Shown: piece by piece, positions 1 through 43,947 of the stretch
How positions within the stretch are numbered: position 1 is the first letter of the stretch
How the letters are laid out: the number at the start of each line of letters is the position of its first letter
DNA from: Escherichia phage vB_EcoS_fFiEco03
Sequence record: NC_073315.1
Direction: 5' to 3' (one strand)
Length of the DNA stretch: 43,947 nucleotides
The notes under the pieces: generated by a model
Told to the model about the DNA's origin: nothing
The model's database searches: none
Seen by the model: only the letters and a program-made list of their open reading frames with translations
Position numbers and translations under genes: made by a program

Positions 1-1251
1 ATGAGTATTCAGCTATCCGCTCCTCAGGCGCTGTTCCTGAACTGCGATAACAAATACAAGGCCTATGTCGGTGGCTTCGGTAGCGGTAAGACGTTTGTTG
101 GCTGTCTGGACCTGCTTACATTCATGCTTAAGCACCCCGGTACGCGCCTTGGTTACTTCGGCCCGACCTACCCGGCTATCCGCGACATCTTCTACCCGAC
201 ATTCGAGGAAGCTGCTAACCTCCTGGGCCTTGATGTGCTGGTTAAATCTGGCGACAAAGAAGTCGTTGTTACCCGCGGTAAGACGGTGCTCGGTACGGTT
301 ATCTGCCGTTCGATGGATAACCCCGGCTCGATAGTTGGTTTCAAAATCGCTGCGGCGGTCGTGGATGAGTTGGATGTGCTTAGTCGTGAGAAAGCTGAAC
401 TGGCGTGGAACAAAATCGTCGCCCGTATGCGTCTGGTTATCCCTGGCGTAACCAACCACATCTCTGTAACCACGACGCCGGAGGGATTCAAGTTCGTCTA
501 TACCAAGTTCAAAGAGAACCCTACTCCGAGTTACTCAATGGTGCAGGCTTCTACACACGAGAATGCGCGATTCCTACCGCCTGACTACATTAGCTCACTG
601 ACCGAGACTTACCCCGCGCAACTGATTAACGCGTATCTGAACGGCGAGTTCGTCAACCTGACCTCCGGCAGCGTGTATTACGCCTATGACCGCCGTAAGC
701 ACCGCAGCAAAGAGACAATTCAACCGGGCGACACGCTGTACATCGGGCAGGACTTCAACGTTACGAAGAACGCCAGCGCCGTGTATGTGCAACGTAAAGA
801 CGGCTGGCACGCGGTGGCAGAACTGAAAGGTCTGTTCGATACGCCGGATACCGTGCGCGTAATTACAGAGAAGTGGAAGTCACAAGGCCACCGCATCGTC
901 GTTTACCCCGACGCCAGCGGCAAGAATCGCAAAACCAACTCGGCGTCAATCTCTGATATTGCATTACTCCAGCAGGCGGGGTTTGATGTTCGCGCTAAAT
1001 CCGCCAACCCGCCGGTTAAAGACCGTGTTTTAGCGGTGAATACCGCACTGGAAAAAGGTAAGCTGTGGGTTAACGACCACTTATGCCCCGAGATAGCGAA
1101 GACGCTGGAGCAGCAGGCATACGACGATAATGGAGAGCCAGCTAAAGACGGCGTAATCGACCATATGGCGGATGCCCTCGGCTATCCTGTAGTTTACGAG
1201 ATGCCGGTGGTTAAACCCGTAATCAACATCCCGGTGACTTTCGCACTTTAA
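1..1251 (+). CDS. terL: Terminase large subunit
   Basis: 416-aa ORF at window start; N-terminal Walker A-like motif GGFGSGKT; followed directly by the portal gene (terL-portal synteny). Confidence 0.9.
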   Translation: MSIQLSAPQALFLNCDNKYKAYVGGFGSGKTFVGCLDLLTFMLKHPGTRLGYFGPTYPAIRDIFYPTFEEAANLLGLDVLVKSGDKEVVVTRGKTVLGTVICRSMDNPGSIVGFKIAAAVVDELDVLSREKAELAWNKIVARMRLVIPGVTNHISVTTTPEGFKFVYTKFKENPTPSYSMVQASTHENARFLPPDYISSLTETYPAQLINAYLNGEFVNLTSGSVYYAYDRRKHRSKETIQPGDTLYIGQDFNVTKNASAVYVQRKDGWHAVAELKGLFDTPDTVRVITEKWKSQGHRIVVYPDASGKNRKTNSASISDIALLQQAGFDVRAKSANPPVKDRVLAVNTALEKGKLWVNDHLCPEIAKTLEQQAYDDNGEPAKDGVIDHMADALGYPVVYEMPVVKPVINIPVTFAL

Positions 1252-1263
1252 GAGGATTATTCA

Positions 1264-2745
1264 ATGTTAACTATGAACGGTCAGAATCAGGGTGTTAAGA
1301 CAAAACACCGGGAATGGCTGCATCACTTTGATAAATGGCAGAAGGTGCGCCATGCGCTGGAAGGCGACCTTATCCGTTACCTGCGTAACGTCGGGAAGAA
1401 CGAGCCTGACCCGACTTACGCCGCCCAACGCCAGGAGGAATACGAGAACGGCGCTATCTGCTACAACTTCACCAAGCGCACCCTGTCGGGTATGGTCGGC
1501 TCAGTTATGAGAAAAGACCCTGAGCAGATTATTCCTCGTGAACTGGAGTATCTGTTACGCAATGCCGACGGTTCTGGTGTTGGCCTGTGGCAGCACGCGC
1601 AGGATACGCTGATGGAGATTGACTCAGTAGGCCGTGGTGGTTTGCTGGTTGACGCCCCGGAAACAGCCGCAGCAACGGCAGCCGAACAGAACGCCGGATT
1701 ATTAAACCCGGTCATCGCATTCTACACCGCAGAGAACATCATCAACTGGCGACTCACTCGCGTAGGCTCGGTTAACCGCGTCACGATGGTAGTGCTGCGC
1801 GAGGTATGGGAGTATTCAGAACCTGGTGCGGAGTTTGAAACCAAATTCGGCGAACAATACCGCGTTCTCGACTTGACTGATGGCCGCTACCGCCAGCGCA
1901 TATACCGTTTCGATGCCGAAGGTGGTGCGCAGGGTGATGTAAAAGAAATCTTCCCGGAACTGGGCGAACAGTTGCGCGGAAAAATCCCATTCACGTTTAT
2001 TGGTGCGAGTAATAACGACGCGACGGTTGATGACGCACCTTTGCTGCCGTTGGCAGAACTCAATATCGGACATTTCCGCAACAGCGCAGACAATGAGGAA
2101 TCTAGCTTCGTCGTAGGTCAGCCTACCCTGTTTATCGCCCCAGGCGAGAATATGAGCATGGAGCAGTGGAAAGAGGCCAACCCTCACGGCGTGCGCATGG
2201 GTTCGCGTTCAGGCCACAACATCGGCTACGGCGGCAATGCGTTTCTGGTTCAGGCGGGAGAGAACAACCTCGCCAAGCAGAACATGCTGGATAAAGAGAA
2301 TCAGGCCATTCAGATTGGTGCGCAGCTTATCACCCCGACGCAGCAAATCACCGCCGAATCCGCCCGCCTGCAACGTGGTGCTGACACGTCAGTTATGGCG
2401 ACAATCGCACGTAACGTAAGCATGGCGTATACCGATGCGTTGCGCTGGGTAGCGGCGATGCTAGGGTTGCGTGAAGGCACAGAGATTGAGTTCAAACTTA
2501 ACATGGAGTTCTTCCTGCAACCGATGACCGCTCAGGACCGCGCTCAGTGGATGGCGGACATTAATGCCGGTCTGCTGCCAGCGACCGCTTACTACGCCGC
2601 GTTGCGTAAAGCAGGGGTGACTGACTGGACCGACGAGGATATTCAGAACGCTATTGAGGACGCACCTCTGCCGTTAGGTGCTGTTACTCAGGTGGCAGGA
2701 GAGATTCCGCAGTCGGCGCAGCAACAAGATGTCACTCAGCAGTAA
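1264..2745 (+). CDS. Portal protein
   Basis: 493-aa ORF immediately downstream of terL with AGAGGA RBS about 7 nt upstream; size and position typical of a siphovirus portal. Confidence 0.8.
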   Translation: MLTMNGQNQGVKTKHREWLHHFDKWQKVRHALEGDLIRYLRNVGKNEPDPTYAAQRQEEYENGAICYNFTKRTLSGMVGSVMRKDPEQIIPRELEYLLRNADGSGVGLWQHAQDTLMEIDSVGRGGLLVDAPETAAATAAEQNAGLLNPVIAFYTAENIINWRLTRVGSVNRVTMVVLREVWEYSEPGAEFETKFGEQYRVLDLTDGRYRQRIYRFDAEGGAQGDVKEIFPELGEQLRGKIPFTFIGASNNDATVDDAPLLPLAELNIGHFRNSADNEESSFVVGQPTLFIAPGENMSMEQWKEANPHGVRMGSRSGHNIGYGGNAFLVQAGENNLAKQNMLDKENQAIQIGAQLITPTQQITAESARLQRGADTSVMATIARNVSMAYTDALRWVAAMLGLREGTEIEFKLNMEFFLQPMTAQDRAQWMADINAGLLPATAYYAALRKAGVTDWTDEDIQNAIEDAPLPLGAVTQVAGEIPQSAQQQDVTQQ

Positions 2746-2754
2746 GTTCACATA

Positions 2755-2777
2755 TAGCCCCGAAAGGGGCTTTCTTA
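2755..2777 (+). terminator. Weak intrinsic terminator or attenuator hairpin after portal
   Basis: AGCCCC-GAAA-GGGGCT hairpin followed by TTCTTAT. Confidence 0.35.
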
Positions 2778-2781
2778 TAGT

Positions 2782-3858
2782 ATGCTATTAACTTTAGCGC
2801 CACAGGGTTTATCTATGAGCTTACTTACATCTCTAATCAGCCACCAGATATGGCTGCAACGCACTGCATCCGGTGAGGTGAAAGACCTCGCGCCGTTCAT
2901 TAAGGAGATGCGGGACGAAATAAAACGGCAGGTGCTGTTATTCGGTGACGACGGGCGGAGCACTGCGCGACTGAATAAACTGTTACTCGACCTTGAAGAA
3001 GCACTGACGTGGCTTACAGGTGACTGGCAAACAAAGCTGACAGAAGACCTTAAGGAACTGGCCGCATATGAGGCTGAGTGGAACGTAAAAACACTGACCG
3101 CCAACGTTGACGCGGAATTTGTTACGCCTACCGCCGAACAGGTGTGGGCTGCTGCCGAGTTTCAGCCGCTGTCGTTAAGCGACAAGCCCGTCGATTTCAC
3201 TAAGCTGATGGCAGGCTGGGGTGAAACGGAGGCCGCGCGCCTCGTAACCGGCGTTAAGATGGGGTTTGTTCAGGGCCAAACCACACGGCAGATTGTTAAA
3301 AATGTCGTAGGCGCTGGTGGGCTGGCGGACATCTCTGAACGCAACGCGGCTACGGTAATCCGCACCGCGCTGTCTCACGTATCCAACGAAGCCCGCAACG
3401 AGACATACCGCCAGAACGACGACATCATCGAGAAATACGAGTGGGTGTCAACGCTGGACAGCCGCACCAGCACGATTTGCAGGGCCAGAGACGGAATGAC
3501 GTGGGAAATTGGTAAAGGGCCGATGCCACCCGCGCATCCTAATTGCCGAAGCACCACCGCGCCTGTAATCAGTTCGGAGTTCGACTTCCTCGATAAAGGC
3601 GCAAAACGCGCGGCTAAGGGTGCGGACGGCGGTACTCAGGTAAGTGCAGACACCACCTATTACGAGTTCCTTAAACAACAACCGGCGTGGTTTCAGGATG
3701 AAGCATTAGGGCCAGTTCGCGGTAAGATTTTCCGTAACAGCGGTATATCGCCGGAAGAGTTTCGCGTAATATCTGTAGATGGTTTCGGGAATCCGCTCAC
3801 GCTTAAGCAGATGGCGGAACTCGATAAACGTGTTGCTGATTATCTGAAAGGGGATTAA
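2782..3858 (+). CDS. Head morphogenesis protein (SPP1 gp7 / Mu F-like minor head protein)
   Basis: 358-aa ORF in the terL-portal-morphogenesis order. No clear SD at 2782, and an alternative ATG lies at 2815, so the start is uncertain. Confidence 0.7.
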   Translation: MLLTLAPQGLSMSLLTSLISHQIWLQRTASGEVKDLAPFIKEMRDEIKRQVLLFGDDGRSTARLNKLLLDLEEALTWLTGDWQTKLTEDLKELAAYEAEWNVKTLTANVDAEFVTPTAEQVWAAAEFQPLSLSDKPVDFTKLMAGWGETEAARLVTGVKMGFVQGQTTRQIVKNVVGAGGLADISERNAATVIRTALSHVSNEARNETYRQNDDIIEKYEWVSTLDSRTSTICRARDGMTWEIGKGPMPPAHPNCRSTTAPVISSEFDFLDKGAKRAAKGADGGTQVSADTTYYEFLKQQPAWFQDEALGPVRGKIFRNSGISPEEFRVISVDGFGNPLTLKQMAELDKRVADYLKGD

Positions 3859-4319
3859 TGATGGGCTTTTTCAAAGTAACTGATGTACCCGCGCGCCGCG
3901 TAGTCCAGTACGCCCGTGTGTCTGGCTCCGGCGAGAATGTGGTGTTTATTGAAGATGAAAGTGTACTAGGTACACCGGTAGACGATATGCCGTTCGCAGA
4001 TAAAACCGGTATTGCGCTACCGGCGGCGGGCATGCTTTACGAGATTCCGTATCTGGCAGACGCTGGTGACGTGTATTTCTCTGTGCAACCGAAAGACACC
4101 GAGCTGGTCGACGGTAGCACCACCATCACCGTCGAAGTTAAGGCAGGTAAAGCGCCGTATGTACTGACCTGGTACAAAGACGGGAAGGAAGTGGTGAACG
4201 CCCCGGAAGAGGCTCTGTCTCTGACTGTTAATGCGGCTGGTGAATACTTCGTTAAAGTTACTGATGCTGATGGGGTAGAGGCGGTAAGCAAGGCGGCGAA
4301 GGTTACTAAGCCAGAATGA
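3858..4319 (+). CDS. Hypothetical virion protein with C-terminal Ig-like domain
   Basis: 153 aa; ATG overlaps the upstream stop (TAATGATG); C-terminal segment resembles the Ig-like fold motif also seen in ORF 7948..8298 (PY..W.KD). Confidence 0.45.
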   Translation: MMGFFKVTDVPARRVVQYARVSGSGENVVFIEDESVLGTPVDDMPFADKTGIALPAAGMLYEIPYLADAGDVYFSVQPKDTELVDGSTTITVEVKAGKAPYVLTWYKDGKEVVNAPEEALSLTVNAAGEYFVKVTDADGVEAVSKAAKVTKPE

Positions 4320-4323
4320 TAAA

Positions 4324-4353
4324 AGGCCCCGTTAAGGGGCCTTAGTTTTATTT
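4324..4353. terminator. Bidirectional intrinsic terminator at convergent gene ends
   Basis: AGGCCCC-GTTAA-GGGGCCT stem-loop followed by TAGTTTTATTT; lies between the + gene ending 4319 and the - gene ending 4348. Confidence 0.6.
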
Positions 4354-4869
4354 AAATCGCGCTGGCATTAGCACCATAAATGCAGTGTTTGAAAACGATA
4401 TTTTGCATCCTCTGGTTTGGTCCTGGAAATCGAAACGAGCAATTTCATTTTTGTATGCCTTAGAAATCTTGTGCGCGTCTGCCAAGTAGGGCATGGTAAA
4501 TCCTATGCTATCAACTGCCCCCGGCGTGATGTGCGCCACACGTCGCCAGTCAGGAAATTTTCCGTCTACAACATCCACCGGAAGTGTACATATAAGCGCA
4601 CGACTATCGTCATAGAAAGATACACTGCCGTTGTCGTGGTCTACTTCCGCGTAGTTAAATTTAGAAGGCTCTCTCCCTTTTATGTCTATGAGAGCCCCAT
4701 TCTCAACGTTTGTCTTAACATTGTCGCAGAACAATCTATGGCCGTCCGTAGACACTATCAATCCTTCCGGGTCTATGTAAAAAGCGTTCAGATAGTAGCG
4801 TACATCATTTTTAGCCCTGCAGATTTTCGCCCCTACATACGCGGGAAAAGTAATTACTGTGGCAACCAT
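4348..4869 (-). CDS. Truncated DnaN-like (beta sliding clamp-like) protein, 173 aa
   Basis: Contains DVRYYLN...TDGHRL, DGKFPDWRRV and C-terminal MVLMPARFK, matching E. coli DnaN landmarks (DVRYYLNGMLF...TDGHRL, DGRFPDYRRV, VVMPMRL) recalled from memory; AGGAG RBS and own promoter. Confidence 0.6.
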   Translation of the reverse strand: MVATVITFPAYVGAKICRAKNDVRYYLNAFYIDPEGLIVSTDGHRLFCDNVKTNVENGALIDIKGREPSKFNYAEVDHDNGSVSFYDDSRALICTLPVDVVDGKFPDWRRVAHITPGAVDSIGFTMPYLADAHKISKAYKNEIARFDFQDQTRGCKISFSNTAFMVLMPARFK

Positions 4870-4896
4870 TTTACATCTCCTGTTTAAGTTATCCGA

Positions 4897-4925
4897 ATAG
4901 TACCCTATTATGTTGGTGTCTGCAA
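4897..4925 (-). promoter_or_regulatory. Sigma70-like promoter, class I (TTGCAG-N17-TACTAT), drives the DnaN-like gene
   Basis: Read on the - strand: -35 TTGCAG, 17-nt spacer containing ATAATAGGG, -10 TACTAT. Same architecture as the promoters at 14663, 37107 and 38586. Confidence 0.55.
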
Positions 4926-4991
4926 ACTATTTGTTTACGTATTCCAGTTATTCCACTCAATTGTAAATGTTGGAATAAACTATTCGAATAG

Positions 4992-5020
4992 TTGACTTTT
5001 CACTAAAAATATGCTAAGCT
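4992..5020 (+). promoter_or_regulatory. Sigma70-like promoter, class III (TTGACT-N17-TAAGCT, extended -10 TG)
   Basis: -35 TTGACT, 17-nt spacer ending in TGC, -10 TAAGCT. Near-identical to the promoter at 36798..36826. Confidence 0.6.
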
Positions 5021-5026
5021 CCACCT

Positions 5027-5134
5027 GAGCTTGTGAAGTATGAACAAGCGACCGCGGCGCGGGCAGGTAACGGAGCGGGACGTAAGTCCTGAGTGTAGTT
5101 ACGCTGACGCGTTCGGTAGGGCCATACTCTATTG
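5027..5134 (+). ncRNA. Promoter-proximal conserved structured RNA element, copy A (candidate sRNA or cis-acting leader)
   Basis: Begins at the predicted +1 of the 4992 promoter; about 80 percent identical to 36832..36941; two hairpins conserved with compensatory changes; frame not conserved between copies; terminator follows at 5201..5228. Confidence 0.45.
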
Positions 5135-5200
5135 CTTGTGTAAAAAGTAACTGGTTTACTGAGATTACGCCGTTTCAGTGTTTAAATGATAAGGACTAGC

Positions 5201-5228
5201 GCCCCGCTTTATGGCGGGGCTTTACTTA
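5201..5228 (+). terminator. Intrinsic terminator downstream of RNA element copy A
   Basis: GCCCCGC-TTTATG-GCGGGGC 7-bp GC stem followed by TTTACTT. Confidence 0.5.
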
Positions 5229-5244
5229 TCGAGAAAGGAGAAAC

Positions 5245-5631
5245 ATGAATCTTAAAGCAACTGTCGTAGCGGGAGCATGTTTCATCATCCTGGCTTACGC
5301 ACACGGCATCTATCAGTACCGCAGCGGCTGGAACGAAGGCCGGGCGAATCTCGTTTCGCAGCAACAGCAGGAAGCACAGGCTGAGCTGGTGAAGAAAACA
5401 CAACGGCAGCAGCAGGATGAATCAAAGGCCGCCGCCGCTGACAACGAAGGCAAGACGAAATCAGAGGTGATTACCCGTGAAGTCGTTAAGTACATTAAAA
5501 CGCCTGGCCGCAGCGTGTGCACTTTCGACGATGCTCGCGTCCTGCTCAAGTCCCACGCCGTTGCCAACGCCAATTCCATCCCCGGATACGACGATGATGC
5601 AGCCGCCGTGCAAACTGGCACCGCCAAGTAG
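5245..5631 (+). CDS. i-spanin (Rz-like)
   Basis: 128 aa with N-terminal TM segment (ATVVAGACFIILAYA), Q/E-rich coiled-coil region, and an overlapping +1-frame lipoprotein ORF. Confidence 0.65.
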   Translation: MNLKATVVAGACFIILAYAHGIYQYRSGWNEGRANLVSQQQQEAQAELVKKTQRQQQDESKAAAADNEGKTKSEVITREVVKYIKTPGRSVCTFDDARVLLKSHAVANANSIPGYDDDAAAVQTGTAK

Positions 5632-5740
5632 CGACGCTGACGAGGATTTAGCTATCGACGTTCAGAACGCCGAATGCGTACGGCAATTGCGCCTGAAAGT
5701 ATTCATGTTGCAGGATTACGTGAGGAATATTCTGGAATAG
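5477..5740 (+). CDS. o-spanin (Rz1-like outer-membrane lipoprotein), overlapping the i-spanin gene in the +1 frame
   Basis: GTG start with AGAGG RBS; signal peptide ending in lipobox LASC; proline-rich mature part (SPTPLPTPIPSP). Confidence 0.6.
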   Translation: MKSLSTLKRLAAACALSTMLASCSSPTPLPTPIPSPDTTMMQPPCKLAPPSSDADEDLAIDVQNAECVRQLRLKVFMLQDYVRNILE

Positions 5741-5822
5741 TTGCCTTGCATGTTGGAATAATTTATTCTTGACATGTAAATCCGGGTGGCCCGGATTCCA
5801 ACGTCCAGGGGACATACTGACT

Positions 5823-6527
5823 ATGAATCGTTTTTTACGTTATCCGTTCCAGGAAGAAGCTGGGGCAGAAGATAAATCTGGCGGTGGCGACGCTCCAAAA
5901 ATGTTCACCGCTGAAGAAGTTCAGGCGCTGATTGAGAAAGAAGTTGCCGGACTTAAGGCCAATCAGGAAGCATTGCTGGCGGAGAAGAAAGAAGCTGCCC
6001 GTAAAGCAAAAGAGGCCGAAGAGGAACGTCAGCGCGCGCACCAGGAGGCGCTAAAAGCCGCCGGTAAGATGGACGAGTTCGAAAAGACGATTCGTAGCCA
6101 GTATGACCCGGTGTTAGCCGAGAAAGATGGTCGCATCTCCAAAATGGCAGAGCGCATCCTCGGCAGCGAACGTAAAGCGGTGTTAGGCTCTTTCGCAGGT
6201 GATTTCATCACACCGGAAGCAGTAGACATTCTTGCTCCGTTCGTTAAGACTGAGTTTGAAGGCGATGACGTGGTTACTAAGTTTGTTGGTGCAGACGGCA
6301 ACGTAATCACAACTGACCCGGAACAGTTCCGCAAGTACCTGCGCGAACACAAAGCGTTTTCGCATTTGATTAAAGCAAATGCAGCTTCCGGCGGCGGGGC
6401 TTCCGGTAGCAAAGGCGGCGGGGCCGCACCAGCGTTTAAAGACATGAGTGAAGCGGAGCGTATCGCTCTGTACGAATCGAACCCTGCCGAATTTGAACGG
6501 CAACTTAAAGCCCTGAGGAAAAAATAA
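5823..6527 (+). CDS. Scaffolding protein (putative)
   Basis: About 234 aa, highly charged and coiled-coil-rich (AEKKEAARKAKEAEEERQRAHQE), immediately upstream of and stop/start-overlapping the major capsid gene. Confidence 0.6.
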   Translation: MNRFLRYPFQEEAGAEDKSGGGDAPKMFTAEEVQALIEKEVAGLKANQEALLAEKKEAARKAKEAEEERQRAHQEALKAAGKMDEFEKTIRSQYDPVLAEKDGRISKMAERILGSERKAVLGSFAGDFITPEAVDILAPFVKTEFEGDDVVTKFVGADGNVITTDPEQFRKYLREHKAFSHLIKANAASGGGASGSKGGGAAPAFKDMSEAERIALYESNPAEFERQLKALRKK

Positions 6528-7576
6528 TGGCAATTACTACTATCGGCGATATCGTAACTGGTAAAGAATCGGTAATCCTGTCCTACATGACAGAGGACCC
6601 GGTAGAGAAAACCGCGTTCTTCCAGTCCGGTATCCTTACCTCGACTCCGTACGCCGCCGCTATCGCAAACGGCCCGTCCAACAAAGCTGTTCTGCCGTAC
6701 TGGAAAGCGATTGATACCTCTATCGAACCGAACTACTCGAACGATGTGTATCAGGATGTCGCCACCCCACGTAACGTGCAAACCGGTGAGATGGATGTTC
6801 GCGTGGCTTATCTGAACGAAGGTTTCGGCCAGGCGGATTTGACTGTTGAACTGACCAGCCAGAACCCGCTGCAATCCGTAGCGTCCCGTCTGGATAACTT
6901 CTGGCAGCGTCAGGCACAACGCCGTCTGATTGCTACCGCGCTCGGTCTGTACAACGACAACGTAGCCGCTACCGACGCATACCACGAGCAGAACGACATG
7001 GTAGTGGACGTGTCCGCAACCCTGGGCTTCGACTCGGGCGCGTTCATCGACGCTACCCAGACTATGGGTGATGCGCTGATGGGCAACGGCGGTGAAGTGT
7101 TGGGCGCTATCGCGATGCACAGCTTCGTATATGCGCAGGCACGTAAACAGCAGCTTATCGACTTCATCCGCGACGCCGATAACAACACCATGTTTGCTAC
7201 TTACCAGGGCTACCGCGTGATTGTTGACGACAGCATGACCGTAGTCGGCACCGGCCCGAGCCGTAAGTTCATCTCCATCATCTTCGGTAACGGTGCTATC
7301 GGTTACGGCGAGGGCAACCCGTCTAACCCGCTGGAATACGAACGCGAAGCGTCTCGTGGTAACGGTGGTGGCGTTGAAACCCTGTGGACCCGTAAGACCT
7401 GGTTGCTGCATCCGTTTGGTTACAGCTTCACCAGCGCGGTAATCACTGGCAACGGGACCGAGACTATCGCCCGCTCTGCTTCCTGGCAGGACCTGGCGAA
7501 CGCCTCCAACTGGAACCGTGTTGTTGACCGTAAGCATGTACCTATTGCCTTCCTGGTAACTGGCGTCGGTGCTTAA
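6527..7576 (+). CDS. Major capsid protein
   Basis: 349 aa following the scaffold gene (TAATG overlap) and followed by a strong terminator; position and size typical. Confidence 0.8.
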   Translation: MAITTIGDIVTGKESVILSYMTEDPVEKTAFFQSGILTSTPYAAAIANGPSNKAVLPYWKAIDTSIEPNYSNDVYQDVATPRNVQTGEMDVRVAYLNEGFGQADLTVELTSQNPLQSVASRLDNFWQRQAQRRLIATALGLYNDNVAATDAYHEQNDMVVDVSATLGFDSGAFIDATQTMGDALMGNGGEVLGAIAMHSFVYAQARKQQLIDFIRDADNNTMFATYQGYRVIVDDSMTVVGTGPSRKFISIIFGNGAIGYGEGNPSNPLEYEREASRGNGGGVETLWTRKTWLLHPFGYSFTSAVITGNGTETIARSASWQDLANASNWNRVVDRKHVPIAFLVTGVGA

Positions 7577-7591
7577 GGTTAAGATATAATC

Positions 7592-7620
7592 GAGAGGGAC
7601 TTCGGTCCCTCTTTTCATTT
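7592..7620 (+). terminator. Intrinsic terminator after the major capsid gene
   Basis: GAGAGGGAC-TTCG-GTCCCTCTT stem-loop followed by TTCATTT. Confidence 0.7.
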
Positions 7621-7635
7621 ACTAAGAGGTAAATT

Positions 7636-7935
7636 ATGGCCAAGACCGGAAAAGGCTTGCCGCGCAGCCTTCAGAATGTCGATTTCGGCGACTTTGATAT
7701 CCCAGTCACGCCTGCTACTACCAGCGTAGTTGGTGGCGTTAAAAAGTCAGCTACTGTAGCCGCACCTGCGGCGGTTACCGCTGGTGAAGGAGCGCAGTCT
7801 GCTGACGCCCCGACTAAGACCGAGTTCGATGCCCTTGTAGCTGAGTACAACAAACTCCGAACTGATGTTACCGCGCTGCGCACTACCGTAGCAGATCTGT
7901 TGACTGCGCTTAAAAACGCAGGAACCGTAAGCTAA
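7636..7935 (+). CDS. Hypothetical head-associated protein
   Basis: 99 aa with AAGAGG RBS; Ala/Thr-rich N-terminus and coiled-coil C-terminus. Confidence 0.45.
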   Translation: MAKTGKGLPRSLQNVDFGDFDIPVTPATTSVVGGVKKSATVAAPAAVTAGEGAQSADAPTKTEFDALVAEYNKLRTDVTALRTTVADLLTALKNAGTVS

Positions 7936-7947
7936 AGGAGCTTAAAA

Positions 7948-8298
7948 ATGGTTGATGTAATCAAACGTCGTATTACCGGTGTTTCTGATGATTCTCCTGC
8001 CGATGGTCAGGTTGAAATCGATATGGCGAATATCTCGCCAGCGTCTTTTTCTACCGCGCTTGCGGCTACCACCGAAGTTACGGCGGGGGAGACTATGACT
8101 CTTACCGTAGTGGTAACTGGCGGTCTGGAGCCGTATTCCTACCAGTGGTACAAAGATAACAACGCCATCGACGGAGCCACCGCAGCTACCTATGCGAAGG
8201 CGTCCACTACTACCGCAGATTCAGGCCCGTATAAAGTGGTTGTTCACGATGTGTATGGTAATATTATCTCCAGCAGCACCGTAGCAACTGTGTCTTAA
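7948..8298 (+). CDS. Ig-like domain protein (possible head decoration)
   Basis: 116 aa with AAAGGAG RBS; Ig-like signature (LEPYSYQWYKD...ADSGPYKVVV). Confidence 0.45.
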   Translation: MVDVIKRRITGVSDDSPADGQVEIDMANISPASFSTALAATTEVTAGETMTLTVVVTGGLEPYSYQWYKDNNAIDGATAATYAKASTTTADSGPYKVVVHDVYGNIISSSTVATVS

Positions 8299-8334
8299 TA
8301 CAACGGCCCTTCGGGGCCGTAATAAGGAAAGGTC

Positions 8335-8514
8335 ATGGCAGATAATTACGTAATCCGCGAAAAGTACACCCACGTTGATATTGTTGACGGTCAGGTAATG
8401 CCGGTTCGCGGTGTTGTAGAAGCGGATGAACTGGTTGCGACTCAACCGGACAGCGAAGAAGCGCACAACAACGGCGGCGGTACTAAGCGTCGTCGCCGTA
8501 AGTCAGAGGAATAA
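8335..8514 (+). CDS. Small hypothetical protein, 59 aa, basic C-terminus
   Basis: ATG with AAGGAAAGG RBS; ORF hand-translated (MADNYVIREKY...GTKRRRRKSEE); below the ORF-track cutoff. Confidence 0.4.
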   Translation: MADNYVIREKYTHVDIVDGQVMPVRGVVEADELVATQPDSEEAHNNGGGTKRRRRKSEE

Positions 8515-8517
8515 TTT

Positions 8518-9030
8518 ATGCCGCTAATCGTGGAAACTGGGGTGATCGTCCCGAATGCCGACAGTTACGTTAGCCTGGCTGATGCCCGCGCGTTAGCGGC
8601 TAATTATGGTCTGGAGTTACCGGCAGACGATACTGCCGCAGAGGTGGCCTTACGTAACGGTGCTACTTATGTCGGGCTTGCAGAACCGCAGATGTGTGGT
8701 CGTCGGGTATCCGCTGAACAGTCTCTGGCGTACCCACGCACCGGTGTTACGTTGAATGGTTTCCCCGTAGCTAACAATGCCATTCCAAAACAGGTGATTC
8801 TTGCGCAGGTAATCGCGTCTGCTACATATGGCGCAGGTACGGAAGTGCGGGCTAACTCAGACGGTCGCGCTGTGCAGACTGAGCGTGTCGAGGGCGCGGT
8901 AACAGTGACCTACTTCAACAACGGCAGCAGTGGTGCTACGACCGCGATTACCGCTGCGGACGACGCCTTACGCCCGTTACTGTGCGGTGGTCTTAACAAT
9001 GGCTTCTCGTTTAATGTGTACCGGGGTTAA
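8518..9030 (+). CDS. Putative head-tail connector or adaptor protein
   Basis: 170-aa ORF in the head-to-tail transition region of the morphogenesis operon; assignment by synteny only. Confidence 0.4.
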   Translation: MPLIVETGVIVPNADSYVSLADARALAANYGLELPADDTAAEVALRNGATYVGLAEPQMCGRRVSAEQSLAYPRTGVTLNGFPVANNAIPKQVILAQVIASATYGAGTEVRANSDGRAVQTERVEGAVTVTYFNNGSSGATTAITAADDALRPLLCGGLNNGFSFNVYRG

Positions 9031-9032
9031 AA

Positions 9033-9647
9033 ATGGCGAAGACTAAATCTGAGATATTTACCCTTATAGGGCAGGAGTTACCCGACAACACGACGGGGCT
9101 TATTACTCCGGCCAAGCTGCGCGGTGTTCTTACGCAGATGGCTGACTCACCTATTTACGCCACTCCTGGCGTTAAAGAGGTTGAAGTTCTCCGTGCCGCG
9201 TCTACCGTAACACAAGCGCCTACCGCGGTAGATACGGCATTGCAGTTAACTTTCGGTCCCGCGCAGGGTAGCGCATCTGACCCGGTAATGATTAATGCAG
9301 CGGGTCTGGTTACGTTCAACACTGCAGGCAACTACGCCGTTCGCATCAAGTTACAGGCCGGGCGCACTGGGGCAAGCGGCACGTCTATCCTGTTATCGCG
9401 CATTCTTCTGAACGGCGCTCAGTATGGCTCGCCCGCAGCCACTAAACTGGTAAGCGCCGATACTACAATCCCGATTGAATCCCGTGTGGTTATTAATGCG
9501 ACGGCAGGCCAGACGTTTTCCGTTCAGATTATGCGGGATAGTGCCGGAACTAACTACGGCGGCGTATACCCGCAAGTGGCTACGGTAACCGCATGGGGTA
9601 CCGCCCCGTCGGCACTACTGGTTATTTCGAGACTGGAGGCCGCCTGA
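9033..9647 (+). CDS. Hypothetical structural protein
   Basis: 204-aa ORF, tightly packed in the structural operon. Confidence 0.45.
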   Translation: MAKTKSEIFTLIGQELPDNTTGLITPAKLRGVLTQMADSPIYATPGVKEVEVLRAASTVTQAPTAVDTALQLTFGPAQGSASDPVMINAAGLVTFNTAGNYAVRIKLQAGRTGASGTSILLSRILLNGAQYGSPAATKLVSADTTIPIESRVVINATAGQTFSVQIMRDSAGTNYGGVYPQVATVTAWGTAPSALLVISRLEAA

Positions 9648-9745
9648 TGAATAAGTTCACATGTGGTGTAGTTTTTGGTTTTCTTACCGCGGTAGTCTTG
9701 CACAGTTACGGTGTTCTTTTGACGCTGCAAGAGGTGCTAAAATGA
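9647..9745 (+). CDS. Micro-ORF: 32-aa hydrophobic (single-TM-like) peptide
   Basis: ATG overlaps the upstream stop (TGATG) with GGAGG RBS 8 nt upstream; its stop overlaps the next ATG (ATGA). Sequence MNKFTCGVVFGFLTAVVLHSYGVLLTLQEVLK. Confidence 0.35.
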   Translation: MNKFTCGVVFGFLTAVVLHSYGVLLTLQEVLK

Positions 9746-10101
9746 GCACCGCTTTCAGTAAACGTATGCAAGGCGTCGGTACACGCCTGCTAACCAAATT
9801 CGGTAGCACGGTATCTCTTGTTCGCGCTGGCTCGAAAGTGTGGGATGAAGTTCTCGGTGAGTATGTCCGGTCCGCGGATGAAGTGTTGCCGTTGAAGGCT
9901 GTTCCGGTTCCGGTAAACGTTGGACTGGTAAACGGTACGACGATTCAGGCGGGCGACATGATTGTTAAAGCCGATTGCAGTGTCGTTCCTAAGATGGAAG
10001 ACAAGGTGCAATTCGGCGGCGAGCAATGGTCCGTCGTAGCTATCGAGAAGAAGATGGTTAACGATGATGTCGTGGCATACTTTATTCAGGTGAGAAAATG
10101 A
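9742..10101 (+). CDS. Putative head-closure or neck protein
   Basis: ATG at 9742 with AGAGG RBS (the ORF-track start at 9661 is probably an upstream alternative codon); 119 aa; synteny. Confidence 0.4.
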   Translation: MSTAFSKRMQGVGTRLLTKFGSTVSLVRAGSKVWDEVLGEYVRSADEVLPLKAVPVPVNVGLVNGTTIQAGDMIVKADCSVVPKMEDKVQFGGEQWSVVAIEKKMVNDDVVAYFIQVRK

Positions 10102-10493
10102 GTTTCGCGCTTGATGTCTCTAAGTTCGTGGAAAAGGCGAAGAAGAACCCCGAGAAGGTGATGCGTCAGGTGTCTATCAAGCTGTTTTCCGCTATTATAA
10201 AGGCGAGTCCGGTAGATACGGGCCGCTTTCGTATGAACTGGATGGTGTCTGGCGGTACTCCTGCTTCCGGGATTACGGACGCCACCGATAAATCAGGAAA
10301 CACGGCAACCGGAAACGCCACTAGTTTTGTGCTGAAAGCCGCAGACTGGCACGAGTTCACGCTGACTAATAACCTGCCGTACGCCCAACCTCTTGAGTAC
10401 GGTTGGTCGCAACAGGCCCCGCAAGGCATGGTCAGGACTAATGTGTCACGCTTCCAGCAACTAATTAATGAAGAAGCCAATAAGGTAAAATGA
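10098..10493 (+). CDS. Tail component (HK97 gp10-like)
   Basis: 131 aa containing a VDTGRFRMNW motif recalled as typical of the HK97 gp10 tail-component family. Confidence 0.5.
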   Translation: MSFALDVSKFVEKAKKNPEKVMRQVSIKLFSAIIKASPVDTGRFRMNWMVSGGTPASGITDATDKSGNTATGNATSFVLKAADWHEFTLTNNLPYAQPLEYGWSQQAPQGMVRTNVSRFQQLINEEANKVK

Positions 10494-10906
10494 TGGGCTA
10501 CTTTGAAGACTTAACCAAAGCGTTCGACGTGCCGCTGGTAGCCTTCGGGGCCGCCAACGGCATCAGGGTAGCGCTTGAGAACATCGACGCTCCGACGTCA
10601 ACCGATACGCCATACCTTGCGAGTTACATGCTACTGGCGGATACCGAGCAGGCCGACTTATTTTTCACCGAGCAACGTGCAGGTATTTATCAGGTAGACA
10701 TTAACTACGCATCTGTGAAAGGTAGCGCGCCAATCAATAAAATGGCAGACTTACTTAACACGGCATTCAAAGCAGGTAAGTCTTTTTCACGTAACGACAT
10801 CTGCGCCGAAGTGCAATCGGTTAGCCTGGGGCCGCTGATTGTAGAAAATGGATGGGCCAAAAGACCATTGTCGATTAACTTTATTGCATTCACCAAGAGG
10901 CTGTGA
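10490..10906 (+). CDS. Putative tail completion or terminator protein
   Basis: 138-aa ORF immediately upstream of the major tail gene; synteny only. Confidence 0.4.
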   Translation: MMGYFEDLTKAFDVPLVAFGAANGIRVALENIDAPTSTDTPYLASYMLLADTEQADLFFTEQRAGIYQVDINYASVKGSAPINKMADLLNTAFKAGKSFSRNDICAEVQSVSLGPLIVENGWAKRPLSINFIAFTKRL

Positions 10907-10908
10907 AT

Positions 10909-12075
10909 ATGGCTACAACTCCTTTTAAGGGCGCGAATACCGCGCAATTCTATGTGGCGGAAACTACCCCGGGCGTGACACCGACTTCCCCGGTATGGTC
11001 GCCGTTGCGCAATACTGGCGGTGTTCCTGCGGTAACCCGCGACGCGCTGACCTCCAACGAACTCGACGGCAGCAGAGAAACCACATCCATCCGCACCGGT
11101 AACAAACAGGTTAGCGGGGAGTACGCCATCGAACTTAGCTCACGTAGCCAGGATGATTTCCTTGCGGGTGCTATGACTTCTACGTGGCAGGATGGGGTAG
11201 AGATTACGGGTGCTGAAATTACGGTCGCTCCAGCAGGTAAAACATTCACCCGCGCTGCCGGTAGCTTCATTACTGACGGTGTAGAAGTTGGCGACCTGAT
11301 TGCGTTCACCGACTTAACCGGCGACAACGCAAAACCGTTTATCGTGACTGAGGTTTCTGCTCTTGTAGTTACGGGTGCGGGTATCCAGCACACGCTGACA
11401 GCAGAGACTGTAACCACCGACGCTAAAACAGGCGATAAACTGGAAACCGGTAACGCATGTAAGACGTTCTCCATCCTGACATGGTTCAAAGGACAGTGCG
11501 GGAACCCTGACGCGTACATGCTGACCAAAGGCGTGGAAATCTCCGGTTTCACCATTGAACAGGCCGTAAACGCGATGGTGACAGGCAGCTTCCCGTTCAT
11601 CGGTCTGAGTCAGGAAATTCTTTCTGCACCGCCAGCAGGTTCTGATTTCTCTCAGGTGACGTTTACCGATGAGCCGTTCTCATCCGTAGATGTGTCTGTG
11701 TTCGACGGTTCTACGCCGTTGCGTTGCGATACTCTGACCATCACCAACGACAACGGTGCGTCCGCACAGTTCGAACTAGGCAACAGTAGCGTCGCGTTCG
11801 TGGAACGTGGTCGCGCGGCTAACACATTCTCCATCTCCGGCAAGCTGTACGACATGGCGATGATTCAGAAGTTTATCAACGAACAGCAGGTAGAGATTAA
11901 CTCTATTCTGGCGGGGGTAAACGGGGCTATGTCTTTCAGCCTGAAACGTGCCGAGTTGACCGCAGTTACGCCAGAAATATCTGGCCCAGAATCAATCACC
12001 CAGAGCATAGAGGGACAGTCCACCGGCAATCAGTACCAGTCATCTATCGTAATTCAGCGTATTAGTTACACATAA
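10909..12075 (+). CDS. Major tail protein
   Basis: ATG at 10909 with AAGAGG RBS; about 388 aa; followed by a strong terminator and, further on, the chaperone and tape measure genes. Confidence 0.65.
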   Translation: MATTPFKGANTAQFYVAETTPGVTPTSPVWSPLRNTGGVPAVTRDALTSNELDGSRETTSIRTGNKQVSGEYAIELSSRSQDDFLAGAMTSTWQDGVEITGAEITVAPAGKTFTRAAGSFITDGVEVGDLIAFTDLTGDNAKPFIVTEVSALVVTGAGIQHTLTAETVTTDAKTGDKLETGNACKTFSILTWFKGQCGNPDAYMLTKGVEISGFTIEQAVNAMVTGSFPFIGLSQEILSAPPAGSDFSQVTFTDEPFSSVDVSVFDGSTPLRCDTLTITNDNGASAQFELGNSSVAFVERGRAANTFSISGKLYDMAMIQKFINEQQVEINSILAGVNGAMSFSLKRAELTAVTPEISGPESITQSIEGQSTGNQYQSSIVIQRISYT

Positions 12076-12120
12076 CTTGTGGTATAAGAAGAGTAAAGGA
12101 TAGCTTTAGCGGGCGAAAAA

Positions 12121-12150
12121 GAGAGGGGTCGTGCCCTCTCTTTCCTTTAT
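12121..12150 (+). terminator. Intrinsic terminator after the major tail gene
   Basis: GAGAGGG-GTCGTG-CCCTCTC stem-loop followed by TTTCCTTTAT. Confidence 0.65.
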
Positions 12151-12182
12151 ACGGTAAATACACGAGCCTGACGAGGTGAATA

Positions 12183-12815
12183 ATGTTCTTGTATGAAGAA
12201 TTTGAAAAGATACCAGCATCAAAACGGGCGGTATCATGCCGTAAAACAATCTGCGGAGTCGGTGTCAACGATGCAGATTTCACCACCAGTATTTTCAACG
12301 GCAAAAAGTCTGTTAACCACCCGGTGTACGATATTTGGTGTGCGATGATATTCAGGTGCTACCATGGGTCCGTTAAGCATCCAACATACTCAGGAGTGGT
12401 AGTGTGTGAAGACTGGCTGTATTTCTCCAACTACTTTAAATGGTACAAAGATAACTACGTAGAGGGTTGGCATGTTGACAAAGATTTGCTTACGGATTCT
12501 AAAGAATACTCACCGGATACCTGTATATTTGTCCCAAGAGTTTTAAACAACTTTCTAACCGACAGCGCAGCGGCTAGAGGTGACCTACCGATAGGCCTTA
12601 CTTATAGGAAAACAAACGGCAAGATTCGATGCAGGGTTAATAATCCGCTAACCGGGGTGCGCGAAAACTTAGGCGATTTTACCGATTTGGATGAAGCCAT
12701 CAAGGCCAGAACGCTGCGGAAGTTAGAGATAGCCGGAGAACTTAAGCCACTTATGGATTCCATAGACGGGAGAATCTATCCGAGGGCCGTTTCTGTAATT
12801 AAGGCACAACGATAA
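12183..12815 (+). CDS. Putative homing endonuclease (HNH-like nuclease domain plus C-terminal AP2-like DNA-binding domain)
   Basis: N-terminal W..M..RC...HP.Y.G..VC.DW..F..F..W...EGWHVDKDLL...YSPDTC pattern; C-terminal GKIRCRVNNPLTGVRENLGDFTDLDEAIKA (AP2-like); free-standing between terminators. Confidence 0.55.
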   Translation: MFLYEEFEKIPASKRAVSCRKTICGVGVNDADFTTSIFNGKKSVNHPVYDIWCAMIFRCYHGSVKHPTYSGVVVCEDWLYFSNYFKWYKDNYVEGWHVDKDLLTDSKEYSPDTCIFVPRVLNNFLTDSAAARGDLPIGLTYRKTNGKIRCRVNNPLTGVRENLGDFTDLDEAIKARTLRKLEIAGELKPLMDSIDGRIYPRAVSVIKAQR

Positions 12816-12819
12816 AACT

Positions 12820-12845
12820 AAGGCCCCTTTCGGGGCCTTTTTCTT
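12820..12845. terminator. Bidirectional intrinsic terminator (28-nt sequence repeated at 24735..24762)
   Basis: AAGGCCCC-TTTC-GGGGCCTT with U-rich flanks on both strands; convergent junction. Confidence 0.7.
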
Positions 12846-13074
12846 ACTCATCAATATTGCTTCGGTACTCCCGTAACTTCTCCAGGCTTTCGATTGCCTC
12901 AGCTAAGTCTGTCCAGGTGTCCTTGTGACCACGTAAACCCATACACAATAGCTTCTTCAATGCGTGCTGTAACGCCGGGTCGCGTATGTCGAAGGCGCGT
13001 AGCACGTCGTAAACGTCTACAGTCATGGTGCTGCCGTGGGTGTTTGTCATTGTGCGGTTGTATTTATTTGTCAC
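12844..13074 (-). CDS. Hypothetical small protein (start ambiguous: 13074, 13050 or 13026)
   Basis: Last gene of the - strand island; no clear SD for any candidate start. Confidence 0.4.
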   Translation of the reverse strand: MTNKYNRTMTNTHGSTMTVDVYDVLRAFDIRDPALQHALKKLLCMGLRGHKDTWTDLAEAIESLEKLREYRSNIDE

Positions 13075-13264
13075 GGTTAACTCTCTTAAATCGGGCTATG
13101 CCTGACTCGTTAATGCTGCCTATTTCAAAGAAGCTGCGATATTTAGGCGAATACATTCTTACGTCGCCGTTCTCTAGGGTGACCCCTTCATATACAGCGC
13201 CTACTTCGAATCCATTTTTCTCCGCGTACGGACTCACATCGGTGCATTCATACATATCTTTCAT
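13064..13264 (-). CDS. Hypothetical protein, 66 aa
   Basis: ATG overlaps the stop of the upstream phosphoesterase gene (ATGA coupling). Confidence 0.5.
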   Translation of the reverse strand: MKDMYECTDVSPYAEKNGFEVGAVYEGVTLENGDVRMYSPKYRSFFEIGSINESGIARFKRVNRDK

Positions 13265-14391
13265 CCCAGCATCTCCGGTGAAATAGTTAAACGTGCGACC
13301 TCGCCATATTCGGCGCTATAAGTAATTACATTTGCACTACGGCCCGACATCCATCCGCCGCGCGAGGCGTAGGCGTCTTTAGCCGCTAAGGTGCGGTGTT
13401 GCTCAACAATCATGTTACGGCTTTCTACAATCTTCTGGTGGTGGAGGTGGCCTACGTGGGCGTAGCTGTAAACGCTTTCGCCAAATGCTTTGCGGAACTT
13501 GGCAATCATAACCGGTTCGATAGCGTCTAATCGCGCCTTATGCCCGTGGTGAAAGAACAGCGTAGTTTTGCCGTGTTTGACCATCTTGTAAACATCCGGC
13601 GACGTATCGACGAACACACGCGGCTCATTGTCGTACAGCGTACTAAACATCTCAGCTAACCAAATCATTCCGCTTTCGTCGTGGTTCCCTTGCACGATAA
13701 GCAAGCGAACAGATTTATGCTTAACCAGCGCCATGTCAACAACACGGCGTACCATACGAATCATGTAGCGGACCAGTTTCTGATAACGAGTGTCCGCATC
13801 AAGAACATGACCACTCGCTGGCGTAACCGCATCCAGACTATCGAAGTGCGCGAAGTCACCCAGCAGGTTAATAACCCCAGTTCCTGCATCTGGTGCTTTC
13901 TGAAACGCCGCATCGAACCATCGGGAGAACAGGTCTTCCGCAATCTTCATATCCCAGTCGTCGCCGCTCTCGTCAGCCCAGGCCAGCATACCAAGATGGA
14001 AATCAGATACCGTGTACAGATTGAGTAGTTTATCGTCGCGTTTGGCTCGAGTCGCTTTAACCGGCGCAACTGGCGTAATCTCCGACTTCATTCCTTCGAT
14101 CACGGCTTTCATTAACTCGACCTGACGTTCGGCGTCGGTGTCTGTCTTAACCCATTGCAACTTAGTGTTGCCGAACTCGTCCACCAGTGACGACGTTCCT
14201 TTAATTTTGTAGCCGTCCGGGACAAGATGGCTAACGTCACGACCGTGACCTACGCCTTTCTTCGCCAGCTTCGCTTTACGGATACGAATAACTCGGTCTG
14301 AGATGCCGTATTTACGGGATATGTCGATAATCTTTGTTCCGGCGTTCAATTCTTCCTGTAACTGTTCGTCGGTTATTTTCTTCCGGGCCAT
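13261..14391 (-). CDS. Calcineurin-like metallophosphoesterase with N-terminal HTH (SbcD/Mre11-like motifs)
   Basis: Motifs SDFHLG, GDFAHFD, GNHDES, FHHGH and GHLHH in canonical order; N-terminal HTH-like segment (ISRKYGISDRVIRIRKAKL); GAGGAAG RBS. Confidence 0.7.
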   Translation of the reverse strand: MARKKITDEQLQEELNAGTKIIDISRKYGISDRVIRIRKAKLAKKGVGHGRDVSHLVPDGYKIKGTSSLVDEFGNTKLQWVKTDTDAERQVELMKAVIEGMKSEITPVAPVKATRAKRDDKLLNLYTVSDFHLGMLAWADESGDDWDMKIAEDLFSRWFDAAFQKAPDAGTGVINLLGDFAHFDSLDAVTPASGHVLDADTRYQKLVRYMIRMVRRVVDMALVKHKSVRLLIVQGNHDESGMIWLAEMFSTLYDNEPRVFVDTSPDVYKMVKHGKTTLFFHHGHKARLDAIEPVMIAKFRKAFGESVYSYAHVGHLHHQKIVESRNMIVEQHRTLAAKDAYASRGGWMSGRSANVITYSAEYGEVARLTISPEMLG

Positions 14392-14429
14392 GCTTACTTC
14401 CTCGTGTTTAGGATTTGTCCTATACTAGC

Positions 14430-14621
14430 TCACTTCTCTTTGACATTCGAGTTGCAAGCCCAGATTAAAATAAATACCCACGGCAGCAGAACCCAGCCGA
14501 GAAACAGATTAGCCATGAATATCGCCAGTTTCGCTTTATGTCCGCGCATATGGGCCACTAAAAACGGGATAAAATAAACTAAAACGATAATGATTAAGAA
14601 GAACATAGTAATACCTGTCAT
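14430..14621 (-). CDS. Superinfection-immunity-like small membrane protein (2 TM)
   Basis: 63 aa from ATG 14621 with AGGAG RBS; motif YFIPFLVAHMRGHKAKLAIFMANLFLGWVLLPWVFILIWA resembles the Imm-type superinfection immunity family (recalled). Confidence 0.5.
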   Translation of the reverse strand: MTGITMFFLIIIVLVYFIPFLVAHMRGHKAKLAIFMANLFLGWVLLPWVFILIWACNSNVKEK

Positions 14622-14662
14622 GGTGTAGCTCCTGTTTGAGTTAACATTGTTGGTGTAAGTGA

Positions 14663-14691
14663 ATAGTATCCTATTATGTTGGGGTGCGCAA
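14663..14691 (-). promoter_or_regulatory. Sigma70-like promoter, class I (TTGCGC-N17-TACTAT), drives the reverse island
   Basis: On the - strand: TTGCGC, spacer ACCCCAACATAATAGGA, TACTAT. Near-identical to the + strand promoter at 37107..37135. Confidence 0.55.
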
Positions 14692-14799
14692 GTAATGTGA
14701 TAGAATAATTTTGCGCCTAGTGTCGCACACGAAAAGCGGGTGGTTCCCGTCTGGCGCATTTACCATTAACCTGTAACCTCTTAACCAAAGGATTAAAGA

Positions 14800-15216
14800 A
14801 TGAAACTTTCTGATTTTTATTACGAAGCTGAGGCAGAAAAAGGCGCCCGTATGCCGATACCACTGAAAGACGGCACCGATTCAGGGGAGTGGCTGAACGT
14901 TGTTTCACCGGAGGCAGACGTTGCTGTTAAAGCTATGAGGGCGTTTACACTTGCGTACCGCGCGGCATTAGGTAAATTGAAACCGCTTCGCGATAAATGC
15001 GAGGAACTGAAAGATTTCTCGGAATACAACATCAAGATGGAAGACGCCGCAACGGACCTTAACCGCCAGTTAGCGCTTGAACTGGTTAACGGTTGGAGTC
15101 TCGACGATGAATTTAATAAAGAGAACCTGAATACTCTTTTCTCACAATATAAACGACTCGCTGAACACGTTGTTGTTTTCCACAATGAACAGCTTCACCA
15201 ATTGCAGGAAAAGTAG
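14800..15216 (+). CDS. Tail assembly chaperone (gpG-like)
   Basis: 138-aa acidic protein directly upstream of the tape measure gene, with an overlapping downstream ORF in the -1 frame. Confidence 0.65.
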   Translation: MKLSDFYYEAEAEKGARMPIPLKDGTDSGEWLNVVSPEADVAVKAMRAFTLAYRAALGKLKPLRDKCEELKDFSEYNIKMEDAATDLNRQLALELVNGWSLDDEFNKENLNTLFSQYKRLAEHVVVFHNEQLHQLQEK

Positions 15217-15581
15217 ACGCGTTGCTCCAGTTTGCCCGTTGGAACTTCATAACCCGCCACAAACGGCGGGAGTTTGACAGTATCGCCGACGGGCATAAAG
15301 CCGCGCTAATTGCTATGGGGGTTATGCAAGACGCGCCGGAAGCAACGCAGGACACAGGGCCGGAATGCCCCCCTGAGCTATTAACCACCTTCGAGAAGTA
15401 CAGGGAAATCAAATTCACCCGCCGAGTGGACGATGATGGCATCAAGATGTACCCGCGCGAACAGTTAAGATGGTCGGATTTAGTGGCATACAGCACCGTT
15501 TCAGGCCAGAATATAGGCATGTTCGAATCTGACATCATCATGAGCTTAGACGCTATTTTCGAGGGTAGAAACGATGGCTGA
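15189..15581 (+). CDS. Tail assembly chaperone -1 frameshift extension (gpGT-like T segment)
   Basis: -1 frame open from 15189 and overlapping the last 8 codons of the G-like gene; candidate slip site GAA_AAG just before the G stop; ends overlapping the tape measure start. Confidence 0.45.
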   Translation, partial: TASPIAGKVDALLQFARWNFITRHKRREFDSIADGHKAALIAMGVMQDAPEATQDTGPECPPELLTTFEKYREIKFTRRVDDDGIKMYPREQLRWSDLVAYSTVSGQNIGMFESDIIMSLDAIFEGRNDG

Positions 15582-17910
15582 TGTAGCTAGTTTAGTTGTA
15601 AAAGTATCAGAGCAAGGCGCGAAAGCTACATCAGACCGTCTTGATAACCTTTCCAAGTCTGCAAAGGTAGCCGGAGCTGCGGTAGCGGGCCTCGCTTCCA
15701 TCGTCGCCGCTACCGCGTACAAGGCCGCACAGGAACTGGTAGACTCCCAACGGCAACTGGACAAGATGTCCGCCAGCCTGAAAACACTAACCGGAAGCAC
15801 GCAGGGGGCAAGACAGGCGTTAAGCATCCTGCAAGACTTCGCGCGCGACACTCCGTATGGCCTTGAACAGGCGGTAGAGGGATTCCGTAAACTGGTGGCT
15901 CTCGGCCTTACCCCCTCAGAAGAAGCGTTGCGCTCCTATGGCAACACTGCCGCTGCTATGGGTAAAGACCTTAATCAGATGATTGAGGCCGTTGCGGACG
16001 CTAGTACATTTGAATTTGAGCGCCTTAAAGAATTTGGTATCAAGGCCAAGCAGAACAAAAACGATGTTGAATTTACATTCCAGGGCACCACTACGGTAGT
16101 TAAGAAGAGCGCTGCCGACATCGAGCAATACCTGCTCAACATTGGTAACGTAAACTTCGCGGGGGCTATGGCGGACCAGGCCAACACACTTAACGGGGCC
16201 ATCGCCAGTGCCAGCGATTCCTGGTCGCAGTTAAAAATGACACTGGCTACCAGCCTTGATGTTGGTGCTCTTGCGGAACCTATCCGGTACATCGATGATT
16301 TAATCCAGGAACTTAACGCACAGGTGGCATCCGGTGAACTCGCCGCCGAGATGCGTATGTGGGGTGACATCGCATCAGAAGTGGGCAGCGCGATAGAGAT
16401 GTCGTTCGACGCGGCATTTGGTTTCGTAGGCGACGCGATAAACGGGCTGAATGAACTTTGGGATTTTAGCAGTAAAAGTATCACCGATAGCGGTGAACAA
16501 ACGGCGACAACCATCGCGGAATCAGCCGCCGATGCACTCGATTTCATAGCGGAAGAATTTACCGCGATGGAGCGATTCTTTGAAGATATGGTTAAAGGGG
16601 CACAGGACGCTGGCCGGTTGGTGAAAGCTGCCTTCACACCAGGGGAATCCGTAGACGTAGCAAAAAACATTAACTTCCAGTTAGGGATGGCACTGGATAC
16701 TCAGCGTGATGTTGCGGACCTGACCCGTAAAAGTTTCCGCGAACAGGTTGAGGCTCAGCAAAATATTGTCGCGCTTAAACGCGCAGCGTATGACATCGAC
16801 AAAGAAGCCGCTAAGGAAGAAGGGCTTAGTAAATTTAAGGTAACTGGTACTGGTGGCGGGTCCGAAGATGATAATGCTGGTGCAAAAGCCGCCAAGAAAG
16901 CTGCGGACGCGTTCGAGCGCCAGAAGAAAGCCGCGGAGGATTTCTACTACCAGTCGATTCATCTCAATGACGACGTATTCCAGAAAATAGAAGCTAATCA
17001 GGAGCAACAGTTAACCAAGCTACAAGAGTTTTACGGCAACCAGCTTCTTAGCGACCAGCAATACGAGAACGCCAAAACTCAAATTATGCTGGAGGCGGAC
17101 ACCGCACGTCAGGAAGAACTCGCCAAGCGGGAGAAAGAACGGCAGGAGAAGAACCAGAAAGGTGAAGACTTCATGGCTCAGATTATGGGTCAGAATGCCG
17201 CAGAGCTTGAGCTTTTGGAGATTCAGGAACAACAAAAACTTGACGTTGCAGACCGATATCGCGAACAGAACCTTATTAACGAGGAGCAGTACCAGGCTGC
17301 GGTTAATGCTATAAACGACCAGTATGCTTTGAAACGTGCCAACGCTACCGGTAACGCTTTCGGAATGATGGCGGATAACATGAAGGCCTCACTAGGGGAG
17401 GCGTCTGCCGCATACAAAGCGTTTGCCATTGCGCAGGCTACAATAGCCACATACACCTCTGCCATCGAGGCTTATAAATCTGCATCGGCTATCCCTATTG
17501 TTGGATGGGTGCTCGGGCCTGTAGCCGCCGCCGCGGCGGTAGCCGCAGGTCTGGCGAACATAGGTAAGATTCGCTCAGCACGTGAACAGGGTGGTAACTT
17601 AGCTGCCGGGCAGCTATCCACCATTGCAGAACGTAACAAGCCGGAAGTTATTATGCCTGCGGGGGCGTCACGCGTACGTACCGCGGAACAGATGCGCCAG
17701 ATTATGGGCGAGAACGGCAACAAGTCAGGCGGTGACAGCGTGACAATCGTCAACAACACCACCGGACGAGTTGATTCCGCCGTTACAGAGCGTGACGACG
17801 AAGGGCGGTTACGTGTTATCATCAGCGAAACAGTATCGGCGGCGTTACAAGATAGCAACAGTGCAATCTCCAAGTCCCGCCGGGCTACGCGAAACCAGCC
17901 GGGGTATTAA
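15574..17910 (+). CDS. Tape measure protein
   Basis: 778 aa, Ala-rich, long coiled-coil segments, positioned after the chaperone pair. Confidence 0.85.
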   Translation: MADVASLVVKVSEQGAKATSDRLDNLSKSAKVAGAAVAGLASIVAATAYKAAQELVDSQRQLDKMSASLKTLTGSTQGARQALSILQDFARDTPYGLEQAVEGFRKLVALGLTPSEEALRSYGNTAAAMGKDLNQMIEAVADASTFEFERLKEFGIKAKQNKNDVEFTFQGTTTVVKKSAADIEQYLLNIGNVNFAGAMADQANTLNGAIASASDSWSQLKMTLATSLDVGALAEPIRYIDDLIQELNAQVASGELAAEMRMWGDIASEVGSAIEMSFDAAFGFVGDAINGLNELWDFSSKSITDSGEQTATTIAESAADALDFIAEEFTAMERFFEDMVKGAQDAGRLVKAAFTPGESVDVAKNINFQLGMALDTQRDVADLTRKSFREQVEAQQNIVALKRAAYDIDKEAAKEEGLSKFKVTGTGGGSEDDNAGAKAAKKAADAFERQKKAAEDFYYQSIHLNDDVFQKIEANQEQQLTKLQEFYGNQLLSDQQYENAKTQIMLEADTARQEELAKREKERQEKNQKGEDFMAQIMGQNAAELELLEIQEQQKLDVADRYREQNLINEEQYQAAVNAINDQYALKRANATGNAFGMMADNMKASLGEASAAYKAFAIAQATIATYTSAIEAYKSASAIPIVGWVLGPVAAAAAVAAGLANIGKIRSAREQGGNLAAGQLSTIAERNKPEVIMPAGASRVRTAEQMRQIMGENGNKSGGDSVTIVNNTTGRVDSAVTERDDEGRLRVIISETVSAALQDSNSAISKSRRATRNQPGY

Positions 17911-17913
17911 CCA

Positions 17914-19305
17914 ATGAGTGATTTGAGATTCCCTATGTCCCTTCGACCAATAGTGTCGAAGGGGTACTCCCAAACGCGAGGGAGTAATATCTGGCGTACA
18001 GAAGTGCAAGGTGGCGTGCCGCGACAGGGGCGTGATACATACTTTGAGCCAGTGCCGATTAGCGTTACGCTCGTCGTATCGTCGCTCGGGCGACAGGCGT
18101 TCTATAGCTTCCTGAACAACATAGACGGCGGTGCGTCTTCATTTATCATGCCGCACGATACGGGTTTAGGTCTCGAAGACCACCAGGTACTTATTACGTC
18201 GGACATTAGCGACAGCACCGACGATGGTAAAAACTGGGTAATTACTTTCACAGCAACCGCGGAGCGGACTGCGATTCAGGAAGATACCTGCCTTACGAAG
18301 AATCTACCGGATTTGTTCGGTTGTTATGGGGATTGTCTGGGTAGTTTCCTGAAAATATACGCGAACTACGAGACTACGTTCCCGCGCATCTGGAGCGATG
18401 AAGGGTCCGCAGGATACCCTCCGATTAACCTTCTGGCGTCTACTCTTGATAGCCGCATTGTGTATGATGGGCCGCAGGTTTACTACATCAACCGGAACGG
18501 TAATCTTGTGCAGTCCGCCGCCAATGAATGGCCTCTTACGTTCATTGATGGTGTTGCGGTAGGGCGTGTGCCGCCAGAATCCACATCCAGCAATATCCTG
18601 ATTAAATCGTCGAAATTATCTGACGCATCGTGGGTTAAAACTAGAGCAACAGTGTCGGACGCAGTTGACGGATTTCTAAACGGCGGTACGTTCTCACTAG
18701 TCCCGACCCAGACAAACGACAGCCATCTCGTATATCAATCGGTGTCTTCCGCTTTTGCGGAGGGTGATGTATACACTCTCAGTTACGTTGCTAAGGCATA
18801 TGGTTATAATTATGCGAGACTTCGCGCCGCTGATGACGCTGGGTTTATCGCTGATTGTGTTGCTAACTTATCGACAGGGGTTATTTACGCGGGCGCCCCC
18901 GGCAGCGATATAGCAGAGCTTGGCGATGGTTGGTATCGATTTACAGAAACGGTAGCTATACGCCAGGGCGGCGCGTCTTCTCTGCTTTTAGCGTCATGGG
19001 TGTACAACAACTCCGCCGTTGGTTCATTTGTCGGTGACGGGGTTAGTGGGATATTAGTGTGCGCGATGCAAATAGAAAAATCACCTTTTGCCACGTCGCC
19101 AATAGTAACCGAATCGTCACCGGTAACCCGAACGACGGCATCCGCAAAAGTAACCATGAATGGTGCGACAAGCATTGACATTACCTACTCCGACGGCTCC
19201 GTGATAAACGTTAAGGCTGTTGACGGTTACGCCTCCATACCCCAAGCGGATTCGGCGTGGGGTAGTAAATATATCACCCGTATTGATTTTAATGTGGACG
19301 GTTAA
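17914..19305 (+). CDS. Distal tail protein (gpM-like N-terminus with long C-terminal extension, possible carbohydrate-binding module)
   Basis: 463-aa ORF immediately after the tape measure gene; position matches lambda-like M; extra C-terminal domain. Confidence 0.5.
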   Translation: MSDLRFPMSLRPIVSKGYSQTRGSNIWRTEVQGGVPRQGRDTYFEPVPISVTLVVSSLGRQAFYSFLNNIDGGASSFIMPHDTGLGLEDHQVLITSDISDSTDDGKNWVITFTATAERTAIQEDTCLTKNLPDLFGCYGDCLGSFLKIYANYETTFPRIWSDEGSAGYPPINLLASTLDSRIVYDGPQVYYINRNGNLVQSAANEWPLTFIDGVAVGRVPPESTSSNILIKSSKLSDASWVKTRATVSDAVDGFLNGGTFSLVPTQTNDSHLVYQSVSSAFAEGDVYTLSYVAKAYGYNYARLRAADDAGFIADCVANLSTGVIYAGAPGSDIAELGDGWYRFTETVAIRQGGASSLLLASWVYNNSAVGSFVGDGVSGILVCAMQIEKSPFATSPIVTESSPVTRTTASAKVTMNGATSIDITYSDGSVINVKAVDGYASIPQADSAWGSKYITRIDFNVDG

Positions 19306-19308
19306 CTT

Positions 19309-19824
19309 ATGGGTCAGGAATCAGTAGAAGCAGCCTACCGCCGTAAGCTGGCCTCAAACCCCGACGGCGAGATTGACTACACGACGCTGGAGATAGTGCA
19401 TCCGCTTCTTTCGAAGCGGTATTTACTTGTGCGCGGAACTTCTGACCTGACGGCAACGTTAGAGACCGGAGAAGTAGTTACGTTTGAGGCCACACCAATG
19501 GAGGCTAAAGGGGCCGCCAACAATAACGACATGGACCAGCGAGCATCGTTCGCATTGCCCGATATTGGAAACCAGTTAGACGATGAGATGGATAGGATAC
19601 CGCCCGATAATACCGTGTTGCCTAAGTTTATATTCCGCCGTTTTGTTAGTACCGATTTGTCTTACCCGGCTGACGGGCCTGTTGTGTACGAGTTGCAGTC
19701 GATAAACCAGGAAAAGGGGCTATTTACCGCCGACGTTGGCGTTCCTATGTTGAACCAAAGGGCCACTGGTGAACTAATGACCCCTTCAGTAATCCCATTG
19801 TTACGGGGCGTTTTGTCCACATGA
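19309..19824 (+). CDS. Minor tail protein (gpL-like)
   Basis: 171 aa following the M-like gene; synteny. Confidence 0.6.
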   Translation: MGQESVEAAYRRKLASNPDGEIDYTTLEIVHPLLSKRYLLVRGTSDLTATLETGEVVTFEATPMEAKGAANNNDMDQRASFALPDIGNQLDDEMDRIPPDNTVLPKFIFRRFVSTDLSYPADGPVVYELQSINQEKGLFTADVGVPMLNQRATGELMTPSVIPLLRGVLST

Positions 19825-20186
19825 ATATTAATTCTTATACAGGGTTGCCGTACGACTTTCGCCGTCGTAATTGCTGGCACCATGTCCGTAACGTTCGTGC
19901 GGATGTAGGCCTCTTTACGCCTGAGTTTAACGTCGCTTCGCCAACACAGATTAACGACGCCTTCGAAGAAGGCCATAAAGATACTAAAGGCCTTGTACGC
20001 GTAGAAACTCCGCAAAACTTCGATGCCGTGCTGATGGCAACACGGCACAGAAACCGTGTAATCTGGCACGCCGGAGTATACTATGACGGTATGGTTAGTC
20101 ATTGCGAGCTGGCGAGTCGCCAGGTACGGTTAGACCGTCTGGAAGACTTGCGCGAAACTTATGCGGAGATAGAATTTTGGCGCTGA
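19821..20186 (+). CDS. Tail assembly protein (gpK-like)
   Basis: 121 aa, ATGA-coupled to upstream gene; conserved Cys/His residues; synteny with K. Confidence 0.5.
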   Translation: MNINSYTGLPYDFRRRNCWHHVRNVRADVGLFTPEFNVASPTQINDAFEEGHKDTKGLVRVETPQNFDAVLMATRHRNRVIWHAGVYYDGMVSHCELASRQVRLDRLEDLRETYAEIEFWR

Positions 20187-22732
20187 CATTACATTACACC
20201 CGTAACGAAGACGGTACTTTCGACCGCGAACGGCACAACGTACCGCCGATGGAATACGTCGTCGCTAACATCCCCGACGGGGTGCCTGTACGTATTTACC
20301 GTGGCGAGATCGGCGAGGACACGGAAGTAACTGAAGATTTCGAAGCGCTGAAAGAAGACGATGTTTTCCATATTATCGAAGGCGCTGGTGGCGGTGGCGG
20401 TTTTCTGGGTAAACTCCTGGACCCTTTGGGTGTGCTTAAATTTGTTACCAAGTTGATTTCTCCGTCGCAGAAAACGCCTAAAACGAGTTTAGCGAACCAG
20501 CAGGCTGAGTCCCCCAACAACAGCCTGACGGACCGAAACAATAAACCCCGTCCATATGAACGGTCGTATGATATTTGCGGCAGAGTCCAGACTATCCCTA
20601 ATGACCTCATGACTACCTATAAAATATTCGATGAATCTGGTCGCATTATTGAATACGGATACTACGATGCCGGTCGTGGGTATCTGGACATCAAGGCCGA
20701 AGATATTACCGACGGCGATACTAAGGTACAGGAGATTACGGGGACCTCTGTCGCGGTGTACGCGCCGTTTACATCCCCCAACAATACAAATACCCCGCAG
20801 CTTCTGGTGGGGGAACCTATCAATCAGAATCTTTATATAACTATCGCGTCTAATGAAGTAGATGGAGCCGTTCTTAAAGCCCAGAACGATATTCGGGTCA
20901 ACCCAAGCGACACGGGCCGCGTGAGATATGACTCTGCTACAAAAATTGGATACCTGTATGACGACACGGGGGATTCTGGCTTCGCGGAAATATTATCTGT
21001 TGGTGACACCGCGTCGTTCAATAACTTTGACGTTCCGGACGTAACAAATACCAACGGCAACTTTCGTGTTCTTTATGTCGATAACTTCGAGCTGCGGGTC
21101 GACACCGGCGGCGCGTCTAATTGGGCTGCTTTAGGCTCAACCACCTATTCACTTTCCCAGAGAAGTGACACGTGGGTAGGCCCCGTGGATACGTATGAAA
21201 GAACATTAACCGACTGGACCACCTTAAACCGCCTGGAAGTTGAACGCGTAGTAGCCAACATCGCTGCCGCTAACGGTATGTATAAAGACAACGGCAGTAA
21301 ATTGCGTACGTCGGTAACTATTGAACTCCAATACCAACTACTCGATGAAACCGGTGCCCCATACGGGAGTATCTATTCAAAACAGGCCGTTATATCTGGT
21401 CGGTCCGCCGACTACACCGGAGTTACTATTTACGCCGACTTGCCCATGAGGTCGAAAGTTAGGGTACGTGCCCGTCGTGTTACCAACCTGGACCTTGATT
21501 TCGAGGGCACCGTGGTAGACGAGGTTTCCTATATCAACCTTTACGGTCAGGTCCGTGACACTACGCCACATTACGGCAATCGTACTACCGTACACTCGGC
21601 ACGTAAGCAGACGCCGCGGGCCGCAGAGATTAAGCAACCACAGTTACGTATGGTCGCCACAGAGATGGTGTACAAATACCTCGGTAATGGTGTATTCGAC
21701 ACCGTAATGACACCGAATACTCAGGCCATTCAATCATTAATACGTCTCGCCCGTGACCCAGTAGTAGGTAATCTCAACCTAACAACATCCAATATGGACA
21801 AGTTGTTAGCGACTCAGACCGAGATTGAGAATTATTTCGGTAACGTGGAGGCGGGTCAATTCTGCTACACCTTTGACGATTATAAAACGACCATGCAGGA
21901 TATCATCAGCACAATAGCTGATGCTATTTTCTGCACTCCATATCGTAAAGGGCAAGACATATTACTGGATTTCGAGCGCCCGCGTATGGGGCCGGAAATG
22001 GTATTCACACATCGAAGTAAGACAACAGCTTCGGAAAAGTGGACGCGCACATTCAACGACGCTCAGGTATACGATAGTCTTAAGTTCTCCTACATCGACC
22101 CAGATACTAACGTAAAAGAGACCATCAGCATTCCCGCCGAGGGCGGTGTTAACACAGAAACGTATGACTCTAAAGGTATACGTAATTATCGTCAGGCGTA
22201 CTGGGCGGCGTACCGTCGGTACCAGAAGAACCTGTTGAAGAAGGTGACGGTATCATTCACGGCGACAGAAGAAGGGGTTTTTGTGCTTCCAGGACGGGCA
22301 ATAAGCGTAGTTAAAGGCTCGCGAGTAGCACCTCAAGATGGTTATGTCGTTGCCGTTAATGGGCTTACCCTTACTCTTTCTCAGCCGGTTACGTTTACTC
22401 CGGGGGATGACCACTCACTGATTCTTAAGAAGAGAGACGGCGGAGTTCAAAGTGTTGCCGTTGTTCAAGGAAGTCACGACCGTGAAGTGGTTATGCTATC
22501 TGCGCCACAGGAGGCAATTTACACAGGGAATAGCGCACTAAAAACTGAGTTTTCATTCGGTAACGAAGCAAGGCATAATGCTCAGATGATTCTTGTTTCT
22601 ACAGTTGACCCCGGAGACGACAGAACGGTTAAGATTACCGGGATTAACTATGAAGCAGATTTCTATAAATACGACGGCGTCGCGCCATACGGCAGCGGTT
22701 TCTCCGACGGATTCAGCGATGGTTTTAATTAA
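20177..22732 (+). CDS. Tail tip / central tail fibre protein (gpJ-like, possibly including an I-like N-terminus)
   Basis: Large ORF after the K-like gene; TTG start at 20177 with GGAG RBS (alternative ATG at 20249); Gly-rich GAGGGGG linker near the N-terminus. Confidence 0.65.
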   Translation: MALTLHYTRNEDGTFDRERHNVPPMEYVVANIPDGVPVRIYRGEIGEDTEVTEDFEALKEDDVFHIIEGAGGGGGFLGKLLDPLGVLKFVTKLISPSQKTPKTSLANQQAESPNNSLTDRNNKPRPYERSYDICGRVQTIPNDLMTTYKIFDESGRIIEYGYYDAGRGYLDIKAEDITDGDTKVQEITGTSVAVYAPFTSPNNTNTPQLLVGEPINQNLYITIASNEVDGAVLKAQNDIRVNPSDTGRVRYDSATKIGYLYDDTGDSGFAEILSVGDTASFNNFDVPDVTNTNGNFRVLYVDNFELRVDTGGASNWAALGSTTYSLSQRSDTWVGPVDTYERTLTDWTTLNRLEVERVVANIAAANGMYKDNGSKLRTSVTIELQYQLLDETGAPYGSIYSKQAVISGRSADYTGVTIYADLPMRSKVRVRARRVTNLDLDFEGTVVDEVSYINLYGQVRDTTPHYGNRTTVHSARKQTPRAAEIKQPQLRMVATEMVYKYLGNGVFDTVMTPNTQAIQSLIRLARDPVVGNLNLTTSNMDKLLATQTEIENYFGNVEAGQFCYTFDDYKTTMQDIISTIADAIFCTPYRKGQDILLDFERPRMGPEMVFTHRSKTTASEKWTRTFNDAQVYDSLKFSYIDPDTNVKETISIPAEGGVNTETYDSKGIRNYRQAYWAAYRRYQKNLLKKVTVSFTATEEGVFVLPGRAISVVKGSRVAPQDGYVVAVNGLTLTLSQPVTFTPGDDHSLILKKRDGGVQSVAVVQGSHDREVVMLSAPQEAIYTGNSALKTEFSFGNEARHNAQMILVSTVDPGDDRTVKITGINYEADFYKYDGVAPYGSGFSDGFSDGFN

Positions 22733-22744
22733 AGAGGACTCTAT

Positions 22745-24736
22745 ATGTCAAGCGGATGCGGTGACGTTTTAAGCCTGGCGGATTTACAAACCGCCAAGAA
22801 GCACCAGATTTTCGAAATCGAGGTTATCACCGGTAAAGCAGGCGGTGTAGCCGGTGGAGCAGATATTGATTATGCAACGAACCAGGTTACCGGGCAGACT
22901 CAAAAGACTCTGCCCGCCGTGTTGCGTGATACTGGTTTTTCTCCTGTATCGTGGGATTTCTCCACTGGCGGTACTCTTACTGTTAATGACCGTGACAAAG
23001 TTGTCTACGACCCTGTAAGTAAAACGTGGTATTCATACGCAGGTACGTTGCCGGTTGTAGTCCCCTCGGGCTTTGACCCGGTAGGCAACGCAGACTGGAA
23101 GCCACAGACTGACCATGATTTGCGTAATGATTTGGCGTCAAGTACCGCCGGTTTAGGGGCTTCACTGGTGTCTTTTTCCAACGGTAATACCGTTGAAACA
23201 TTATCCGACGCAGATGGCGCTAAGAACATCGGCAGTGGAGAAAGGACATTGCTTGAGCACAACAATGATGTTTTGCACTCAAAAGACTTCCCAACACTGC
23301 AGGCAGCTATAGATGCATCTTTGCAAAAAAATGATCTACTGGTGTCTCCTGGTAATTATACTGAAAACGTGACGCTTGGTAATGCGCAACTGAAAGGCGT
23401 AGGTGGTGCTACGGTAATAAAGCCACAAGGTGATTTTTCAACTGCAGTGATGGCAAAATTATCAACACCACATTGGCAATACAGGCATAGTTGTAATTTT
23501 GAAATAGACGGAACCGGTACAACTGGTTCTGTCGGTTTTGGTTATGACCCTACGGACCAGTACTCGGGTCGTCACAATCTAAGCGATACCTACATCCATC
23601 ACATTAATAAAGCAATTTCTAAACCTTCTGGAAATATTGGTAATACTTTTCGTAGTATAGGTATTAACAATTGTGACTGGGGATATCACGCCATCAGTGG
23701 TACAGAGATGCACTGTGGAGCAGACACTCTGTATAACTTCCATATGAATAGCATTAGTACTTACGCTGTGTATCTGAATGCAACTATAGGAGCATCCTCT
23801 ACAGGAGGGGGAATTGGTGGTTGGTGGTTAAAAGACTCTATTATTGAAGGCTCAGAAGGTGGCGGGGTATATCTTAAGAATAAGCCAGGAGATTGCCCAA
23901 GTGCACCGTGTGGAATATCAAATGTATGGTTTGAGGCCATAGCCACTGCTGATGCAGTAAATGTTGATGGTGCTGCTATAGAACCAAGAACTTTACATTT
24001 AATTGACACAAGCATTTTCTATGCTGAATATTCATACATAAACAGCATAAAATTAGAAAGGTCAAACCTTATAACATACGGCTGTCGTTTCGATAATGCC
24101 GATGGAAATCAGAGTATAGAGATAGATGCTGAGAGTACTATTAAGGCTTACGATACTTATCTTAATGGCACTCCCGGTAAAGATGTTATTGTTGAGAGTA
24201 TAGCTTCACAGACGGGTAAGCTTCACACCATTGACCTGTGTTTGAGGGGTTCTATTACAAAAGGCAGACTGTTTAATACTCCTTCGGGGAATAAGTTGGC
24301 AGCAATACCTTTTGATGACGGAACGCATACATGGGGCGGGAATGCTAGTGTAACAGGGACCCTGGTAGGTATGGGGCTTCATTCAAAAAATTGTGAATCA
24401 TTTACATTCCCCGCTAACGCTGTTCTGGAATTAACTGACTCCAAAGTCAATATCACCAGCGGTAAGTGGTATGTATGGGGCATTAATGCCAGACTTAATT
24501 CTGGTGATATGAATATGAGGATTACAGGGGGGATCACTTTGGGTAGTGTTTATCTCAAGCAAGGTGAATGGGTCAGTACATTTGGAGTTGCTCAGGCCGA
24601 GGCATCAGAATCTGCAACGTTATACGTTACAACTTCTTCTGCGAGTGTTGTATATCTTGCTGACTATTTTGTTGCTGAATTTGCATCTCAGAGTGAGGCA
24701 ATGGCTTTCGCAAATACCAGAATGTCGTTGGTCTAA
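22745..24736 (+). CDS. Tailspike protein (conserved N-terminal anchor plus beta-helix-like receptor-binding or depolymerase domain)
   Basis: 663 aa with AGAGGA RBS; N-terminus MSSGCGDVLSLADLQTAKKHQIFEIEV recalled as the Jersey-like tailspike anchor; C-terminal part AT-richer with repetitive beta-helix-like motifs. Confidence 0.75.
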   Translation: MSSGCGDVLSLADLQTAKKHQIFEIEVITGKAGGVAGGADIDYATNQVTGQTQKTLPAVLRDTGFSPVSWDFSTGGTLTVNDRDKVVYDPVSKTWYSYAGTLPVVVPSGFDPVGNADWKPQTDHDLRNDLASSTAGLGASLVSFSNGNTVETLSDADGAKNIGSGERTLLEHNNDVLHSKDFPTLQAAIDASLQKNDLLVSPGNYTENVTLGNAQLKGVGGATVIKPQGDFSTAVMAKLSTPHWQYRHSCNFEIDGTGTTGSVGFGYDPTDQYSGRHNLSDTYIHHINKAISKPSGNIGNTFRSIGINNCDWGYHAISGTEMHCGADTLYNFHMNSISTYAVYLNATIGASSTGGGIGGWWLKDSIIEGSEGGGVYLKNKPGDCPSAPCGISNVWFEAIATADAVNVDGAAIEPRTLHLIDTSIFYAEYSYINSIKLERSNLITYGCRFDNADGNQSIEIDAESTIKAYDTYLNGTPGKDVIVESIASQTGKLHTIDLCLRGSITKGRLFNTPSGNKLAAIPFDDGTHTWGGNASVTGTLVGMGLHSKNCESFTFPANAVLELTDSKVNITSGKWYVWGINARLNSGDMNMRITGGITLGSVYLKQGEWVSTFGVAQAEASESATLYVTTSSASVVYLADYFVAEFASQSEAMAFANTRMSLV

Positions 24737-24740
24737 AACT

Positions 24741-24766
24741 AAGGCCCCTTTCGGGGCCTTTTCTCT
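24741..24766. terminator. Bidirectional intrinsic terminator (identical copy of the 12820 hairpin)
   Basis: AAGGCCCC-TTTC-GGGGCCTT followed by TTCTCT; junction of the convergent tailspike and replication operons. Confidence 0.7.
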
Positions 24767-24902
24767 ATTCTTCTGATACCTTCTCCAGTATAAACGCCAG
24801 TTGCGCGTTAGCGGCATCTCTCTGTTGCCGTAGTCTTAGCACTTCCTCTTCAAGTTCCTTGATACGTTTTTGCAATGCCGGAATCGGGGCTATGATGTTC
24901 AT
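24765..24902 (-). CDS. Micro-ORF: 45-aa coiled-coil peptide
   Basis: Hand-translated (MNIIAPIPALQKRIKELEEEVLRLRQQRDAANAQLAFILEKVSEE); its ATG overlaps the upstream stop (ATGA); last gene of the - operon. Confidence 0.35.
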   Translation of the reverse strand: MNIIAPIPALQKRIKELEEEVLRLRQQRDAANAQLAFILEKVSEE

Positions 24903-25084
24903 TTCTTACCTTCGCTTTTCTTGAAACTGCGCTTTATGTCCGGCAGCGTGTAGCAGCGTGACTTTTCGTATTTACCGTCCGAGCTTACCAAGACAAAGCT
25001 GTTGCCGTCTTTTGATATGTACTCGATGGTGAAAGTATTGAATGAATGTACGCTGTATATTTCATCGCCAACATTAAGTTTCAT
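24899..25084 (-). CDS. Hypothetical protein, 61 aa
   Basis: ATGA-coupled to the helicase gene stop. Confidence 0.45.
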   Translation of the reverse strand: MKLNVGDEIYSVHSFNTFTIEYISKDGNSFVLVSSDGKYEKSRCYTLPDIKRSFKKSEGKK

Positions 25085-26505
25085 TTCTTACCTCGTCTCT
25101 TCATGTAATTAAGCAACTCTTCCTGGACCGATTTCTTCTCGTCTGTACGCGCGGCAACAACCTCATCCAGCGTGTCTTTAGCGACGATGTGGTACAGGAA
25201 CACCGGGCGCTCGTGGCCCGCCTGTTTCTGGCGGACTGGGCCTATGCGCTCAACAACCTGCAAATAGTGCTCAAGGTTCCAGCCTTGCGAGATGAACGCC
25301 AGATGATGACCCCCGTCCTGTAAATTCAAACCATGCCCGGCTGACGCAGGATGCACGCATAAAATCTCGATTTCCCCACGGTTCCACGCTTCCATCTGCT
25401 TGTTCCCCTTAGCGCCTTTGGCGAACGCCTGTGCCTGTGGGAATCGCTTAAGGATACGCTCCAGTTCGTGTTTAAACTGATAGGCTACCAGTAACGGTGC
25501 ACCCTGTAGCTCCTCAACAATGGACTCAAGCGCATCAAGTTTCGTGTCGTGCACTTTCTCCCAGTCTTTGGTTGCTTCTCCGTCCGGTCCCGATACATAC
25601 ACGGCACCAGATGCAATCTGCAAACACTTCGACGTCTTCGCCGCGGCGTTAGCAGCTTCAACTTCTCCGCTCTCCAGTTCCGCGAATAACTTCTCCTCCA
25701 TATCGATGTACGCCTGACGTGCTTTCTTCGGCAGGTCAATTTCAACCGGAACAATAATCGGCGCTTCACACCCGAACCACTCAGCGGCGTCAATCGTGAG
25801 ACTAATGTCCTTCATCTTCTGGTGAATCTCATTATCCGCCCCCGGGCGCGCATGATACTCTCGCGCCATCGCCGACTTACCTTTCTGGACAGAGTTAAAC
25901 CATCGGTCGGTGAATGCCGTGTATGAAGAACCGAGGCGCTCACCCGCGTCGATAAACCAGTTCTGGCCCCACAAGTCTTTTAGGCCGTTTGGTGACGGTG
26001 TGCCTGTAAGGTTAATGAAACGCTTAACCTTTCCGAACGCCACTTTGCTAAGCGCCTTTGCCCGCTTGCTACCACCTGAACGGCTGCGGAATGATTTTAG
26101 TTTCGTGCTTTCATCGGCGACAATAACCGTAAAAGGCCAGTCGTCTTTGCCGTAGTAGTCAATCAGCCACTCGATAACTTCGTAGTTGGTGCATACCACG
26201 TTAGCGTCCGACTCCAGCGCCGCGATGCGGCGCCTCTCGCTACCGGTCGCATCGACGACACTCAGACAAGGGAAACCCCACTTAGTTTGTTCTGCGGGCC
26301 ACGTACCGGATGCAACACGTAACGGGGCGAGGATTAACACGCGGTCCTCTTCCGTAAGCTGCCCGTTGCGGAACAGGCGGTTTAGAACCCACATTGTCGA
26401 CGAGGTCTTGCCGCCGCCCATACCGCACCAGATATTGCAACGTGGGTGCTGTAGCATAAACGACGTCATTATTTTCTGATATTCCCTGCGCCTAAACTTA
26501 CTCAT
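25081..26505 (-). CDS. Superfamily 2 (SNF2/DEAD-like) helicase
   Basis: Walker A GMGGGKTS, DExx-like VADESTK, and a helicase C-terminal-like region; 474 aa. Confidence 0.75.
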   Translation of the reverse strand: MSKFRRREYQKIMTSFMLQHPRCNIWCGMGGGKTSSTMWVLNRLFRNGQLTEEDRVLILAPLRVASGTWPAEQTKWGFPCLSVVDATGSERRRIAALESDANVVCTNYEVIEWLIDYYGKDDWPFTVIVADESTKLKSFRSRSGGSKRAKALSKVAFGKVKRFINLTGTPSPNGLKDLWGQNWFIDAGERLGSSYTAFTDRWFNSVQKGKSAMAREYHARPGADNEIHQKMKDISLTIDAAEWFGCEAPIIVPVEIDLPKKARQAYIDMEEKLFAELESGEVEAANAAAKTSKCLQIASGAVYVSGPDGEATKDWEKVHDTKLDALESIVEELQGAPLLVAYQFKHELERILKRFPQAQAFAKGAKGNKQMEAWNRGEIEILCVHPASAGHGLNLQDGGHHLAFISQGWNLEHYLQVVERIGPVRQKQAGHERPVFLYHIVAKDTLDEVVAARTDEKKSVQEELLNYMKRRGKK

Positions 26506-26999
26506 GCCTTGAACTCCCCGAAGTATATTTCCGCGGCTCTTTGGTATACGCGCGACGCTTCTTCTATAGTATCAAAATAGCCAAGGTGGATGTATTTGTT
26601 ATTGACGCCTATTCTGGCGCGCCACCTGCCAGAGGGTATTTGGTAAACCCCTATCGCGCCGCTAGTGTTATGTGATGAGCAGTCTCGGTTCTGAATCTGC
26701 TGGCTCCTGGTTGCTGGCCTTATATTATTTATGGCGTTATTAGCCCTGTTACGGTCTTTATGGTCAAGCTCACCATTATGATATTCTCCGTAGACGAAAG
26801 CCCATGCCAGATGGTGGGCTTTTATTCTTACACCGGAGACTGTAATAACTATGTATCCTTTGTCGTTTGGCCCTCCGGCTACCTCCCCCGCATTTCTCCC
26901 TTTTATGCTTACTTTTCGTGTAAATATACCGGTTTCGGGGTCATAGTTAAGAAGACGTTTCGCCTCCTCAATATCAGGCCTTCTTGTTAATTTGTTCAT
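26502..26999 (-). CDS. HNH homing endonuclease with C-terminal AP2 domain
   Basis: HNH_3-like GYIVITVSGVRIKAHHLAWAFVYGEYHNGELDHKDRNRANNAINNIR followed by AP2-like GAIGVYQIPSGRWRARIGVNNKYIHLGYFDTIEEASRVY; AT-richer than flanks. Confidence 0.8.
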   Translation of the reverse strand: MNKLTRRPDIEEAKRLLNYDPETGIFTRKVSIKGRNAGEVAGGPNDKGYIVITVSGVRIKAHHLAWAFVYGEYHNGELDHKDRNRANNAINNIRPATRSQQIQNRDCSSHNTSGAIGVYQIPSGRWRARIGVNNKYIHLGYFDTIEEASRVYQRAAEIYFGEFKA

Positions 27000-27187
27000 T
27001 TCAGCACCAGAACTAACTCTTTACGCCCGAACGCCGTAACGTTACCGGTTACGTCTTCGATAACCAGTTTACCGTTCGACTCGACGAACACCGTATCAAC
27101 GGCAACAGGGCGACGGGTCTTAACGTTGAAAATCATGTCGCCCGGTACGATGTCACGTGCTGGTTTGCGGTCATATTCGTGTTTCAT
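26996..27187 (-). CDS. Hypothetical protein, 63 aa
   Basis: AAGGA RBS; first gene downstream of the 27221 promoter. Confidence 0.5.
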   Translation of the reverse strand: MKHEYDRKPARDIVPGDMIFNVKTRRPVAVDTVFVESNGKLVIEDVTGNVTAFGRKELVLVLK

Positions 27188-27217
27188 TTCTCAATTCCTT
27201 ATATTGTTGGTGTAGGG

Positions 27218-27502
27218 CTAACTATAATAGTTCGCTATTAGGTCGTCAACCTGTTTGAACGACCCGACGACAAAAACATTCGCGCCGCGTTTGCGCATAC
27301 GCTCATGCTCACGTAACTGGTGTGGGTCTGGCTTCGTGTTTTCGTCTTTCTTAACCTCGACGAACCAGACGATACCGTTGGGGAGAATTACCAGCAGGTC
27401 GGGGGCGCCGGAACGCCCCTCGTAGGAAAGTTTACGAACGAGGCCGCCGATAGCCTCGAATCGCTCTTTTGCGTATTTCTGGATGCGCCCCTCTTTAGTC
27501 AT
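27218..27502 (-). CDS. VRR-NUC domain nuclease (putative)
   Basis: 94 aa from ATG 27502 (ATGA-coupled); pattern G.PDLLVILPNGIVWFVEVKK...Q consistent with a VRR-NUC PD-(D/E)xK core (recalled). Confidence 0.55.
   Translation of the reverse strand: MTKEGRIQKYAKERFEAIGGLVRKLSYEGRSGAPDLLVILPNGIVWFVEVKKDENTKPDPHQLREHERMRKRGANVFVVGSFKQVDDLIANYYS
27221..27249 (-). promoter_or_regulatory. Sigma70-like promoter, class II (TTGACG-N17-TATAGT), embedded in the 3' end of the VRR-NUC gene
   Basis: On the - strand: TTGACG, spacer ACCTAATAGCGAACTAT, TATAGT. Same design as the promoters at 30954 and 33569. Confidence 0.55.
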
Positions 27503-27651
27503 GAGCGCAGAACCCAAGTTATAAACGCCCCGCCTAAAATGGCAACACCAACAAACTTAAAGAACAGGCCATAACAGAACATCGCGGCTATTCCTGCGCC
27601 GAGTAGCAGTGCGAGCATGGTTACTATCGTCCAAAATACAAACATTGTCAT
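27499..27651 (-). CDS. Micro-ORF: 50-aa two-TM membrane peptide
   Basis: Hand-translated MTMFVFWTIVTMLALLLGAGIAAMFCYGLFFKFVGVAILGGAFITWVLRS; ATGA overlaps at both ends. Confidence 0.4.
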   Translation of the reverse strand: MTMFVFWTIVTMLALLLGAGIAAMFCYGLFFKFVGVAILGGAFITWVLRS

Positions 27652-27737
27652 AATACGCACCCCTCACGTTTCGTATGCTCAATCCCGCAGCGCGGACAGA
27701 TTCGGCAGTCTTCTTCGTAGAACCAGTAAATTTTCAT
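27648..27737 (-). CDS. Micro-ORF: 29-aa Cys-rich (zinc-ribbon-like) peptide
   Basis: MKIYWFYEEDCRICPRCGIEHTKREGCVL; ATGA overlaps at both ends. Confidence 0.3.
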   Translation of the reverse strand: MKIYWFYEEDCRICPRCGIEHTKREGCVL

Positions 27738-27865
27738 TCCAGCACCCACAGATAAATTGCGATGAACATACCCAGTACGGCGGTCATCATGTCGTATTGA
27801 CCCTCGTGGTAGTAGACACCGGCTGCGAATCCCGCCAGTACTGCAATAATCAGTTTACTTGGCAT
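27734..27865 (-). CDS. Micro-ORF: 43-aa membrane peptide
   Basis: MPSKLIIAVLAGFAAGVYYHEGQYDMMTAVLGMFIAIYLWVLE; strong CAGGAG RBS; start overlaps the 3' end of the DNA polymerase gene. Confidence 0.4.
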   Translation of the reverse strand: MPSKLIIAVLAGFAAGVYYHEGQYDMMTAVLGMFIAIYLWVLE

Positions 27866-30056
27866 AACGTTTTAACTCCTGACCTTCCGCTACAAGAGGG
27901 AACCCCTCCGCCCACTCTGGCAACGCACACATTAATTTTTCCAGTTCAGCCACCGTGTAATCCGGCGTATCTGGAGTTTCACATACCAGTTCATCGTGTA
28001 CCGAAAGCACGATGGGATACCCGCCACCCTCAACATTAATCATCGCATATGCGAGTAAATCACGGCACAGCGCCTGAACAATGTTTTCGCAGGCTTTGCC
28101 GCCGTGTGTGTACAGGGTAGTCCATTGGCGGGTTAACTGGTTTTCACCTTGGTACTTGATTCGCACATTCGTGTTTACCCGTCCGTCTTCGTCTGTTTCT
28201 TTTGTCACGCTAACGCCGATTCCTGGATACGAGAGGATACGGCCCGACGGCAACTCCATACACAACCACCAACCGGGAACCTTCCTACCGGATGAATCGG
28301 TTTCTACTGTTCTCCAGATTCGGATAGCGCGCTCGCCATTCTTGCGCAGATGCGCCCCCGCCCAAAATTCACGACCCGGATTTCTTACAGCGGCTAAAAT
28401 ACCGTCTTTGAGGTCGCGCCAGAACGCTACTGTTTCCGGGTGTGACTCGCGCCACATACGCTTGATTGCGTCGCAGGTGCGCCACACTTTCTTGTCCAGA
28501 ATATACGATGGTCGGTCATCCTTCTCACCTGGATGCGGGGGGCGCTTGGCTTCCTGGATGCGCGCCCATTCATATCCTCTCGCGGTGGCCGACCAGATGT
28601 GGTCCGGGAATGTACCGTCCATTGTTTTAGCCATCTCAATAAGGTCGAGGCCTAAGTTTTTGGCGAACGTAACGAATGCTCCGACGCCTCCCTCGTAGCC
28701 GAGGCCCAGTTCGCATGCTTTGCCTATCTGTCTGATTTCCTTAAAGTTTTTCTTAATATCGTCGGGGTCCATGCCAAACATCTTACCTGCAGTTACGCAA
28801 TAAATATCCAACCCGGCGCGGAAAGTATCAAGCGCGGTTTCTTCGCCTGCCAACCACGCAAGCCCACGACCCTCAACGTTAGAGTAATCGGCAACAACAA
28901 ACTTATGCCCCACTTCCGGTATGATGCAGCTACGTACCGTCGATGCCGTTAGCTTGGCTACATCAAAACGGCGGTGTGCCCGGCCTTTAAGTAACGCTGA
29001 AATGCCTTTATCCAGTTCATCATCGTGATAGTACCCGCGCGCCAGGTTCTGTGGTTGGAAGCCTTTACCCGCCCACCGCAAAGTGCGTTTTGCCCCACCG
29101 TACTGTAAACAACCCCGGCGGCGGTCGTCCGATGAGCGGCCCAACAGCAGTGGGTTATATTTCGTTGACGCGGTGGACGCGGCCCCGAGGCGCATTTCGA
29201 TAATTGTGCGTGCGTCGTCCGGTAAATCATCGTCCGCCAGCAGGTCGTTAAGCGTCGACTTCTGTGCGTTGTGTATGCGGTGTGCAGGGGCGAGTTCACG
29301 AAGAATCGGCAGAAAGTCCTTACCAGTAAGCGAGCCGCCGTATTTGCGTTGGGCTTCCTCCTGTAACTGCGCTTTGTGTTTCTCCACGGCTTCAATAGCG
29401 GCTTCCGCCAGTGCAACGTCAACCTTAAACCCGCGGTCGTTGATTAACTGGTCCAGTTCCAGTACACGGTCCTCGAACTCGGAGTTACCCCAACGCGGCA
29501 GCTTATGGAAGACTTCACGCATCGCAGTGATGTCGCTCACGGCGTACTTGATGAACAGCGCCCACTCATCAGGGTGTGTTTCGGCGGTGTAGCGTCTGAT
29601 TTTGTAGTTCTTCGGCGTCGGCTTAGAGAAACGCTGAATCAGCGCCTTGCCGCGTTTATCTTTTGCATTGTCAGCAGACACGCCAAGCACTTCACACAGC
29701 GCATCAAGTGAACCCGGCAGCGCGTGACGAAACGCCCAAATCATCGTATCAATGGTGTTGCTTACCGGAATATCAAAGTCCCAACAGTGCTTCATGATGA
29801 GCCTGTCGAACATTGATCCGTTGTGCCATACCATCTTAATGCGACTGTTTGGCTTAACCAGGCGGCGTAACGCACGATGCAAATCACCCGGCATGTCGCT
29901 GCCGTCGGTGCAATCCCATACCCGCACAGGCTCGTCGTCAAAAGCATATGTGCAGATAAGCACTTCGGTAGTCGGGTGTTCGGCGTAAGCGTAGGAGCCG
30001 ACTTTCTTTAAATCTGCTTCGGAGAATGTTTCAAAGTCCAGGTATAAGTAGCTCAT
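27855..30056 (-). CDS. DNA polymerase, family A (with 3'-5' exonuclease domain)
   Basis: Exo motifs YLYLDFETFS and HNGSMFD, polymerase motif SVHDELV; start placed at ATG 30056 (AAGGA RBS, ATGA-coupled to the upstream micro-ORF) rather than the ORF-track 30110. Confidence 0.85.
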   Translation of the reverse strand: MSYLYLDFETFSEADLKKVGSYAYAEHPTTEVLICTYAFDDEPVRVWDCTDGSDMPGDLHRALRRLVKPNSRIKMVWHNGSMFDRLIMKHCWDFDIPVSNTIDTMIWAFRHALPGSLDALCEVLGVSADNAKDKRGKALIQRFSKPTPKNYKIRRYTAETHPDEWALFIKYAVSDITAMREVFHKLPRWGNSEFEDRVLELDQLINDRGFKVDVALAEAAIEAVEKHKAQLQEEAQRKYGGSLTGKDFLPILRELAPAHRIHNAQKSTLNDLLADDDLPDDARTIIEMRLGAASTASTKYNPLLLGRSSDDRRRGCLQYGGAKRTLRWAGKGFQPQNLARGYYHDDELDKGISALLKGRAHRRFDVAKLTASTVRSCIIPEVGHKFVVADYSNVEGRGLAWLAGEETALDTFRAGLDIYCVTAGKMFGMDPDDIKKNFKEIRQIGKACELGLGYEGGVGAFVTFAKNLGLDLIEMAKTMDGTFPDHIWSATARGYEWARIQEAKRPPHPGEKDDRPSYILDKKVWRTCDAIKRMWRESHPETVAFWRDLKDGILAAVRNPGREFWAGAHLRKNGERAIRIWRTVETDSSGRKVPGWWLCMELPSGRILSYPGIGVSVTKETDEDGRVNTNVRIKYQGENQLTRQWTTLYTHGGKACENIVQALCRDLLAYAMINVEGGGYPIVLSVHDELVCETPDTPDYTVAELEKLMCALPEWAEGFPLVAEGQELKRYAK

Positions 30057-30208
30057 TTCTTTTTCCTTAAATCCAGTGCCTTCGTTTCGCTGAGTCTTAT
30101 TTTCATACAATCACGGCAAATCCACACATGCCTGTACCCGGCGCGGTACTCATCCGCGTACCACGGAAGCGGTTTCATATATCGGTATACGTGCTTACAG
30201 AAAAACAT
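30053..30208 (-). CDS. Micro-ORF: 51-aa Cys/His-containing (zinc-ribbon-like) protein coupled to the polymerase start
   Basis: MFFCKHVYRYMKPLPWYADEYRAGYRHVWICRDCMKIRLSETKALDLRKKK; its stop overlaps the polymerase ATG. Confidence 0.4.
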   Translation of the reverse strand: MFFCKHVYRYMKPLPWYADEYRAGYRHVWICRDCMKIRLSETKALDLRKKK

Positions 30209-30221
30209 TATTTTCGACCCT

Positions 30222-30247
30222 TAGTAAAAAGGCCCAATGAAGGGCCT
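30222..30247 (-). terminator. Intrinsic terminator after the SSB-like gene (- strand)
   Basis: AGGCCC-TTCATT-GGGCCT followed by TTTTT when read on the - strand. Confidence 0.55.
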
Positions 30248-30267
30248 CAGTTAAATTGATTCAGATA

Positions 30268-30900
30268 TTAACGGCGACGACGTTCGCGGCGAGGTGCTTC
30301 ATCTTTTTCATCGTCATCGTCTTCCAGGTCATTGACGCTTGCGGCGACTTTAGAACCACCAAACGCTTTACCTTCGCCAACATATTTAATTGCCAGCAGG
30401 TTAACGCCTAGAACTTTATATTTCTGGCTGAACCAGATTTCAACGCTTACATTAGCTACGCAGCCACTGTAAACCTGTTCACCTTCAATCTGTTCGCCGT
30501 CTACGTTGAAGTCCTGCTCCACCTGAGTCTCACCTTTTTTAGAGGTTACAATCAGCGGCTGCTTCTGCGCCTTCGCTTTGAAGTAGAAGCCTTCTGGGAA
30601 GTCTTCAAACGGGTTATCACGCTCAGCAATGTCTTTAATCGCGCATTTATCCATGTGCTTACCTTCGCCGTAGTTGGACTTCATCCACTTCTCGGCAGCG
30701 GCTGCGCCTAACGCTTCTTCAACTACAGCGTAGACAGTGTCGTAGAGCGCGTCGATTTGCGCGTGGTCAGACGGCAGGATTATAGTCGCGCTGTACTGGC
30801 CTTTAGTGATGGAGCCATCATCGTTTTCACGGTCTTTTTCGCGTTCGAATACGTTAACCCATGCAGTGTTTACTTTACGCAGATTCAGTTTAATACCCAT
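30268..30900 (-). CDS. Putative ssDNA-binding protein (DUF2815-like)
   Basis: 210 aa, acidic Asp/Glu-rich C-terminal tail; position between the Cas4-like nuclease and the polymerase, as in modules where DUF2815 pairs with DUF2800 (recalled). Confidence 0.5.
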   Translation of the reverse strand: MGIKLNLRKVNTAWVNVFEREKDRENDDGSITKGQYSATIILPSDHAQIDALYDTVYAVVEEALGAAAAEKWMKSNYGEGKHMDKCAIKDIAERDNPFEDFPEGFYFKAKAQKQPLIVTSKKGETQVEQDFNVDGEQIEGEQVYSGCVANVSVEIWFSQKYKVLGVNLLAIKYVGEGKAFGGSKVAASVNDLEDDDDEKDEAPRRERRRR

Positions 30901-30953
30901 CGTGATTTCTCGCTTTTCAGTTTACTCCGGGAACTGCCCGGCCAGTGATTAGA

Positions 30954-30982
30954 ACTATAATAGCTAACTATTCAGGTGTCAA
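30954..30982 (-). promoter_or_regulatory. Sigma70-like promoter, class II (TTGACA-N17-TATAGT)
   Basis: On the - strand: TTGACA, spacer CCTGAATAGTTAGCTAT, TATAGT; upstream of the SSB-like gene. Confidence 0.6.
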
Positions 30983-30986
30983 CACT

Positions 30987-32261
30987 TTATTCTAAATCTT
31001 CTTCACTAACACGACTCCACTCAGGCCGTTTGTCGCCCGCCGTTGTGATGCATGGGGCACCTGGTTTACGTGTGATGAAGTCTTTCAGTTCTTCTTCCGG
31101 CACAACTTTAACCGCTTCGGTCGGCGTCATGAGCACTTCTTTAGTCAGCTTGTCGCCGTAGAGTTCTGTTACTTTCTCCGCGTCTTTCCACGCACGATTG
31201 CCCATCTTACCTTCAACCAGCTTGTACCCAGGAACTTTCTTACCGGAATGCAACGCGGCAGCCATAGCTTTCTCAACCTTGTCGATGTGCTGGCGCAACA
31301 ACGGCAACTTCTCGTACTCAGCTACGAGTTCCTCCGGCGTAAGTTCCAGCGCAAAGTCGTCCTCCAGTTCTTCCGCCAGTACATCGTTAACGGTTTTTGT
31401 ACGCGCGGCGCATTGTTCAGAGAACCGACACCACTGACAACCATCGACCGACGGCTTAAAGTCAGACGCTTTCAGGTTCTTCTTGCCGCGGGAATAGGCA
31501 TCGAGCGCTAACAGTGCTCGTTTTTGTGCAAACTTAGCGAACAGTTCAAGGCCTTCAACCGAGATGTCCCACTCCGACGCACCGCCCGCGTACGGCTGGA
31601 AGATAACCAGACGGACCACGGTGATGTTATAACGTCTCTTGAGTCTGCGATAAACACCGAGAGCGTAAAGCATAAGCTGCTTGTTTTCTTTCGCTTCGAC
31701 ACGATGCCGACCCGTTTTAAGGTCGCCAATAATGAGCATGTACTCGTCGGTGTTAGCCAGTTCCTGAACGGCAACAAGGTCAGCCGTTCCGAACGTCTCT
31801 AAATCATCTTCCTCGCCTTCTTCACCTTCAACGGGTACTTTGTACCCGGGGTGTAGAATCTGCGTAAGATTGATACGCATTTCCAGCTTGGCGTAAGTCG
31901 CTACATCAATAATCGCTTTGCAGTAGTCGGTATACTTTTGCACCTGCTCAATCATGTCCGCCGTAATCAGTACCGCGCCTTTCATCGGGCTGATTAGCGC
32001 CTTAATCTGGCCTTTACCCTCATCCAGCACGTAAGCACCGACTTCACGCTCTAGCGGCAACGCAGTTCCGCGGATATAGGCGTTGAGATGGACCTCAGCT
32101 ATTGTGTGCATAGCTGTGCCTAATACAGCAGCTTTACCGGACGTGTTAGGGATATCTTTTTCACAGGCAAGTGATGCGGCGCAACTTAGCCACTTTTTAG
32201 CGCCTGACGGCGACAGTAATGCGTGAACATCGTTATTGCCGCCGCGTTCCTTTAAAATCAT
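30987..32261 (-). CDS. PD-(D/E)xK exonuclease, Cas4/RecB-like (DUF2800-like) with Cys cluster
   Basis: Start at ATG 32261 (ATGA-coupled); C-terminal CQWCRFSEQC plus N-terminal Cys; IIGDLKTGR and QLMLYALG motifs. Confidence 0.65.
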   Translation of the reverse strand: MILKERGGNNDVHALLSPSGAKKWLSCAASLACEKDIPNTSGKAAVLGTAMHTIAEVHLNAYIRGTALPLEREVGAYVLDEGKGQIKALISPMKGAVLITADMIEQVQKYTDYCKAIIDVATYAKLEMRINLTQILHPGYKVPVEGEEGEEDDLETFGTADLVAVQELANTDEYMLIIGDLKTGRHRVEAKENKQLMLYALGVYRRLKRRYNITVVRLVIFQPYAGGASEWDISVEGLELFAKFAQKRALLALDAYSRGKKNLKASDFKPSVDGCQWCRFSEQCAARTKTVNDVLAEELEDDFALELTPEELVAEYEKLPLLRQHIDKVEKAMAAALHSGKKVPGYKLVEGKMGNRAWKDAEKVTELYGDKLTKEVLMTPTEAVKVVPEEELKDFITRKPGAPCITTAGDKRPEWSRVSEEDLE

Positions 32262-32530
32262 ACTCTGTTCTCCCACTGGTCAATTAAATGTCGTGTCTTA
32301 TGGTCGCAGTGCATAGCCCACCCATACATCGACTCGAAGACATAAAAGTCAGGTTTGGCGAAAGTCGTGCGCTTAATCTGCGACACGTGGCGGCCTATAT
32401 CTTTAGGCCGGGGTGCTTTGCCTAAGTACGCCATCTCTTCCATCTGGTGCGCACCGGACGGCGCACGCAACAGCCATAGCGACTCTGTGTTGTCTCGCCT
32501 GTCTACGGCGCGGTAGAGTTGGTAAATCAT
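32258..32530 (-). CDS. Hypothetical protein, 90 aa
   Basis: Tightly coupled ORF in the replication operon. Confidence 0.5.
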   Translation of the reverse strand: MIYQLYRAVDRRDNTESLWLLRAPSGAHQMEEMAYLGKAPRPKDIGRHVSQIKRTTFAKPDFYVFESMYGWAMHCDHKTRHLIDQWENRV

Positions 32531-32829
32531 TTATCCACCTCATGCATTCTCAAGAAGACAATCATAGCGGCGCGTAGAGGGTTTTCGTGCGTACTTTTGG
32601 TGAACGAGGCGGAGTGATACGCTCTATATGTGAACGTATGCCGGTTAACCGTAACGCATTCAATTGATATGTGATTATCAATTATTATAGGCCATGCGTC
32701 CTCCACCCGATTACAATAATCGACTCCTCCGGAAGCTAATTCCATCTGATGCCCCCGCGAAACATTTCCGTATAGCGCGCGGCTGACACGTGCATTGATT
32801 TCTATGTCTGTTAAATTTCCGTAGTTCAT
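32527..32829 (-). CDS. Hypothetical protein, 100 aa
   Basis: ORF with ATGA coupling to the downstream gene. Confidence 0.5.
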   Translation of the reverse strand: MNYGNLTDIEINARVSRALYGNVSRGHQMELASGGVDYCNRVEDAWPIIIDNHISIECVTVNRHTFTYRAYHSASFTKSTHENPLRAAMIVFLRMHEVDK

Positions 32830-32872
32830 AATTCCGACCCTCAGTTAAAGCGGCCCGAAGGCCGCGGGATAG

Positions 32873-33361
32873 TTATTCTTCTTCGAAATACTTGTTCTTG
32901 ATTGCCGTCAGGCGTTCCAGATACTCCGCCAGGTCTTCGTCTTTAATCGCGGCAATCTTCATCTTCTTACCGGTGAACTCTTCCAGCAGTTCATCGGAAT
33001 CATCGCACGCGGCTTCGCTCGGGCCTTCATTAATTGCATCGTCGATGGCCTGAATCTGGTCACGCAGAGACTTGTAATCGACTTCTTCTTTCTCTTCTTC
33101 CGGTTCTGGCGTAGGCTCCTCTACTTTAGGTTTACGCGGCTTGCGCTTCGGCTTCTCTTCTTCTGCTGGTTTAGTGTCAACGGTGTCTTCACCTTCTACC
33201 GGGATTTCTTTCGTTACTTCTTTCGCAACAACATCACGAACACTATCTGCGATGTTTGCATCTGCCTTAAGTTCATACACAGGTTGTTTCACGCTGTTCG
33301 CTGCAATCAGTTCATGCGCAACTACGAAACGTTCCAGTAATTTTAAGAATTGGTCTAACAT
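32873..33361 (-). CDS. Hypothetical acidic protein, 162 aa
   Basis: AGGAG RBS; Glu/Lys/Pro-rich low-complexity central region. Confidence 0.5.
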   Translation of the reverse strand: MLDQFLKLLERFVVAHELIAANSVKQPVYELKADANIADSVRDVVAKEVTKEIPVEGEDTVDTKPAEEEKPKRKPRKPKVEEPTPEPEEEKEEVDYKSLRDQIQAIDDAINEGPSEAACDDSDELLEEFTGKKMKIAAIKDEDLAEYLERLTAIKNKYFEEE

Positions 33362-33376
33362 TATTTGTTCTCCTGT

Positions 33377-33538
33377 TTATTTTGACTCTTGAATCATTGC
33401 TTGCCAGATAAAACAAACGGCGTCTGACAGTTGCTCTTCATCGACTTCATCCTCGAGGCCTGGTATTACGTCGAGCAGTTGGTCTATACCCGCTTTTAGC
33501 ATCTCTTCTGTCGGTATTACGTCTACGCTGAACTTCAT
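33377..33538 (-). CDS. Micro-ORF: 53-aa acidic protein
   Basis: Hand-translated MKFSVDVIPTEEMLKAGIDQLLDVIPGLEDEVDEEQLSDAVCFIWQAMIQESK; GGAGAG RBS; first gene after the 33569 promoter. Confidence 0.4.
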   Translation of the reverse strand: MKFSVDVIPTEEMLKAGIDQLLDVIPGLEDEVDEEQLSDAVCFIWQAMIQESK

Positions 33539-33568
33539 TTTATCTCTCCTCTCGTTTGGTATGGGCTA

Positions 33569-33597
33569 ACTATAATAGCGAACTATTCACATGTCAA
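33569..33597 (-). promoter_or_regulatory. Sigma70-like promoter, class II (TTGACA-N17-TATAGT), divergent from the Cro-like gene
   Basis: On the - strand: TTGACA, spacer TGTGAATAGTTCGCTAT, TATAGT. Confidence 0.6.
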
Positions 33598-33621
33598 TGG
33601 GCTTTTCTAAAATAATTAATA

Positions 33622-33630
33622 TGGTACTAT
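33622..33630 (+). promoter_or_regulatory. Extended -10 promoter (TGgTACTAT) for the Cro-like gene
   Basis: TG-N-TACTAT with a poor -35; overlaps the second ACTATTCACAT(A/G)TCAA repeat. Confidence 0.45.
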
Positions 33631-33661
33631 TCACATATCAACTGACTAAGGAGTAATTGAC

Positions 33662-33877
33662 ATGCAACCATCTGAACTAGGTATCCGTGTAGAGCAACGC
33701 CGCAAAGAACTCGGCATCTCCCAGCGCCGTCTGGCTGTCCTGGCGGGCGTTTCCCAGGGCGCGATTAACCAGCTGGCACTTGGGGCAACTCAGGACGTCC
33801 GCCCGGCGACGCTGTTTAAACTGGCGGAAGTGCTGCAAGTAGACGCTAAGTGGCTGGCGTTCGGTGAAGGGGCTTAA
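33662..33877 (+). CDS. XRE-family HTH transcriptional regulator (Cro/CI-type)
   Basis: 71 aa; HTH ISQRRLAVLAGVSQGAINQLALG; AAGGAG RBS; monocistronic between its promoter and a terminator. Confidence 0.8.
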   Translation: MQPSELGIRVEQRRKELGISQRRLAVLAGVSQGAINQLALGATQDVRPATLFKLAEVLQVDAKWLAFGEGA

Positions 33878-33893
33878 CGCCCCTTTCTTTTTA
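33867..33893 (+). terminator. Intrinsic terminator after the Cro-like gene
   Basis: GGGGC-TTAAC-GCCCC followed by TTTCTTTTT; the stop codon lies in the loop. Confidence 0.65.
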
Positions 33894-33894
33894 C

Positions 33895-36162
33895 CTATTC
33901 CAAATCTTCCTCCGTCACCACCAGCATCTCATTAGGTTCGTATATTGTCTTCGGAATCTTGTTATCCGTTATCCTGGTGTTCAGCCTGTAACGGCCGGGT
34001 ATTATCTGATTGTTTTCGTCAGTACCCGGAACAAGATACCCGGCCTCAACCATTTTCTTAATCTTCCCGCGTTCTATGGCTTCTTTGGAGTTAAACGCCT
34101 TCGCGTTGGGGTCGGACTGCGCTAGCTTATTTGCCGCTGCTACCGTGATGCCCTCGTTGCCGTTGTAGGTTCCTTCTGCCAGTTCGAACGCGGCCAGTAT
34201 CGTGGCTTCCGAACTGTTGACGGCGCTCTCTACGGTTTTACGTACATTTTCTTTACCTTCCTTTGTCAGCCCTTCTTCCCGCTCTTTCTCCTCGTCAGTT
34301 TTGAACGGCTCGAAACCCCACGGCATTAACACAAGCGCTTTGTGCGGCTCCGGCAGGTCCAGGTTTACGATTGTGCCGTATTCCTCTGTGTTACCCAGGA
34401 ACTCAACCGCACGGTATTCTTTCGGCGGCGGCGCTTCACGGAACTGTACAGACTCCAGCACCATACCAACCGTCTTCTGTTGAGGTCCGTGCTTAAATTT
34501 AGAGTGGTATACATTTATCTGACGGTCGGTTGCGCGTTCAATTGTCAGTTCCACATCGACGCCTGCGTACAGCGCGCCACTGCCACGGGCTTTCTTTCCA
34601 CCCTTCGGGGTATGGTGGACGACGCCTACCGCGGCTTTAGTTGTGTCGCGTACTTCTTTCATGATTGCGATAACTTTACCCATACCGATTGCCGTTGATG
34701 AACTGTTCTCGTCGAACTTATCGATCGTCAGGGCCAGCGTCTGGTTGAGGGTGTCAAACGCAACCATGCCAATAGGTTCATCCCCCGCAGTTTCACGCAT
34801 CAACTTAATCAGGTTTTTCAGTTTGCCGACTTCACCCATGTCGATGACATGTACATAATCTTTACCTTCTTCGCCGTATTTAGCCGCGAGTGCATCGATA
34901 CGTGTACGTGTAGCCGCACCACCTTCACCATCAATATAGAAGTGATGGCAACGCTGGGTATCCGCCCCGGCAAACCGGTATCTGGAGGCACTCAGGTACA
35001 TCATACCCAGTGTATAGAACGATTTATACGTGCCGGATTCCCCGACAATATCCCAGATGCAATCCGACGGCATGTACCCTTCAACGACGAAATCAGCCTT
35101 TACCGGTTCCGGTAGCTCATCCTCTTCTGAGTCCTCGTCGTCTTCCAGGTCGTCCAGGCTGCATGAAACTGATTCACGCGCACCCCAACCGATGGCCTCT
35201 GCGACTTCACTAAATGGCAGCCCGGTCGCGTCGCACGCATACTTCCACACCTCTTTTGGCGACATGCCTTCGGTTGCCGTAATGTCGGTGTCGTGAATCA
35301 TGGTTACGTTCGGCGCTTCGTACCCTTCACGCGGGAAGCACAGCAGGAAGTCATCCGGACGCGGCGTCGGGTCGCTGTAGTTTTCTGCGTGTTCTGGCGT
35401 AGCTGGCATTTTCAGGCCGCGCGGTGTCATGATACCGCCGTACTCGAATGCCAGTGCTTCAAACGCATCAGTAAACGCGGTGCGCAGTTCTTCCGGTATC
35501 TGGTAATCCGATGCGCTGCTCACCTCATAATCCGGGATGCCTTCCAGCAGACGGTCAGGGTCAATAAGGTCATTGCGGCGTGACCAGACGACCTCTGAGT
35601 TAACCGGCGGCAGGTACATAGGCTGGGACAGAGTGAACCCGCTGTGGTCGGCGCCCATGCCTTTGAAGAAGTGCTCCAGCAATCCATGACGGACGCGGAT
35701 GATGTCACCACCTTCAACCGGACGAGCCAGCGGCATGACGACACGAAAGCGCGGCGACTCATCAATATGTGACGCCGTGGTATAGAGGCACATGGCTTTA
35801 CGGCTGCGCTTAACCCGGCGCACCGCTTCCTGGTACTCTTCCGGCGTTGCGCTGTCGAAGTCCAGATACGCCAGCGACGATTTGCTTACAGACGCGTCAC
35901 AGCGATAAAAGAAGCCTTTACGGGCCTGCTTAAAGTCACCTGTTTCCGGGTCTTTTACGGTGCTGTGTATAGAATCGCACGCGGCAGTGATATAACCTGG
36001 CGCGGTCTTAGGGTTAATCCCGTCACGAACAGCATCAAGCGGCTGAATTAACTCTTTCAGGTCATCCAGTGTTGCCGTATGTGTGGTTCTGACGTTTATA
36101 TCCTTTTTCTCCGCCCGCGCGTTGCGACGAGACCACGAGTAGGATAAAATTACATCGGACAT
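33895..36162 (-). CDS. Primase-helicase (N-terminal primase-like region plus C-terminal RecA-like ATPase)
   Basis: 755 aa; Walker A GESGTYKS in the C-terminal half; AAGGA RBS. Confidence 0.7.
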   Translation of the reverse strand: MSDVILSYSWSRRNARAEKKDINVRTTHTATLDDLKELIQPLDAVRDGINPKTAPGYITAACDSIHSTVKDPETGDFKQARKGFFYRCDASVSKSSLAYLDFDSATPEEYQEAVRRVKRSRKAMCLYTTASHIDESPRFRVVMPLARPVEGGDIIRVRHGLLEHFFKGMGADHSGFTLSQPMYLPPVNSEVVWSRRNDLIDPDRLLEGIPDYEVSSASDYQIPEELRTAFTDAFEALAFEYGGIMTPRGLKMPATPEHAENYSDPTPRPDDFLLCFPREGYEAPNVTMIHDTDITATEGMSPKEVWKYACDATGLPFSEVAEAIGWGARESVSCSLDDLEDDEDSEEDELPEPVKADFVVEGYMPSDCIWDIVGESGTYKSFYTLGMMYLSASRYRFAGADTQRCHHFYIDGEGGAATRTRIDALAAKYGEEGKDYVHVIDMGEVGKLKNLIKLMRETAGDEPIGMVAFDTLNQTLALTIDKFDENSSSTAIGMGKVIAIMKEVRDTTKAAVGVVHHTPKGGKKARGSGALYAGVDVELTIERATDRQINVYHSKFKHGPQQKTVGMVLESVQFREAPPPKEYRAVEFLGNTEEYGTIVNLDLPEPHKALVLMPWGFEPFKTDEEKEREEGLTKEGKENVRKTVESAVNSSEATILAAFELAEGTYNGNEGITVAAANKLAQSDPNAKAFNSKEAIERGKIKKMVEAGYLVPGTDENNQIIPGRYRLNTRITDNKIPKTIYEPNEMLVVTEEDLE

Positions 36163-36220
36163 GTTGTATTTCCTTCAGCAAGTAATTTAGCCTCGGCGTT
36201 CACCGCGTCGGGGCTTTCTT

Positions 36221-36511
36221 TTATCTTTTAGCCAGACATTCCATCAAATGCTCGTACTTACGGTAATAATCTACGACAATCTCATCACCGAAATACTGAT
36301 ACACGTACGCTAAGTGGTCAGAGACATCGATGGAAGCCGACATTGTGCTGAGGCTTCTTAGACTAATCAACTGCAATTCTTCTGTAACGCAAAACGGCGA
36401 ATATGAGTCCAGTTTACAGGAAACGTTAAAACACAACGCGTATTCACCTTGCACTAAATAAACCATATAAGCATTGTCGTTCTCTTTATCGTGGAAAATT
36501 ACACCTTTCAT
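36221..36511 (-). CDS. Hypothetical protein, 96 aa
   Basis: ATGA-coupled to the upstream HTH gene; AT-rich. Confidence 0.45.
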   Translation of the reverse strand: MKGVIFHDKENDNAYMVYLVQGEYALCFNVSCKLDSYSPFCVTEELQLISLRSLSTMSASIDVSDHLAYVYQYFGDEIVVDYYRKYEHLMECLAKR

Positions 36512-36690
36512 TTCACGTTCTCCTTAATCCACGCTTCAACTTTATTGCGGTCGAATGTCCCTGGTAAACGGCGGCCCATAACCTTAATACAGCAATCCGG
36601 GAATTTGCCACTGCGCAACCAGTTATTAATTGTCTGACGTGTCACCCCGATACGTTCAGCTACTTCATTCTGGGTCATGTAATGCTGCAT
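36508..36690 (-). CDS. AlpA/Xis-like HTH DNA-binding protein
   Basis: Start at ATG 36690 with AGGAG RBS; MTQNEVAERIGVTRQTINNWLRSGKFP resembles the AlpA/excisionase HTH family. Confidence 0.55.
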   Translation of the reverse strand: MQHYMTQNEVAERIGVTRQTINNWLRSGKFPDCCIKVMGRRLPGTFDRNKVEAWIKENVK

Positions 36691-36721
36691 TTTTATATCT
36701 CCTGTTTGTTTAGTGGAACCG

Positions 36722-36750
36722 AGTATAGGATAGCGGGAATGTAAAAGCAA
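36722..36750 (-). promoter_or_regulatory. Sigma70-like promoter (TTGCTT-N17-TATACT) for the AlpA-like/primase operon
   Basis: On the - strand: TTGCTT, 17-nt spacer, TATACT; divergent from the 36798 promoter. Confidence 0.5.
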
Positions 36751-36797
36751 CCAAAACTGAACACAAAGTTACTAAGATGCAAAAGATGCTACTGGTA

Positions 36798-36826
36798 TTG
36801 ACTTTTACTTAAAAATATGCTAAGCT
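36798..36826 (+). promoter_or_regulatory. Sigma70-like promoter, class III (TTGACT-N17-TAAGCT, extended -10 TG)
   Basis: Near-identical to 4992..5020 (spacer differs at 2 positions). Confidence 0.6.
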
Positions 36827-36831
36827 TCACT

Positions 36832-36941
36832 GAGCTTGTGAGATATCGCAAGCGACCGCGGAGCGGCAGGGAACGCAACGCGTGCCATTAGGCACTTGAG
36901 TGTAGTTCCGCTGGCGCTTTCGGAAGGGCCAAAGTCTATTG
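36832..36941 (+). ncRNA. Promoter-proximal conserved structured RNA element, copy B
   Basis: Starts at predicted +1; alignable to 5027..5134 with one indel; hairpins GCTTGTG/CGCAAGC and GTGCC-ATTA-GGCAC correspond to GCTTGT/ACAAGC and GGAC-GTAA-GTCC in copy A. Confidence 0.45.
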
Positions 36942-37106
36942 TTAATCCCGCCTAAATACCCAAGTCACTGATAATTAAAAGTTTATATAGTTGCCGTAAG
37001 CAAGGTAGAGAGTACTTCACTCCGCTGGGGTGGGCTAACGCCCACCCACTGCGTTGCGTACTCTTTTAAGAAACGAAAGAATCACAACGGCAACGTAACT
37101 ATTCTC

Positions 37107-37135
37107 TTGCACACCCCAATATAATAGGATACTAT
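37107..37135 (+). promoter_or_regulatory. Sigma70-like promoter, class I (TTGCAC-N17-TACTAT)
   Basis: TTGCAC, spacer ACCCCAATATAATAGGA, TACTAT; followed by a conserved AACGAGA..GGAG leader. Confidence 0.6.
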
Positions 37136-37168
37136 TCACTTATCTAAACGAGACAGAGGAGTAGGGTT

Positions 37169-37360
37169 ATGTATAAGAAGGGGCAGTTGGCGACGACGAA
37201 ACGCGGTGGGCAGTACGTAATAGTGTTGCAGGACGAGAACGAGTATGACGAGGATAATATAGTCGAAGTATGGGGCCTGGTAAGAAAGAAACCCGGGTTC
37301 GCCTTACGCGATAATCTGGAATTAATTGGCAACAATTTTAAATTCAAAGGGGTGAAGTGA
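37169..37360 (+). CDS. Hypothetical early protein, 63 aa
   Basis: ORF with GAGGAG RBS downstream of the 37107 promoter. Confidence 0.5.
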   Translation: MYKKGQLATTKRGGQYVIVLQDENEYDEDNIVEVWGLVRKKPGFALRDNLELIGNNFKFKGVK

Positions 37361-37563
37361 TGGAAGAATTATTTGAAGAACTGAAACACCATAGATTAAT
37401 AGAAGTTAATTTCACAATTAAACGATACGCGATTGTCACACTTGATGATGAAGAAATTTCAACATCATCACCGGAGATGCTGGTTAAACTCCTGCGCTCC
37501 TTACGAACGGCATCGAATCATGATGCCCGTGCCGACGACTCTGAGGGAGGTTGCCGTGAATGA
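37357..37563 (+). CDS. Hypothetical protein, 68 aa
   Basis: Start/stop-overlapping ORF. Confidence 0.45.
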   Translation: MMEELFEELKHHRLIEVNFTIKRYAIVTLDDEEISTSSPEMLVKLLRSLRTASNHDARADDSEGGCRE

Positions 37564-37835
37564 ATAACACTGAGCTGAAAACAGTAGCGGAATATAACCA
37601 TAAAATACGGGTCATGCGTCGGGGTGCCGGGCTGGAGCAGTTTTATAACATGTGGCGCACTGCGACGCGCGACCCCGAGTTTCTTAGTACCGGGTATTAT
37701 TTCAATAAAGGCATTATCCCGATTCGTGCCCGCAAGGATTACGGTTGGGTGCGCGAGACACCTAATCTTATGTGGTGCTGGTATTGTGGTGAGTTCTGGG
37801 TGCACGTTAAAGAGAAGATGGTGAGTTATGAATAA
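37560..37835 (+). CDS. Hypothetical protein, 91 aa
   Basis: ATGA-coupled ORF. Confidence 0.45.
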   Translation: MNNTELKTVAEYNHKIRVMRRGAGLEQFYNMWRTATRDPEFLSTGYYFNKGIIPIRARKDYGWVRETPNLMWCWYCGEFWVHVKEKMVSYE

Positions 37836-37895
37836 TTACCCGTTTATTTTAATCGTCAGCGCCGTTTATGAGGCGCACGCGTTGTGGGGGCTGGT

Positions 37896-38087
37896 ATGAG
37901 AATTCGAATAACAAAGGTAAACAGTTTTCAACCCGCACCCTATGACGACCATCCGCTCTACCATTTCGGCGTGGCTGTCGGTGATGTGTTCGAGGTTGTG
38001 GAAGCGCATGGGTACGGGTTTATAGTCGAAACTGATGATGGACCGCTATTCATTAGACGCAGTGAGTGCGAAGTTCTGGAGGACTAA
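37896..38087 (+). CDS. Hypothetical protein, 63 aa
   Basis: ATG 37896 preferred over the GTG at 37884. Confidence 0.45.
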   Translation: MRIRITKVNSFQPAPYDDHPLYHFGVAVGDVFEVVEAHGYGFIVETDDGPLFIRRSECEVLED

Positions 38088-38090
38088 TTT

Positions 38091-38234
38091 ATGAGAGAAG
38101 CATTTGAACGGTGGGCCGTCGTCGAGGGTCTGCCGGTTAACAAGGGTTCAAAGAAAGAGTACCTGAACGTTAAGACGCGTCTCGCGTGGCGGGCGTGGAA
38201 AGCTGGTGTGTTGTCTGTTGCGAATCCGAGGTGA
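38091..38234 (+). CDS. Micro-ORF: 47-aa protein
   Basis: ATG with GGAGGA RBS; MREAFERWAVVEGLPVNKGSKKEYLNVKTRLAWRAWKAGVLSVANPR. Confidence 0.4.
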   Translation: MREAFERWAVVEGLPVNKGSKKEYLNVKTRLAWRAWKAGVLSVANPR

Positions 38235-38237
38235 GAT

Positions 38238-38429
38238 ATGGGTAAGTGGATTAAGTGTAGTGAGCGGATGCCGGAAAAGCTTGATGATGTGCTGGTTACT
38301 GATGGCGAGCATGTCGAGGTTAAATGGTGGAACGGTCGTATTTGGGATTGTTGGGCACCGCGTAACTCAGATATTAGTTACAAAGATGTAACTCACTGGA
38401 TGCCGTTACCCGAGCCGCCGGAAGTGTGA
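38238..38429 (+). CDS. DUF551-like protein
   Basis: 63 aa ending in VTHWMPLPEPPEV, recalled as the DUF551 signature. Confidence 0.5.
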   Translation: MGKWIKCSERMPEKLDDVLVTDGEHVEVKWWNGRIWDCWAPRNSDISYKDVTHWMPLPEPPEV

Positions 38430-38472
38430 TGTTATATTGTAACAATAGTTTGGGATTTTACTGAGTGACTTA

Positions 38473-38508
38473 CGCTGCTACACAGCAGCGTATCATTTTT
38501 CTCATTTT
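38473..38508 (+). terminator. Intrinsic terminator
   Basis: CGCTGCT-ACAC-AGCAGCG followed by TATCATTTTTCTCATTTTT. Confidence 0.65.
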
Positions 38509-38585
38509 TGTTCTATTTCACCAAACGCAACAATCGAAGCGACTATTGCAGGAGATGCAACAATACAAACACCAATAAAATTTAC

Positions 38586-38614
38586 TTGCACACTGGGATA
38601 GAATAGGCTACTAT
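38586..38614 (+). promoter_or_regulatory. Sigma70-like promoter, class I (TTGCAC-N17-TACTAT)
   Basis: TTGCAC, spacer ACTGGGATAGAATAGGC, TACTAT; conserved AACGAGAGGAG leader. Confidence 0.6.
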
Positions 38615-38635
38615 TCATTTACACAAACGAGAGGA

Positions 38636-38662
38636 GAGACGGAATATGAGTAACAAAAACGA
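38636..38662 (+). repeat. 27-nt direct repeat, copy 1 (RBS plus first 6 codons; copy 2 at 38821..38847)
   Basis: GAGACGgaATATGAGTAACAAAAACGA versus GAGACGtaTTATGAGTAACAAAAACGA (25 of 27 identical). Confidence 0.7.
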
Positions 38663-38834
38663 GCATTTGATTAAAGTTACCCCAGTATGGTCGGCGTGGG
38701 TTATTGCCTCTGATGGGAAGCACGTACCAAAATTCGTGTTCACTGATGAGAAAGTTGCGCGTGAGTGGCTTCGCGCCGGCAAGAAAGGTGAACGCGGCAT
38801 CATGAAGGTTGGGCTTGTAGGAGACGTATTATGA
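38646..38834 (+). CDS. Hypothetical protein, 62 aa (N-terminus MSNKNE)
   Basis: ORF with GAGGAG RBS; flanked by the 27-nt direct repeats. Confidence 0.5.
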   Translation: MSNKNEHLIKVTPVWSAWVIASDGKHVPKFVFTDEKVAREWLRAGKKGERGIMKVGLVGDVL

Positions 38835-38847
38835 GTAACAAAAACGA
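38821..38847 (+). repeat. 27-nt direct repeat, copy 2
   Basis: See 38636..38662. Confidence 0.7.
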
Positions 38848-39481
38848 AGTATTCGAGTACCTGATTGACCAGTTACGGCGGCAGCTACCGGTCGTAGATG
38901 TTATGGGTGAGATTGAACGGTGGAGTATCGACCGTAGTATCGCGGGTCGCGGTAACTATACCGACGAGGAAAACGCCATAATCGATGCTTACATCGGCCT
39001 GGAGCACAACCCGTACAAGCAACAGTGCGAAGGCCTGGCCCATGAAGTGCTGTCACTTAAGAATCAGTTACGTGATGCGTCGGCGCTGGTGGCTGAGTTA
39101 CAGAAAGAACTTGATATCGCCAATAGCACCGTCGTTCGTTTGCGTAAAGAGATAGCTAAGTCTACCGGTGACATTGGAGAATACATCGATGCCATGGAGC
39201 AATCCGGTTGCTGCAAAGAAGATACTCAGTACAACGCCTGGAGGCCTCATTACGGTGCACGACAACCTGTGCCGGATGGGACTATGGTATTTATCCGGTA
39301 TCGCAACGGGGAGGAGCCGAAACACAGTGTAGCAGCAGAAAAGCGGTCGTGGATTTGGGATGGAACATACGCAGACATAGTGGAATACAAGATTGACACA
39401 CAGGAATGCGAGCACAATTGGTTATATAGTAAACACAAAAGTGGCTTCGTTTGCTTTAATTGCGGAGCGCGTAAGCCATGA
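38831..39481 (+). CDS. Hypothetical protein, 216 aa (N-terminus MSNKNE, Cys-rich C-terminus)
   Basis: ATGA-coupled; C-terminal C...C..C pattern (ECEHNW...FVCFNCG). Confidence 0.5.
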   Translation: MSNKNEVFEYLIDQLRRQLPVVDVMGEIERWSIDRSIAGRGNYTDEENAIIDAYIGLEHNPYKQQCEGLAHEVLSLKNQLRDASALVAELQKELDIANSTVVRLRKEIAKSTGDIGEYIDAMEQSGCCKEDTQYNAWRPHYGARQPVPDGTMVFIRYRNGEEPKHSVAAEKRSWIWDGTYADIVEYKIDTQECEHNWLYSKHKSGFVCFNCGARKP

Positions 39482-39681
39482 CCAGCATCTTATTTATCTG
39501 GGTATTGTCCGCAGGCCAGATGCAACTAGCGGCATCAGAAACGTTTTATTCGATGGAGGCGTGCCAGTCAGCGGCACGCGCCGCAGAGAACGCGCACTTC
39601 CTGTTCCAGGGCGACAAGCCCAACGATTCAGAGGTACGCGCTATCTGCTCACCTAAGCGACTTGGTAAACAGGAGAAGTGA
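39478..39681 (+). CDS. Hypothetical exported or membrane protein, 67 aa
   Basis: Hydrophobic N-terminus (ILFIWVLSAGQMQLAA). Confidence 0.45.
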   Translation: MTSILFIWVLSAGQMQLAASETFYSMEACQSAARAAENAHFLFQGDKPNDSEVRAICSPKRLGKQEK

Positions 39682-39866
39682 TTATGGTACAGAGATATAG
39701 CTACAACCCGATGTTCGGGTTTACTCCTGATGTTGAAGGCGGGTTAGTGCTTTACGAAGATTACGCAAAACTCGAAGCCGAGTTACAGAAATACAAAGAC
39801 CAGTTCCCGGATTACGTCGAGTGCGCGAACTGTGGGTCAGTTACACATGTGGAAGGGGTGGAGTGA
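39678..39866 (+). CDS. Hypothetical protein, 62 aa (MVQRY family, paralog 1)
   Basis: Shares MVQRY...Y.KLEA.L with the next gene. Confidence 0.45.
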   Translation: MIMVQRYSYNPMFGFTPDVEGGLVLYEDYAKLEAELQKYKDQFPDYVECANCGSVTHVEGVE

Positions 39867-40060
39867 TGGTACAGAGGTATGAGGTGGAAAAATGGGGCCT
39901 GCCAGAGCCTGAGATGGCTGAGTACGCATACGGCGATTATGTAGAATACGACGCTTATCTTAAACTGGAAGCAAAGTTACGTGAATTCGCTGAACAGGTA
40001 ATGTACGAACCTTGTTCGAAAGTTACAGAAGAAATGGCCCGCGAGATTCTCGGAATATGA
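39866..40060 (+). CDS. Hypothetical protein, 64 aa (MVQRY family, paralog 2)
   Basis: ATG overlaps the upstream stop (GTGATG). Confidence 0.45.
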   Translation: MVQRYEVEKWGLPEPEMAEYAYGDYVEYDAYLKLEAKLREFAEQVMYEPCSKVTEEMAREILGI

Positions 40061-40350
40061 GCCTTGCAACTGACATCCTGAAACGAAGCGGCCTTGCGCC
40101 GCTGTCACCGAGAACGAACACCCGAATATACAAGCGCCGCCGTAACGCGCTGTACCCTGAGATTCAAGCCAGACGCAAAGCAGTCCGCGCCTGCGGATTC
40201 CAGAACGGGAAGGCCGTTAACCTGGGTGAGTTTAAAACACAGGAACGCGCAGCAATCGCTAATCGGTTATTTAATTACTGGAAATCGCTGGGGTACGATG
40301 ATATTCCGACGAAACCGCAGAGACGACAATACATCTGGAGACACAAATAA
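40057..40350 (+). CDS. Basic AP2-like DNA-binding protein (putative regulator)
   Basis: Start at ATG 40057 (ATGA-coupled); AP2-like core NGKAVNLGEFKTQERAAIANRLF; Arg/Lys-rich. Confidence 0.4.
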   Translation: MSLATDILKRSGLAPLSPRTNTRIYKRRRNALYPEIQARRKAVRACGFQNGKAVNLGEFKTQERAAIANRLFNYWKSLGYDDIPTKPQRRQYIWRHK

Positions 40351-40425
40351 ACCGTTATTAGGATAATTCCTACTCGTGGTATCCTCCAGTTACTGCATAC
40401 TTAATACGCACCTGGAGGATTCATC

Positions 40426-40734
40426 TTGGATAAATTTACTGAAACAGTGACTGGCTGGCTTCTGGCTGCCGCACTCGCCGGAGGAGTCATCGGACTACGA
40501 CAACATAAGTCCGTTATTTCTGGCCCTATCGACGGCTTCTGCTTTATTGCAACTGGCTTCACTTGCGCCGTATTTGGTGCACCTCTCGCCGCCCAATGGT
40601 TCGGTATCACCGGCGAGCGCGAGATAGCTGGCCTCGGATTCATTATCGCTATTCTCTGGATGCCCATCTATTCCCGCCTCTCCGGTATCGTCGCCGGAGA
40701 ATACATCGCACGTCGAGGAGGCCCGGATGAATGA
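40426..40734 (+). CDS. Holin (3 predicted TM segments)
   Basis: TTG start with GGAGG RBS; three hydrophobic segments; first gene of the holin-holin-endolysin cluster. Confidence 0.55.
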   Translation: MDKFTETVTGWLLAAALAGGVIGLRQHKSVISGPIDGFCFIATGFTCAVFGAPLAAQWFGITGEREIAGLGFIIAILWMPIYSRLSGIVAGEYIARRGGPDE

Positions 40735-40999
40735 GTTATTCTGGTTCGGTGGTATGCTGGCAATCGGGGGTACATCGCTGTTTAATGTGTATCATCCCAG
40801 CGTGGACGACGGGCTGTTCGGCCGGGTGCTCTATATCCTGACCACCATCGTTTGCGCCGCCGGATGTATCCACCTGTTACAGGGCAGCATGTCACCTACA
40901 CTGCCTGAGACATTAATCACATTAGTTGCGCTGCGCCAGATTCGTCAGGCGTGGCTGTCATATGGGGGATATAAGCGTGTCTCGAAACATCTCAGATAA
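40727..40999 (+). CDS. Holin/antiholin-like membrane protein (2 TM)
   Basis: 90 aa with two hydrophobic segments; overlaps both neighbours. Confidence 0.45.
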   Translation: MNELFWFGGMLAIGGTSLFNVYHPSVDDGLFGRVLYILTTIVCAAGCIHLLQGSMSPTLPETLITLVALRQIRQAWLSYGGYKRVSKHLR

Positions 41000-41465
41000 T
41001 GGCTTGCATTTCACCGCCGCGTTCGAGGGATTCCGCGGAACTGCGTATCGTGCTACGCCGAACGAGAAGTACCTGACGATAGGCTACGGCCATTACGGGC
41101 CGGATGTAACCCCAGGTAAGACCATCACACCGGGGCAAGGCCTCCTGCTACTTAATCGTGATATGGCTAAGGCCGTAGCTGCGGTTGACGCCGCAGCGCA
41201 CCATTCGCTTACACAGGCACAGTTCGACGCAGTATGCGACCTGGTGTACAACGCAGGTGCTGGCGTTATTGCGGCTACTACAGGAACCGGTAAGGCTCTG
41301 CGTTCTGGTGATATTGCGACGCTACGGGCTAAACTGGCGCTGTTTATCAACCAGAACGGCAAACCGCTACTCGGCTTGCGTCGCCGTACTGCGGGCCGTC
41401 TGGCCCTGTTCGACGGCAAACCGTGGCAGGAGGCAGAGGCTATCGGGCGCGCGGTGAAAGGTTGA
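40962..41465 (+). CDS. Endolysin (lysozyme, GH24-like)
   Basis: Start at ATG 40962; catalytic region FEGFRGTAYRATPNEKYLTIGYGH matches the phage lysozyme E...D/C...T(I)G(Y)GH pattern. Confidence 0.8.
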   Translation: MGDISVSRNISDNGLHFTAAFEGFRGTAYRATPNEKYLTIGYGHYGPDVTPGKTITPGQGLLLLNRDMAKAVAAVDAAAHHSLTQAQFDAVCDLVYNAGAGVIAATTGTGKALRSGDIATLRAKLALFINQNGKPLLGLRRRTAGRLALFDGKPWQEAEAIGRAVKG

Positions 41466-41529
41466 CACCTGAGACTAATCCGACGATACTTAAATCACCT
41501 CCTGTTCCATCCCTCTGCTCTCCAGTTTT

Positions 41530-41563
41530 ATCCCGGCCCTGACCCAGCCGGGATTTTTTTTTA
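41530..41563 (+). terminator. Strong intrinsic terminator after the endolysin gene
   Basis: ATCCCGGC-N9-GCCGGGAT followed by nine Ts. Confidence 0.8.
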
Positions 41564-41584
41564 TCTATTTTCTGCAATGACTAG

Positions 41585-41613
41585 TTGACTATTAACATCG
41601 ACCCTATTATATT
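41585..41613 (+). promoter_or_regulatory. Sigma70-like promoter (TTGACT-N17-TATATT)
   Basis: TTGACT, spacer ATTAACATCGACCCTAT, TATATT; conserved AACGAGAGGAG leader. Confidence 0.55.
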
Positions 41614-41645
41614 TACTCCATCGACAACGAGAGGAGAGGCAGAGA

Positions 41646-41834
41646 ATGGTGACTAAGATTAAGCATACCGATAATTGGGGCGATTTCCTGGAGATATATA
41701 AGTGCAGGGACGGGTCATTACTTATAACTTGTACCGACGGTGCTATCGACGAATCAGCTAATGTTAATATGAGCCTGGATGATTTTATTATCATTGTTGG
41801 GCAAGTGGCGGCTTTTTACGGAGATGATAAATGA
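41646..41834 (+). CDS. Hypothetical protein, 62 aa
   Basis: ORF with GAGGAG RBS. Confidence 0.5.
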   Translation: MVTKIKHTDNWGDFLEIYKCRDGSLLITCTDGAIDESANVNMSLDDFIIIVGQVAAFYGDDK

Positions 41835-41980
41835 AAATCACAGATATCGAAGCATTCGAAGACGCGCAACTGATGGCACGTATCGCTGTCAGTAACCTGA
41901 GCACTACTGTACCAGCGGACGCGTTCTGGTTCGCCGCGATGCAGACACTGAAAGCAGCTTATGCAGGAGAGAAGAAATGA
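41831..41980 (+). CDS. Micro-ORF: 49-aa protein
   Basis: ATGA-coupled; MKITDIEAFEDAQLMARIAVSNLSTTVPADAFWFAAMQTLKAAYAGEKK. Confidence 0.4.
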   Translation: MKITDIEAFEDAQLMARIAVSNLSTTVPADAFWFAAMQTLKAAYAGEKK

Positions 41981-42138
41981 GCGAACAAGGTCAAGTAAGC
42001 CAACCATTACGAGTAGGCCGTAAAGTCAGTCACACACCGTTCCCGACACGCGAGGAACTGATGAAACGTAACAGTTTCCCCGGGCCGGACAAGAACAAGT
42101 ATCTCAATCGCATGTGGGGAGAGCGTAAAAATGACTGA
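41977..42138 (+). CDS. Micro-ORF: 53-aa protein
   Basis: ATGA-coupled; MSEQGQVSQPLRVGRKVSHTPFPTREELMKRNSFPGPDKNKYLNRMWGERKND. Confidence 0.4.
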   Translation: MSEQGQVSQPLRVGRKVSHTPFPTREELMKRNSFPGPDKNKYLNRMWGERKND

Positions 42139-42319
42139 CCGTGAATATGAGAAAGCGTGTGTAGAAGCGGCGCTCCGCCCCACCGACAACGGCGAATCGG
42201 AGATTGCTTGCCTGGACACTATGATTCAGTACTACGCAAATAAGGTTGACCGCCTGATGGAGCAACGCCGTGAACTGATTAACCGCTTCAACCTGAACAA
42301 AGGTGACACCAATGCCTAA
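42131..42319 (+). CDS. Hypothetical protein, 62 aa
   Basis: ORF overlapping the upstream gene by 8 nt. Confidence 0.45.
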   Translation: MTDREYEKACVEAALRPTDNGESEIACLDTMIQYYANKVDRLMEQRRELINRFNLNKGDTNA

Positions 42320-42551
42320 AATCACAATTGCATCGCTCGAGCGTCGTATCCTGGTGCTCGAGTCGGAGAAACAGACGTTAGGCGGGCAACTGTCTATCAA
42401 TGGTGAGTTTCAACTGGAGGCGTTTAAGTTGCTTCTTGATAAGTTGAGGGCGGACGAAAAGCCTTGTGCGCATGACTACTACTTACATGTGGTTGGCGGG
42501 TTACATCGAGCCACGTGCATTAAATGTGGTGAAGCGTATGGAGTCGCCTAA
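42312..42551 (+). CDS. Hypothetical protein with coiled coil and C-terminal Cys/His cluster
   Basis: ATG 42312 with AAGGTGA RBS; C-terminal C.H...H...C..C. Confidence 0.45.
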   Translation: MPKITIASLERRILVLESEKQTLGGQLSINGEFQLEAFKLLLDKLRADEKPCAHDYYLHVVGGLHRATCIKCGEAYGVA

Positions 42552-42720
42552 GCCAGTAGTAATTGATGGTGTCCTGTGGAAACCCTACTCGGTTAACCAC
42601 ATCGACGCCGACGGGAAGAAGTTCAGCTTCTACATTTTTGCAATTAGCCGGGAGCACGCCGCCTGTGTGGTCGACGATATACGCGAGACGGCGTGGCTTG
42701 GTGATGAGATAGTGGGGTGA
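42538..42720 (+). CDS. Hypothetical protein, 60 aa
   Basis: ATG 42538 overlapping the upstream 3' end. Confidence 0.4.
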   Translation: MESPKPVVIDGVLWKPYSVNHIDADGKKFSFYIFAISREHAACVVDDIRETAWLGDEIVG

Positions 42721-42722
42721 GT

Positions 42723-42893
42723 ATGTTCAGTGACATCAACGCAGCAATCGAAGAAGCAATCTGGCGTCGCTACAACGGCGAGCAACAGCGGCACTTCTGC
42801 CTGGTGCAACGCGGTAACATGATTGCCGTAGTGCAGGACCGCGATAATAAATATCCGAATGCGATGTGGACAACGAGGAATTTCTTAGGATGA
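42723..42893 (+). CDS. Micro-ORF: 56-aa protein
   Basis: GGGGTGAG RBS; MFSDINAAIEEAIWRRYNGEQQRHFCLVQRGNMIAVVQDRDNKYPNAMWTTRNFLG. Confidence 0.4.
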   Translation: MFSDINAAIEEAIWRRYNGEQQRHFCLVQRGNMIAVVQDRDNKYPNAMWTTRNFLG

Positions 42894-43126
42894 TTACCAG
42901 CATTCCGAACCTGATTAAAGAATTTGGCACGATGGCTGAGACATGCCGACAAACCGGCATCAACGAAATGACGATTGCGAAGTACAGCAAAGACGTAGAC
43001 TGCGAGCGCCATGTAATTTATAACAACCGCCTGATGACGCATGTCAGGACAAGCCCGGTGTTATTCACACGCCGTGGTATCACTAAAACTGAGCAACGTA
43101 TCGCCAGAGGGGAGAGCGGGGAATGA
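42890..43126 (+). CDS. Putative HTH DNA-binding protein, 78 aa
   Basis: ATGA-coupled; HTH-like ETCRQTGINEMTIAKYSKD. Confidence 0.45.
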   Translation: MITSIPNLIKEFGTMAETCRQTGINEMTIAKYSKDVDCERHVIYNNRLMTHVRTSPVLFTRRGITKTEQRIARGESGE

Positions 43127-43278
43127 AAAAGTTAACTGTATACTGGAAAACAGGGGCTACGTCAGAACTCGATGTTTTCAGCGTAACGCAGTGTGAAAAG
43201 TTCTGGTATGCCGAAACATTCAACGGTGAAGTGAGAATCCCAATCGCACTGGTAGACGGCGGTGATATAACAGAATAG
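43123..43278 (+). CDS. Micro-ORF: 51-aa protein
   Basis: ATGA-coupled; followed by a terminator. Confidence 0.4.
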   Translation: MKKLTVYWKTGATSELDVFSVTQCEKFWYAETFNGEVRIPIALVDGGDITE

Positions 43279-43288
43279 CCCGCCAACA

Positions 43289-43312
43289 AGCCCTCTACGG
43301 AGGGCTTTTCTG
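43289..43312 (+). terminator. Intrinsic terminator
   Basis: AGCCCTC-TACG-GAGGGCT followed by TTTCTGT. Confidence 0.6.
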
Positions 43313-43340
43313 TACATCCCGCCCAATCCCCTTATATAAT
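43312..43340 (+). promoter_or_regulatory. Candidate late promoter (perfect -10 TATAAT, weak -35 GTACAT) upstream of terS
   Basis: TATAAT at 43335..43340 with a poor -35 at 17-nt spacing; predicted +1 lies at the start of an inverted-repeat leader. Confidence 0.4.
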
Positions 43341-43405
43341 CCCTTTAGACGCGTAGGGCGCGTCTGGTGCGCTCTGATGGTCAGACGCATATGCAAGGGG
43401 ATTAT

Positions 43406-43947
43406 ATGAAACTTACACTTAAGCAGCCATCGCCAGAGGTGGTGCAAGCTGCACATGAAGAGGCTGTTAGTGCCAACCGTCGCCGTAAACGACCGCGGGG
43501 TAAACAGAGCCTTTACCAGTCATCCCGTAATTCTGCGGCATTGTGGGACCCGGACTATTGCGACGAGTTAATCCGGTTCTTTGACCGCAACTCATGGGAA
43601 CTCGTACCTACGTCCAAGGGTGACGAACGCCCGCTGATTCAGGATAAACCCCCGTCACTGGCCCGCTTCGCCTTACACATCGGCGTAACTATCCCTATTA
43701 TTAAGCTGTGGTTGCGTGAGATTCCGGCGTTTGCAGAAGCCTATGAAACCGCTCAGGCGCTGGAAGAGGCGTATTTCACTGAGACAGGCGCTGCCGGTAT
43801 CTCCGCTACGTTTGCTGCGGCTAAGCTGGGCTTAAGCAAAGAGAAACCTGTTGAATCCTCCGAAGAAACTGCGCCGACTGAGATTGTGTTCACCGTAGCG
43901 GAGCCGGTAGGTAAAATCGTTACCACGAACATGGGTGAGGTAGGGGA
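43406..43947 (+). CDS. terS: Terminase small subunit (runs off the window end, no stop seen)
   Basis: Open frame from ATG 43406 (AAGGGGA RBS) to the end of the window; basic N-terminal region; sits immediately 5' of terL in the circularly permuted map. Confidence 0.6.
   Translation, partial: MKLTLKQPSPEVVQAAHEEAVSANRRRKRPRGKQSLYQSSRNSAALWDPDYCDELIRFFDRNSWELVPTSKGDERPLIQDKPPSLARFALHIGVTIPIIKLWLREIPAFAEAYETAQALEEAYFTETGAAGISATFAAAKLGLSKEKPVESSEETAPTEIVFTVAEPVGKIVTTNMGEVG

Follow-up and report, generated by a model that had tools for sequence, protein, structure and literature searches.

A putative DNA-binding domain fused to a nuclease-like metallophosphoesterase in Escherichia phage vB_EcoS_fFiEco03

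Metallophosphoesterases related to DNA metabolism

Among the metallophosphoesterases (MPEs) of cells, Mre11 carries a motif II with the arrangement GDLFH, the archaeal PolD small subunit DP1 is a 3'-5' proofreading exonuclease, and the 'Nuclease MPE' of Pseudomonas putida is a Mn-dependent single-strand DNA endonuclease encoded in an Lhr-ligase repair cluster. The last of these is a stand-alone enzyme that works without Rad50.

Two phage enzymes offer the nearest functional precedents. The predicted metallo-phosphatase A1 of phage T5 (556 aa, PHROG 1745) is reported to be both essential and sufficient for degradation of the host chromosome (bioRxiv 10.64898/2026.04.02.716235). A1 is produced early, acts with the DNA-binding partner A2, and is needed also for second-step DNA transfer; many of its homologues of ~530 aa have N-terminal HTH domains. 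T5 further encodes a HAD-type dNMP phosphatase near A1. In mycobacteriophage A10ZJ24, the early MPE Gp48 has phosphodiesterase activity; it reportedly damages the genomic DNA of the host, and phage DNA replication in M. tuberculosis reportedly depends on it (PMC12287305). The MPEs of Cluster A mycobacteriophages (Gp48, and those of the Bxb1 gp47 type) are ~255 aa long and lack an HTH, with motif I at the extreme N-terminus.

Here we describe an MPE gene of Escherichia phage vB_EcoS_fFiEco03 (NC_073315.1; the whole stretch of 43,947 nucleotides that was analysed is referred to as the window). Many A1 homologues have N-terminal HTH domains and its product carries a putative one, but it belongs to a different family (PHROG 704). 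Specific homology to A1, checked with a single sequence and with a 22-sequence profile, was rejected (hhalign probability 15-21%, confined to the motif III NHDxxxSxWL stretch), as was homology to Bxb1 gp47 (hhalign probability 8%). Both phage enzymes therefore serve as analogies only.

The HTH-metallophosphoesterase gene and its relatives

The gene and the domains of its product are as follows:

13261-14391, minus strand: HTH-MPE gene, 376 aa, with an ATG start and an AGGA-type RBS
14257-14379, minus strand: putative three-helix HTH (aa 5-45), LuxR/GerE/sigma70-region-4-like, from model helices, Pfam matches of relatives and profile matches
14077-14229, minus strand: family-specific beta-hairpin (61-85) and helix (87-102), from the alignment of relatives and the model
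13264-14037, minus strand: binuclear MPE domain (aa 119-376), motifs I-V with a family-specific VTPxSGHxLDAD insert

The five-motif two-metal site (DxH, GD, GNH[D/E], H and GHxH) is present as SDFHLG (129-134), GDFAHFD (178-184), GNHDES (235-240), FHHGH (280-284) and GHLHH (314-318), and each canonical motif listed in the initial annotation is found where it was placed. In an alignment of 50 relatives with 31-50% identity, D130, H132, D179, N236, H237, H282 and H317 are invariant, while H182, H284 and H315 are conserved in at least 90%; invariance of the metal ligands down to 31% identity indicates selection for catalysis. The sequence scores below the gathering thresholds of the Pfam models Metallophos (PF00149) and Metallophos_2 (PF12850) (18.9 vs 21.5 bits and 21.9 vs 27 bits), so that its membership of the MPE superfamily rests on motifs and fold; some relatives do pass (e.g. 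P0130, with 25.1 bits). An NCBIfam search with the protein gave nothing relevant, and a single-sequence PDB search returned only spurious matches, such as the STIV B204 ATPase (E 0.09).

Structure prediction, proposed as a check in the initial annotation, gave an AlphaFold2 model (mean pLDDT 89.8) with three N-terminal helices (8-16, 21-28 and 32-44) and the alpha/beta sandwich of the MPE fold; the chain stops at residue 376 with the core sandwich, and a capping domain is absent. The hairpin module has the consensus signature PxGxxxKGxSTLYxxDGxxxxQWVK in the alignment of relatives, with W80 almost invariant. Taken by sequence and model, the open reading frame at 13261-14391 is a real gene, predicted to join a putative DNA-binding domain to a Mre11/SbcD-like metal-dependent phosphoesterase.

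The HTH-like segment suggested earlier is supported by the model helices and by comparison with relatives. A Pfam search with this sequence alone finds no HTH, yet Pfam HTH models match many relatives (Sigma70_r4_2, 1.5e-9; GerE, 2.4e-8), and the family profile weakly matches GerE, RhlR and DesR HTH chains in the PDB (E 0.07-0.8; GerE 0.068). The HTH is also fused in most relatives, some of which have two. A putative DNA-binding domain on an enzyme points to a polymeric nucleic-acid substrate. The resemblance to LuxR, GerE and sigma70 region 4 could also fit a transcription factor (an auto-regulator or early/late switch), and the small palindrome TAGGA-CAAA-TCCTA, which follows a -10-like element, precedes the RBS of the MPE gene and is conserved in Kagunaviruses, would suit such a protein, as part of a reading that includes a protein phosphatase of the lambda Ser/Thr type. 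The PPP signatures of that type (GDxHG, GDxVDRG, GNHE) are not found in the MPE, and we regard this regulator or phosphatase reading as highly improbable. The idea that the conserved palindrome ATAGGACAAATCCTAA upstream of the gene is a repeated operator for the HTH was set aside: the window contains a single copy, a number that 24 of 100 shuffles also reach.

The gene is an ordinary one, already annotated and catalogued, of a very common phage family. It matches PHROG 704 ("DNA repair exonuclease") over nearly its full length (E=6.3e-165; residues 4-375 align with positions 2-389 of the 390 in the profile). There are 3,579 homologues in a 90%-clustered database, where all among the matches listed are at least 96% identical to the MPE, and the diverse relatives were taken instead from a search of 50%-identity clusters, of which 4,673 match. 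Matching phage records number 2,056, phage T1 among them, and in Salmonella phages the MPE is about as frequent as the Guernseyvirinae tail tube protein (373 vs 362), so it appears, by this sequence count, to be a core gene of Guernseyvirinae and not a patchy accessory gene. Positions 12000-15600 of the window are ~99.9% identical in DNA to Escherichia phage vB_EcoS_fPoEco01 (Kagunavirus), whose counterpart PE1_022 is already annotated "metallophosphoesterase". PE1_022, K1H ORF17 and T1 CPTT1_064 (an 'exonuclease', 45% identical at protein level, HTH included) are full-length members of the same PHROG 704 family with no structural difference. The literature searched yielded no biochemical or genetic study of any member; in the papers on Metis and PUA-Cal-HAD, 'phosphoesterase' refers to a host defence protein outside this family.

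By fold, the protein is closest to nucleases and not to enzymes of the lambda-phosphatase kind. In the PDB search with the family profile, the only MPE chains reached were nucleases (Nuclease MPE and T. maritima Mre11/SbcD), at a weak E of 1 or more. The best of these sequence-profile matches is the P. putida Nuclease MPE, which has an identical motif II core (LGDFLH) and, like the phage protein, stands alone without Rad50. The SbcD/Mre11 flavour proposed for the motifs holds for motif II, where H182 of GDFAH, the +3 position after the metal-binding Asp, is kept in 49 of 50 relatives and corresponds to the histidine of the GDLFH type. Identity to Mre11/SbcD is ~15%, with 184-191 residues aligned to chains of 319-362 residues; the capping domain and the Rad50/SbcC-binding region are absent, the HTH and beta-hairpin module standing instead. 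No SbcD/Mre11 family model (NCBIfam, Pfam SbcD_C, Mre11 DNA-binding) matches, and a Rad50/SbcC gene is neither annotated in the 99.9% identical genome nor found among the neighbours in 87 related loci. DP1 combines an OB-fold with a PDE domain and is bound to the catalytic subunit DP2; similarity to it is confined to the PDE domain (12% identity). This phage lacks DP2, and its polymerase is of the PolA type, with a DnaQ-like exonuclease of its own.

The cassette and its exchangeable neighbours

The MPE gene lies in a short leftward cassette, with a single conserved promoter upstream of the first gene and a single bidirectional terminator downstream of the last:

14663-14691, minus strand: predicted sigma70-like cassette promoter, TTGCGC - 17 nt - TACTAT, ending 42 nt before the start codon of Imm
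14430-14621, minus strand: Imm, a small membrane protein of 63 aa, superinfection-immunity-like (in its 63-aa form it matches Pfam Imm_superinfect with E=8.7e-14)
13064-13264, minus strand: orf66, its ATG overlapping the MPE stop codon (ATGA)
12844-13074, minus strand: orf76, a small ORF conserved across many Kaguna- and Jerseyviruses
12820-12839, both strands: bidirectional intrinsic terminator, AAGGCCCC-GAAA-GGGGCCTT

The start of Imm is set at the ATG at 14621, which is preceded by an AGGAG RBS and agrees with relatives of 59-68 aa; the 109-aa ORF extending to 14759 is probably an over-extension. Only some close relatives have orf66, and a family search with it found no match, while orf76 matches only the C-terminal ~70 aa of several PHROGs of 210-250 aa. 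The terminator also ends the convergent HNH gene (12183-12815, plus strand). The cassette is flanked by a tail tube gene (10903-12075, plus strand) and a tail assembly chaperone gene (14800-15216, plus strand), far from the replication genes.

Two observations of the initial annotation thus stand: the gene is co-oriented with an immunity-like gene, 38 nt upstream on the same strand, with one promoter upstream of that gene and one terminator downstream, and it lies outside the replication module. What had been drawn from them, that the enzyme might degrade a host signalling nucleotide or otherwise counter host defence, does not follow from the neighbour, because the genes on both sides of the MPE are swapped among phages with 97-99% identical MPEs, making its link to the immunity-like gene incidental. 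In phage K1H (MPE 97% identical), an unrelated 108-aa signal-peptide protein occupies the Imm slot, and outside the Guernseyvirinae the Imm neighbour is absent. For this window the result is a correction, the neighbour giving no real support to an anti-signalling role.

An anti-defence phosphodiesterase would hydrolyse immune second messengers and so disarm CBASS, Pycsar, type III CRISPR or similar systems. The MPE superfamily does include phosphodiesterases of cyclic nucleotides, and one of them, Rv0805 (E 2e-8), ranks alongside Mre11 and DP1 in Foldseek; the swappable, moron-like neighbours of the cassette, one of them immunity-like, would also suit this reading. The class III cyclic-nucleotide phosphodiesterases (Rv0805, CpdA/Icc) nevertheless lack both an HTH and the +3 His of motif II, and the MPE has both: a fused putative HTH without obvious role for a small-molecule substrate, and a Mre11-type GDxxH. 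Its core-like rather than patchy distribution, the replacement of Imm in close relatives, and the absence of any match to PADLOC or other defence or anti-defence families likewise speak against such a role. Acb1 has a 2H fold and Apyc1 a metallo-beta-lactamase fold, both unrelated to the fold found here, and to our knowledge the phage nucleases known to act against signalling nucleotides all have folds other than MPE. Orthologues of T5 A1 were once predicted to have a similar role (PMC7824862), but the later experimental report on A1 points to DNA degradation instead (bioRxiv 10.64898/2026.04.02.716235). We consider an anti-defence role quite unlikely; on sequence and model, the MPE is most likely a DNA-cutting enzyme and not one that destroys host alarm nucleotides.

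A wider census of neighbours covered 87 loci, obtained in a search queried with a 9-sequence alignment. It found no universally conserved partner, so that guilt by association gives a weak signal only; recurrent neighbours are endolysin, HNH, HAD_PNKP with a kinase, and terminase genes. In T1-like phages the MPE gene terminates a helicase-resolvase-Dam operon, and in Dhillonvirus-like contigs it lies directly before the terminase genes. In K1H-type Kagunaviruses and in Webervirus, it is followed directly by genes for a HAD_PNKP phosphatase and a dNMP-kinase-like P-loop protein, whose predicted activities belong to nucleic-acid or nucleotide metabolism and not to signalling.

This trio might be an end-healing system, in which the MPE acts on the ends of broken RNA (tRNA) or DNA as a 2',3'-cyclic phosphodiesterase or 3'-phosphatase, comparable to the MPE domain of bacterial Pnkp, and repairs host-nuclease damage together with the PNKP-type HAD phosphatase and the P-loop kinase. 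The two partner genes come directly after the MPE in K1H, EF2-1, 12 other viral contigs and Webervirus GH-K3, the same trio occurs in two different phage families, and the stop and start codons overlap in several cases; the HAD_PNKP protein matches Pfam PF25109 (72 bits) and phrog_415 'polynucleotide kinase'. Both partners are however absent from the window, although phages having them carry a 97-99% identical MPE; in T1, ~12 kb across the map ends (~35 kb within the record) separate the PNK and dNK genes from the MPE; and the fFiEco03 genome has neither an RNA ligase nor tRNA genes. By score the P-loop protein is a dNMP kinase (phrog_139, 2.6e-46), and the HAD protein also resembles the T5 dNMP phosphatase Dmp, which would fit nucleotide salvage too, and the nuclease fold neighbours, being unlike lambda phosphatase, also argue against end healing, which we judge unlikely.

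Salvage itself leads to another reading, a nucleotide-pool enzyme that would hydrolyse dNDP/dNTP, Ap4A-type dinucleotides or similar compounds and work with the HAD phosphatase and dNMP kinase for phage DNA synthesis. The HTH fusion speaks against this, as do the absence of the partners from fFiEco03, their separation from the MPE in T1, and closest fold neighbours that act on polymers, and we find it very unlikely.

Promoters and the proposed nuclease function

Promoters of the same class as that of the cassette occur at three other places in the window:

4897-4925, minus strand: TTGCAG-17-TACTAT, before a DNA-metabolism gene (4348-4869, minus strand) inside the head module
37107-37135, plus strand: near-identical copy, ahead of the first small-ORF operon that runs rightward (ATG at 37169)
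38586-38614, plus strand: fourth promoter of the class, before a small ORF at 38646

The copy at 37107-37135 shares 36 of 40 bases with the cassette promoter, the downstream TCACTTA included. A generic promoter scan was not enriched over shuffles, but the specific motif, derived from comparative alignment, occurs more often than expected: TTGCRC-N17-TAYTAT is found 3 times in the window vs 0.01 expected, and the extended -10 region 4 times vs 0.09 expected. Jerseyvirus loci keep both hexamers and the 17-nt spacing, with a different spacer sequence. The small-ORF operons at 37.1 and 38.6 kb are presumed to be early, and the promoter class shared with them, and with the second DNA-metabolism gene, suggests that the cassette is expressed early too.

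We infer a DNA substrate, early timing and a role in DNA breakdown from these features together. Host RNA polymerase would transcribe the cassette from its sigma70-like promoter, so that the MPE would be made early despite its late tail-gene surroundings. The product would be a phosphodiesterase of the Mre11/SbcD/PolD-DP1 structural type, catalytically competent with two metal ions (probably Mn2+) and acting as a stand-alone nuclease that is brought to DNA by its own LuxR/sigma70-r4-like HTH and not by a Rad50/SbcC partner. With moderate confidence, we thus propose a DNA nuclease that is made early, depends on Mn and is tethered by its HTH; its job would most likely be DNA breakdown or end-processing in the infected cell. 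It might degrade the host chromosome, giving host shut-off and a supply of nucleotides, as is reported for the unrelated T5 A1 and Gp48; or it might resect or process DNA ends for recombination-dependent replication.

A more specific and tentative form of the first option, possible but doubtful in our view, makes the HTH-MPE the host-chromosome-degrading early nuclease of T1-, Jersey- and Kaguna-like siphoviruses, a single-chain functional counterpart of the T5 A1 (and A2) pair and of Gp48. It would end host defence gene expression, with the HTH giving targeting or self/non-self selectivity and the exchangeable HAD phosphatase and dNMP kinase next to it feeding the released nucleotides into phage DNA. 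The annotation of the 99.9% identical genome includes no DNA methylase or other visible self-protection for fFiEco03, which makes indiscriminate degradation of host DNA harder to picture unless the HTH or the timing provides selectivity.

Few uncharacterised enzymes of virulent enterobacterial siphoviruses are as widespread as this family, which is carried by T1 and by many candidate phages for therapy against E. coli, Salmonella and Klebsiella. A nuclease that degrades host DNA or processes ends would bear on host shut-off, on transduction risk in therapeutic phages, and on sensitivity to defences that sense genome degradation. Annotators have given the family at least seven different names, among them exonuclease, phosphatase, PolD small subunit, kinase-phosphatase and oxidoreductase, all of them predictions.

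Gene identity and distribution

The metallophosphoesterase (MPE) gene occupies exactly the interval proposed in the initial annotation, and its product, HTH-MPE, matches the phage family PHROG 704 ('DNA repair exonuclease') end to end (E=6e-165); two Pfam Metallophos models score slightly below their thresholds on the HTH-MPE sequence.

13261-14391, minus strand: HTH-MPE gene, ORF of 376 aa

Across 12000-15600 the window is 99.9% identical to Escherichia phage vB_EcoS_fPoEco01 (Kagunavirus, Guernseyvirinae), where the counterpart is PE1_022 "metallophosphoesterase", with a record note of HHpred similarity to the PolD small subunit. Other relatives are deposited as DNA repair exonuclease, phosphoesterase, phosphatase, 3'-phosphatase/5'-polynucleotide kinase, DNA polymerase II small subunit, winged-HTH protein or sigma70_r4_2 protein; the gene is thus already catalogued under an unsettled name, and all annotated names are predictions. 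Homologues form 3,579 clusters at 90% identity and 4,673 at 50% identity (1,159 with E<=1e-30), and 2,056 of 50,697 phage records match. T1 CPTT1_064 is a full-length orthologue (45% identical, HTH included). The MPE and the Guernseyvirinae tail tube protein occur in near-equal numbers of Salmonella-phage records (373 and 362), which indicates that the MPE is a core gene of Guernseyvirinae. The gene is real, intact and well conserved, and encodes a predicted enzyme of a catalogued family. With so large a family, found in phage T1 and in therapeutic phages alike, the gene is a reasonable target for decisive experiments.

Active site, domain architecture and fold

Structure prediction, proposed in the initial annotation as a check, gives a confident AlphaFold2 model (50-sequence alignment as input; mean pLDDT 89.8, pTM 0.76).

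Residues 8-16, 21-28 and 32-44: helices of an N-terminal three-helix bundle (model)
Residues 46-52: disordered linker (model)
Residues 61-70 and 76-85: beta-hairpin, followed by helix 87-102 (model)
Residue 119 to C-terminus: alpha/beta sandwich (model)
Residues 129-134, 178-184, 235-240, 280-284 and 314-318: the five metallophosphoesterase motifs

In an alignment of HTH-MPE with 49 representatives at 31-50% identity, D130, H132, G178, D179, T190, N236, H237, H282, G314 and H317 are invariant, and H182, H284 and H315 are retained in at least 90% of sequences. Conservation is high in the hairpin signature PxGxxxKGxSTLYxxDGxxxxQWVK and lowest in the HTH. The HTH-like segment noted earlier corresponds to the modelled three-helix bundle, and a predicted HTH is backed at the family level: Pfam HTH models match many relatives (Sigma70_r4_2 1.5e-9, GerE 2.4e-8, HTH_8, HTH_23), one longer relative has two HTHs, and GerE, RhlR and DesR are weak PDB hits of the family profile. 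That this combination of HTH and MPE domain serves as a regulator or protein phosphatase is highly improbable.

The Foldseek neighbours Mre11 (6.5e-9), DP1 (1.3e-8) and Rv0805 (2e-8) are nearly tied, so the modelled fold places HTH-MPE nearest the nuclease branch and would also be compatible with a small-molecule diesterase. Motif II (GDFAH) carries a His three residues past the metal-binding Asp, the same placement as in Mre11 (GDLFH), and the only PDB MPE chains reached by the family profile, with E-values that are not significant, are P. putida Nuclease MPE (LGDFLH) and T. maritima Mre11/SbcD; motif II and these matches tilt HTH-MPE towards nucleases. HTH-MPE does not fit Mre11/SbcD proper, a group defined by a capping domain, which HTH-MPE lacks, and partnered by Rad50/SbcC; curated Mre11/SbcD models do not match HTH-MPE, and no gene for Rad50/SbcC, RNA ligase, tRNA or DNA methylase was found in the fFiEco03 genome. 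The BFVD viral library contains many phage MPEs of ~400 aa, with functions predicted at most.

Cassette, neighbours and promoters

The MPE gene lies in a four-gene minus-strand cassette between the tail tube and tail assembly chaperone genes, in the order promoter, superinfection-immunity-like Imm_superinfect (Imm) gene, HTH-MPE, orf66 (whose start overlaps the MPE stop, ATGA), orf76 and a bidirectional terminator common to a convergent HNH endonuclease gene.

14430-14759, minus strand: Imm gene, annotated with 109 aa in a near-identical GenBank record
12844-13074, minus strand: orf76, conserved in many Kaguna- and Jerseyviruses
12183-12815, plus strand: HNH endonuclease gene (phrog_953, E 1e-68), convergent to the cassette

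An ATG at 14621 with an AGGAG RBS gives a 63-aa Imm protein with a complete Pfam Imm_superinfect domain (relatives, 59-68 aa), and the 109-aa form is probably an over-extension running through the promoter. The orf76 hits are to several PHROGs of 210-250 aa (phrog_2452; phrog_17613 'ATPase') and cover just their last ~70 residues, so that orf76 looks like a C-terminal domain copied as a gene of its own. Only 5 phage records span at least 80% of 12000-15600, so the HNH gene has the pattern of a sporadically inserted homing endonuclease; the head region of the related record has another HNH-like gene.

Across related cassettes the MPE is constant and the slots on either side are variable. Beside MPEs of 97-99% identity, the gene upstream is Imm or one for an unrelated signal-peptide protein of 108 aa, and the downstream slot holds orf76 alone, orf66 and orf76, an HNH gene, or (in phages K1H and EF2-1 and about a dozen contigs) a HAD_PNKP phosphatase and a dNMP-kinase-like protein. 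Both slots are exchange hot-spots (12844-13264 (-); loci L002, L003, L009-L036). In Webervirus the MPE gene is followed by HAD_PNKP and a P-loop kinase, as in the K1H type; in T1 and other Drexlerviridae it is last in a helicase-resolvase-Dam operon, directly before the lysis genes; and in Dhillonvirus-like contigs it lies upstream of the terminase genes. PNK-type phosphatase, kinase and MPE are contiguous in Webervirus and K1H, unlike T1, where the phosphatase and deoxynucleotide kinase are split by an HNH gene, far from the MPE orthologue (L092 4948-6534, L093 4823-5956). The HAD neighbour is weakly similar both to T5 Dmp and to the PNKP phosphatase domain. These occasional neighbours would suit the salvage of nucleotides from degraded DNA or else the healing of nucleic-acid ends; that HTH-MPE is itself an end-healing enzyme is unlikely, and that it is a nucleotide-pool enzyme very unlikely.

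Upstream of the cassette, the Kaguna- and Jerseyvirus alignment has conserved -35 (TTGCGC/TTGCAC) and -10 (TACTAT/TATTAT) elements at a fixed 17-nt spacing, with divergent spacer sequence. In the window, TTGCRC-N17-TAYTAT occurs 3 times (0.01 expected) and the extended -10 region AAYATAATAGGrTACTAT 4 times (0.09 expected). The copies of this predicted promoter class (TTGCRC/TTGCAG-N17-TACTAT), with one associated gene, are:

4897-4925, minus strand: promoter copy preceding a DNA-metabolism gene inside the head module
4348-4869, minus strand: that gene, 173 aa, phrog_3007 ('RusA-like resolvase')
14663-14691, minus strand: promoter copy preceding the Imm-MPE cassette
37107-37135, plus strand: promoter copy preceding a small-ORF operon adjoining the replication control region
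38586-38614, plus strand: promoter copy preceding another such operon

The cassette promoter has 36 of 40 bases in common with the 37.1-kb promoter. We infer that the cassette is served by a promoter class that depends on host RNA polymerase and is probably early, and the four copies are candidates for an early regulon in Guernseyvirinae. Two copies head minus-strand DNA-metabolism cassettes within the late structural region. The 4348-4869 product has weaker matches to DNA polymerase processivity-factor families, and GenBank notes a POL3Bc (beta-clamp-like) region. A small palindrome, TAGGA-CAAA-TCCTA (14408-14423 (-)), separates a -10-like TAGTAT from the MPE RBS, occurs once in the window and is conserved in Kagunaviruses whichever upstream gene is present; an operator and an RNA hairpin are both possible roles.

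Proposed activity and phage precedents

In the reading that fits the evidence best, HTH-MPE would be made early, be recruited to DNA by its own HTH and, as a metal-dependent DNA phosphodiesterase working alone, break down DNA or process its ends. The chance that it is a DNA nuclease is about even, and host-chromosome degradation accounts for about half of that chance. The experimentally studied phage MPEs T5 A1 and A10ZJ24 Gp48 are functional precedents. T5 A1, reported to be both essential and sufficient for digesting the host chromosome, partners the DNA-binding protein A2 and is near the HAD-type dNMP phosphatase Dmp (bioRxiv 10.64898/2026.04.02.716235), and mycobacteriophage A10ZJ24 Gp48 is an early protein with phosphodiesterase activity that is reported to damage host genomic DNA (PMC12287305). 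Sequence and profile comparison found no specific homology of the HTH-MPE family to either, and both are therefore analogies only.

The initial annotation had called degradation of a host signalling nucleotide conceivable. Cyclic-nucleotide phosphodiesterases have the same fold, and an anti-signalling role was once predicted for T5 A1 orthologues (PMC7824862), but later T5 A1 work points to DNA degradation (bioRxiv 10.64898/2026.04.02.716235). Several points leave this role without positive support: Imm is an incidental neighbour, the gene is a core one and not patchily distributed, the enzyme carries a fused, predicted DNA-binding domain, and no defence-related model matches HTH-MPE. An anti-signalling phosphodiesterase is quite unlikely. 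The observations of the initial annotation stand, and its interpretation is supported in part.

As for the preferred DNA phosphodiesterase, N-terminal HTH Pfam domains (HTH_23, HTH_38, HTH_7, CENP-B_N) are also present in many ~530-aa T5 A1 homologues (P0343-P0385), so that joining an HTH to an MPE seems a recurrent phage solution; going by domain matches, two or more unrelated families of phage MPEs seem to have acquired such fusions.

Follow-up and report, generated by a model that had tools for sequence, protein, structure and literature searches.

The window analysed here, the whole 43,947 nucleotides of Escherichia phage vB_EcoS_fFiEco03 (record NC_073315.1, one strand), carries a 663-codon open reading frame that is the single host-recognition tailspike gene of a Kagunavirus (Guernseyvirinae) coliphage. 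The gene joins a Kagunavirus anchor, a linker and neck, and a receptor-binding module that would bind, and probably cleave, an O25-type glycan, and it was most probably built by repeated homologous recombination from a pool that crosses genus boundaries, a reading to which we give a probability of about 0.82. The N-terminal ~130 residues would attach the spike at the tail tip beside the J-like central fibre, and the short conserved linker and neck (residues 130-195) would join this anchor to the receptor-binding module, which is composed of a beta-helix (residues ~196-510) and a C-terminal beta-sandwich (residues ~511-663). The most likely ligand of the module, and probably also its substrate, is an E. 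coli O-antigen; an O25 type is the most plausible, possibly the FucNAc-containing O25a. Rather than by one swap, the gene would have been assembled stepwise, with the module (23213-24724) drawn from a pool common to Kagunavirus, Skatevirus-like siphoviruses, P22-like prophages, T7-like Kayfunaviruses and Kuraviruses, and exchanged apparently via a coding motif on the left (LSDA-DGAKNIGSG, codon 157) and a terminator on the right. The tailspike sets the E. coli serotype that is infected, and the identity of the module and its junctions are therefore useful for host-range prediction and module-swap engineering.

The reading frame opens with ATG and closes with TAA, and its start codon lies 12 nt past the stop of a J-like gene encoding a tail protein of 827-876 residues that matches PHROG 469/31 (tail protein / central tail fiber J). 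In Snoke a ribosome-binding site is annotated at the position that corresponds to the Shine-Dalgarno-like element of Table 1. The tailspike product matches PHROG 27367 ('tail fiber protein') over residues 1-662 with an E-value of 1.1e-280, and matches to several 'tail spike' PHROGs are confined to residues 1 to 110-160. Both flanks of the gene are 93-96% identical at the nucleotide level to the Kagunaviruses Snoke, fBC-Eco01, Schulenburg and fPoEco01, and the synteny of the locus is that of Snoke, fPoEco01 and Golestan, which places the gene at the Kagunavirus tailspike position. The tailspikes found at this locus differ, being K5 lyase-like in fPoEco01 and G7C fibre-like in Snoke. Among 50,697 phage genomes, DNA-level matches to the tailspike gene all span at most half of it (best, 77-78%), and the best full-length protein match, at 71%, comes from the Golestan group of Kagunaviruses. 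The module version described here was absent from the sequenced phage isolates in the searched collection and present in prophage and metagenome assemblies.

Table 1. Features of the tailspike locus and tracts of the gene with their closest relatives (window coordinates).
Feature	Position	Strand	Basis	Closest relative	Poorer match
Shine-Dalgarno-like AGAGGA	22733..22738	+	read from sequence; 6 nt 5' of ATG
Tailspike gene	22745..24736	+	ORF listing, PHROG 27367 match, directly 3' of J-like tail gene
Anchor, aa 1-129, genus-typical attachment domain	22745..23131	+	identity to Kagunavirus tailspikes; Snoke homology end 23130
Linker, aa 130-156 (LASSTAGLGASLVSFSNGNTVETLSDA), first junction motif	23132..23212	+	protein alignment
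Module start, aa 157-195 (DGAKNIGSGERTLLEHNNDVLHSKDFPTLQAAIDASLQKND...), helical neck	23213..23329	+	shared DNA homology edge, model helices 158-191
Right-handed parallel beta-helix, aa 196-510, predicted glycan-binding, probably glycan-cleaving	23330..24274	+
C-terminal beta-sandwich, aa 511-663, carbohydrate-binding-module-like	24275..24733	+	model, Foldseek
29-nt stop-plus-terminator repeat, right flank of cassette	24734..24762	+	exact copy elsewhere, terminator scan
Second copy of 29-nt repeat, closes HNH endonuclease ORF	12813..12841	+	exact match
Tract	to ~22804			Snoke and L004 98-100%
Tract (anchor core)	22865-23104			L020 98-100%	L004 75-86%, Snoke 60-80%
Tract	23105-23224			L004 95-100%	Golestan ~90%
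Tract	23213-23500			L005 98.3%; LM33_P1 95-98% to ~23344	PSJ-07 79.5%
Tract	23501-24724			PSJ-07 prophage tailspike 98.8% (15 nt, 5 aa differences)	L005 93.5%
Tract	24725-24900			L004 and L020 95-100%	Snoke 75-93%
Tract	from ~24905			Snoke 96-98%

The N-terminal part of the protein is widely shared. The first 510 nt of the gene match 512 phage records (363 from Salmonella phages, 110 from Escherichia phages, and others), and residues 1-129 are common to Kagunavirus and Salmonella Jersey-like tailspikes. Over nt 1-389 of the gene, virtually every Kagunavirus tailspike is 80-86% identical, and the 363 Salmonella phage records are 60-80% identical. Anchor sequences extending from residue 1 to between residues 131 and 190 are 80-95% identical in proteins with PF27114, PF13472 (GDSL), PF13229, PF12708 or PF03009 C-termini. 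A sequence-only reading of the window had described the first ~170 codons as a conserved Jersey-like anchor; the anchor is upheld by the 512 records, and its boundary shifts to a junction at codon 157. No match to PF09008 was found by Pfam in the N-terminus, and PF18668 at residues 77-110 scored 18.2 bits, under the Pfam cut-off of 25; residues 43-129 are only 25-28% identical to relatives that bear PF09008 or PF18668. The linker is 100% identical at the amino-acid level in Golestan and the protein P0001, 63-74% identical in ES17 and two further proteins (P0012 and P0017), and unrelated in Snoke.

The base composition of the gene changes close to this boundary. Codons 1-170 have a GC content of 50.2% (GC3, 47.6%), which agrees with the proposal that the anchor is genome-like in composition (window mean, 50.5%), and nt 23255-24736 have a GC content of 41.7% (GC3, 32.7%). 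By maximum likelihood the composition of the gene shifts at 23240 (codon 165), with a likelihood ratio reached in 3 of 500 permutations, in quantitative agreement with the ~23250 from which the gene had been said to become AT-richer. Sliding segments of 1482 bp across the 43.9 kb average 50.4% GC (sd 2.8%); the lowest of them begins at 23261, and 0.09% of all such segments are as AT-rich as 23255-24736. The tailspike GC3 (36.5%) is the lowest among 25 long ORFs (mean 54.3%, sd 6.0%). Uniform composition across the gene is thus contradicted.

Low GC is a heritable signature of the close module sub-lineage, wherever the module is located. In the window itself the module has a GC of 41.8% (GC3, 32.7%) between flanks of 50.8%; the corresponding module, GC3 and flank values are 40.4%, 31.0% and 50.0% in Kagunavirus L004, 40.7%, 31.1% and 44.0% in the Skatevirus-like L005, 40.5%, 30.9% and 47.2% in the P22-like prophage L007, and 41.0%, 31.4% and 46.3% in the P22-like L015. 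The distant module sub-lineage (Golestan, LM33_P1, ES17 and IMG/VR loci L016-L019) has GC 46-47% and GC3 41-45%. Because the AT-richness sits at synonymous sites and is kept in five other backbone contexts, horizontal movement is favoured over local bias. An extremely improbable alternative is that the AT-richness stems from the amino-acid composition of a beta-helix protein, or from selection on it, and not from foreign origin: although other Kagunavirus tailspike C-terminal domains also fall under backbone GC (46-47% versus 50-52%), the drop is greatest at third codon positions (GC3 of 32.7% versus 47.6% in the anchor and a gene mean of 54%), the Golestan and LM33_P1 homologues share the fold and 70% of amino acids yet have a GC3 of 43-44%, and the low GC recurs at 89-95% nucleotide identity in backbones of 44-51% GC. 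An amino-acid effect was rejected on GC3 and on the GC of the sister sub-lineage.

Domain-wise homology searches gave different nearest relatives for the anchor and the C-terminal module. The last 1482 nt match just 32 records, none of them from Salmonella phages; these are Golestan-group Kagunaviruses, T7-like Kayfunaviruses (LM33_P1), ES17-group Kuraviruses and a few others. The C-terminal part is also found behind the PF09008 P22 head-binding domain (junction at residue 43), PF18668-type N-termini (residue 53 or 72), the T7 tail-fibre N-terminus PF03906 (residue 95), the long ES17 fibre (residue 122) and others (residues 153-188). This occurrence with other N-termini in Skatevirus-like, P22-like, T7-like and Kuravirus phages supports the earlier suggestion that the host-specificity domain was replaced horizontally. 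DNA homology to four unrelated backbones, L005, L007, LM33_P1 and ES17, starts at one sharp edge, 23212/23213 (codon 157), at which the PSJ-07 and L015 matches begin as well. Across nt 23213-24724 the PSJ-07 prophage tailspike is 95.1% identical, L005 94.4%, L007 91.3% and L015 89%. The flanks of L005 match swi2 and the BASEL phage Bas80, a Skatevirus (PMC11990801), which marks L005 as a Skatevirus-like siphovirus contig; L007 is a P22-like prophage in which Arc/Mnt/antirepressor genes, tailspike and integrase follow one another in that order.

The junctions can be placed at the nucleotide level at codon 129/130, at codon 156/157 and at the terminator. Homology to Snoke (96%) stops at 23130 and restarts at 24741, and that to fPoEco01 restarts at 24736. 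Two related motifs appear in the protein alignment: LASSTAGLGASLV (residues 130-142), which marks the Snoke divergence point, and LSDA followed across the junction by DGAKNIGSGERTLLEHNNDVLHSKDFPTLQAAIDASLQKNDLLV, the convergence point of all module-bearing proteins and a motif that is conserved across genera. The neck (residues 157-195) is 97% identical at the amino-acid level to L005 and LM33_P1 and 77% to L004 and PSJ-07. The module ends on the right 12 nt short of the stop codon, and the terminator belongs to the conserved flank.

A tract map made by sliding identity and informative-site analysis divides the tailspike gene into at least six tracts with different closest relatives (Table 1). 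The mosaic that the sequence-only reading had proposed is therefore present, and its limitation to two pieces is not, the anchor core being L020-like and further switches falling inside the module. The closest relatives of the anchor core (about 22805-23164) differ from those of the upstream gene, and contig L020, despite a near-identical anchor core, has a J gene only 56-86% identical to that of the window. At informative sites the window is L004-like at 23150-23230, L005-like at 23236-23481, L004/L007-like at 23632-24115 and L005-like again at 24131-24700; for all four triplets tested by maximum chi-square, none of 500 permutations reaches the observed value. The module, as judged from these sites, is itself recombinant. 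A single recent swap of all sequence beyond about codon 170, the anchor having descended vertically with the backbone, would account for the main composition step at ~23240 and for the sharpest homology edge to foreign phages at 23213. It is nevertheless very improbable, since the anchor core falls to 60-86% identity with the nearest relatives of the backbone immediately downstream of sequence that is 98-100% identical to them, matches L020 almost exactly although the J gene of that contig diverges, and is followed by a module in which the closest relative changes at least three times. A single two-piece swap was rejected by both the informative-site and the sliding-identity analyses.

Over 23501-24724 one version of the module is carried nearly unchanged (98.8%) both by a virulent siphovirus and by a temperate prophage of the P22 type. 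The Kagunavirus L004 has a similar complete tailspike gene, so that this arrangement was already circulating in the genus and the cross-genus step may be old; the direction and timing of the transfers are inferred.

The closest named systems differ in instructive ways. The Golestan group (VB_EcoS-Golestan MG099933, phiEc3/phiEc4, 22664BS2 and fEg-Eco06) has the same backbone genus, the same locus after a J-like gene, the same linker (residues 130-156), an anchor that is 91-93% identical at the amino-acid level, and a module of the same family and near-equal length (661 versus 663 residues). Amino-acid identity to this group is only 71% over the full length (beta-helix 70%, C-terminal domain 52%), and its module GC is 46.5% versus 41.8% in the window, whose module belongs to another sub-lineage. 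LM33_P1, a T7-like Kayfunavirus, encodes a homologue (GP44, 'Phage tail fibers') that aligns from residue 95 to the end at 61% amino-acid identity, with the same junction motif and 95-98% nucleotide identity at 23225-23344. Its N-terminus, in contrast, is of the T7 gp17 type (PF03906 is found in P0025, a relative of the same length with the same junction), its backbone is that of a podovirus, and its receptor-binding parts have diverged, so that subtype specificity may differ. LM33_P1 is reported to be restricted to O25b strains. The tailspike of the PSJ-07 P22-like (Lederbergvirus-type) prophage (WP_338388487.1), which has relatives in L007 and L015, shows 5 amino-acid differences in 408 over 23501-24724 and the same low GC. 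It belongs, however, to a temperate podovirus in a chromosome, has as its N-terminus the P22 head-binding domain PF09008, 25-29% identical to the window anchor, and is just 79.5% identical over the neck stretch 23213-23500.

Module swapping of this sort is already published, and the gene is a clean new example that illustrates the principle and leaves current understanding unchanged. Witte et al. 2023 (PMC10408124) reported that anchors cluster by genus, that receptor-binding domains group according to serogroup and are passed among Kaguna-, Kayfuna-, Lederberg- and further genera, and that conserved motifs lie before and after the receptor-binding domain. The downstream terminator motif was described there in Gamaleya-, Kutter- and Justusliebigviruses and in single Kayfuna- and Nouzillyvirus cases, not in Kagunavirus, and the motifs were described as absent from prophage genera (PMC10408124). 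The coding junction motif reported here also occurs in P22-like prophage copies.

An AlphaFold monomer model, computed from a 50-sequence alignment with a mean pLDDT of 83.6, has disordered residues 1-41, a small beta domain (residues 43-120), helices (residues 126-191), a long run of short strands (residues 196-505) and a beta-sandwich (residues 516-663). The C-terminal part, previously called beta-helix-like, is in this prediction a right-handed parallel beta-helix. The C-terminal beta-sandwich is modelled with a pLDDT of >93, and Foldseek gave matches of ~150 residues to CBM22, CBM16 and CBM4 with target TM-scores of 0.5-0.63; its amino-acid identity is 96% to PSJ-07 and 52% to LM33_P1. Tailspikes TSP2 and TSP4 of CBA120, those of HK620, Sf6 and P22, and Klebsiella depolymerases are alike in combining a right-handed parallel beta-helix with a C-terminal domain; sequence identity to them is 9-16%, and no common catalytic motif is established.

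The fold-search matches mix hydrolases, lyases, epimerases and adhesins and do not separate a hydrolase from a lyase or a pure binder. Pfam placed no domain above threshold in the tailspike, and no enzyme family can be named from it; a PDB sequence search found no relative, its sole match (E-value 0.61) being spurious. At least 95% of 58 homologues, down to ~45% identity, retain seven acidic residues of the beta-helix (D327, D364, E368, E397, E428, D450 and D461), which are candidates for a catalytic site. The label 'depolymerase' would follow from the fold, and the tailspike is presumed to form trimers and to have enzymatic activity. A non-enzymatic adhesin that binds glycan without cleaving it would be compatible with the lack of a catalytic family from Pfam, PDB or fold searches, with a C-terminal domain like a carbohydrate-binding module, and with the related ES17 fibre, for which binding to heparan sulfate was the only interaction detected despite a putative depolymerase domain (PMC7885116). 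It is quite unlikely in view of the conservation of the seven acidic beta-helix residues across the 58 homologues, of nearest structural neighbours that are enzymatically active tailspikes, and of the finding that siphoviruses with O-antigen tailspikes generally process the glycan (PMC11990801).

Kagunavirus phages rely on surface glycans (PMC11990801), and our best guess from sequence comparison is that O25 is the likely receptor, perhaps in its O25a subtype. The O-antigen cluster of PSJ-07 contains 'O25 family' wzx and wzy genes (wzy frameshifted) and ends with fnlA, wbjC, wecB and wbuC, and the sugar by which O25A and O25B differ is FucNAc (PMC8260533). The presence of a 98.8% identical prophage tailspike in an O25-family strain with FucNAc genes makes O25, or O25a, the likely receptor. 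The argument depends on one intact lysogen, PSJ-07, in which wzy is frameshifted. Among complete E. coli genomes the module occurs in just one more, that of ET734, where IS1 and IS3 disrupt the tailspike gene and the O-antigen cluster is O96; this genome neither supports nor refutes O25. The receptor is unlikely to be a capsule (K antigen) or any O-antigen other than O25, because the intact prophage copy sits in an O25-family strain, because LM33_P1, the only relative with a cited host serotype, infects a strain of ST131-O25b:H4 (PMC5434335), and because the tailspike of the O96 carrier is the disrupted one.

More tentatively, and with the odds against it, the AT-rich sub-lineage may be the O25a-specific counterpart, directed at a FucNAc-containing repeat unit, of the O25b module of LM33_P1, with sub-gene tracts of 250-1200 nt exchanged between virulent siphoviruses and temperate P22-like prophages of the same serotype. 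If so, comparing the O25a and LM33_P1 modules, which would be 70% identical in the helix and 52% in the C-terminal domain, would show which residues tell apart two O-antigen subtypes that differ by one sugar and one O-acetyl group.

The gene ends, as had been noted for a repeat of 28 nt, at a shared terminator repeat, which measures 29 nt with the stop codon (TAAAACTAAGGCCCCTTTCGGGGCCTTTT) and is identical in its two copies (Table 1). The terminator hairpin of the tailspike copy lies at 24741-24760 and is followed by a T run (dG -15.4 kcal/mol, z -3.6), and at the place of the tailspike terminator Snoke has terminators annotated on both strands.

The 29-nt stop-plus-terminator repeat that closes the tailspike gene also ends an HNH endonuclease ORF, which is probably a homing endonuclease gene. 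The tailspike gene and this putative homing endonuclease gene therefore have exactly the same 3′ end, stop codon included. The GC content of the HNH ORF is 44.6%, below the genome mean, and the ORF is directly preceded in the window by another at 10909-12075. In both P22-like prophages (L011, the Escherichia coli PSJ-07 locus, and L013), the tailspike gene is directly preceded by an HNH endonuclease gene.

Coordinates of features in the window and in the two prophage loci
Feature	Sequence	Position	Strand	Remarks
HNH endonuclease ORF	window	12183-12841		PHROG 953, E 1e-68; second 29-nt repeat copy at its end
J-like tail gene	window	20102/20249-22732
Small ORFs, terminator-to-helicase gene interval	window	24777-24914, 24899-25084	-
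HNH endonuclease gene	L011	4984-5493		directly upstream of tailspike gene
HNH endonuclease gene	L013	10127-10615		directly upstream of tailspike gene
AACTATAATAGC..ACTATT repeated elements	window	27220-27263, 30953-30996, 33568-33611		early region
TTGACTTTT...AAAAATATGCTAAGCT repeat	window	4992-5024, 36798-36830

The J-like tail gene, which precedes the tailspike gene, shares 98-100% identity with its counterparts in phage Snoke and the Kagunavirus locus L004, but only 56-86% with those of phage Golestan and L020, the contig with the closest anchor core, and 66-76% with that of phage fPoEco01. The tail-tip gene has therefore been swapped independently of the tailspike anchor. To the right of the tailspike cassette, the short ORFs that separate the terminator from the helicase gene vary among close relatives: a 61-aa ORF (PHROG 27617) is common to the window and Snoke (96-98% nucleotide identity), whereas the stretch aligns with L004 and L020 at background level only (35-46%). 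This stretch is a second small variable spot adjoining the cassette.

The lysogen PSJ-07 (NZ_AP027619.1) carries an intact, near-identical tailspike and a frameshifted O25-family wzy. In the E. coli genome ET734, which has an O96 O-antigen cluster, the receptor-binding module sits in a P22-like prophage at argW and is broken by IS1 and IS3; several his proteins are identical between the two strains. One possible explanation is that, in related strains, the O-antigen was replaced and the tailspike decayed.

A record of 24,953 bp named 'Mycolicibacterium phage J1' (MZ417522.1) encodes a tail fibre of the E. coli-phage type with 60% amino acid identity to the module and the same hit pattern as the related fibre of phage ES17; a wrong label or contamination of the record is the probable explanation. 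Elsewhere in the window, the two repeat families listed in the table resemble promoters or operators that occur in several copies.

What the first reader, a model, noticed from the sequence alone, without database searches (positions are those of the whole stretch)
24765..33538. Pervasive ATGA start/stop overlaps in the replication operon
At least ten consecutive gene junctions in the - strand operon (and many in the + strand early block) use the 4-nt ATGA overlap. This implies tight translational coupling and helps to choose starts (the DNA polymerase, Cas4-like nuclease and VRR-NUC starts all differ from the longest ORF).
Basis: seen in the sequence. Interest (0 to 1): 0.25.

Follow-up and report, generated by a model that had tools for sequence, protein, structure and literature searches.

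The report
Ordinary ATGA start/stop overlaps in phage
Ten of the sixteen gene junctions in this phage's replication gene block share the four bases ATGA between one gene's stop and the next gene's start, a real and non-random pattern, but it is the commonest and best-known way bacteria and phages pack genes, so it is ordinary.

Summary
The window is a whole ~44 kb Kagunavirus genome (an E. coli siphophage of the Guernseyvirinae). The minus-strand block 33538..24765 tiles into 17 ORFs with 16 junctions. Exactly 10 junctions are 4-nt ATGA overlaps, against 1.8 expected in shuffles (maximum 6 of 500).

They are not ten consecutive junctions. They come in runs of 2, 1, 3 and 4, separated by five gaps and one 11-nt overlap. 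Four of the five gaps hold three near-identical sigma70-like promoters and two hairpins, so the block is not one simple operon.

The three corrected starts are supported by relatives: pol ATG 30056, Cas4-like ATG 32261 and VRR-NUC ATG 27502. Relatives have an in-frame stop just upstream, or no alternative start. Shine-Dalgarno strength favours the ATG for pol and Cas4, but not for VRR-NUC.

Starts at these overlaps carry Shine-Dalgarno motifs as strong as ordinary starts. The overlaps are enriched in the replication block (10/16) and the early block (10/22 including 2 GTGA) over the late block (3/23).

Translational coupling is plausible but only inferred, and neutral compaction is a live rival. 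This -4 spacing is described as by far the commonest in prokaryotes.

One side observation: accessory genes, including an HNH-AP2 homing endonuclease, are swapped in exactly ATGA-to-ATGA.

Verdict: real, already known, low interest.

The parts
32527..32530 (-). ATGA overlap: NinX-like gene (32527-32829) stop / 90-aa ORF (32258-32530) start
   Evidence: SD GAGGTGG upstream, -7.9 kcal/mol. Pfam NinX for the upstream gene. PHROG end-to-end match for the downstream ORF.
32258..32261 (-). ATGA overlap: 90-aa ORF stop / Cas4-like DUF2800 PD-(D/E)XK nuclease (30987-32261) start
   Evidence: SD GGGAGA, -7.3, against +0.4 for GTG 32276. Four relatives lack any alternative upstream start.
30053..30056 (-). 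ATGA overlap: 51-aa ORF (30053-30208) stop / family A DNA polymerase (27855-30056) start
   Evidence: Jerseyvirus relatives have TAA directly before the homologous ATG. The 51-aa ORF is the least supported gene: no PHROG hit and no informative substitutions.
27855..27865 (-). 11-nt overlap (not ATGA): pol stop TAA / 43-aa membrane-like ORF (27734-27865) start
   Evidence: PHROG match 1-43 of 43.
27734..27737 (-). ATGA overlap: 43-aa ORF stop / 29-aa Cys-rich ORF (27648-27737) start
   Evidence: The 29-aa ORF is conserved in six relatives, with a third-position excess of 10/10/40. Weak SD, -3.7.
27648..27651 (-). ATGA overlap: 29-aa ORF stop / 50-aa hydrophobic ORF (27499-27651) start
   Evidence: (SD GAGGGG, -8.5).
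27499..27502 (-). ATGA overlap: 50-aa ORF stop / VRR-NUC nuclease (27218-27502) start
   Evidence: Weak SD, -3.1, while TTG 27517 has -7.1. The ATG is present in every relative examined and the TTG is not.
26996..26999 (-). ATGA overlap: 63-aa ORF (26996-27187) stop / HNH_3+AP2 homing endonuclease (26502-26999) start
   Evidence: Weak SD, -2.8.
26502..26505 (-). ATGA overlap: HNH endonuclease stop / SNF2-type helicase (25081-26505) start
   Evidence: SD GGGGAG lies inside the HNH 3' end, -7.6.
25081..25084 (-). ATGA overlap: helicase stop / 61-aa ORF (24899-25084) start. Lies inside one copy of the direct repeat AGGTAAGAAATGAA.
24899..24902 (-). ATGA overlap: 61-aa ORF stop / 45-aa coiled-coil ORF (24765-24902) start. 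Lies inside the second copy of the repeat.
   Evidence: Third-position excess 24/12/94 for the 45-aa ORF.
33566..33597 (-). Promoter-like site P1 (TTGACA-17-TATAGT, 11/12) ahead of the first ORF (33377-33538)
   Evidence: Consensus match only.
30951..30982 (-). Promoter-like site P2 (TTGACA-17-TATAGT, 11/12) in the 86-nt gap before the Enc34-type ssDNA-binding protein gene (30268-30900)
   Evidence: The same pattern occurs once in each Jerseyvirus relative L004 and L005 and two or three times in each Kagunavirus relative.
27218..27249 (-). Promoter-like site P3 (TTGACG-17-TATAGT, 10/12) in the last 32 nt of the VRR-NUC gene. The element's last three bases are the gene's TAG stop.
30226..30247 (-). 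Terminator-like hairpin GAGGCCC-UUCAUU-GGGCCUU plus a U run, in the 59-nt gap after the ssDNA-binding protein gene
32850..32865 (-). Hairpin GCGGCC-UUCG-GGCCGC in the 43-nt gap before the NinX-like gene
24741..24760 (.). Strong hairpin between the converging tailspike gene and the end of the minus-strand block (terminator-like, z -4.7)

Best explanation
This is the normal compact gene layout of the early and replication module of a Guernseyvirinae phage. Between a few regulatory gaps, each gene's TGA stop shares two bases with the next gene's ATG (-4 spacing, ATGA).

Shown:
- The overlaps exist and are far above chance.
- The flanking ORFs are mostly real genes.
- The ATGs at the overlaps are the conserved starts.
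- Seven of the ten ATGs are preceded by a Shine-Dalgarno motif embedded in the 3' end of the upstream gene.
- Four of the five gaps contain promoter-like or hairpin signals; the 15-nt gap holds only a Shine-Dalgarno motif.

Inferred:
- A ribosome translating the upstream gene promotes initiation at the overlapping AUG. It could do so by opening local RNA structure for a new 30S subunit, or by re-initiating after termination.
- In this way many small accessory ORFs and the replication enzymes are expressed from about three promoters, without needing intergenic space.
- The three starts with weak SD (HNH endonuclease, VRR-NUC, the 29-aa ORF) would depend most on this coupling.
For: - Count: 10 of 16 junctions are ATGA. 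Shuffles give a mean of 1.78 and a maximum of 6 in 500.
- Relatives: annotated relatives across the subfamily show the same architecture, with 4-9 ATGA overlaps per 10-19 junctions, and every -4 overlap is ATGA.
- SD strength: -4 starts have a median of -6.6 kcal/mol, against -6.3 for ordinary starts and -2.5 for 667 internal ATGs (Mann-Whitney p = 1e-10).
- Accessibility: start regions at -4 overlaps are slightly less accessible in silico (unpaired probability 0.445 vs 0.524, p = 0.015).
- Small ORFs: they show a third-codon-position excess of substitutions and end-to-end PHROG matches.
- Starts: confirmed by relatives.
- Block bias: replication 10/16 against late 3/23, Fisher p = 0.002. This fits the published link between wide spacing and high expression or internal promoters and terminators (PMC1480536).
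[quoted passage not shown] Four of five E. coli -4 pairs were translationally coupled, and SD removal reduced re-initiation in four of five (PMC6728339).
Against: - No expression data exist for this phage, so coupling is inferred from layout only.
- Seven of ten starts have good SD motifs and could initiate independently.
- One of five tested E. coli -4 pairs (bioBF) was not coupled (PMC6728339).
- -4 spacing is 'not exceptional' for coupling, and its abundance is ascribed to ease of evolution (PMC12548453).
- The accessibility difference is small and comes from in silico folding.
- The 51-aa ORF upstream of pol has no independent support as a gene.
Confidence: 0.7

Rival explanations
1. Neutral compaction. 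The ATGA overlaps are a by-product of deletion bias and of how easily the motif arises, since a start codon already supplies three of the four bases. Selection against longer overlaps then keeps them. Each gene is translated from its own Shine-Dalgarno site, and coupling contributes little.
For: [quoted passage not shown]
- Brown and Wade say the abundance is likely due to ease of evolution (PMC12548453).
- SD motifs at -4 starts are as strong as at free-standing starts.
- The 63-aa ORF / helicase junction is ATGA in Jerseyviruses but a +2 gap in fFiEco02 and a -8 overlap in Bas71 and SCS44, so the spacing is not fixed.
- A at the +4 position is not otherwise preferred: 15 of 50 non-overlapping starts, against 27% A at codon position 1.
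Against: - Overlaps are about five times more frequent in the replication and early blocks than in the late block of the same genome. Uniform deletion bias alone does not predict this.
- Three ATGA starts have poor SD motifs (-2.8, -3.1, -3.7) and would be badly translated on their own.
- Four of five E. coli -4 pairs tested were coupled (PMC6728339).
Confidence: 0.25
2. Partial artefact. Several of the tiny ORFs (29-61 aa) are not genes, so some 'junctions' are chance ATGA sites, and the true number of overlaps between real genes is much smaller.
For: - Three ATGA sites inside genes pass the same ORF filter: 32962, 29795 and 25815.
- The 51-aa ORF before pol has no PHROG or Pfam hit and no informative substitutions.
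- The 43-aa and 61-aa ORFs have few substitutions to judge by.
- PHROG families are built from predicted proteins, not from observed ones.
Against: - The 29-, 50-, 63-, 90- and 45-aa ORFs show a clear third-position excess (10/10/40, 13/4/26, 12/9/65, 19/11/70, 24/12/94).
- Nine of ten small or uncharacterised ORFs match PHROG families, eight of them over their whole length.
- The ORFs tile the strand without leaving room for alternatives.
- Four junctions involve only ORFs with independent support, that is a Pfam domain or a clear third-position excess: 90-aa/Cas4-like, 50-aa/VRR-NUC, 63-aa/HNH and HNH/helicase.
Confidence: 0.05

Closest known systems
-4 nt (NTGA) start/stop overlaps of co-directional prokaryotic gene pairs, with translational coupling (Huber et al. 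2019, PMC6728339; Huber et al. 2023, PMC10666635; Brown & Wade 2025, PMC12548453)
   Same: Identical motif and geometry. An SD motif lies inside the upstream ORF. The host is E. coli, in which coupling was shown for 4 of 5 such pairs.
   Different: [quoted passage not shown] Coupling has not been measured for any of these pairs.
Free-standing homing endonuclease genes of T4-like phages placed between conserved genes, e.g. mobE, whose AUG overlaps the nrdA stop as UAAUGA (Edgell, Gibb & Belfort 2010, PMC2988022)
   Same: The HNH-AP2 gene at 26502-26999 sits between two conserved genes and has no promoter-like site of its own. Its start overlaps the upstream stop. It is present or absent among close relatives.
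   Different: Both ends here are -4 ATGA overlaps, so the insert is seamless on both sides. Its endonuclease activity and target site are unknown.
Replication modules of Kagunavirus, Jerseyvirus and other Guernseyvirinae phages (fFiEco02, fPoEco01, K1ind2, Bas71, Salmonella phage pink)
   Same: Same gene order. Nucleotide identity over this block is 86-94% to the listed Kagunavirus records and about 80-83% to Jerseyvirus records. The same ATGA junctions are annotated in the relatives.
   Different: The cassette content of the variable slots differs. The window has an HNH gene before the helicase, where relatives have nothing or a cytosine methyltransferase.
ATGA overlaps in the nin regions of lambdoid phages (recalled from my own knowledge, not checked here)
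   Same: Runs of small early genes joined by overlapping start and stop codons, interpreted as coupling. A NinX-like gene is present in this block.
   Different: Different phage group.

Membership tests
-4 nt NTGA overlapping, translationally coupled gene pairs | Co-directional neighbours whose TGA stop and NTG start share the tetranucleotide NTGA | tested here: met
   Ten junctions, all ATGA.
-4 nt NTGA overlapping, translationally coupled gene pairs | Both ORFs of each pair are real protein-coding genes | tested here: inconclusive
   Met for most: Pfam domains, third-position excess and PHROG matches. There is no independent support for the 51-aa ORF 30053-30208. Substitution data are thin for the 43-aa and 61-aa ORFs.
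-4 nt NTGA overlapping, translationally coupled gene pairs | Shine-Dalgarno motif within the 3' end of the upstream ORF | tested here: met
   Seven of ten have duplex energy at or below -5.3 kcal/mol. Three are weak (-2.8, -3.1, -3.7). Internal ATGs have a median of -2.5.
-4 nt NTGA overlapping, translationally coupled gene pairs | Both genes lie on one transcript | tested here: inconclusive
   The strongest promoter-like and hairpin signals fall in or next to the non-overlap gaps. Weaker 9/12 promoter matches do lie near two overlaps (32553-32526, 27651-23), and these are consensus scans only, with no transcript data.
-4 nt NTGA overlapping, translationally coupled gene pairs | Translation of the downstream gene depends on translation of the upstream gene | not testable with these tools
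   This needs reporter fusions with premature stops, or ribosome profiling of infected cells.
Kagunavirus (Guernseyvirinae) replication module | Nucleotide similarity and gene order shared with named members | tested here: met
   86-94% identity over 77-84% of the 10-kb query to the Kagunavirus records listed, among 458 matching records in all. The gene order is the same.
Free-standing HNH homing endonuclease gene | HNH nuclease domain plus a DNA-binding domain | tested here: met
   Pfam HNH_3 at 6.7e-10 and AP2 at 2.8e-08, both above their cut-offs.
Free-standing HNH homing endonuclease gene | Presence or absence between the same two conserved genes in close relatives | tested here: met
   Absent in L001, L004, L005 and L006. 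A 64%-identical homologue lies at the same place in the Klebsiella phage L007.
Free-standing HNH homing endonuclease gene | Cleaves the endonuclease-free allele and spreads by gene conversion | not testable with these tools
   The only hint is that helicase codons 5-11 diverge immediately after the insert.

The most novel reading that the evidence does not exclude
The ATGA overlaps may act as seamless docking points for accessory-gene cassettes.

In at least three slots of this module, relatives carry different genes or none: between the 90-aa ORF and Cas4, before the helicase, and after the helicase. In those slots sequence homology breaks exactly at ATGA on both sides. In a fourth slot, before pol, unrelated genes all end at pol's ATGA.

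A cassette that begins with ATGA and is inserted at an ATGA restores the upstream stop and the downstream start. The newcomer also joins the existing translation chain without needing a promoter.

The 14-nt exact direct repeat AGGTAAGAAATGAA that flanks the 61-aa ORF would then mark recombination between SD+ATGA junction sequences.
Probability: 0.2. Interest if true: 0.35.

Novelty: already known. Interest (0 to 1): 0.12.

Why it matters
The main value is practical. In this genome the overlaps, backed by relatives, give the right starts for pol, the Cas4-like nuclease and VRR-NUC, where a longest-ORF rule would add 18, 5 and 5 spurious residues.

The layout also shows which genes have no strong Shine-Dalgarno motif of their own and would depend most on upstream translation: the HNH endonuclease, VRR-NUC and the 29-aa ORF. 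It also shows that the 'operon' is really several promoter-delimited segments.

It does not open a new question, because -4 overlaps and their link to coupling are textbook material. The cassette-docking pattern is a tidy illustration of phage mosaicism at nucleotide resolution. It is probably explained by survivorship.

Tried and rejected
- General preference for A after the start codon. I tested whether this explains the ATGA motif and rejected it. Only 15 of 50 non-overlapping starts have A at +4, which equals the 27% A at codon position 1.
- SD strength as an independent arbiter of the three disputed starts. It works for pol and Cas4 but points the wrong way for VRR-NUC. There I relied on conservation and on the substitution pattern, which follows the frame of the upstream 50-aa ORF.
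- My own coding-potential gene caller. It missed several small ORFs: the NinX-like gene, the 51-aa ORF and the 29-aa ORF. I therefore did not use it alone. The genome-wide map combines it with annotation transferred from fPoEco01.
- Known RNA elements in the gaps. Rfam and ARAGORN found nothing in the window.
Neither affected the results.
- Literature on coupling or proteomics in Kagunavirus. I found only genome descriptions.
- Cassette boundaries as evidence for a recombination mechanism. I did not adopt this, because with a 4-nt overlap any viable insertion must recreate a stop and a start, so exact ATGA boundaries are expected from survivorship.


Full report
**What the window is.** BLAST of three parts of the window against GenBank phages finds 457-533 matching records. 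Most are Salmonella and Escherichia siphophages of the subfamily Guernseyvirinae. The best matches are Kagunavirus members (fFiEco02, fPoEco01, Snoke, Ivi) at 92-98% identity. The window starts at the large terminase gene and ends inside the small terminase gene, as in fPoEco01. It is therefore a whole genome of about 44 kb. GC skew changes sign at about 24.7 kb and 36.7 kb, matching a minus-strand block between two plus-strand blocks.

**Checking the observation.** On the minus strand between 33538 and 24765 the ORFs tile into 17 genes with 16 junctions.
- Ten junctions are 4-nt ATGA overlaps. The A of the ATG lies at 32530, 32261, 30056, 27737, 27651, 27502, 26999, 26505, 25084 and 24902.
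- The other six are gaps of 15, 43, 86, 59 and 30 nt and an 11-nt overlap between the pol stop and the next ATG.
- The count of ten is therefore right, but 'ten consecutive' is not. The runs are 2, 1, 3 and 4.
- An annotation-free count of ATGA sites that close one ORF and open another (at least 25 codons each) gives 13 in the real sequence: the ten junctions plus three sites inside genes. Dinucleotide-preserving shuffles give a mean of 1.78 and a maximum of 6 in 500.
- ATGA occurs 61 times on the coding strand of the block. An order-2 Markov model expects 47, and the opposite strand has 23.

**Genome-wide context.** I built a gene map by transferring the fPoEco01 annotation with tblastn and filling in with ORFs. 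It has 66 same-strand junctions, of which 23 are ATGA and 2 are GTGA overlaps.

| Block | -4 overlaps / junctions |
|---|---|
| Replication (minus strand, 24765..33538) | 10 / 16 |
| Early (plus strand, 37169..43278) | 8 ATGA + 2 GTGA / 22 |
| Late structural (plus strand, 1..24736) | 3 / 23 |

- Replication against late gives Fisher p = 0.002.
- Small-gene starts in the early block are less certain than those in the replication block.

**Are the ORFs genes?** Pfam identifies the following:
- a NinX-like protein
- a DUF2800 PD-(D/E)XK (Cas4-like) nuclease
- an Enc34-type ssDNA-binding protein
- a family A DNA polymerase with a 3'-5' exonuclease domain
- VRR-NUC (below its cut-off, but annotated as such in relatives)
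- an HNH_3+AP2 endonuclease
- an SNF2-type helicase

Evidence for the small ORFs:
- Nine of ten small or uncharacterised ORFs match PHROG families, eight of them from residue 1 to the end.
- In ungapped comparisons with relatives, substitutions concentrate at third codon positions. The counts at positions 1/2/3 are 10/10/40 for the 29-aa ORF, 13/4/26 for the 50-aa ORF, 12/9/65 for the 63-aa ORF, 19/11/70 for the 90-aa ORF and 24/12/94 for the 45-aa ORF.
- The 51-aa ORF before pol has no such support. The 43-aa and 61-aa ORFs have little.

**Are the ATGs the true starts?**
- All proteins with relatives align from residue 1 or 2 in the closer (Kagunavirus and Jerseyvirus) relatives, at the annotated start coordinates; in the three most distant loci pol aligns from residue 4.
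- Pol: three Jerseyviruses lack the upstream 51-aa ORF and have TAA immediately before the homologous ATG. No longer form of pol is possible there.
- Cas4-like nuclease: four relatives have no alternative start upstream. In those four the nearest in-frame stop lies 2, 6 or 21 codons upstream.
- VRR-NUC: the ATG is present in all five relatives whose start I examined. The TTG five codons upstream is CTG in Bas71 and missing in the Klebsiella phage. Differences in that stretch are mostly silent in the frame of the upstream 50-aa ORF and mostly replacement in the VRR-NUC frame.
- SD duplex energies favour the ATG for pol (-6.1 against -3.1) and for Cas4 (-7.3 against +0.4). They do not favour it for VRR-NUC (-3.1 against -7.1).
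The VRR-NUC case rests on conservation alone.

**Anatomy of the block.**
- SD motifs: starts at -4 overlaps have motifs as strong as ordinary starts (median -6.6 against -6.3 kcal/mol) and far stronger than 667 internal ATGs (-2.5; p = 1e-10).
- Weak SD: three ATGA starts are weak, namely the HNH endonuclease, VRR-NUC and the 29-aa ORF.
- Gaps: four of the five carry signals; the 15-nt gap holds only a Shine-Dalgarno motif.
  - Three near-identical sigma70-like promoters of the form TTGAC[AG]-N14-CTATTATAGTTAG lie at 33597-33566, 30982-30951 and 27249-27218. The last sits in the final 32 nt of the VRR-NUC gene.
  - A terminator-like hairpin with a U run follows the ssDNA-binding protein gene.
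  - A UUCG-loop hairpin precedes the NinX-like gene.
  - A strong hairpin ends the block.
- The promoter pattern recurs in the Kagunavirus and two Jerseyvirus relatives, two or three times per Kagunavirus locus and once per Jerseyvirus locus.
- The 'operon' is therefore several segments, and the ATGA runs are what lies between regulatory gaps. This matches the published observation that wide spacings within operons go with internal promoters and terminators and with high expression (PMC1480536).

**Mechanism.**
- In E. coli, four of five native -4 pairs were translationally coupled, and removing the SD reduced re-initiation in four of five (PMC6728339).
- How coupling works is disputed. RRF depletion did not change coupling, which argues for de novo initiation after the upstream ribosome unfolds the mRNA rather than re-initiation (PMC7538156).
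- In this window the start regions at -4 overlaps are slightly less accessible in silico (0.445 against 0.524 unpaired, p = 0.015). That is weakly in line with the unfolding model.
- None of this demonstrates coupling here. The neutral-compaction view (PMC1480536, PMC12548453) remains a serious rival. The five-fold difference between early or replication genes and late genes is what it explains least well.

**Comparison with relatives.** Annotated relatives show the same design.

| Group | ATGA overlaps / junctions |
|---|---|
| Kagunavirus (three phages) | 8 of 15, 9 of 16, 8 of 16 |
| Jerseyvirus (three phages) | 7 of 13, 4 of 10, 4 of 10 |
| Klebsiella phage VLCpiS11a | 7 of 19 |
| Cornellvirus VSiP | 6 of 18 |
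| Dhillonvirus SM_S22 | 4 of 19 |

Every -4 overlap in these annotations is ATGA.

**Side observation on cassettes.**
- Relative to Salmonella phage Kenya-K22, the HNH-AP2 gene is a 494-nt insertion lying exactly between two ATGA. The flanks read ...CTGGTGCTGAA ATGA | insert | ATGA GTAAGTTT....
- The same exact ATGA-to-ATGA boundaries appear for an extra gene between the 90-aa ORF and Cas4 in SCS44 and pink.
- They also appear for the 61-aa ORF against a 171-aa gene after the helicase.
- Five unrelated genes upstream of pol all end on pol's ATGA.
- A 14-nt exact repeat, AGGTAAGAAATGAA, flanks the 61-aa ORF.
- Free-standing endonuclease genes whose start overlaps the upstream stop are already described in T4 (PMC2988022).
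- With no intergenic slack, only insertions that rebuild a stop and a start can survive. I therefore regard this mainly as survivorship.

**Verdict.** The pattern is real and significant, and it is useful for start calling. The words 'consecutive' and 'operon' overstate it, and coupling is inferred rather than shown. It is a textbook feature of prokaryotic and phage genomes and is already annotated in relatives, so novelty is nil and interest is low.

Noticed in passing
window 33566-33597, 30951-30982, 27218-27249 (minus strand); also 2775-2790, 4895-4910, 14661-14676, 33617-33631, 37122-37137, 38601-38616: A palindromic motif, AATAG-N4-CTATT(A), occurs at about ten places against 0.5 expected. 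In three near-identical sigma70-like promoters it sits between the -35 and -10 elements. It looks like the operator of a phage regulator that controls many promoters.
   Followed up: partly
window 26502-26999 (minus strand): An HNH_3+AP2 homing-endonuclease gene is inserted exactly ATGA-to-ATGA between the 63-aa ORF and the helicase. It is absent in fFiEco02 and the Jerseyviruses and is replaced by a cytosine methyltransferase in Bas71 and SCS44. Helicase codons 5-11 diverge right after it, as expected near a homing site.
   Followed up: partly
window 24898-24911 and 25080-25093 (minus strand): A 14-nt exact direct repeat, AGGTAAGAAATGAA (SD plus ATGA), flanks the 61-aa ORF. Relatives carry a 171-aa or a 73-aa gene in the same slot.
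   Followed up: partly
L010 (fPoEco01) 27185-30283 versus window 27855-30056: The DNA polymerase of fPoEco01 is 1032 aa against 733 aa here. The match stops at residue 448, suggesting an intein or endonuclease insertion in that relative and none in the window.
   Followed up: no
window 9742-10101 and 10098-10493 (plus strand): fPoEco01 annotates these two ORFs as a programmed-frameshift fusion. In the window the second ORF begins with an ATGA overlap and could simply be a separate gene.
   Followed up: no
window 32527-32829 (minus strand); L001 8960-9258: The NinX-like gene is intact here: Pfam covers residues 2-95 of 100. In fFiEco02 it is split across two frames, and it is annotated from an internal ATG in fFiEco02 and fPoEco01.
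   Followed up: no
window 36750-37168: A gene-free stretch of about 420 nt lies between the diverging minus-strand and plus-strand blocks and contains GC-rich hairpins. It has no Rfam match and was not examined further.
   Followed up: no

Follow-up and report, generated by a model that had tools for sequence, protein, structure and literature searches.

Three very short open reading frames, o1, o2 and o3, lie on the minus strand of Escherichia phage vB_EcoS_fFiEco03 (NC_073315.1; the whole 43,947-nt stretch analysed is called the window) between the gene for a family-A DNA polymerase and that for a VRR-NUC nuclease. Are these frames genes, do they act as a unit, and what might their products do? 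A first-pass annotation had described them as a coupled trio of membrane, Cys-rich and membrane peptides, uncharacterised and possibly active in replisome anchoring, host takeover or exclusion. Three minus-strand frames of the sizes it gave (43, 29 and 50 codons) do lie between the two enzyme genes (Table 1). The region is 99.9% identical to that of Escherichia phage vB_EcoS_fFiEco02 (Kagunavirus, NC_073316), which has the same three CDS, gp42, gp41 and gp40, each annotated as 'hypothetical protein'. The products also matched PHROG families: o1 matched phrog_10404 (E=1.4e-29, residues 1-43 of 43), o2 phrog_38225 (E=2.5e-22, residues 1-28, profile positions 5-32 of 36) and o3 phrog_14925 (E=1.4e-33, residues 1-50 of 50). 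These are full-length matches to entries that hold the same sequences and that name the genes without assigning a function. Thus, the trio is not new but already catalogued, as GenBank CDS and as PHROG families of 'unknown function'. Searches of o1, o2 and o3 against Pfam, NCBIfam and PDB sequences returned nothing significant, we found no paper addressing any of them, and the sole Kagunavirus RNA-seq study, with 57 genes annotated, did not resolve the micro-ORFs; functionally, they are indeed uncharacterised. The explanation we favour, to which as a whole we give an even chance, is that they are three separate small genes, with o2 as a core metal-binding partner and o1 and o3 as accessory membrane peptides. 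Our results show that the genes are coding, how their coupling signals are laid out, how cassettes are exchanged, where the genes occur and how hydrophobic the products are; metal binding, membrane insertion, partners and biological role are deduced.

Coding status and packing of o1, o2 and o3

Conservation of the three frames in relatives had been proposed as a check on their reality, and it did not refute them. The frames are uninterrupted in all relatives carrying the respective gene, and in-frame dN/dS was 0.215 for o1, 0.126 for o2 and 0.180 for o3; the flanking enzymes gave 0.147 (VRR-NUC) and 0.098 (polymerase C-terminus). In the other two forward frames dN/dS was 0.8-2.2, and stops interrupted 22-47 of 24-47 sequences. 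On the opposite strand, an antisense 140-aa ORF (27617-28039, plus strand) was intact in 1 of 18 relatives only and is not conserved. Purifying selection thus operates in the proposed frame alone, and o1, o2 and o3 are genuine coding genes, beyond chance ORFs.

Table 1 Features of the polymerase-to-VRR-NUC region and its upstream context, in window positions
Feature	Positions	Strand	Product	Details
VRR-NUC nuclease (gp39)	27218-27502	minus	94 aa	ATG at 27502
o3 (fFiEco02 gp40)	27499-27651	minus	50 aa	reads from 27651 to 27499; MTMFVFWTIVTMLALLLGAGIAAMFCYGLFFKFVGVAILGGAFITWVLRS
o2 (fFiEco02 gp41)	27648-27737	minus	29 aa	reads from 27737 to 27648; MKIYWFYEEDCRICPRCGIEHTKREGCVL
GAGGGG Shine-Dalgarno, gene after o2	27660-27665	minus		in o2 Arg-Glu-Gly codons, 8 nt before o3 ATG
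o1 (fFiEco02 gp42)	27734-27865	minus	43 aa	reads from 27865 to 27734; MPSKLIIAVLAGFAAGVYYHEGQYDMMTAVLGMFIAIYLWVLE
Family-A DNA polymerase, 3'-5' exonuclease domain	27855-30056	minus	733 aa	from ATG at 30056; stop 27855
CAGGAG Shine-Dalgarno, first slot gene	27876-27881	minus		in polymerase Gln-Glu codons, 10 nt before o1 ATG
gp44-like mini-protein	30053-30208	minus	51 aa	Cys/His, CxH...HxxCxxC; operon context
Sigma-70-like promoter candidate, TTGACA-17-TATAGT	30954-30982	minus		11/12 consensus match, upstream of DUF2815 gene

The flanking genes are readily placed. The polymerase counterpart in GenBank is gp43 (DnaQ-like exonuclease plus DNA_pol_A), and the nuclease matched phrog_93 (E=5e-34); its Pfam VRR_NUC score of 21.7 bits is slightly below the 23.8-bit cut-off. 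The VRR-NUC genes of relatives carry a Holliday-junction resolvase annotation. Upstream of the polymerase, the stop of the gp44-like gene and the polymerase ATG share 4 nt (ATGA). The gene, whose product has a weak phrog_7696 match, occurs in just 6 of the 37 close relatives and is accessory; for the same reason, we rejected the notion of a polymerase invariably flanked by a pair of Cys mini-proteins.

Along the series polymerase, o1, o2, o3 and VRR-NUC, the junctions are -11, -4, -4 and -4 nt. The ATGA overlaps reported earlier are therefore present at o1/o2, o2/o3 and o3/VRR-NUC, while the polymerase and o1 share an 11-nt overlap, ATGCCAAGTAA, instead. By this overlap anatomy, the three would be translationally coupled genes of one operon. 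In fFiEco02, whose genome is near-identical, overlaps of 4 nt account for 21 of the 63 junctions between same-strand genes, and they are therefore the usual packing for this phage rather than something special to the trio. In all 53 relatives compared, junctions of -11, -4 or -1 nt occur wherever the genes abut, and the polymerase junction is -11 in 51 of them.

Two ribosome-binding sites lie inside upstream coding sequence. The CAGGAG site described before o1 is present, its GGAG/GAGG core is conserved in at least 90% of 46 loci, and in phages without o1 the same polymerase-embedded site and ATG are used by o2. The GAGGGG site within o2 is likewise conserved in at least 90%, and genomes without o3 have the VRR-NUC ATG essentially where the o3 ATG would be. 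Part of the conservation of the o2 Arg-Glu-Gly residues may stem from this embedded site and not from the protein. The sigma-70-like promoter candidate, a strong match to the consensus, is the likely start of a transcript with gp44, the polymerase, o1, o2, o3 and VRR-NUC; we found no minus-strand terminator-like site between the polymerase stop and the VRR-NUC start, and no Rfam family anywhere in the window. The phage is of the Kagunavirus type (Guernseyvirinae), and stop/start overlaps pack the genes into its replication/recombination operon; the anatomy suggests that a single polycistronic mRNA carries them. Ribosomes would enter o1 via the GGAG site within the end of the polymerase gene and then proceed by termination-reinitiation at the ATGA overlaps from o1 to o2, o3 and VRR-NUC, aided by GAGGGG within o2.

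Such an arrangement raises the question of whether the peptides matter at all, or whether the frames are translated just as spacers in the coupling, adjusting how much VRR-NUC is made, or are annotation noise. All three ORFs are very short, with homologues confined to the group, downstream ribosome sites are embedded in upstream ORFs with coupling kept in all architectures, and the dosage of a nuclease such as VRR-NUC may need limiting. However, the amino-acid sequences are under purifying selection no weaker than that on the two enzymes alongside, and specific residues of all three peptides are invariant. Furthermore, phages lacking o1 or o3 couple polymerase, o2 and VRR-NUC directly, and spacers are therefore not needed. 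We regard this explanation as very improbable.

Exchange of small genes at fixed junctions

We scanned 50,697 phage records and found o2 in 443, o1 in 222 and o3 in 119. The 443 records with o2 are drawn from ~464 related phage records, or ~95% of the subfamily. All 116 non-Salmonella records bearing o2 (Escherichia, Kagunavirus, Raoultella, Shigella, Klebsiella) also carry o1, compared to merely 106 of 324 Salmonella-phage records. The presence of o1 was independent of that of o3 (Fisher p=0.43), and both polymerase C-terminus lineages include forms with and without o3. Sixteen architectures were found among the 53 relatives, including o1 plus o2, o2 plus o3, and o2 alone. The third slot is filled in some relatives by a 63-64-aa soluble protein (phrog_25645) or by single-TM peptides of 23-25 aa, and HNH_3/AP2 endonucleases are inserted at three positions of the polymerase-to-VRR-NUC stretch across the 53 relatives. 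The only constant occupant of the slot is o2.

These observations speak against the suggestion that the trio acts together: the three genes differ in their record counts, o1 and o3 are distributed independently, and the slots can be filled by other genes. Among the relatives, o1 and o3 have been gained and lost independently. In more distant relatives (L054/L055), nothing comparable separates the polymerase and VRR-NUC genes, and o2 is therefore not generally required by either enzyme.

The pattern resembles moron-like cassettes and homing-endonuclease hotspots, in which small genes come and go at fixed junctions while the flanking lineages are mixed. Classical morons, in contrast, have their own promoter and terminator, whereas cassettes of the o1/o3 type have neither and reuse the overlapping start/stop signals of the operon. 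The polymerase-to-VRR-NUC stretch behaves as a set of plug-in slots: cassettes are inserted, lost or swapped with such precision that every new arrangement takes over the existing start codons and ribosome sites.

The o2 product as a candidate metal binder

The o2 product contains Cys residues at C11, C14, C17 and C27, which together with H21 are its candidate metal ligands. They include a CPxCG knuckle (here CPRCG) preceded by an aromatic, strand-like segment. Across 29 variants, all five ligands were retained in 20, four of five in 9, and fewer in none; C14 is invariant, and C11 is replaced by R or F in 5 of the 29. The CxxCxxC...C cluster noted in the first-pass annotation is thus correctly positioned in this phage, but its first Cys is not conserved. 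These features suggest that o2 encodes a soluble Cys-rich mini-protein and candidate metal binder.

In o2, the 14-residue span C14-C27 encloses a His and is CCHC-knuckle-like, although the spacing is C-x2-C-x3-H-x5-C rather than the C-x2-C-x4-H-x4-C of zf-CCHC, and o2 gave no match at E<=1 to Pfam zf-CCHC PF00098 (20.8-bit gathering cut-off). The CPxCG knuckle also occurs in COX5B, RpoM, Nop10 and S27ae, to which o2 showed no significant profile match, and the sub-threshold PDB matches of o2 were mostly zinc ribbons. A single-sequence AlphaFold model of the 33-aa GTG-extended form had a pLDDT of 60, was without secondary structure and is uninformative. An exhaustive HMMER search of 1.84e9 cluster representatives found no o2 outside the phage group, returning two true clusters and one spurious repeat protein. 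Most likely, o2 folds around one metal ion, putatively zinc, held by the CPxCG knuckle and two of the three further ligands.

An alternative is that the CxxCxxC...C cysteines hold an iron-sulfur cluster in place of zinc, or give o2 a redox or regulatory function. In its spacing, CxxCxxC is like the first part of the 4Fe-4S ferredoxin motif, the same gene block encodes a Cas4-like nuclease, and many DNA-processing enzymes carry iron-sulfur clusters. The complete ferredoxin-type motif is C-x2-C-x2-C-x3-C-P, however, and the fourth Cys of o2 lies 9 residues past the third, not 3, and is followed by V or I instead of P. Moreover, the loss of C11 to Arg or Phe in the variants described above leaves three Cys and one His, CPxCG is a classic zinc-knuckle signature, and the weak PDB matches are zinc proteins. 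We consider iron-sulfur or redox chemistry improbable for o2.

The most likely role of o2 is that of a small accessory subunit of a neighbouring DNA enzyme, VRR-NUC or the polymerase. The proposed link to VRR-NUC rests on adjacency and on non-homologous precedents, and the count of small TM/Cys-motif ORFs beside VRR-NUC, given below, lent it no significant support. In one unrelated phage (L062), a zf-CCHC peptide (23.2 bits) is coupled upstream of VRR-NUC; in another (L069), a zinc ribbon is fused to the VRR-NUC C-terminus, and this tail matches phrog_25658, a profile of just 58 positions. A broader but improbable idea is that small zinc modules accompany phage VRR-NUC resolvases time and again and have so far escaped notice. 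Four arrangements fit it, three with the module coupled upstream (Guernseyvirinae, L062 and L070) and one with it fused (L069).

Predicted membrane peptides o1 and o3

Both hydropathy and predicted insertion energies give o1 and o3 a membrane character, and the two had been predicted to be two-helix membrane peptides. For o1 this is plausible: two hydrophobic segments (~5-19 and 26-42, each of 15-17 residues) surround a polar loop, so that the sequence is compatible with a hairpin. The first segment holds a conserved AxxxGxxxG, the loop Y-x-H-E-G-Q-Y is nearly invariant, residues G12, F13, A14, Y18, Y24 and W40 are invariant, and the C-terminus reads ...LWVLE. In contrast, o3 is hydrophobic end to end, without a clear polar break, and AlphaFold (28 sequences) modelled it as one continuous helix, residues 2-49, with a pLDDT of 89.8. 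The helix is modelled with confidence but does not decide between a hairpin and a single span, and a two-helix form is only a possibility for o3. The o3 motif G18-A-G-x-A-A (G18-A-G, A22-A23) is invariant, G35 and G40 are conserved, natural variants lacking 5 residues at positions 25-29 occur, and the C-terminus reads ...WVLRS. In a word-indexed search of 5.8e9 proteins, all relatives of o1 had at least 77% identity and all relatives of o3 at least 73%. Paralogy of the two was rejected by profile-profile comparison (hhalign probability 0.2%). We infer that both are accessory membrane peptides, unrelated to each other and probably of the inner membrane, with small-xxx-small packing motifs, and that they most likely oligomerise or dock on a host membrane protein. 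Because no member of the genus that infects E. coli lacks o1, it is possibly more than accessory within Kagunavirus.

Pore formation offers one way to explain such peptides. On this view o1 and o3, though encoded away from the lysis cassette, would time lysis (holin, pinholin or antiholin-like). Both are short and very hydrophobic, and their glycine-zipper-like motifs are typical of proteins that form membrane pores. Yet fFiEco02 already has an annotated holin-like pair and endolysin at 41262-42304 on the other strand, with a spanin at 5940. Furthermore, o1 and o3 have just one or two charged residues and no holin-typical charged C-terminal tail, share their operon with replication genes rather than a lysis cassette, and are dispensable in many relatives. 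A part in lysis timing is highly unlikely.

The surroundings of the genes prompt a different idea, built on the replisome anchoring raised in the first-pass annotation, in which o1 and/or o3 would anchor o2, and thereby VRR-NUC or the polymerase, and so organise replication or junction resolution at the inner membrane. The replication operon contains the three genes, and translational coupling ties them to those of the polymerase and VRR-NUC. In phage phi29, the membrane proteins p16.7 and p1 are membrane-anchored replication organisers, and their genes, as those of o1 and o3, are found among genes for replication. In addition, several distant VRR-NUC phages (L080/L081, L067, L074, L064) encode one small adjoining protein in which a Cys-rich segment and a TM helix are joined, the expected look of o2 fused to a TM peptide. 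However, p16.7 consists of a TM anchor, a coiled coil and a DNA-binding domain, whereas o1 and o3 have only hydrophobic helices, which are optional in the lineage; nearly all of each peptide is hydrophobic, and no soluble domain is left for a partner. About half of the o2 records are without o1 and about three quarters without o3, the two being independently distributed. The distant Cys-rich plus TM proteins show no detectable homology to o1, o2 or o3. In distant phages, small TM/Cys-motif ORFs were found coupled upstream of VRR-NUC at 2 of 16 junctions, and such ORFs at 1 of 61 control junctions, a difference that was not significant (p=0.11) in a test that used crude longest-ORF gene calling and recovered the VRR-NUC ORF in 25 of 43 loci only. 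A second viral scan, made with the VRR-NUC alignment, covered one peptide pattern and added ~15 loci. Replisome anchoring is disfavoured by the missing soluble domain and by the dispensability of o1 and o3 in many relatives; we hold it to be improbable, and a place for o1 or o3 in the replication machinery to be unlikely.

The same material can be arranged around o2, as a metal-binding partner of VRR-NUC (or the polymerase) with o1 and o3 as its detachable membrane tethers, the whole being a split counterpart of the Cys-rich plus TM protein seen in L080/L081, L067 and L074. We view this version with considerable doubt. If true, it would mean that Guernseyvirinae process replication/recombination intermediates at the inner membrane; the zinc modules beside VRR-NUC considered above are the broader form of the idea.

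Within the reading that we favour, of o1 and o3 as accessory membrane peptides separate from o2, host takeover or exclusion is a possible role. T4 Imm, Sp and HK97 gp15 are membrane proteins that their phages make early and that prevent superinfection or alter the host envelope. Like them, o1 and o3 are small, helical and predicted to be inner-membrane peptides, and their genes lie away from the lysis cassette and are dispensable and patchily distributed. At about half the size of T4 Imm, which has 83 aa, they are without an extramembrane part, and in comparisons with exclusion-protein families neither gave a Pfam match at E<=1 or a non-self PHROG match below E=0.03. The role of o1 and o3 would most likely be host-specific, dispensable and early, in exclusion, host takeover or interference with membrane defence. 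All non-Salmonella phages, mainly phages of E. coli, have o1, as do a third of the Salmonella phages, and o1 is therefore a candidate host-specific factor, a question for which existing collections (BASEL Bas70-76) are suited.

For the most part, these results are a clarification: the three are catalogued hypothetical genes, packed as are one third of the genes of this phage. Among them, o2 stands out as a strongly selected 29-codon gene in ~95% of a therapeutically relevant subfamily (Jerseyvirus, Kagunavirus); it is unannotated in many deposited genomes and offers a cheap, well-defined target for knockout. The polymerase-to-nuclease stretch, in turn, is an example of natural cassette exchange that preserves translational coupling, and it marks safe insertion points for phage engineering.

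Gene layout and coding capacity

Reading of the minus strand places the three micro-ORFs, o1, o2 and o3, in that order between the family-A DNA polymerase gene and the VRR-NUC gene. What the first-pass annotation had observed was confirmed with minor corrections: the ORFs do have 43, 29 and 50 codons, and a CAGGAG ribosome site precedes the first. ATGA overlaps, proposed for every neighbour, occur at the o1/o2, o2/o3 and o3/VRR-NUC junctions, but the polymerase and o1 overlap by 11 nt (ATGCCAAGTAA). A second good ribosome site lies inside o2. No minus-strand terminator-like site was found between the polymerase stop and the VRR-NUC start. A promoter feature is annotated somewhere under the matched region of the relative fBC-Eco01. 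In the genome of the near-identical phage vB_EcoS_fFiEco02, 4-nt overlaps occur at 21 of 63 same-strand junctions and overlaps of any kind at 31/63. ATGA-type coupling is therefore nothing special for such a genome; the notable point is how faithfully coupling survives while slot content changes.

Codon alignments were drawn from 79 VRR-NUC-anchored viral metagenome loci for the comparison of synonymous with nonsynonymous changes that the first-pass annotation had proposed. In-frame dN/dS was 0.215 in o1, 0.126 in o2 and 0.180 in o3 (42, 47 and 24 unique sequences, respectively), with 0.147 for VRR-NUC and 0.098 for the polymerase C-terminus; the two other forward frames gave 0.8–2.2 and contained stops in essentially every sequence. 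The frames are thus conserved in relatives, and all three ORFs are real coding genes. That they are coupling spacers with irrelevant products, an idea on which both the persistent coupling and these ratios bear, is highly improbable. A 140-aa antisense ORF was rejected as spurious because, of 18 relatives, only one keeps it intact. The window contains no Rfam families.

An 851-bp stretch is 99.9% identical to fFiEco02 (Kagunavirus, Guernseyvirinae) and gave megablast matches to 436 phage records. Elsewhere the window has an extra HNH_3/AP2 endonuclease gene and a different tailspike, and is therefore a mosaic close relative of fFiEco02 and not the same isolate. The ORFs are already annotated in fFiEco02 and relatives as hypothetical proteins (gp42, gp41 and gp40, respectively) and belong to catalogued PHROG families of unknown function (phrog_10404, phrog_38225 and phrog_14925), in keeping with the earlier description of them as uncharacterised. 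They represent no departure from known kinds of phage genes. No paper addressing them was found in the literature; the sole Kagunavirus time-course RNA-seq study, with 57 annotated genes, saw transcription of the family-A polymerase gene and did not resolve the micro-ORFs (PMC12645636). Annotation pipelines often overlook o2, a conserved gene of 29 codons: in many deposited Jerseyvirus and Kagunavirus genomes its frame carries no feature, and in some records it lies under a polymerase or HNH annotation.

Features of the window and of VRR-NUC-anchored metagenome loci (L-numbers; coordinates local to each locus)
Feature	Coordinates	Strand	Remarks
Promoter-like site, strong	30982-30954		upstream of DUF2815 gene
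gp44 homologue (fFiEco02)	30053..30208	minus	Cys/His mini-protein, 51 aa; C4, H6 ... H27, C30, C33
Antisense ORF	27617..28039	plus	140 aa; overlies o1, o2, polymerase 3' end
CAGGAG ribosome site	27881-27876	minus	10 nt before o1 ATG
o1	27865->27734	minus	43 aa
Family-A DNA polymerase	end at 27855	minus	sequence reading
o2	27737->27648	minus	29 aa
GAGGGG ribosome site	27665-27660	minus	inside o2, 8 nt before o3 ATG
o3	27651->27499	minus	50 aa
VRR-NUC nuclease	start at 27502	minus	sequence reading
Promoter-like site	27221..27249	minus	TTGACG-17-TATAGT, 10/12; inside VRR-NUC 3' end, just upstream of gp38 homologue
HNH_3 + AP2 homing-endonuclease gene	26502..26999	minus	between gp38 homologue and SNF2-type helicase
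phrog_25645 protein	L017 2310..2504; L018 2161..2355; L010 2164..2355		63-64 aa
Single-TM peptides replacing o3	L012 2424..2501; L057 2424..2501; L016 2430..2501		23-25 aa
L062 peptide	2334..2483		Pfam zf-CCHC threshold passed
'CNCNQGRxCP' Cys-rich family	L080 2296..2505; L081 552..761; L067 2018..2263		C-terminal TM helix
L074 TM protein	2304..2504		Cys-rich tail; beside VRR-NUC
L069 VRR-NUC	2498..2908		137 aa; C-terminal CPECG...CNDC zinc ribbon
HExxH ORFs	L053 2167..2508; L056 2278..2511		HEAVH or HECYH; coupled upstream of VRR-NUC

Predicted products

The o2 peptide is soluble and charged, and the CxxCxxC...C cluster described earlier is present as C11, C14, C17 and C27, together with H21; C14-P-R-C17-G is a classic zinc-knuckle signature. 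Among 29 variants, 20 retain all five candidate ligands and nine retain four, with none below four; C11 is replaced by R or F five times, while losses of C17, H21 or C27 affect one or two variants apiece. This pattern fits a candidate four-ligand metal site with one spare, the variants being too few and too related for a statistical test. Profile and PDB searches gave nothing significant, the weak PDB matches being mostly zinc ribbons, and the AlphaFold single-sequence model was uninformative. A search at the 50%-cluster level, covering 1.84 billion proteins, found no o2 relatives beyond this group of phages. By analogy, o2 may work like zinc-knuckle or zinc-ribbon families, membership of which is not demonstrable. 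An Fe-S or redox role could draw on the same cysteines, but beside the knuckle signature and ribbon matches we consider it unlikely. A 4-nt overlap joins the stop of the gp44 homologue to the polymerase ATG, and two putative metal-binding peptides therefore flank the polymerase in this phage; of 37 close relatives, only 6 carry this homologue.

Both o1 and o3 had been described as two-helix membrane peptides. In o1, two hydrophobic segments, at about residues 5–19 (A8xxxG12xxxG16) and 26–42, flank a polar loop, Y18-x-H-E-G-Q-Y24, that is its best-conserved part. It is plausibly a hairpin, whose termini would both lie on the side opposite the loop. In o3, residues 3 to 48 are hydrophobic, G18-A-G-x-A-A is invariant, G35 and G40 are conserved and a single Lys, Lys32, is variable; AlphaFold with 28 sequences gave one confident helix (residues 2–49, pLDDT 89.8), and the two-helix description is therefore not established. 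No kinship of o1 and o3 was detectable (hhalign probability 0.2%), and among 5.8 billion proteins neither has relatives below 73% identity. Their likeness to the small early membrane proteins of phages is one of kind alone. Apart from the holin, gp16, o1 and o3 are the only small TM genes among the 38 fFiEco02 genes of 100 aa or less. Such peptides might be lysis proteins, but the annotated holin-like pair, endolysin and spanin sit in another module, and we give this reading very little credence.

Exchange of cassettes within the operon

Gene order between polymerase and VRR-NUC was compared in 53 close relatives, which revealed 16 architectures, including pol-o1-o2-o3-vrr (17 loci), pol-o1-o2-vrr (13), pol-o2-vrr (5) and pol-o2-o3-vrr (2). 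Some relatives carry, between o2 and o3 or VRR-NUC, a soluble phrog_25645 protein that contains a CxGC-H motif, weakly matches an A2L zinc ribbon and is coupled by 4-nt overlaps; in others, single-TM peptides (MTMLTTIMIIVAVFLGVAVLSKVTD and MITIIAVLVALLLGAAIFSRIIG) substitute for o3. The MTMLTTIMIIVAVFLGVAVLSKVTD peptide resembles a shortened N-terminal helix of o3. A tblastn search of 50,697 phage records found 443 with o2, 222 with o1 and 119 with o3; all of these are Guernseyvirinae-type. The presence of o1 accompanies o2 in 116/116 non-Salmonella records but in only 106/324 from Salmonella phages, and is independent of o3 (Fisher p=0.43). The trio is thus not a unit; the first interpretation is supported in part, in that the genes are real and uncharacterised. 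A membrane-tethered replication complex, which the two predicted membrane peptides beside the polymerase might bring to mind, is improbable given this independence.

Where o1 is missing, o2 starts MLSKLII...: the start codon, the ribosome site and the seven opening residues are those of o1, and the body of o2 follows from an ATT microhomology onwards. Where o3 is missing, the VRR-NUC ATG takes the place of the o3 ATG behind the same GAGGGG. These junctions indicate that o1 and o3 losses and gains are precise cassette exchanges inside the operon. Both o3-containing and o3-lacking forms occur in each of two polymerase C-terminus lineages (138 aa, L004-L057; about 75–80% versus 96–99% aa identity to the window), and this mixing implies recombination within or beside the polymerase gene. 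Rare single-contig frame fusions in metagenome assemblies, of o2 with o3 (C27 lost) and of the o1 N-terminus with o2 (P0074, P0092, P0144, P0145) are probably indels or assembly errors, not natural fusions.

The operon is a homing hotspot. Some relatives carry HNH_3(/AP2) endonuclease genes between the polymerase and o1 (L034) or between o2 and VRR-NUC (L035/L036), fFiEco02 lacks the HNH_3 + AP2 gene of the window, and L006 has an insert of 231 aa that is rich in Cys and matches nothing in Pfam. Repeated HNH insertion nearby is a plausible driver of local recombination.

Small proteins beside VRR-NUC and proposed roles

None of o1–o3 is detectable in distant VRR-NUC phages (37–56% identity). 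In some of them, the coupled ORF immediately before VRR-NUC encodes a small protein of zinc or membrane type, without homology to o2: the L062 peptide, a basic CxxC...H...C peptide (L070/L071), a 35-aa TM peptide (L066), or a Cys-rich segment and TM helix in one protein (L080/L081, L067, L074, L064). The L080, L081, L067 and L074 proteins match neither Pfam nor PHROGs; the L062 peptide alone has a match. In L069/L072 (also L134), a zinc ribbon, CPxCG...CxxC, is fused at the VRR-NUC C-terminus and matches phrog_25658, whose profile of only 58 positions suggests free-standing small members. L054/L055 have nothing between polymerase and VRR-NUC. These cases suggest, as a hypothesis, a recurrent link between VRR-NUC and small zinc modules; a controlled upstream count (2/16 versus 1/61, p=0.11, crude gene calling) was not significant. 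In mid-distance relatives L053 and L056, the coupled ORF has an HExxH motif, a hint of a small protein akin to metallopeptidases.

Taken together, o1–o3 are three coding genes of one operon, joined by overlaps with embedded ribosome sites, that behave as plug-in, plug-out cassettes. We hold the structural and evolutionary part of this explanation with high confidence, regard the functional assignments as tentative, and give the whole an even chance. Under these assignments, o2 would be a metal-stabilised mini-protein in service of the adjacent DNA enzymes, and o1 and o3 would be accessory peptides of the inner membrane, independent of each other, that form oligomers or attach to a component of the host membrane. 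Their purpose may be host-specific and dispensable, for example in exclusion, takeover or defence interference.

Follow-up and report, generated by a model that had tools for sequence, protein, structure and literature searches.

A Cro-like regulator and a dispersed promoter palindrome in a Kagunavirus phage: a candidate genome-wide brake on early and replication genes

What does a Cro-like regulator control in a phage that has neither integrase nor CI? The window analyzed here, a 43,947-nt stretch of Escherichia phage vB_EcoS_fFiEco03 (NC_073315.1), is a near-complete Kagunavirus (Guernseyvirinae) genome; among the 299 phage records that match positions 33000-34500, the best do so at 90-95% identity. 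We take the phage to be virulent, with E. coli as its host. Annotated genes of Salmonella phage SETP3 are counterparts of the window's ORFs, and neither an integrase nor a CI was found among the ORFs mapped onto them, while the unmatched ORFs carry no such domains; an earlier statement to this effect is thereby borne out. Both genes are also unreported in Kagunavirus papers, which describe every published isolate as strictly lytic (PMC9825357, PMC12919940). A search of 5,426 complete E. coli genomes returned no integrated or resident copy of the phage. One record, CP088689.1, lists a Kagunavirus genome as a circular "plasmid" of 44 kb from an E. coli bloodstream isolate, and may be culture carry-over of phage. 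Virtually all Kagunavirus and Jerseyvirus records contain the regulator gene, labelled variously as "Cro," "repressor," or "hypothetical"; such near-universality would be expected of a lytic-programme gene.

The gene (33662..33877, plus strand) encodes a 71-aa XRE/HTH_3 protein resembling 434 Cro and is preceded by a Shine-Dalgarno sequence, AAGGAG (33649..33654), that is kept in relatives. Its predicted promoter is an extended -10 element, TGgTACTAT (33622..33630, plus strand), homologous to the -10 of class I promoters; TACTAT occupies 33625-33630 with TGg directly before it, and across 36 distinct relatives TG and TACTAT are invariant while the intervening n is G, A, or C. A possible second promoter upstream, TTCACA-16-TAAAAT (33586..33613, plus strand), matches 10 of 12 consensus positions and is a tentative candidate, not conserved because the last two nucleotides of its -35 fall in a hypervariable stretch. 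A terminator scan places an intrinsic terminator at 33866..33895 (plus strand), consisting of a hairpin (33866-33886) and a T-run, with the stop codon inside the loop. The T-run is found on the plus strand only, and the scan detected no minus-strand terminator; transcripts of the primase-helicase gene (33895..36162, minus strand), which is convergent with the regulator gene, probably read antisense through the latter. On the other side, a leftward class II sigma-70 promoter, TTGACA-17-TATAGT (33597..33569, minus strand; 11 of 12 consensus positions), is placed to drive a 53-aa ORF (33377..33538, minus strand), the first gene of its operon, at a position that is mosaic among relatives, together with the downstream replication genes. 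A 30-nt unit of this promoter recurs at 30954-30982 and 27221-27249. The regulator gene thus sits between leftward replication operons, next to a 123-bp intergenic region that holds both candidate operators described below; both neighbors lie on the minus strand, so the gene is monocistronic and antiparallel. ORFs, neighbor strands, and the terminator scan agree on these points with the preliminary description, which had reported a monocistronic antiparallel XRE gene with its own extended -10 and terminator and a class II promoter at 33569..33597.

The regulator scores 48.1 bits against Pfam HTH_3 (PF01381; cut-off 23) over residues 11-65, and PHROG transcriptional-regulator families match it as well. 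In a phmmer search of PDB sequences, its closest solved relative is phage 434 Cro (E 1.9e-6, full length). A single-sequence AF2 model (pLDDT 83) contains five helices (residues 5-16, 21-28, 32-39, 48-58, and 62-66), and the top Foldseek match to this model is 2cro (40% identity, TM 0.73/0.79). As modelled, the protein has the DNA-binding fold of 434 Cro and 434 repressor, with five helices of which the second and third form the helix-turn-helix. The recognition helix, V-S-Q-G-A-I-N-Q, fits the signature (S/T)QGxIxQ. 434 Cro itself recognizes dyad operators of 14 bp, which overlap promoters, and it lowers early transcription.

The locus was initially read as a genetic switch operated through a 16-nt repeat, ACTATTCACAT(G/A)TCAA, reported to occur twice about 45 bp apart. 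Exactly two exact copies are present, their starts 44 bp apart, and they lie where they were said to lie: copy 1 (ACTATTCACATGTCAA, 33582..33597, plus strand) over the -35 and spacer of the leftward promoter, copy 2 (ACTATTCACATATCAA, 33626..33641, plus strand) over the regulator's own -10. With up to three mismatches allowed, the window contains five matches against 0.52 expected from shuffles, none of which reached five. The idea that this 16-mer is the operator unit does not survive, however, since its middle is variable and tolerates a 1-nt indel and the repeat is a composite of two elements. The left half, ACTATTCA, combines CA with the right arm of the 14-bp palindrome AATAG-N4-CTATT. 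The right half is the leftward promoter's -35 in copy 1 (TGTCAA, reading TTGACA on the minus strand), reached through a free linker, and class-I-type initial transcribed sequence in copy 2, where the left half coincides with the -10. Among 36 distinct relatives, the 2-3 nt separating ACTATTCA from TGTCAA are unconstrained and include the 1-nt indel, and nowhere is the intergenic region more variable than in the middle of copy 1 (11 variants). Such a variable center, with lengths of 16 or 17 nt, would break any fixed-spacing site.

The palindrome AATAG-N4-CTATT is the most frequent 5+5 or 6+6 palindrome of the genome, with seven exact and four one-mismatch copies against about 1.2 (1.23) expected in total. 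All exact copies (at 4896, 14662, 27226, 30959, 33574, 37123, and 38602) lie inside promoter cores, which belong to two promoter classes. At the regulator locus, the exact candidate operator O-left (AATAG CGAA CTATT, 33574..33587) occupies the spacer of the leftward promoter at about -25 to -12 and starts 88 nt upstream of the regulator ATG. The candidate O-auto (AATAT GGTA CTATT, 33618..33631) has one mismatch, starts 44 nt upstream of the ATG, and lies across the -10 of the regulator's own promoter; the mismatch, a G-to-T change, supplies the TGn of the extended -10. The exact palindrome recurs in six other promoters, distributed over ~34 kb. Two are minus-strand class II promoters, one (palindrome 30959..30972, promoter 30982..30954) upstream of the DUF2815 ssDNA-binding and DNA polymerase genes and the other (27226..27239, promoter 27249..27221) upstream of genes for a 63-aa ORF, an HNH endonuclease, and an SNF2 helicase. 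In the class I promoters the palindrome lies over the -10: at 37123..37136 in TTGCAC-17-TACTAT (plus strand), upstream of the first rightward small gene (37169); at 38602..38615 in a second rightward promoter; at 14662..14675 in a leftward promoter upstream of a superinfection-immunity-like gene (14430..14621) and a metallophosphatase gene; and at 4896..4909 in a leftward promoter upstream of an ORF at 4348..4869. A one-mismatch copy, ACTAG TTGA CTATT (41580..41593), covers the -35 of a rightward promoter, TTGACT-17-TATATT (41585); its SETP3 equivalent is AATAG TTGA CTAGT.

Arms and centers of the palindrome evolve differently. Across three sites, 2 of 30 arm columns vary against 9 of 12 center columns (Fisher p = 2e-5). 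O-left has invariant arms and a variable center in 36 distinct relatives, and more than 25 different centers occur with fixed arms across 36 Kagunavirus loci. The remaining spacer of the class II promoters is free and tolerates a 1-nt indel. Relative to the -35/-10 elements, the register of the palindrome is shifted by 6 bp between the two promoter classes, which argues that the palindrome itself is not a polymerase contact element. The preliminary description had allowed that its motif might be only a discriminator common to class I promoters; the motif is indeed shared with them, but the shared part looks like an operator rather than a mere discriminator. In the fBC-Eco01 paper, the motif is treated as a promoter consensus ("phage promoters"; PMC9825357). 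The published reading as promoters of a phage-encoded RNA polymerase is rejected: the complete records of SETP3, FSL SP-031, and Shemara, genomes onto which the window's ORFs map, contain no such annotated gene, and every motif copy lies within a sigma-70-type -35/-10 pair. At orthologous promoters, Jerseyvirus SETP3 carries TAATAG-N4-CTATTA, while Cornellvirus, which keeps the XRE gene, has related dyads (ATTAS-N4-STAWT).

An association found in temperate phages connects this type of palindrome with this type of recognition helix. In IMG/VR, 26 loci encode a CI-like repressor with the helix V(S/T)QG(L/T)I(G/S)Q, and every one of them has an exact A(A/T)TAG-N4-CTA(A/T)T 30-86 nt upstream of the repressor's own gene; most have an additional pair of sites ~25 bp apart further downstream. 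The dyad is absent beside equally close homologues with other helices (K for S/T, P or A for G, and so on) and beside all distant ones. Some signature-bearing proteins also lack exact sites (genome loci L188, L190, and L191), as do partial signature matches in actinobacteria, Clostridia, and one Gemmataceae genome. The group as defined in this analysis, an (S/T)QGxIxQ helix with the dyad within ~100 nt upstream of the protein's own gene, includes the regulator. The signature repressors belong to temperate phages and prophages of mostly GC-rich DNA, with Burkholderia, Corticimicrobacter, and Candidatus Glomeribacter as named hosts; "repressor protein C" of Burkholderia phage vB_BmuP_KL4 is an example. 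No experimental study of them was found in the literature. Within Guernseyvirinae, covariation of helix and operator is imperfect. The Jerseyvirus helix, SQSLITH, differs although the operator arms are unchanged, and the Cornellvirus helix, TQSAISH, is nearer to that of Jerseyvirus, yet the Cornellvirus dyads differ. The XRE proteins of Kagunavirus and Jerseyvirus are ~51% identical and differ at four recognition-helix positions.

Taken from sequence, the reading we favor, at a probability of roughly 60%, is that the regulator acts as a repressor of class I and class II promoters throughout the genome, with weak autorepression. As a dimer, it would bind 14-bp AATAG-N4-CTATT operators. At its own locus these would be the perfect one within the spacer of the strong promoter for leftward replication genes and the imperfect AATAT...CTATT across its own -10. 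Elsewhere, six perfect operators would lie in promoter cores, either in the spacer or at the -10, two of them in leftward replication promoters and four in class I promoters, and a weaker operator would cover the -35 of the rightward promoter at 41585. All of these sites overlap an RNA-polymerase contact region, and binding should therefore repress. As regulator accumulates, early and replication transcription would be turned down across the genome, and the regulator's own promoter would be shut last because its own operator is the weakest. The regulator would thus act as a Cro-style governor in a phage without CI or integrase. With the palindrome in at least eight promoters, the regulator probably restrains early and replication genes across the whole genome instead of working a local two-site switch. 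From the earlier switch idea, the divergent back-to-back promoters with an operator-like element on each are retained; the local bistable two-site switch is not, given the missing CI partner and the six further promoters with the palindrome. Gene ("Cro/repressor") and motif ("phage promoters") are both on record already, and it is the link between them that is new.

Other readings account for parts of these data. The palindrome might be a real operator bound by another phage protein, mainly the product of an excisionase-like HTH_17 gene (36508..36690, minus strand; 60 aa, by Pfam and PHROGs), with the XRE protein acting elsewhere; we regard this as unlikely. The usual targets of small MerR-like or Xis-like winged-helix proteins such as BldC are direct repeats, bound as monomers or filaments, rather than 14-bp dyads. 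The phyletic pattern speaks for HTH_17, which is 80-100% conserved between Kagunavirus and Jerseyvirus (80% identical in SETP3), both with the exact palindrome, against only ~51% identity for XRE; Cornellvirus lacks both HTH_17 and the exact palindrome. Cornellvirus nevertheless has its related dyads at orthologous promoters, the perfect palindrome is not seen at the putative promoter of the HTH_17 gene, and the association in the 26 temperate-phage loci points specifically to the XRE type. The vB_Eco_K1B4 RNA-seq study, the only Kagunavirus transcriptome, places HTH_17 among only four "early" genes and the regulator gene in the "middle" class, the classes being coarse. A distinctly improbable alternative treats the palindrome as inherited promoter sequence, arising from promoter duplication or from AT-rich -10-like hexamers on both strands, with XRE acting elsewhere or vestigial. 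All copies do sit in two clearly paralogous promoter families sharing 30-50 nt, the right arm overlaps the class I -10 hexamer (TACTAT), and the motif was simply a promoter consensus to the authors of the fBC-Eco01 paper (PMC9825357). However, in the same alignments the arms stay invariant while center and neighboring spacer drift, the left arm plays no part in polymerase contact, the register differs between classes, and a like dyad is an operator-like element beside CI genes of unrelated phages.

Very little probability attaches to the 16-nt direct repeat as a regulator-specific operator, with its two copies acting as a local switch that sets the regulator gene against the replication operon. 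One exact copy does lie over each divergent promoter, and copy 1 also holds a 14-bp near-palindrome, ATTCACATGTCAAT; yet other elements explain each half of the 16-mer, and the Jerseyvirus intergenic region retains only the CTATT part. The regulator could also use the AATAG-N4-CTATT operators as an immunity-type silencer, serving superinfection exclusion or a reversible carrier (pseudolysogenic) state rather than lytic timing, a doubtful proposition at best. The operators cover nearly all strong promoters recognized, including those for replication and, weakly, the rightward one at 41585; the closest operator-sharing relatives are true immunity repressors; an operator-bearing class I promoter precedes the superinfection-immunity-like gene; and the CP088689.1 "plasmid" adds an anecdote. 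Against this stand a 71-aa protein without a C-terminal oligomerization or cleavage domain, the lack of resident copies in the E. coli genomes searched, and the strictly lytic published isolates. It is equally doubtful that this integrase-less "lytic" subfamily keeps an immunity-type repressor domain able to silence the whole genome, which would amount to repressor-based dormancy without lysogeny, as a carrier state or superinfection immunity.

The proposed link between regulator and palindrome gives a concrete, cheaply testable regulon of one 71-aa protein, one 14-bp site, and 8-11 promoters. It would account for the presence of a "repressor" among the core genes of virulent phages, a point of relevance where safety assessments flag such genes; phages of Kagunavirus and Jerseyvirus are isolated widely as therapy and biocontrol agents. 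It would also offer defined repressible promoters for engineering; one of these phages, CM001, has been cited as an attractive synthetic-biology model (BASEL preprint, 10.1101/2024.09.12.612763). The pairing of (S/T)QGxIxQ with A(A/T)TAG-N4-CTA(A/T)T predicts the operators of a set of uncharacterized prophage repressors. The general understanding of phage regulation is left unchanged.

Among known systems, phage 434 Cro (2cro, 3cro) resembles the regulator in size (71 aa) and five-helix fold, and its Q28 corresponds to Q32 of the regulator, a conserved glutamine at the first recognition-helix position. Overall identity is ~40%, and the helix (KQQSIQL versus SQGAINQ) and half-site (ACAA versus AATAG) differ; the 434 system also has a CI partner and a tripartite OR/OL layout, whereas here the operators are dispersed over ~34 kb of a virulent phage. 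The lambda PRM/PR-OR region likewise has back-to-back promoters with operators over both and the regulator gene in one divergent unit, and predicted start sites lie ~75 bp apart here versus 82 bp in lambda. Here, however, there are two sites rather than three, 44 bp apart and each within one promoter core, and no second regulator. Membership among lambdoid CI/Cro bistable switches fails because CI and integrase are absent from the window's ORFs, and the E. coli genomes held no resident copy; the analysis gave no sign of cooperativity or bistability at the regulator locus. The signature CI-like repressors share helix and operator type with the regulator, and their HTH domains are 39-44% identical to it. 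They are mostly 150-230 aa long with a C-terminal extension (where full length was checked), against 71 aa, and the longest are similar to Pseudomonas phage D3 cI from end to end. Their sites, part of a cI/cro immunity module, are arranged in OR-like pairs spaced by 24-25 bp, with a further distal pair; with the wider local spacing here, cooperativity cannot be assumed. Restriction-modification C proteins (C.AhdI, C.BclI) appear among the Foldseek matches, similar in size and fold. These small XRE dimers bind dyads that lie over their own promoter and serve as a timing device that depends on concentration. Their operator sequence is different and an activating site is not evident here; the regulator is not a restriction-modification controller, its neighbors being the primase-helicase and small replication-module genes with no adjacent restriction-modification genes. 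Dispersed operators are known for P1 C1, for mycobacteriophage L5 gp71 with its "stoperators," and for the phiC31 repressor with its conserved inverted repeats. These repressors serve temperate phages that maintain lysogeny, and the P1 and L5 sites are asymmetric. The likeness, functional only, is that of a small repressor with many near-identical scattered sites, mostly over early promoters, and the seven exact palindromes place this genome in such company.

The window is a near-complete Kagunavirus genome. All 299 phage records matching the 1.5 kb around the regulator come from two small-siphophage genera of the Guernseyvirinae subfamily, Kagunavirus and Jerseyvirus, with best identities of 90-95%. 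The regulator is a 71-aa protein encoded on the plus strand (33662..33877; Pfam HTH_3 48.1 bits, cut-off 23), and relatives label it 'transcriptional regulator cro', 'repressor', 'HTH domain-containing protein', 'hypothetical' or not at all. As the preliminary description held, this XRE-family gene sits between minus-strand replication genes: the primase-helicase gene (33895..36162) lies on the right, and on the left come a 53-aa ORF and then the remainder of the replication module. Its own terminator consists of a hairpin (33866-33886) and a T-run, the latter present on the plus strand only. Because no minus-strand terminator was found there, primase-operon transcripts probably run antisense through the regulator gene. 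Cornellvirus has its primase-helicase gene in the opposite orientation to that of Kagunavirus and Jerseyvirus, on the strand of the XRE gene and downstream of it (11098-13749 in FSL SP-031; 35330-38169 in Shemara). Antisense interplay is thus not a conserved feature, and the Cornellvirus regulator gene may instead head the primase operon.

The 16-mer described earlier is present twice, exactly, at 33582 and 33626, and five matches with up to three mismatches occur in the window against 0.52 expected. Copy 1 covers the -35/spacer of a leftward promoter (TTGACA-17-TATAGT, minus strand 33597..33569, 11/12 consensus positions), while copy 2 covers the regulator's own -10 (TACTAT, 33625-33630, with TGg just before). 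With gene, terminator, motif and promoters checked, all factual elements of the observation are confirmed. Its interpretation survives in part: an operator-like element does lie on both promoters, but the 16-mer is not the unit and the bistable switch does not stand. A genome-wide repeat search reveals that the 16-mers are parts of two families of long paralogous promoter units. Class II promoters (TTGACA-NN-TGAATAGTTnGCTAT-TATAGT; leftward at 33597 and 30982, with a variant at 27249) each stand at the head of a replication-gene block. Class I promoters (TTGCAC-17-TACTATTCA) lie at 37107 and 38586 rightward and at ~14692 and 4925 leftward, and the regulator's own promoter derives from class I by loss of the -35 and gain of a TGn. 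In an exact IMG/VR search, the class II pattern is found mostly in this same group of phages, and singleton contigs were judged no commoner than chance.

The sole sequence common to all class I, class II and regulator promoters, in either orientation, is the 14-bp palindrome AATAG-N4-CTATT. The window holds seven exact copies (starting at 4896, 14662, 27226, 30959, 33574, 37123 and 38602) and four one-mismatch copies, against 1.23 expected in total, making this the commonest 5+5 or 6+6 palindrome of the genome. The 16-mer is therefore composite: its ACTATT is the right arm of the palindrome, while TGTCAA in copy 1 is the -35 read from the opposite strand and TATCAA in copy 2 is a class-I-type initial transcribed sequence. 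In class I promoters the palindrome covers ~-19 to -6, in class II promoters ~-25 to -12; given this 6-bp shift in register, it is not itself a polymerase contact element. Other candidate units fare poorly. The 16-mer is ruled out by a hypervariable centre and an indel in relatives, and a 14-bp near-palindrome inside copy 1, ATTCACATGTCAAT, by a 14/15-bp polymorphism in relatives. A 26-bp dyad around the regulator's -10, TTAATATG-N10-CATATCAA, is mostly explained by homology with class I promoters and occurs in the Kagunavirus region only, among the four genera-level regions compared.

Conservation was assessed in 36 distinct intergenic sequences of relatives from IMG/VR. Apart from the palindrome's four central bases and the 2-3 nt gap between CTATTCA and TGTCAA, which has 11 variants including a 1-nt indel, the region is nearly invariant. 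Across 36 Kagunavirus loci, the palindrome arms are fixed around more than 25 different centres; over three sites, 2/30 arm columns vary versus 9/12 centre columns (p = 2e-5). Fixed arms, a free centre and independence from promoter register are together the hallmark of an operator for a dimeric HTH protein. At the regulator's own promoter, the left arm reads AATAT, an inner G-to-T change that creates the TGn extended -10, and this TG is kept in all relatives aligned. The gap between the operator arm and the class II -35 (33590-33591 and 30975-30976) contains the most variable positions, in relatives also, where class II spacers of 17 and 18 nt are found. Neutral drift, at the only positions free of constraint, could account for this variation, as could tuning of promoter strength.

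The window encodes two candidate binders of the palindrome. Besides the XRE protein, a 60-aa excisionase-like HTH_17 protein is encoded by the first gene of the primase operon (36508..36690, minus strand). In 441 phage records of Kagunavirus and Jerseyvirus, the genera that share the exact palindrome, HTH_17 shows 80-100% conservation, and Cornellvirus lacks both HTH_17 and the exact palindrome; XRE proteins compared between Kagunavirus and Jerseyvirus share only ~51% identity, with different recognition helices. The only Kagunavirus transcriptome, RNA-seq of vB_Eco_K1B4, places HTH_17 (gene 008) among four 'early' genes and the XRE gene (gene 004) among the 'middle' genes, in a coarse classification (PMC12645636). 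Nevertheless, Cornellvirus keeps related dyads (ATTAS-N4-STAWT or TATTA-N6-TAATA) at orthologous promoters without HTH_17, and an association between helix and operator outside the subfamily points to the XRE protein, so HTH_17 is downgraded. By sequence and predicted fold, the closest solved relative of the XRE protein is 434 Cro, likewise of 71 aa. 434 Cro binds 14-bp dyads. No E. coli or Salmonella host transcription factor is known to have the site AATAG-N4-CTATT. On sequence comparison and fold prediction, the balance tips towards the XRE protein as the candidate binder, and of the three results in its favour the helix-operator association is the decisive one.

This association comes from homologues beyond the subfamily, gathered by protein similarity alone. 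All 26 IMG/VR loci whose CI-like repressor carries the helix V(S/T)QG(L/T)I(G/S)Q have exact A(A/T)TAG-N4-CTA(A/T)T dyads, 30-86 nt upstream of the repressor's own gene. These loci represent ~12 lineages with DNA of 50-63% GC. Their layout is usually OR/OL-like: a further site with one mismatch stands 24 bp from the first, and two exact sites follow 0.6-2.4 kb downstream. The window protein's helix, VSQGAINQ, fits the signature. No such dyads lie beside equally similar homologues with other helices, such as VKQGTISQ, ISQPTLSE or MAQGSLSE, and two negative controls 37-41% identical to the window protein, the repressor of Burkholderia phage Magia and an Stx1 phage CI, differ in both helix and dyad. 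The exceptions are three signature-bearing genome loci from which exact sites are absent, together with partial matches in other phyla. A scan of the genome collection returned mostly an unrelated Rhodobacteraceae regulator family. Within the helix group, the temperate Burkholderia phage vB_BmuP_KL4 offers a candidate operator for its repressor C, ATTAGCATCCTAAT.

We infer binding, repression and timing by the XRE protein from these patterns. As a dimer, it would bind the dyads, with Q32, G33, N36 and Q37 possibly the arm-facing residues on AATAGCGAACTATT. Once bound, it would block RNA polymerase across the genome at the replication promoters of class II and the early or accessory promoters of class I, with a weaker effect on its own promoter and on the 41585 promoter. 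The latter has its -35 inside a one-mismatch dyad, and its SETP3 (Jerseyvirus) counterpart also has one mismatch, in the other arm.

A 63-aa superinfection-immunity protein (Pfam Imm_superinfect; 14430-14621, minus strand) is encoded directly behind an operator-bearing class I promoter, and the operon that the class II promoter at 27249 heads includes an HNH-AP2 homing-endonuclease-like gene (26502-26999, minus strand). Between the portal and head-morphogenesis genes, a one-mismatch palindrome with a minus-strand TACTAT (2776-2789) comes directly after a terminator. It has no minus-strand gene behind it; at this position SETP3 carries an amidase gene on the minus strand and an annotated promoter. 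The site may be what remains of an accessory-gene (moron) promoter that was lost. Genes and intergenic DNA alike carry the 10-mer CAACGGCAAC or its complement, in eight copies (9885, 15748, 21052, 22454, 27097, 31299, 34156 and 37085), and its 9-mer core, in 12 copies; the 37085 copy shortly precedes the class I promoter at 37107. The Cornellvirus phage Shemara has 11 copies of a related 9-mer, ACGGCAACA.

A TTGACT-17-TAAGCT promoter together with the ~120 nt after it is present twice on the plus strand, ~32 kb apart (4992-5140 and 36798-36945), at 87-88% identity in the best-conserved stretches and 78% over a longer alignment with flanks. The same long hairpin is predicted for both copies (folding z-scores -3.35 and -1.85), with compensatory changes in the apical stem (GUGCC/GGCAC versus GGGAC/GUCCU). 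An Rfam search of the window, this pair included, gave no match. The pair is a candidate, from sequence and predicted folding, for phage-encoded small RNAs or structured leaders.

Essentially all Kagunavirus and Jerseyvirus records contain the regulator gene. Neither integrase nor CI domains were found among the window ORFs, in line with the preliminary description, and the region is absent from 5,426 complete E. coli genomes in RefSeq. The regulator thus belongs to the core genes of a virulent lineage. One PLSDB entry, CP088689.1, is a complete circular 44,086-bp Kagunavirus genome deposited as 'plasmid pC16EC0033-2' from an E. coli bloodstream isolate, which may reflect phage carry-over in culture or a carrier state.

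The palindrome itself has been reported before. The PHIRE consensus of phage fBC-Eco01, 'tgAATAGTa-ccTATTat-T' in seven copies, is this palindrome and was read as promoters for a phage-encoded RNA polymerase (PMC9825357). Full-genome records of relatives annotate no phage RNA polymerase gene, and every palindrome copy lies inside a sigma-70-type promoter; the assignment is probably an artefact of the conventional reading of PHIRE output. The literature searched contains no study of this regulator. The connection of gene to motif, the redefined operator and the helix-operator rule are new, and they make the regulator-operator system well defined and immediately testable.

At the regulator locus, the promoters stand back to back, each with a candidate operator in its core; their starts are predicted near 33562 (leftward) and 33637 (rightward), ~75 bp from each other. 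This geometry is superficially similar to that of lambda PRM/PR. With no CI, no integrase and no third operator, the genetic switch proposed earlier gives way to a probable Cro-style governor. A Cro/CI-type repressor with promoter-overlapping dyads is a well-known kind of system, and the dyads here are dispersed as they are in P1 and phiC31.

Follow-up and report, generated by a model that had tools for sequence, protein, structure and literature searches.

A structured RNA family coupled to its own promoter in Guernseyvirinae phages

The genome of Escherichia phage vB_EcoS_fFiEco03 carries two diverged copies of a unit made up of a promoter and a structured RNA core of about 110 nt, and comparison with related phages shows that they belong to a real and strongly supported family of structured RNAs that is widespread, coupled to its own promoter, and apparently undescribed. 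The window, by which we mean the whole 43,947 nt stretch that was analysed (NC_073315.1), is a complete Kagunavirus genome (Guernseyvirinae), and the region within it to which an earlier note on this DNA had drawn attention is 99% identical to the Escherichia phages Ivi and fFiEco02. We found no description of the element in the Kagunavirus, Jerseyvirus, Guernseyvirinae or MB78 literature searched, in which the genome notes on related phages report predicted promoters and a class I motif only.

Two copies of a promoter and RNA core in one genome

The replication genes of fFiEco03 are read leftward, from about 36.7 kb to 24.8 kb, and there are three rightward units. The early small genes, lysis, terminase, portal and head genes run from 37.2 kb, through the point where the ends of the window meet, to 4.3 kb; a spanin/scaffold/capsid to tail-tube unit occupies 5245–12815 (5.2–12.8 kb); and the tail genes make up the third rightward unit, at 14800–24736 (14.8–24.7 kb). 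Three near-identical bidirectional terminators of the form AAGGCCCC-loop-GGGGCCTT end these units, at 4323–4343, 12820–12839 and 24741–24760 respectively, and the first of these, which is strong, lies directly upstream of the locus (locus A) that contains one copy of the element. Additional terminator-like sites are present inside both of the rightward units that have a copy, at 7592 and 12820, and at 38471 and 2756. The other copy, copy B, lies at locus B and is indeed divergent from the replication operon, as the earlier note had described it, with the leftward helix-turn-helix (HTH) gene and the primase-helicase operon beginning at 36690. The cumulative GC-skew minimum also falls at locus B, at about 36000–37000; it matches the switch in gene orientation and therefore does not mark an origin on its own. 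We note too that phage vB_EcoM_SHAK7858 (OR594183.1) is filed under Autographiviridae/Kayfunavirus, yet its genome is collinear with those of Kagunavirus.

The copy B unit at 36798–36941 is a diverged paralogue of the copy A unit at 4992–5134, the two being collinear with several indels. A repeat search pairs 36798–36830 with 4992–5024 (88%) and 36897–36941 with 5090–5134 (87%), blastn aligns locus A with locus B over 148 columns at 81% identity (E = 1.5e-28), and the chance expectation for a 41-nt probe taken from copy B is 0.00 occurrences. The presence of a second copy of the promoter and core at 36798–36941, first proposed from a reading of the sequence alone, is therefore borne out by the repeat search, the full alignment and blastn. 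The shared segment opens with the first base of the -35 hexamer and closes with the last base of CTATTG, and the flanks are unrelated; because the homology runs exactly between these points, the promoter and the RNA evidently travel together.

The copy B promoter (36798–36826, + strand) has a -35 hexamer TTGACT at 36798–36803, a TG dinucleotide at 36818–36819 and a -10 hexamer TAAGCT at 36821–36826, and it is 88% identical to the promoter of copy A (4992–5020, + strand), in which the corresponding elements lie at 4992–4997, 5012–5013 and 5015–5020, again with TAAGCT as the -10. The copy B promoter takes the form TTGACT-N14-TG-n-TAAGCT, where n is c, which is that of a sigma-70 promoter with an extended -10. 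The TG is invariant among the relatives and the base that follows it is a C, an A or a G, and it is this combination of a fixed TG and a variable following base that gives the extended -10 signature. A consensus scan misses the copy B promoter because TAAGCT matches TATAAT at three of six positions and the scan ignores the TG. Transcription is predicted to start near 36832 in copy B and near 5027 in copy A, which would put the first helix at the extreme 5′ end of the RNA; from the sequence we infer promoter firing, the start and end of the transcript, and any effect on termination.

In copy A only, a palindrome, CTATTCGAATAG (4980–4991), adjoins the -35 hexamer. The sequence TGTTGGAATAA occurs exactly twice in the window (4968–4978 and 5751–5761), each time just 5′ of a TTGAC, once before copy A and once before the scaffold gene; this pair may be a shared activator site, two such matches being not significant (reached in 18 of 100 shuffles). 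There is a candidate second promoter between the spanin and scaffold genes, and expression of the capsid may therefore not rest wholly on copy A.

RNA fold and covariation

The core of copy B (type B1; 36832–36941, + strand) has a minimum free energy of -49.3 kcal/mol (z = -3.9) and scores 108 bits with a covariance model of the family, and the core of copy A (type A1; 5027–5134, + strand) scores 138 bits. In copy B, the 5′ hairpin P1 lies at 36834–36853 and is followed by P2, a long irregular helix closed by CCG/CGG (36856–36923), within which are the apical hairpin P3 (36882–36895) and the 3′ strand of a conserved internal loop, UGAGUGUAG (36897–36905); beyond P2 come a tentative P4 (36926–36937) and the invariant tail UCUAUUG, which ends at 36941, all on the + strand. 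P1, P2 with its CCG/CGG closure, P3 and the conserved asymmetric internal loop are shared by all of the types described below, with a core length of about 110 nt and an irregular P2-P3 helix of about 22 bp. P4 is weakly supported and its register differs among types. A local hairpin, CCGC-GGN-GCGG, rivals the base of P2, with one compensatory event (in type B2) and an extension in B4, and may be a folding intermediate.

Relatives were gathered by an exact-pattern scan of IMG/VR, a flank-pattern scan of metagenomes, BLAST on phage records and capsid-anchored loci, and all of them were then searched with the covariance model. They fall into eight sequence types with 58–90% pairwise identity, the named ones being A1, A1′ and A2 at locus A, and B1 (the type in the window), B2, B3 and B4 at locus B, and each type folds alone into the common architecture. 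In the combined alignment, which was fitted to the covariance model and is for that reason biased toward structure, 94% of the cells are paired, against 29–37% when the partners are slid by 1–3 columns, and both sides have changed in 17 of the 29 pairs; none of 500 column shuffles reached the observed values. A plain MAFFT alignment gives identical helices and the key covariations, including CG/UA/AU and AU/UA/GC at two P2 pairs.

Type A2 is the strongest witness for the RNA structure. Its core is about 60% identical to that of A1, and the sequences of P1, P2b and P3 are entirely different while the architecture is unchanged; for example, ACGCU/AGCGU replaces GCUUGU/ACAAGC in P1 and both still pair, as do the alternatives UCGCG/CGCGA and CAG-GUAAC/GUUAC-G-CUG in the middle of P2. 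The B copies make up four lineages that have diverged by up to 25–30% and have kept their helices through compensatory changes and paired indels. The suggestion that the element is no chance repeat but a structured RNA accordingly holds, since the four B lineages and A2 all keep the fold despite their divergence, and the possibility, which the earlier note had allowed for, of a recent duplication with no covariation in relatives is contradicted by the compensatory changes in the B lineages. Judged by these substitutions, the fold is under selection.

The sense RNA is that of the + strand, as indicated by the conserved G-U pairs and by the predicted energies of the two strands (-49.3 versus -37.6 kcal/mol, favouring the + strand by 12 kcal/mol). 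The most conserved of the unpaired parts are GA(A)GC on the 5′ side of the internal loop, AG(Y)GUA on its 3′ side, and the tail UCUAUUG. We observe also that the -10 hexamer co-varies with P1: TAAGCT is found with GAGCTT at +1 to +6, so that the two form an inverted repeat AAGCTC-N5-GAGCTT (5015–5032 and 36821–36839), and in type A2 a TACGCT -10 accompanies a P1 of TACGCT-TTC-AGCGTA (L226, about 1995–2036). A transcription start 7 nt past the -10 would, in type A2, cut into the 5′ arm of P1.

No Rfam 15 family has a match at the gathering threshold anywhere in the window, and there are only chance-level matches at E < 10 for 36700–37200; ARAGORN reports no tRNA or tmRNA in the window. A 36-codon open reading frame in copy A (within 5040–5150), which starts in the P1 loop and is listed as a hypothetical protein in some records, was considered as a coding explanation and rejected: it is startless in types B1, A1′ and A2, is reduced to 19 codons in B4 and is shifted in frame in B3, and no reading frame is conserved across the types.

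Distribution and interchangeable leaders

Copy A is the ancestral and near-universal member of the pair, and copy B is an optional paralogue. BLAST against phage records finds type A1 in 179 records, from phages of E. coli, Salmonella, Raoultella and Shigella, and type A2 in 268, nearly all of them Salmonella phages of the Jersey/SETP3-like group, so that A1 and A2 together account for about 450 sequenced Salmonella and E. coli phages. Throughout Jerseyvirus and Kagunavirus the site of locus A is constant, ahead of the operon of the Rz-spanin gene, scaffold and major capsid genes, and in a five-genome alignment spanning two genera the A1 core has 98–100% invariant columns, exceeding every 50-nt window of the capsid gene. 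A copy at the second place, locus B, is present in only about 41 of the 179 records, and most relatives have unrelated promoter-plus-leader cassettes there instead. We found no copy of the element at the third rightward unit, that of the tail genes, in a covariance-model search, none in more distant capsid relatives (38–91% capsid-protein identity, with a different gene order), and none on the host side, where 5,426 genomes of E. coli and a set with one genome for each species were covered. The locus-B leaders of K1G and SP-101 were considered as distant homologues of the core and rejected on comparison; a loose gapped pattern, CAGGNAAC...TGAGTGTAG, matched about 100 loci of IMG/VR by chance, and none of these fits the covariance model.

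Downstream of the core the two loci of fFiEco03 have unrelated sequences. At locus B the core is followed by an A+T-rich variable linker (36942–37006, + strand), which is common to K1G, a phage without the locus-B core, and then by a long terminator-like hairpin at 37007–37068 (+ strand; predicted fold), the 3′ arm of which enters a UUUU at 37064–37067. The GC hairpin that had been placed near 37028–37052 is present, at 37027–37047 (GGGGTGGGC-TAAC-GCCCACCC), as the tip of this longer hairpin, but it lies outside the repeated unit; because the hairpin tail is found also in K1G, it belongs to the resident leader and not to what was duplicated. The extent first given to copy B thus holds for the promoter and core, whereas the variable region and GC hairpin are interchangeable locus-B leader tails. 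At locus A the leader linker (5135–5200, + strand) is conserved over about 62 nt, with a small hairpin, AGUAA-loop-UUACU, and the motif AGAUUACGCCGU..AUGUUUA, and we note that a single-stranded linker motif, AGATT(A)CGCCGT..ATGTTTA, is common to A1 and A2 (5135–5200 here, and 2123–2200 in L226). It leads into a predicted intrinsic terminator at 5201–5229 (+ strand), GCCCCGC-loop-GCGGGGC followed by UUUACUUAU, which is the top-ranked site in a terminator scan and stops 16 nt short of the start codon of the spanin gene (5245). All 36 of the type A1 loci that were read retain this terminator; its loop varies, and its stem shows one compensatory change of C-G to U-A. Type A2 has a different GC hairpin at the equivalent site before the spanin ribosome binding site, again with a compensatory variant, and its U tract is poor (UUAGCGUAU), so that it may fail to terminate.

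GC hairpins of yet other sequence lie 3′ of the core in types B2 and B4, and no copy lacks such a hairpin, which is stable and accompanied by a U-containing tract, 60–110 nt beyond the core. The core and the downstream hairpin fold independently, with no alternative pairing between them. The tails attached to the core at locus B are of at least three unrelated kinds, and all of them end, with their hairpin and U-containing tract, about 60 nt before the class I promoter. The same locus holds, among the relatives, at least three non-homologous promoter-plus-leader cassettes (L043, 35090–35400; L042, 36686–37000; L170, 236–470), the 5′ and 3′ halves of which recombine, as in ST20, where the core is found with an SP-101-type tail and its GGGCAGG terminator. 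Within the K1G-type leader at locus B lies a 28-nt stretch that is perfectly antisense to the terminator hairpin of the locus-A leader (blastn E = 2.6e-11; in phage K1G, L042, about 36775–36810 versus about 4615–4642; also in L174, L175, L176 and L007). Such antisense stretches in K1G-type phages are 27–28 nt long and perfect or near-perfect, and exist in three distinct sequences; in K1H both loci differ from those of K1G at one loop position, and these changes are not complementary.

The repeated class I promoter motif that was predicted to follow copy B is found there, outside the repeat, with the promoter at 37107–37139 (+ strand), the repeated motif at 37122–37146 and the palindrome AATAG-GATA-CTATT at 37123–37136. 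It belongs to a family of strong promoters in the window with AATAG-N4-CTATT over the spacer and -10 (4895–4925, 14661–14691, 27220–27263, 30953–30996, 33568–33641 and 37122–37146), and a class I promoter consensus has been noted previously (PMC9825357). The palindrome looks like an operator for a phage repressor. The class I motif is termed a phage-polymerase promoter in the genome note of a related phage, although the annotation of fFiEco02, a close relative, lists no RNA polymerase gene.

Possible functions and comparison with known systems

That the two copies amount to a dedicated RNA-based regulatory device, as the earlier note argued, is inferred from where they lie and what surrounds them. 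The reading we prefer, and think quite possible if still short of probable, is that of a leader which is coupled to its promoter, acts in cis and controls whether polymerases pass the terminator-like hairpins downstream of it. The strong host-type promoter and the RNA of about 110 nt that begins at about +1 would form a single module, and the nascent RNA, having formed P1 and the long irregular helix with its conserved internal loop, would act in cis on its own polymerase, either alone (as does the HK022 put RNA) or with a phage or host factor. Polymerases starting from this promoter would then pass the hairpin 60–110 nt downstream and the later terminators in the rightward operons. For copy A, the unit served would be the one that runs from the spanin, scaffold and capsid genes to the tail tube (5245–12815); from copy B, transcription would continue across the class I early promoter, which is repressible, and reach the early genes and those for lysis, terminase and portal. 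That the core and promoter move together while the tails are interchangeable suggests that the function goes with the polymerase that makes the RNA, or with the RNA itself, and not with the adjacent gene, and the terminator-like hairpin that always comes after the RNA, at locus A directly before the late genes, gives a layout like that of processive antitermination. The terminators 5′ of locus A and inside the units point to a need for read-through. Among 30 small or unassigned open reading frames scanned against PHROGs we found no described Q, N or other antiterminator family, the only recognisable regulators being two HTH proteins, and we count this in favour of read-through based on RNA. 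Counted against a read-through role in cis are the lack of any likeness to put in sequence or structure, the candidate second promoter ahead of the scaffold gene, the poor U tract of type A2, the A2 start that would lie inside P1, the tail unit that lacks a copy, and the many relatives that have no copy B and carry unrelated leaders at locus B. It is unlikely, in our estimation, that the family constitutes a second, independently evolved class of factor-free antiterminator RNA that reprograms the RNA polymerase of E. coli and Salmonella and is portable with its promoter across some 450 sequenced virulent phages of the kind used in phage therapy.

Some of the same features could be read differently. 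In the main rival reading, a discrete and abundant small RNA, of about 200 nt from copy A and about 235 nt from copy B, might act in trans, its targets being RNAs or proteins of the host or the phage, with the downstream genes expressed by leak-through or from other promoters; this seems somewhat unlikely to us. It would fit the presence at every copy of a dedicated promoter, a hairpin and a U tract, the form of the locus-B cassettes, including those of K1G and SP-101 (a promoter, a 200–300-nt non-coding RNA and a hairpin before a separate early promoter), and the highly conserved, seed-like single-stranded linker of copy A, and the 27–28 nt K1G-type antisense stretch hints at RNA-RNA interplay between the loci. 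However, the U tracts of the terminators are short or interrupted and that of A2 is poor, the copy A hairpin is placed 16 nt from the spanin start codon in the manner of a 5′ leader, the antisense match in K1H lacks a compensating change, and neither a complement of the conserved loop elsewhere in the phage nor a similar sequence in E. coli genomes was found. A role in processing or stability is more doubtful, whether the P2-P3 helix were an RNase III-type site, the 5′ end a protector and the half-life of late mRNA the quantity that is set, or whether the RNA were the site of an autoregulatory phage protein. A stacked helix that makes about two turns and contains an asymmetric internal loop, a P1 at the very 5′ end, loop strands GA(A)GC and AG(Y)GUA conserved as for protein contact, and a long untranslated leader before highly expressed genes are all what such an element might show, but the joint duplication of promoter and RNA is left unexplained by it, and a role in the translation or stability of an mRNA is hard to see for copy B, since a terminator-like hairpin and a further promoter stand between it and the first gene.

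The order of conserved core, variable linker and terminator hairpin is also that of a ligand-sensing riboswitch or attenuator, with the core as aptamer and the downstream hairpin as expression platform. This was already disfavoured and is very improbable, as the core and hairpin fold independently with no mutually exclusive pairing, the hairpins and linkers are unrelated, interchangeable and 60–110 nt distant, and there is no match to an Rfam family. We would give equally little weight to a replication element, such as a promoter-driven primer or an origin-activating transcript beside the primase-helicase operon: copy B is back-to-back with that operon, an A+T-rich stretch comes after it and the GC-skew minimum is at 36–37 kb, but this minimum falls where the genes change orientation, copy A, which is the universal one, sits among structural genes, and the core is absent from locus B in most relatives. 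A functionless scar of recent duplication or recombination could account for junctions at short shared sequences, for example GTCTATT, which is also in the K1G leader. It is contradicted already by the covariation and is scarcely credible, given four B lineages up to 25–30% diverged that retain their helices by compensatory changes and paired indels, and copies A and B in the window that are about 20% different with several indels besides.

Members of the Guernseyvirinae, which include Jersey-like phages of Salmonella and K1G-like phages of E. coli, are some of the therapeutic and biocontrol phages most often isolated, and an RNA at the capsid operon across essentially the whole clade offers a handle on how late genes are timed with the host polymerase only. 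If the RNA does act on RNA polymerase, put-type RNAs would number just two classes, and synthetic biology would gain a compact part that combines promoter and RNA; if it acts in trans, it would be a widespread phage small RNA. On either reading it is a new RNA family suited to Rfam.

Several known systems resemble the element in part. The lambda pR′-qut-6S RNA-tR′ module likewise consists of a constitutive-looking promoter and a short leader with an intrinsic terminator directly ahead of late genes, here those for lysis (Rz) and head, with the copy A terminator at 5201–5229 (weaker in A2) in the corresponding place; it differs in that a conserved RNA fold is a feature of the element described here and not of the lambda 6S leader, and in that a Q family protein was not found among the 30 small open reading frames. 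The nut sites of lambda are, similarly, paired cis-acting RNA sites near the starts of divergent operons, but nut is a short boxA with a 15-nt boxB hairpin and requires N, and the element described here is a multi-helix domain of 110 nt, with no N-like protein detected in the same set of 30. The RNase III sites of T7 likewise have an irregular helix, some two turns long and containing an internal loop, in an intercistronic or leader position, and differ in having neither coupling to a promoter of their own nor this conserved loop. Of the traits of Hfq-type trans-acting small RNAs (a promoter of their own, a Rho-independent terminator with a long U tail, and a conserved seed that complements targets), the promoter is present, the U tracts are short or interrupted, and no target was found in the phage.

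Another parallel is with HK022, in which the put RNAs give factor-independent antitermination through the beta-prime zinc-binding domain of RNA polymerase. An unfiltered covariance-model search over the HK022 PL/PR region found nothing at putL, with the best match elsewhere at E of about 3; as there is no similarity in sequence or structure to put, the mechanism proposed above is argued from analogy of position. The put RNA is about 70 nt long, with two stem-loops in a V shape and a triplex in stem I, and putL begins at the 5′ end of the transcript (PMC9378689), whereas the phage element measures about 110 nt and is built of P1, a long arm formed by P2 and P3, and possibly P4; by length, architecture and profile it falls outside the put family. 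Its host is a virulent siphovirus and not a lambdoid phage, and copy B seems to lack a conserved -10-like pause element, which in the lambda Q system falls within the first ~25 transcribed bases: by eye, AAGTAT is present at about +11 to +16 in A1 and in B2–B4, and copy B has AGATAT, without the critical A at position 2. The likeness, which is a match of position only, is that of two related, sense-strand, promoter-proximal copies heading two units, and both systems combine a sigma-70 promoter, a structured non-coding RNA and downstream terminators with no recognisable dedicated antiterminator protein.
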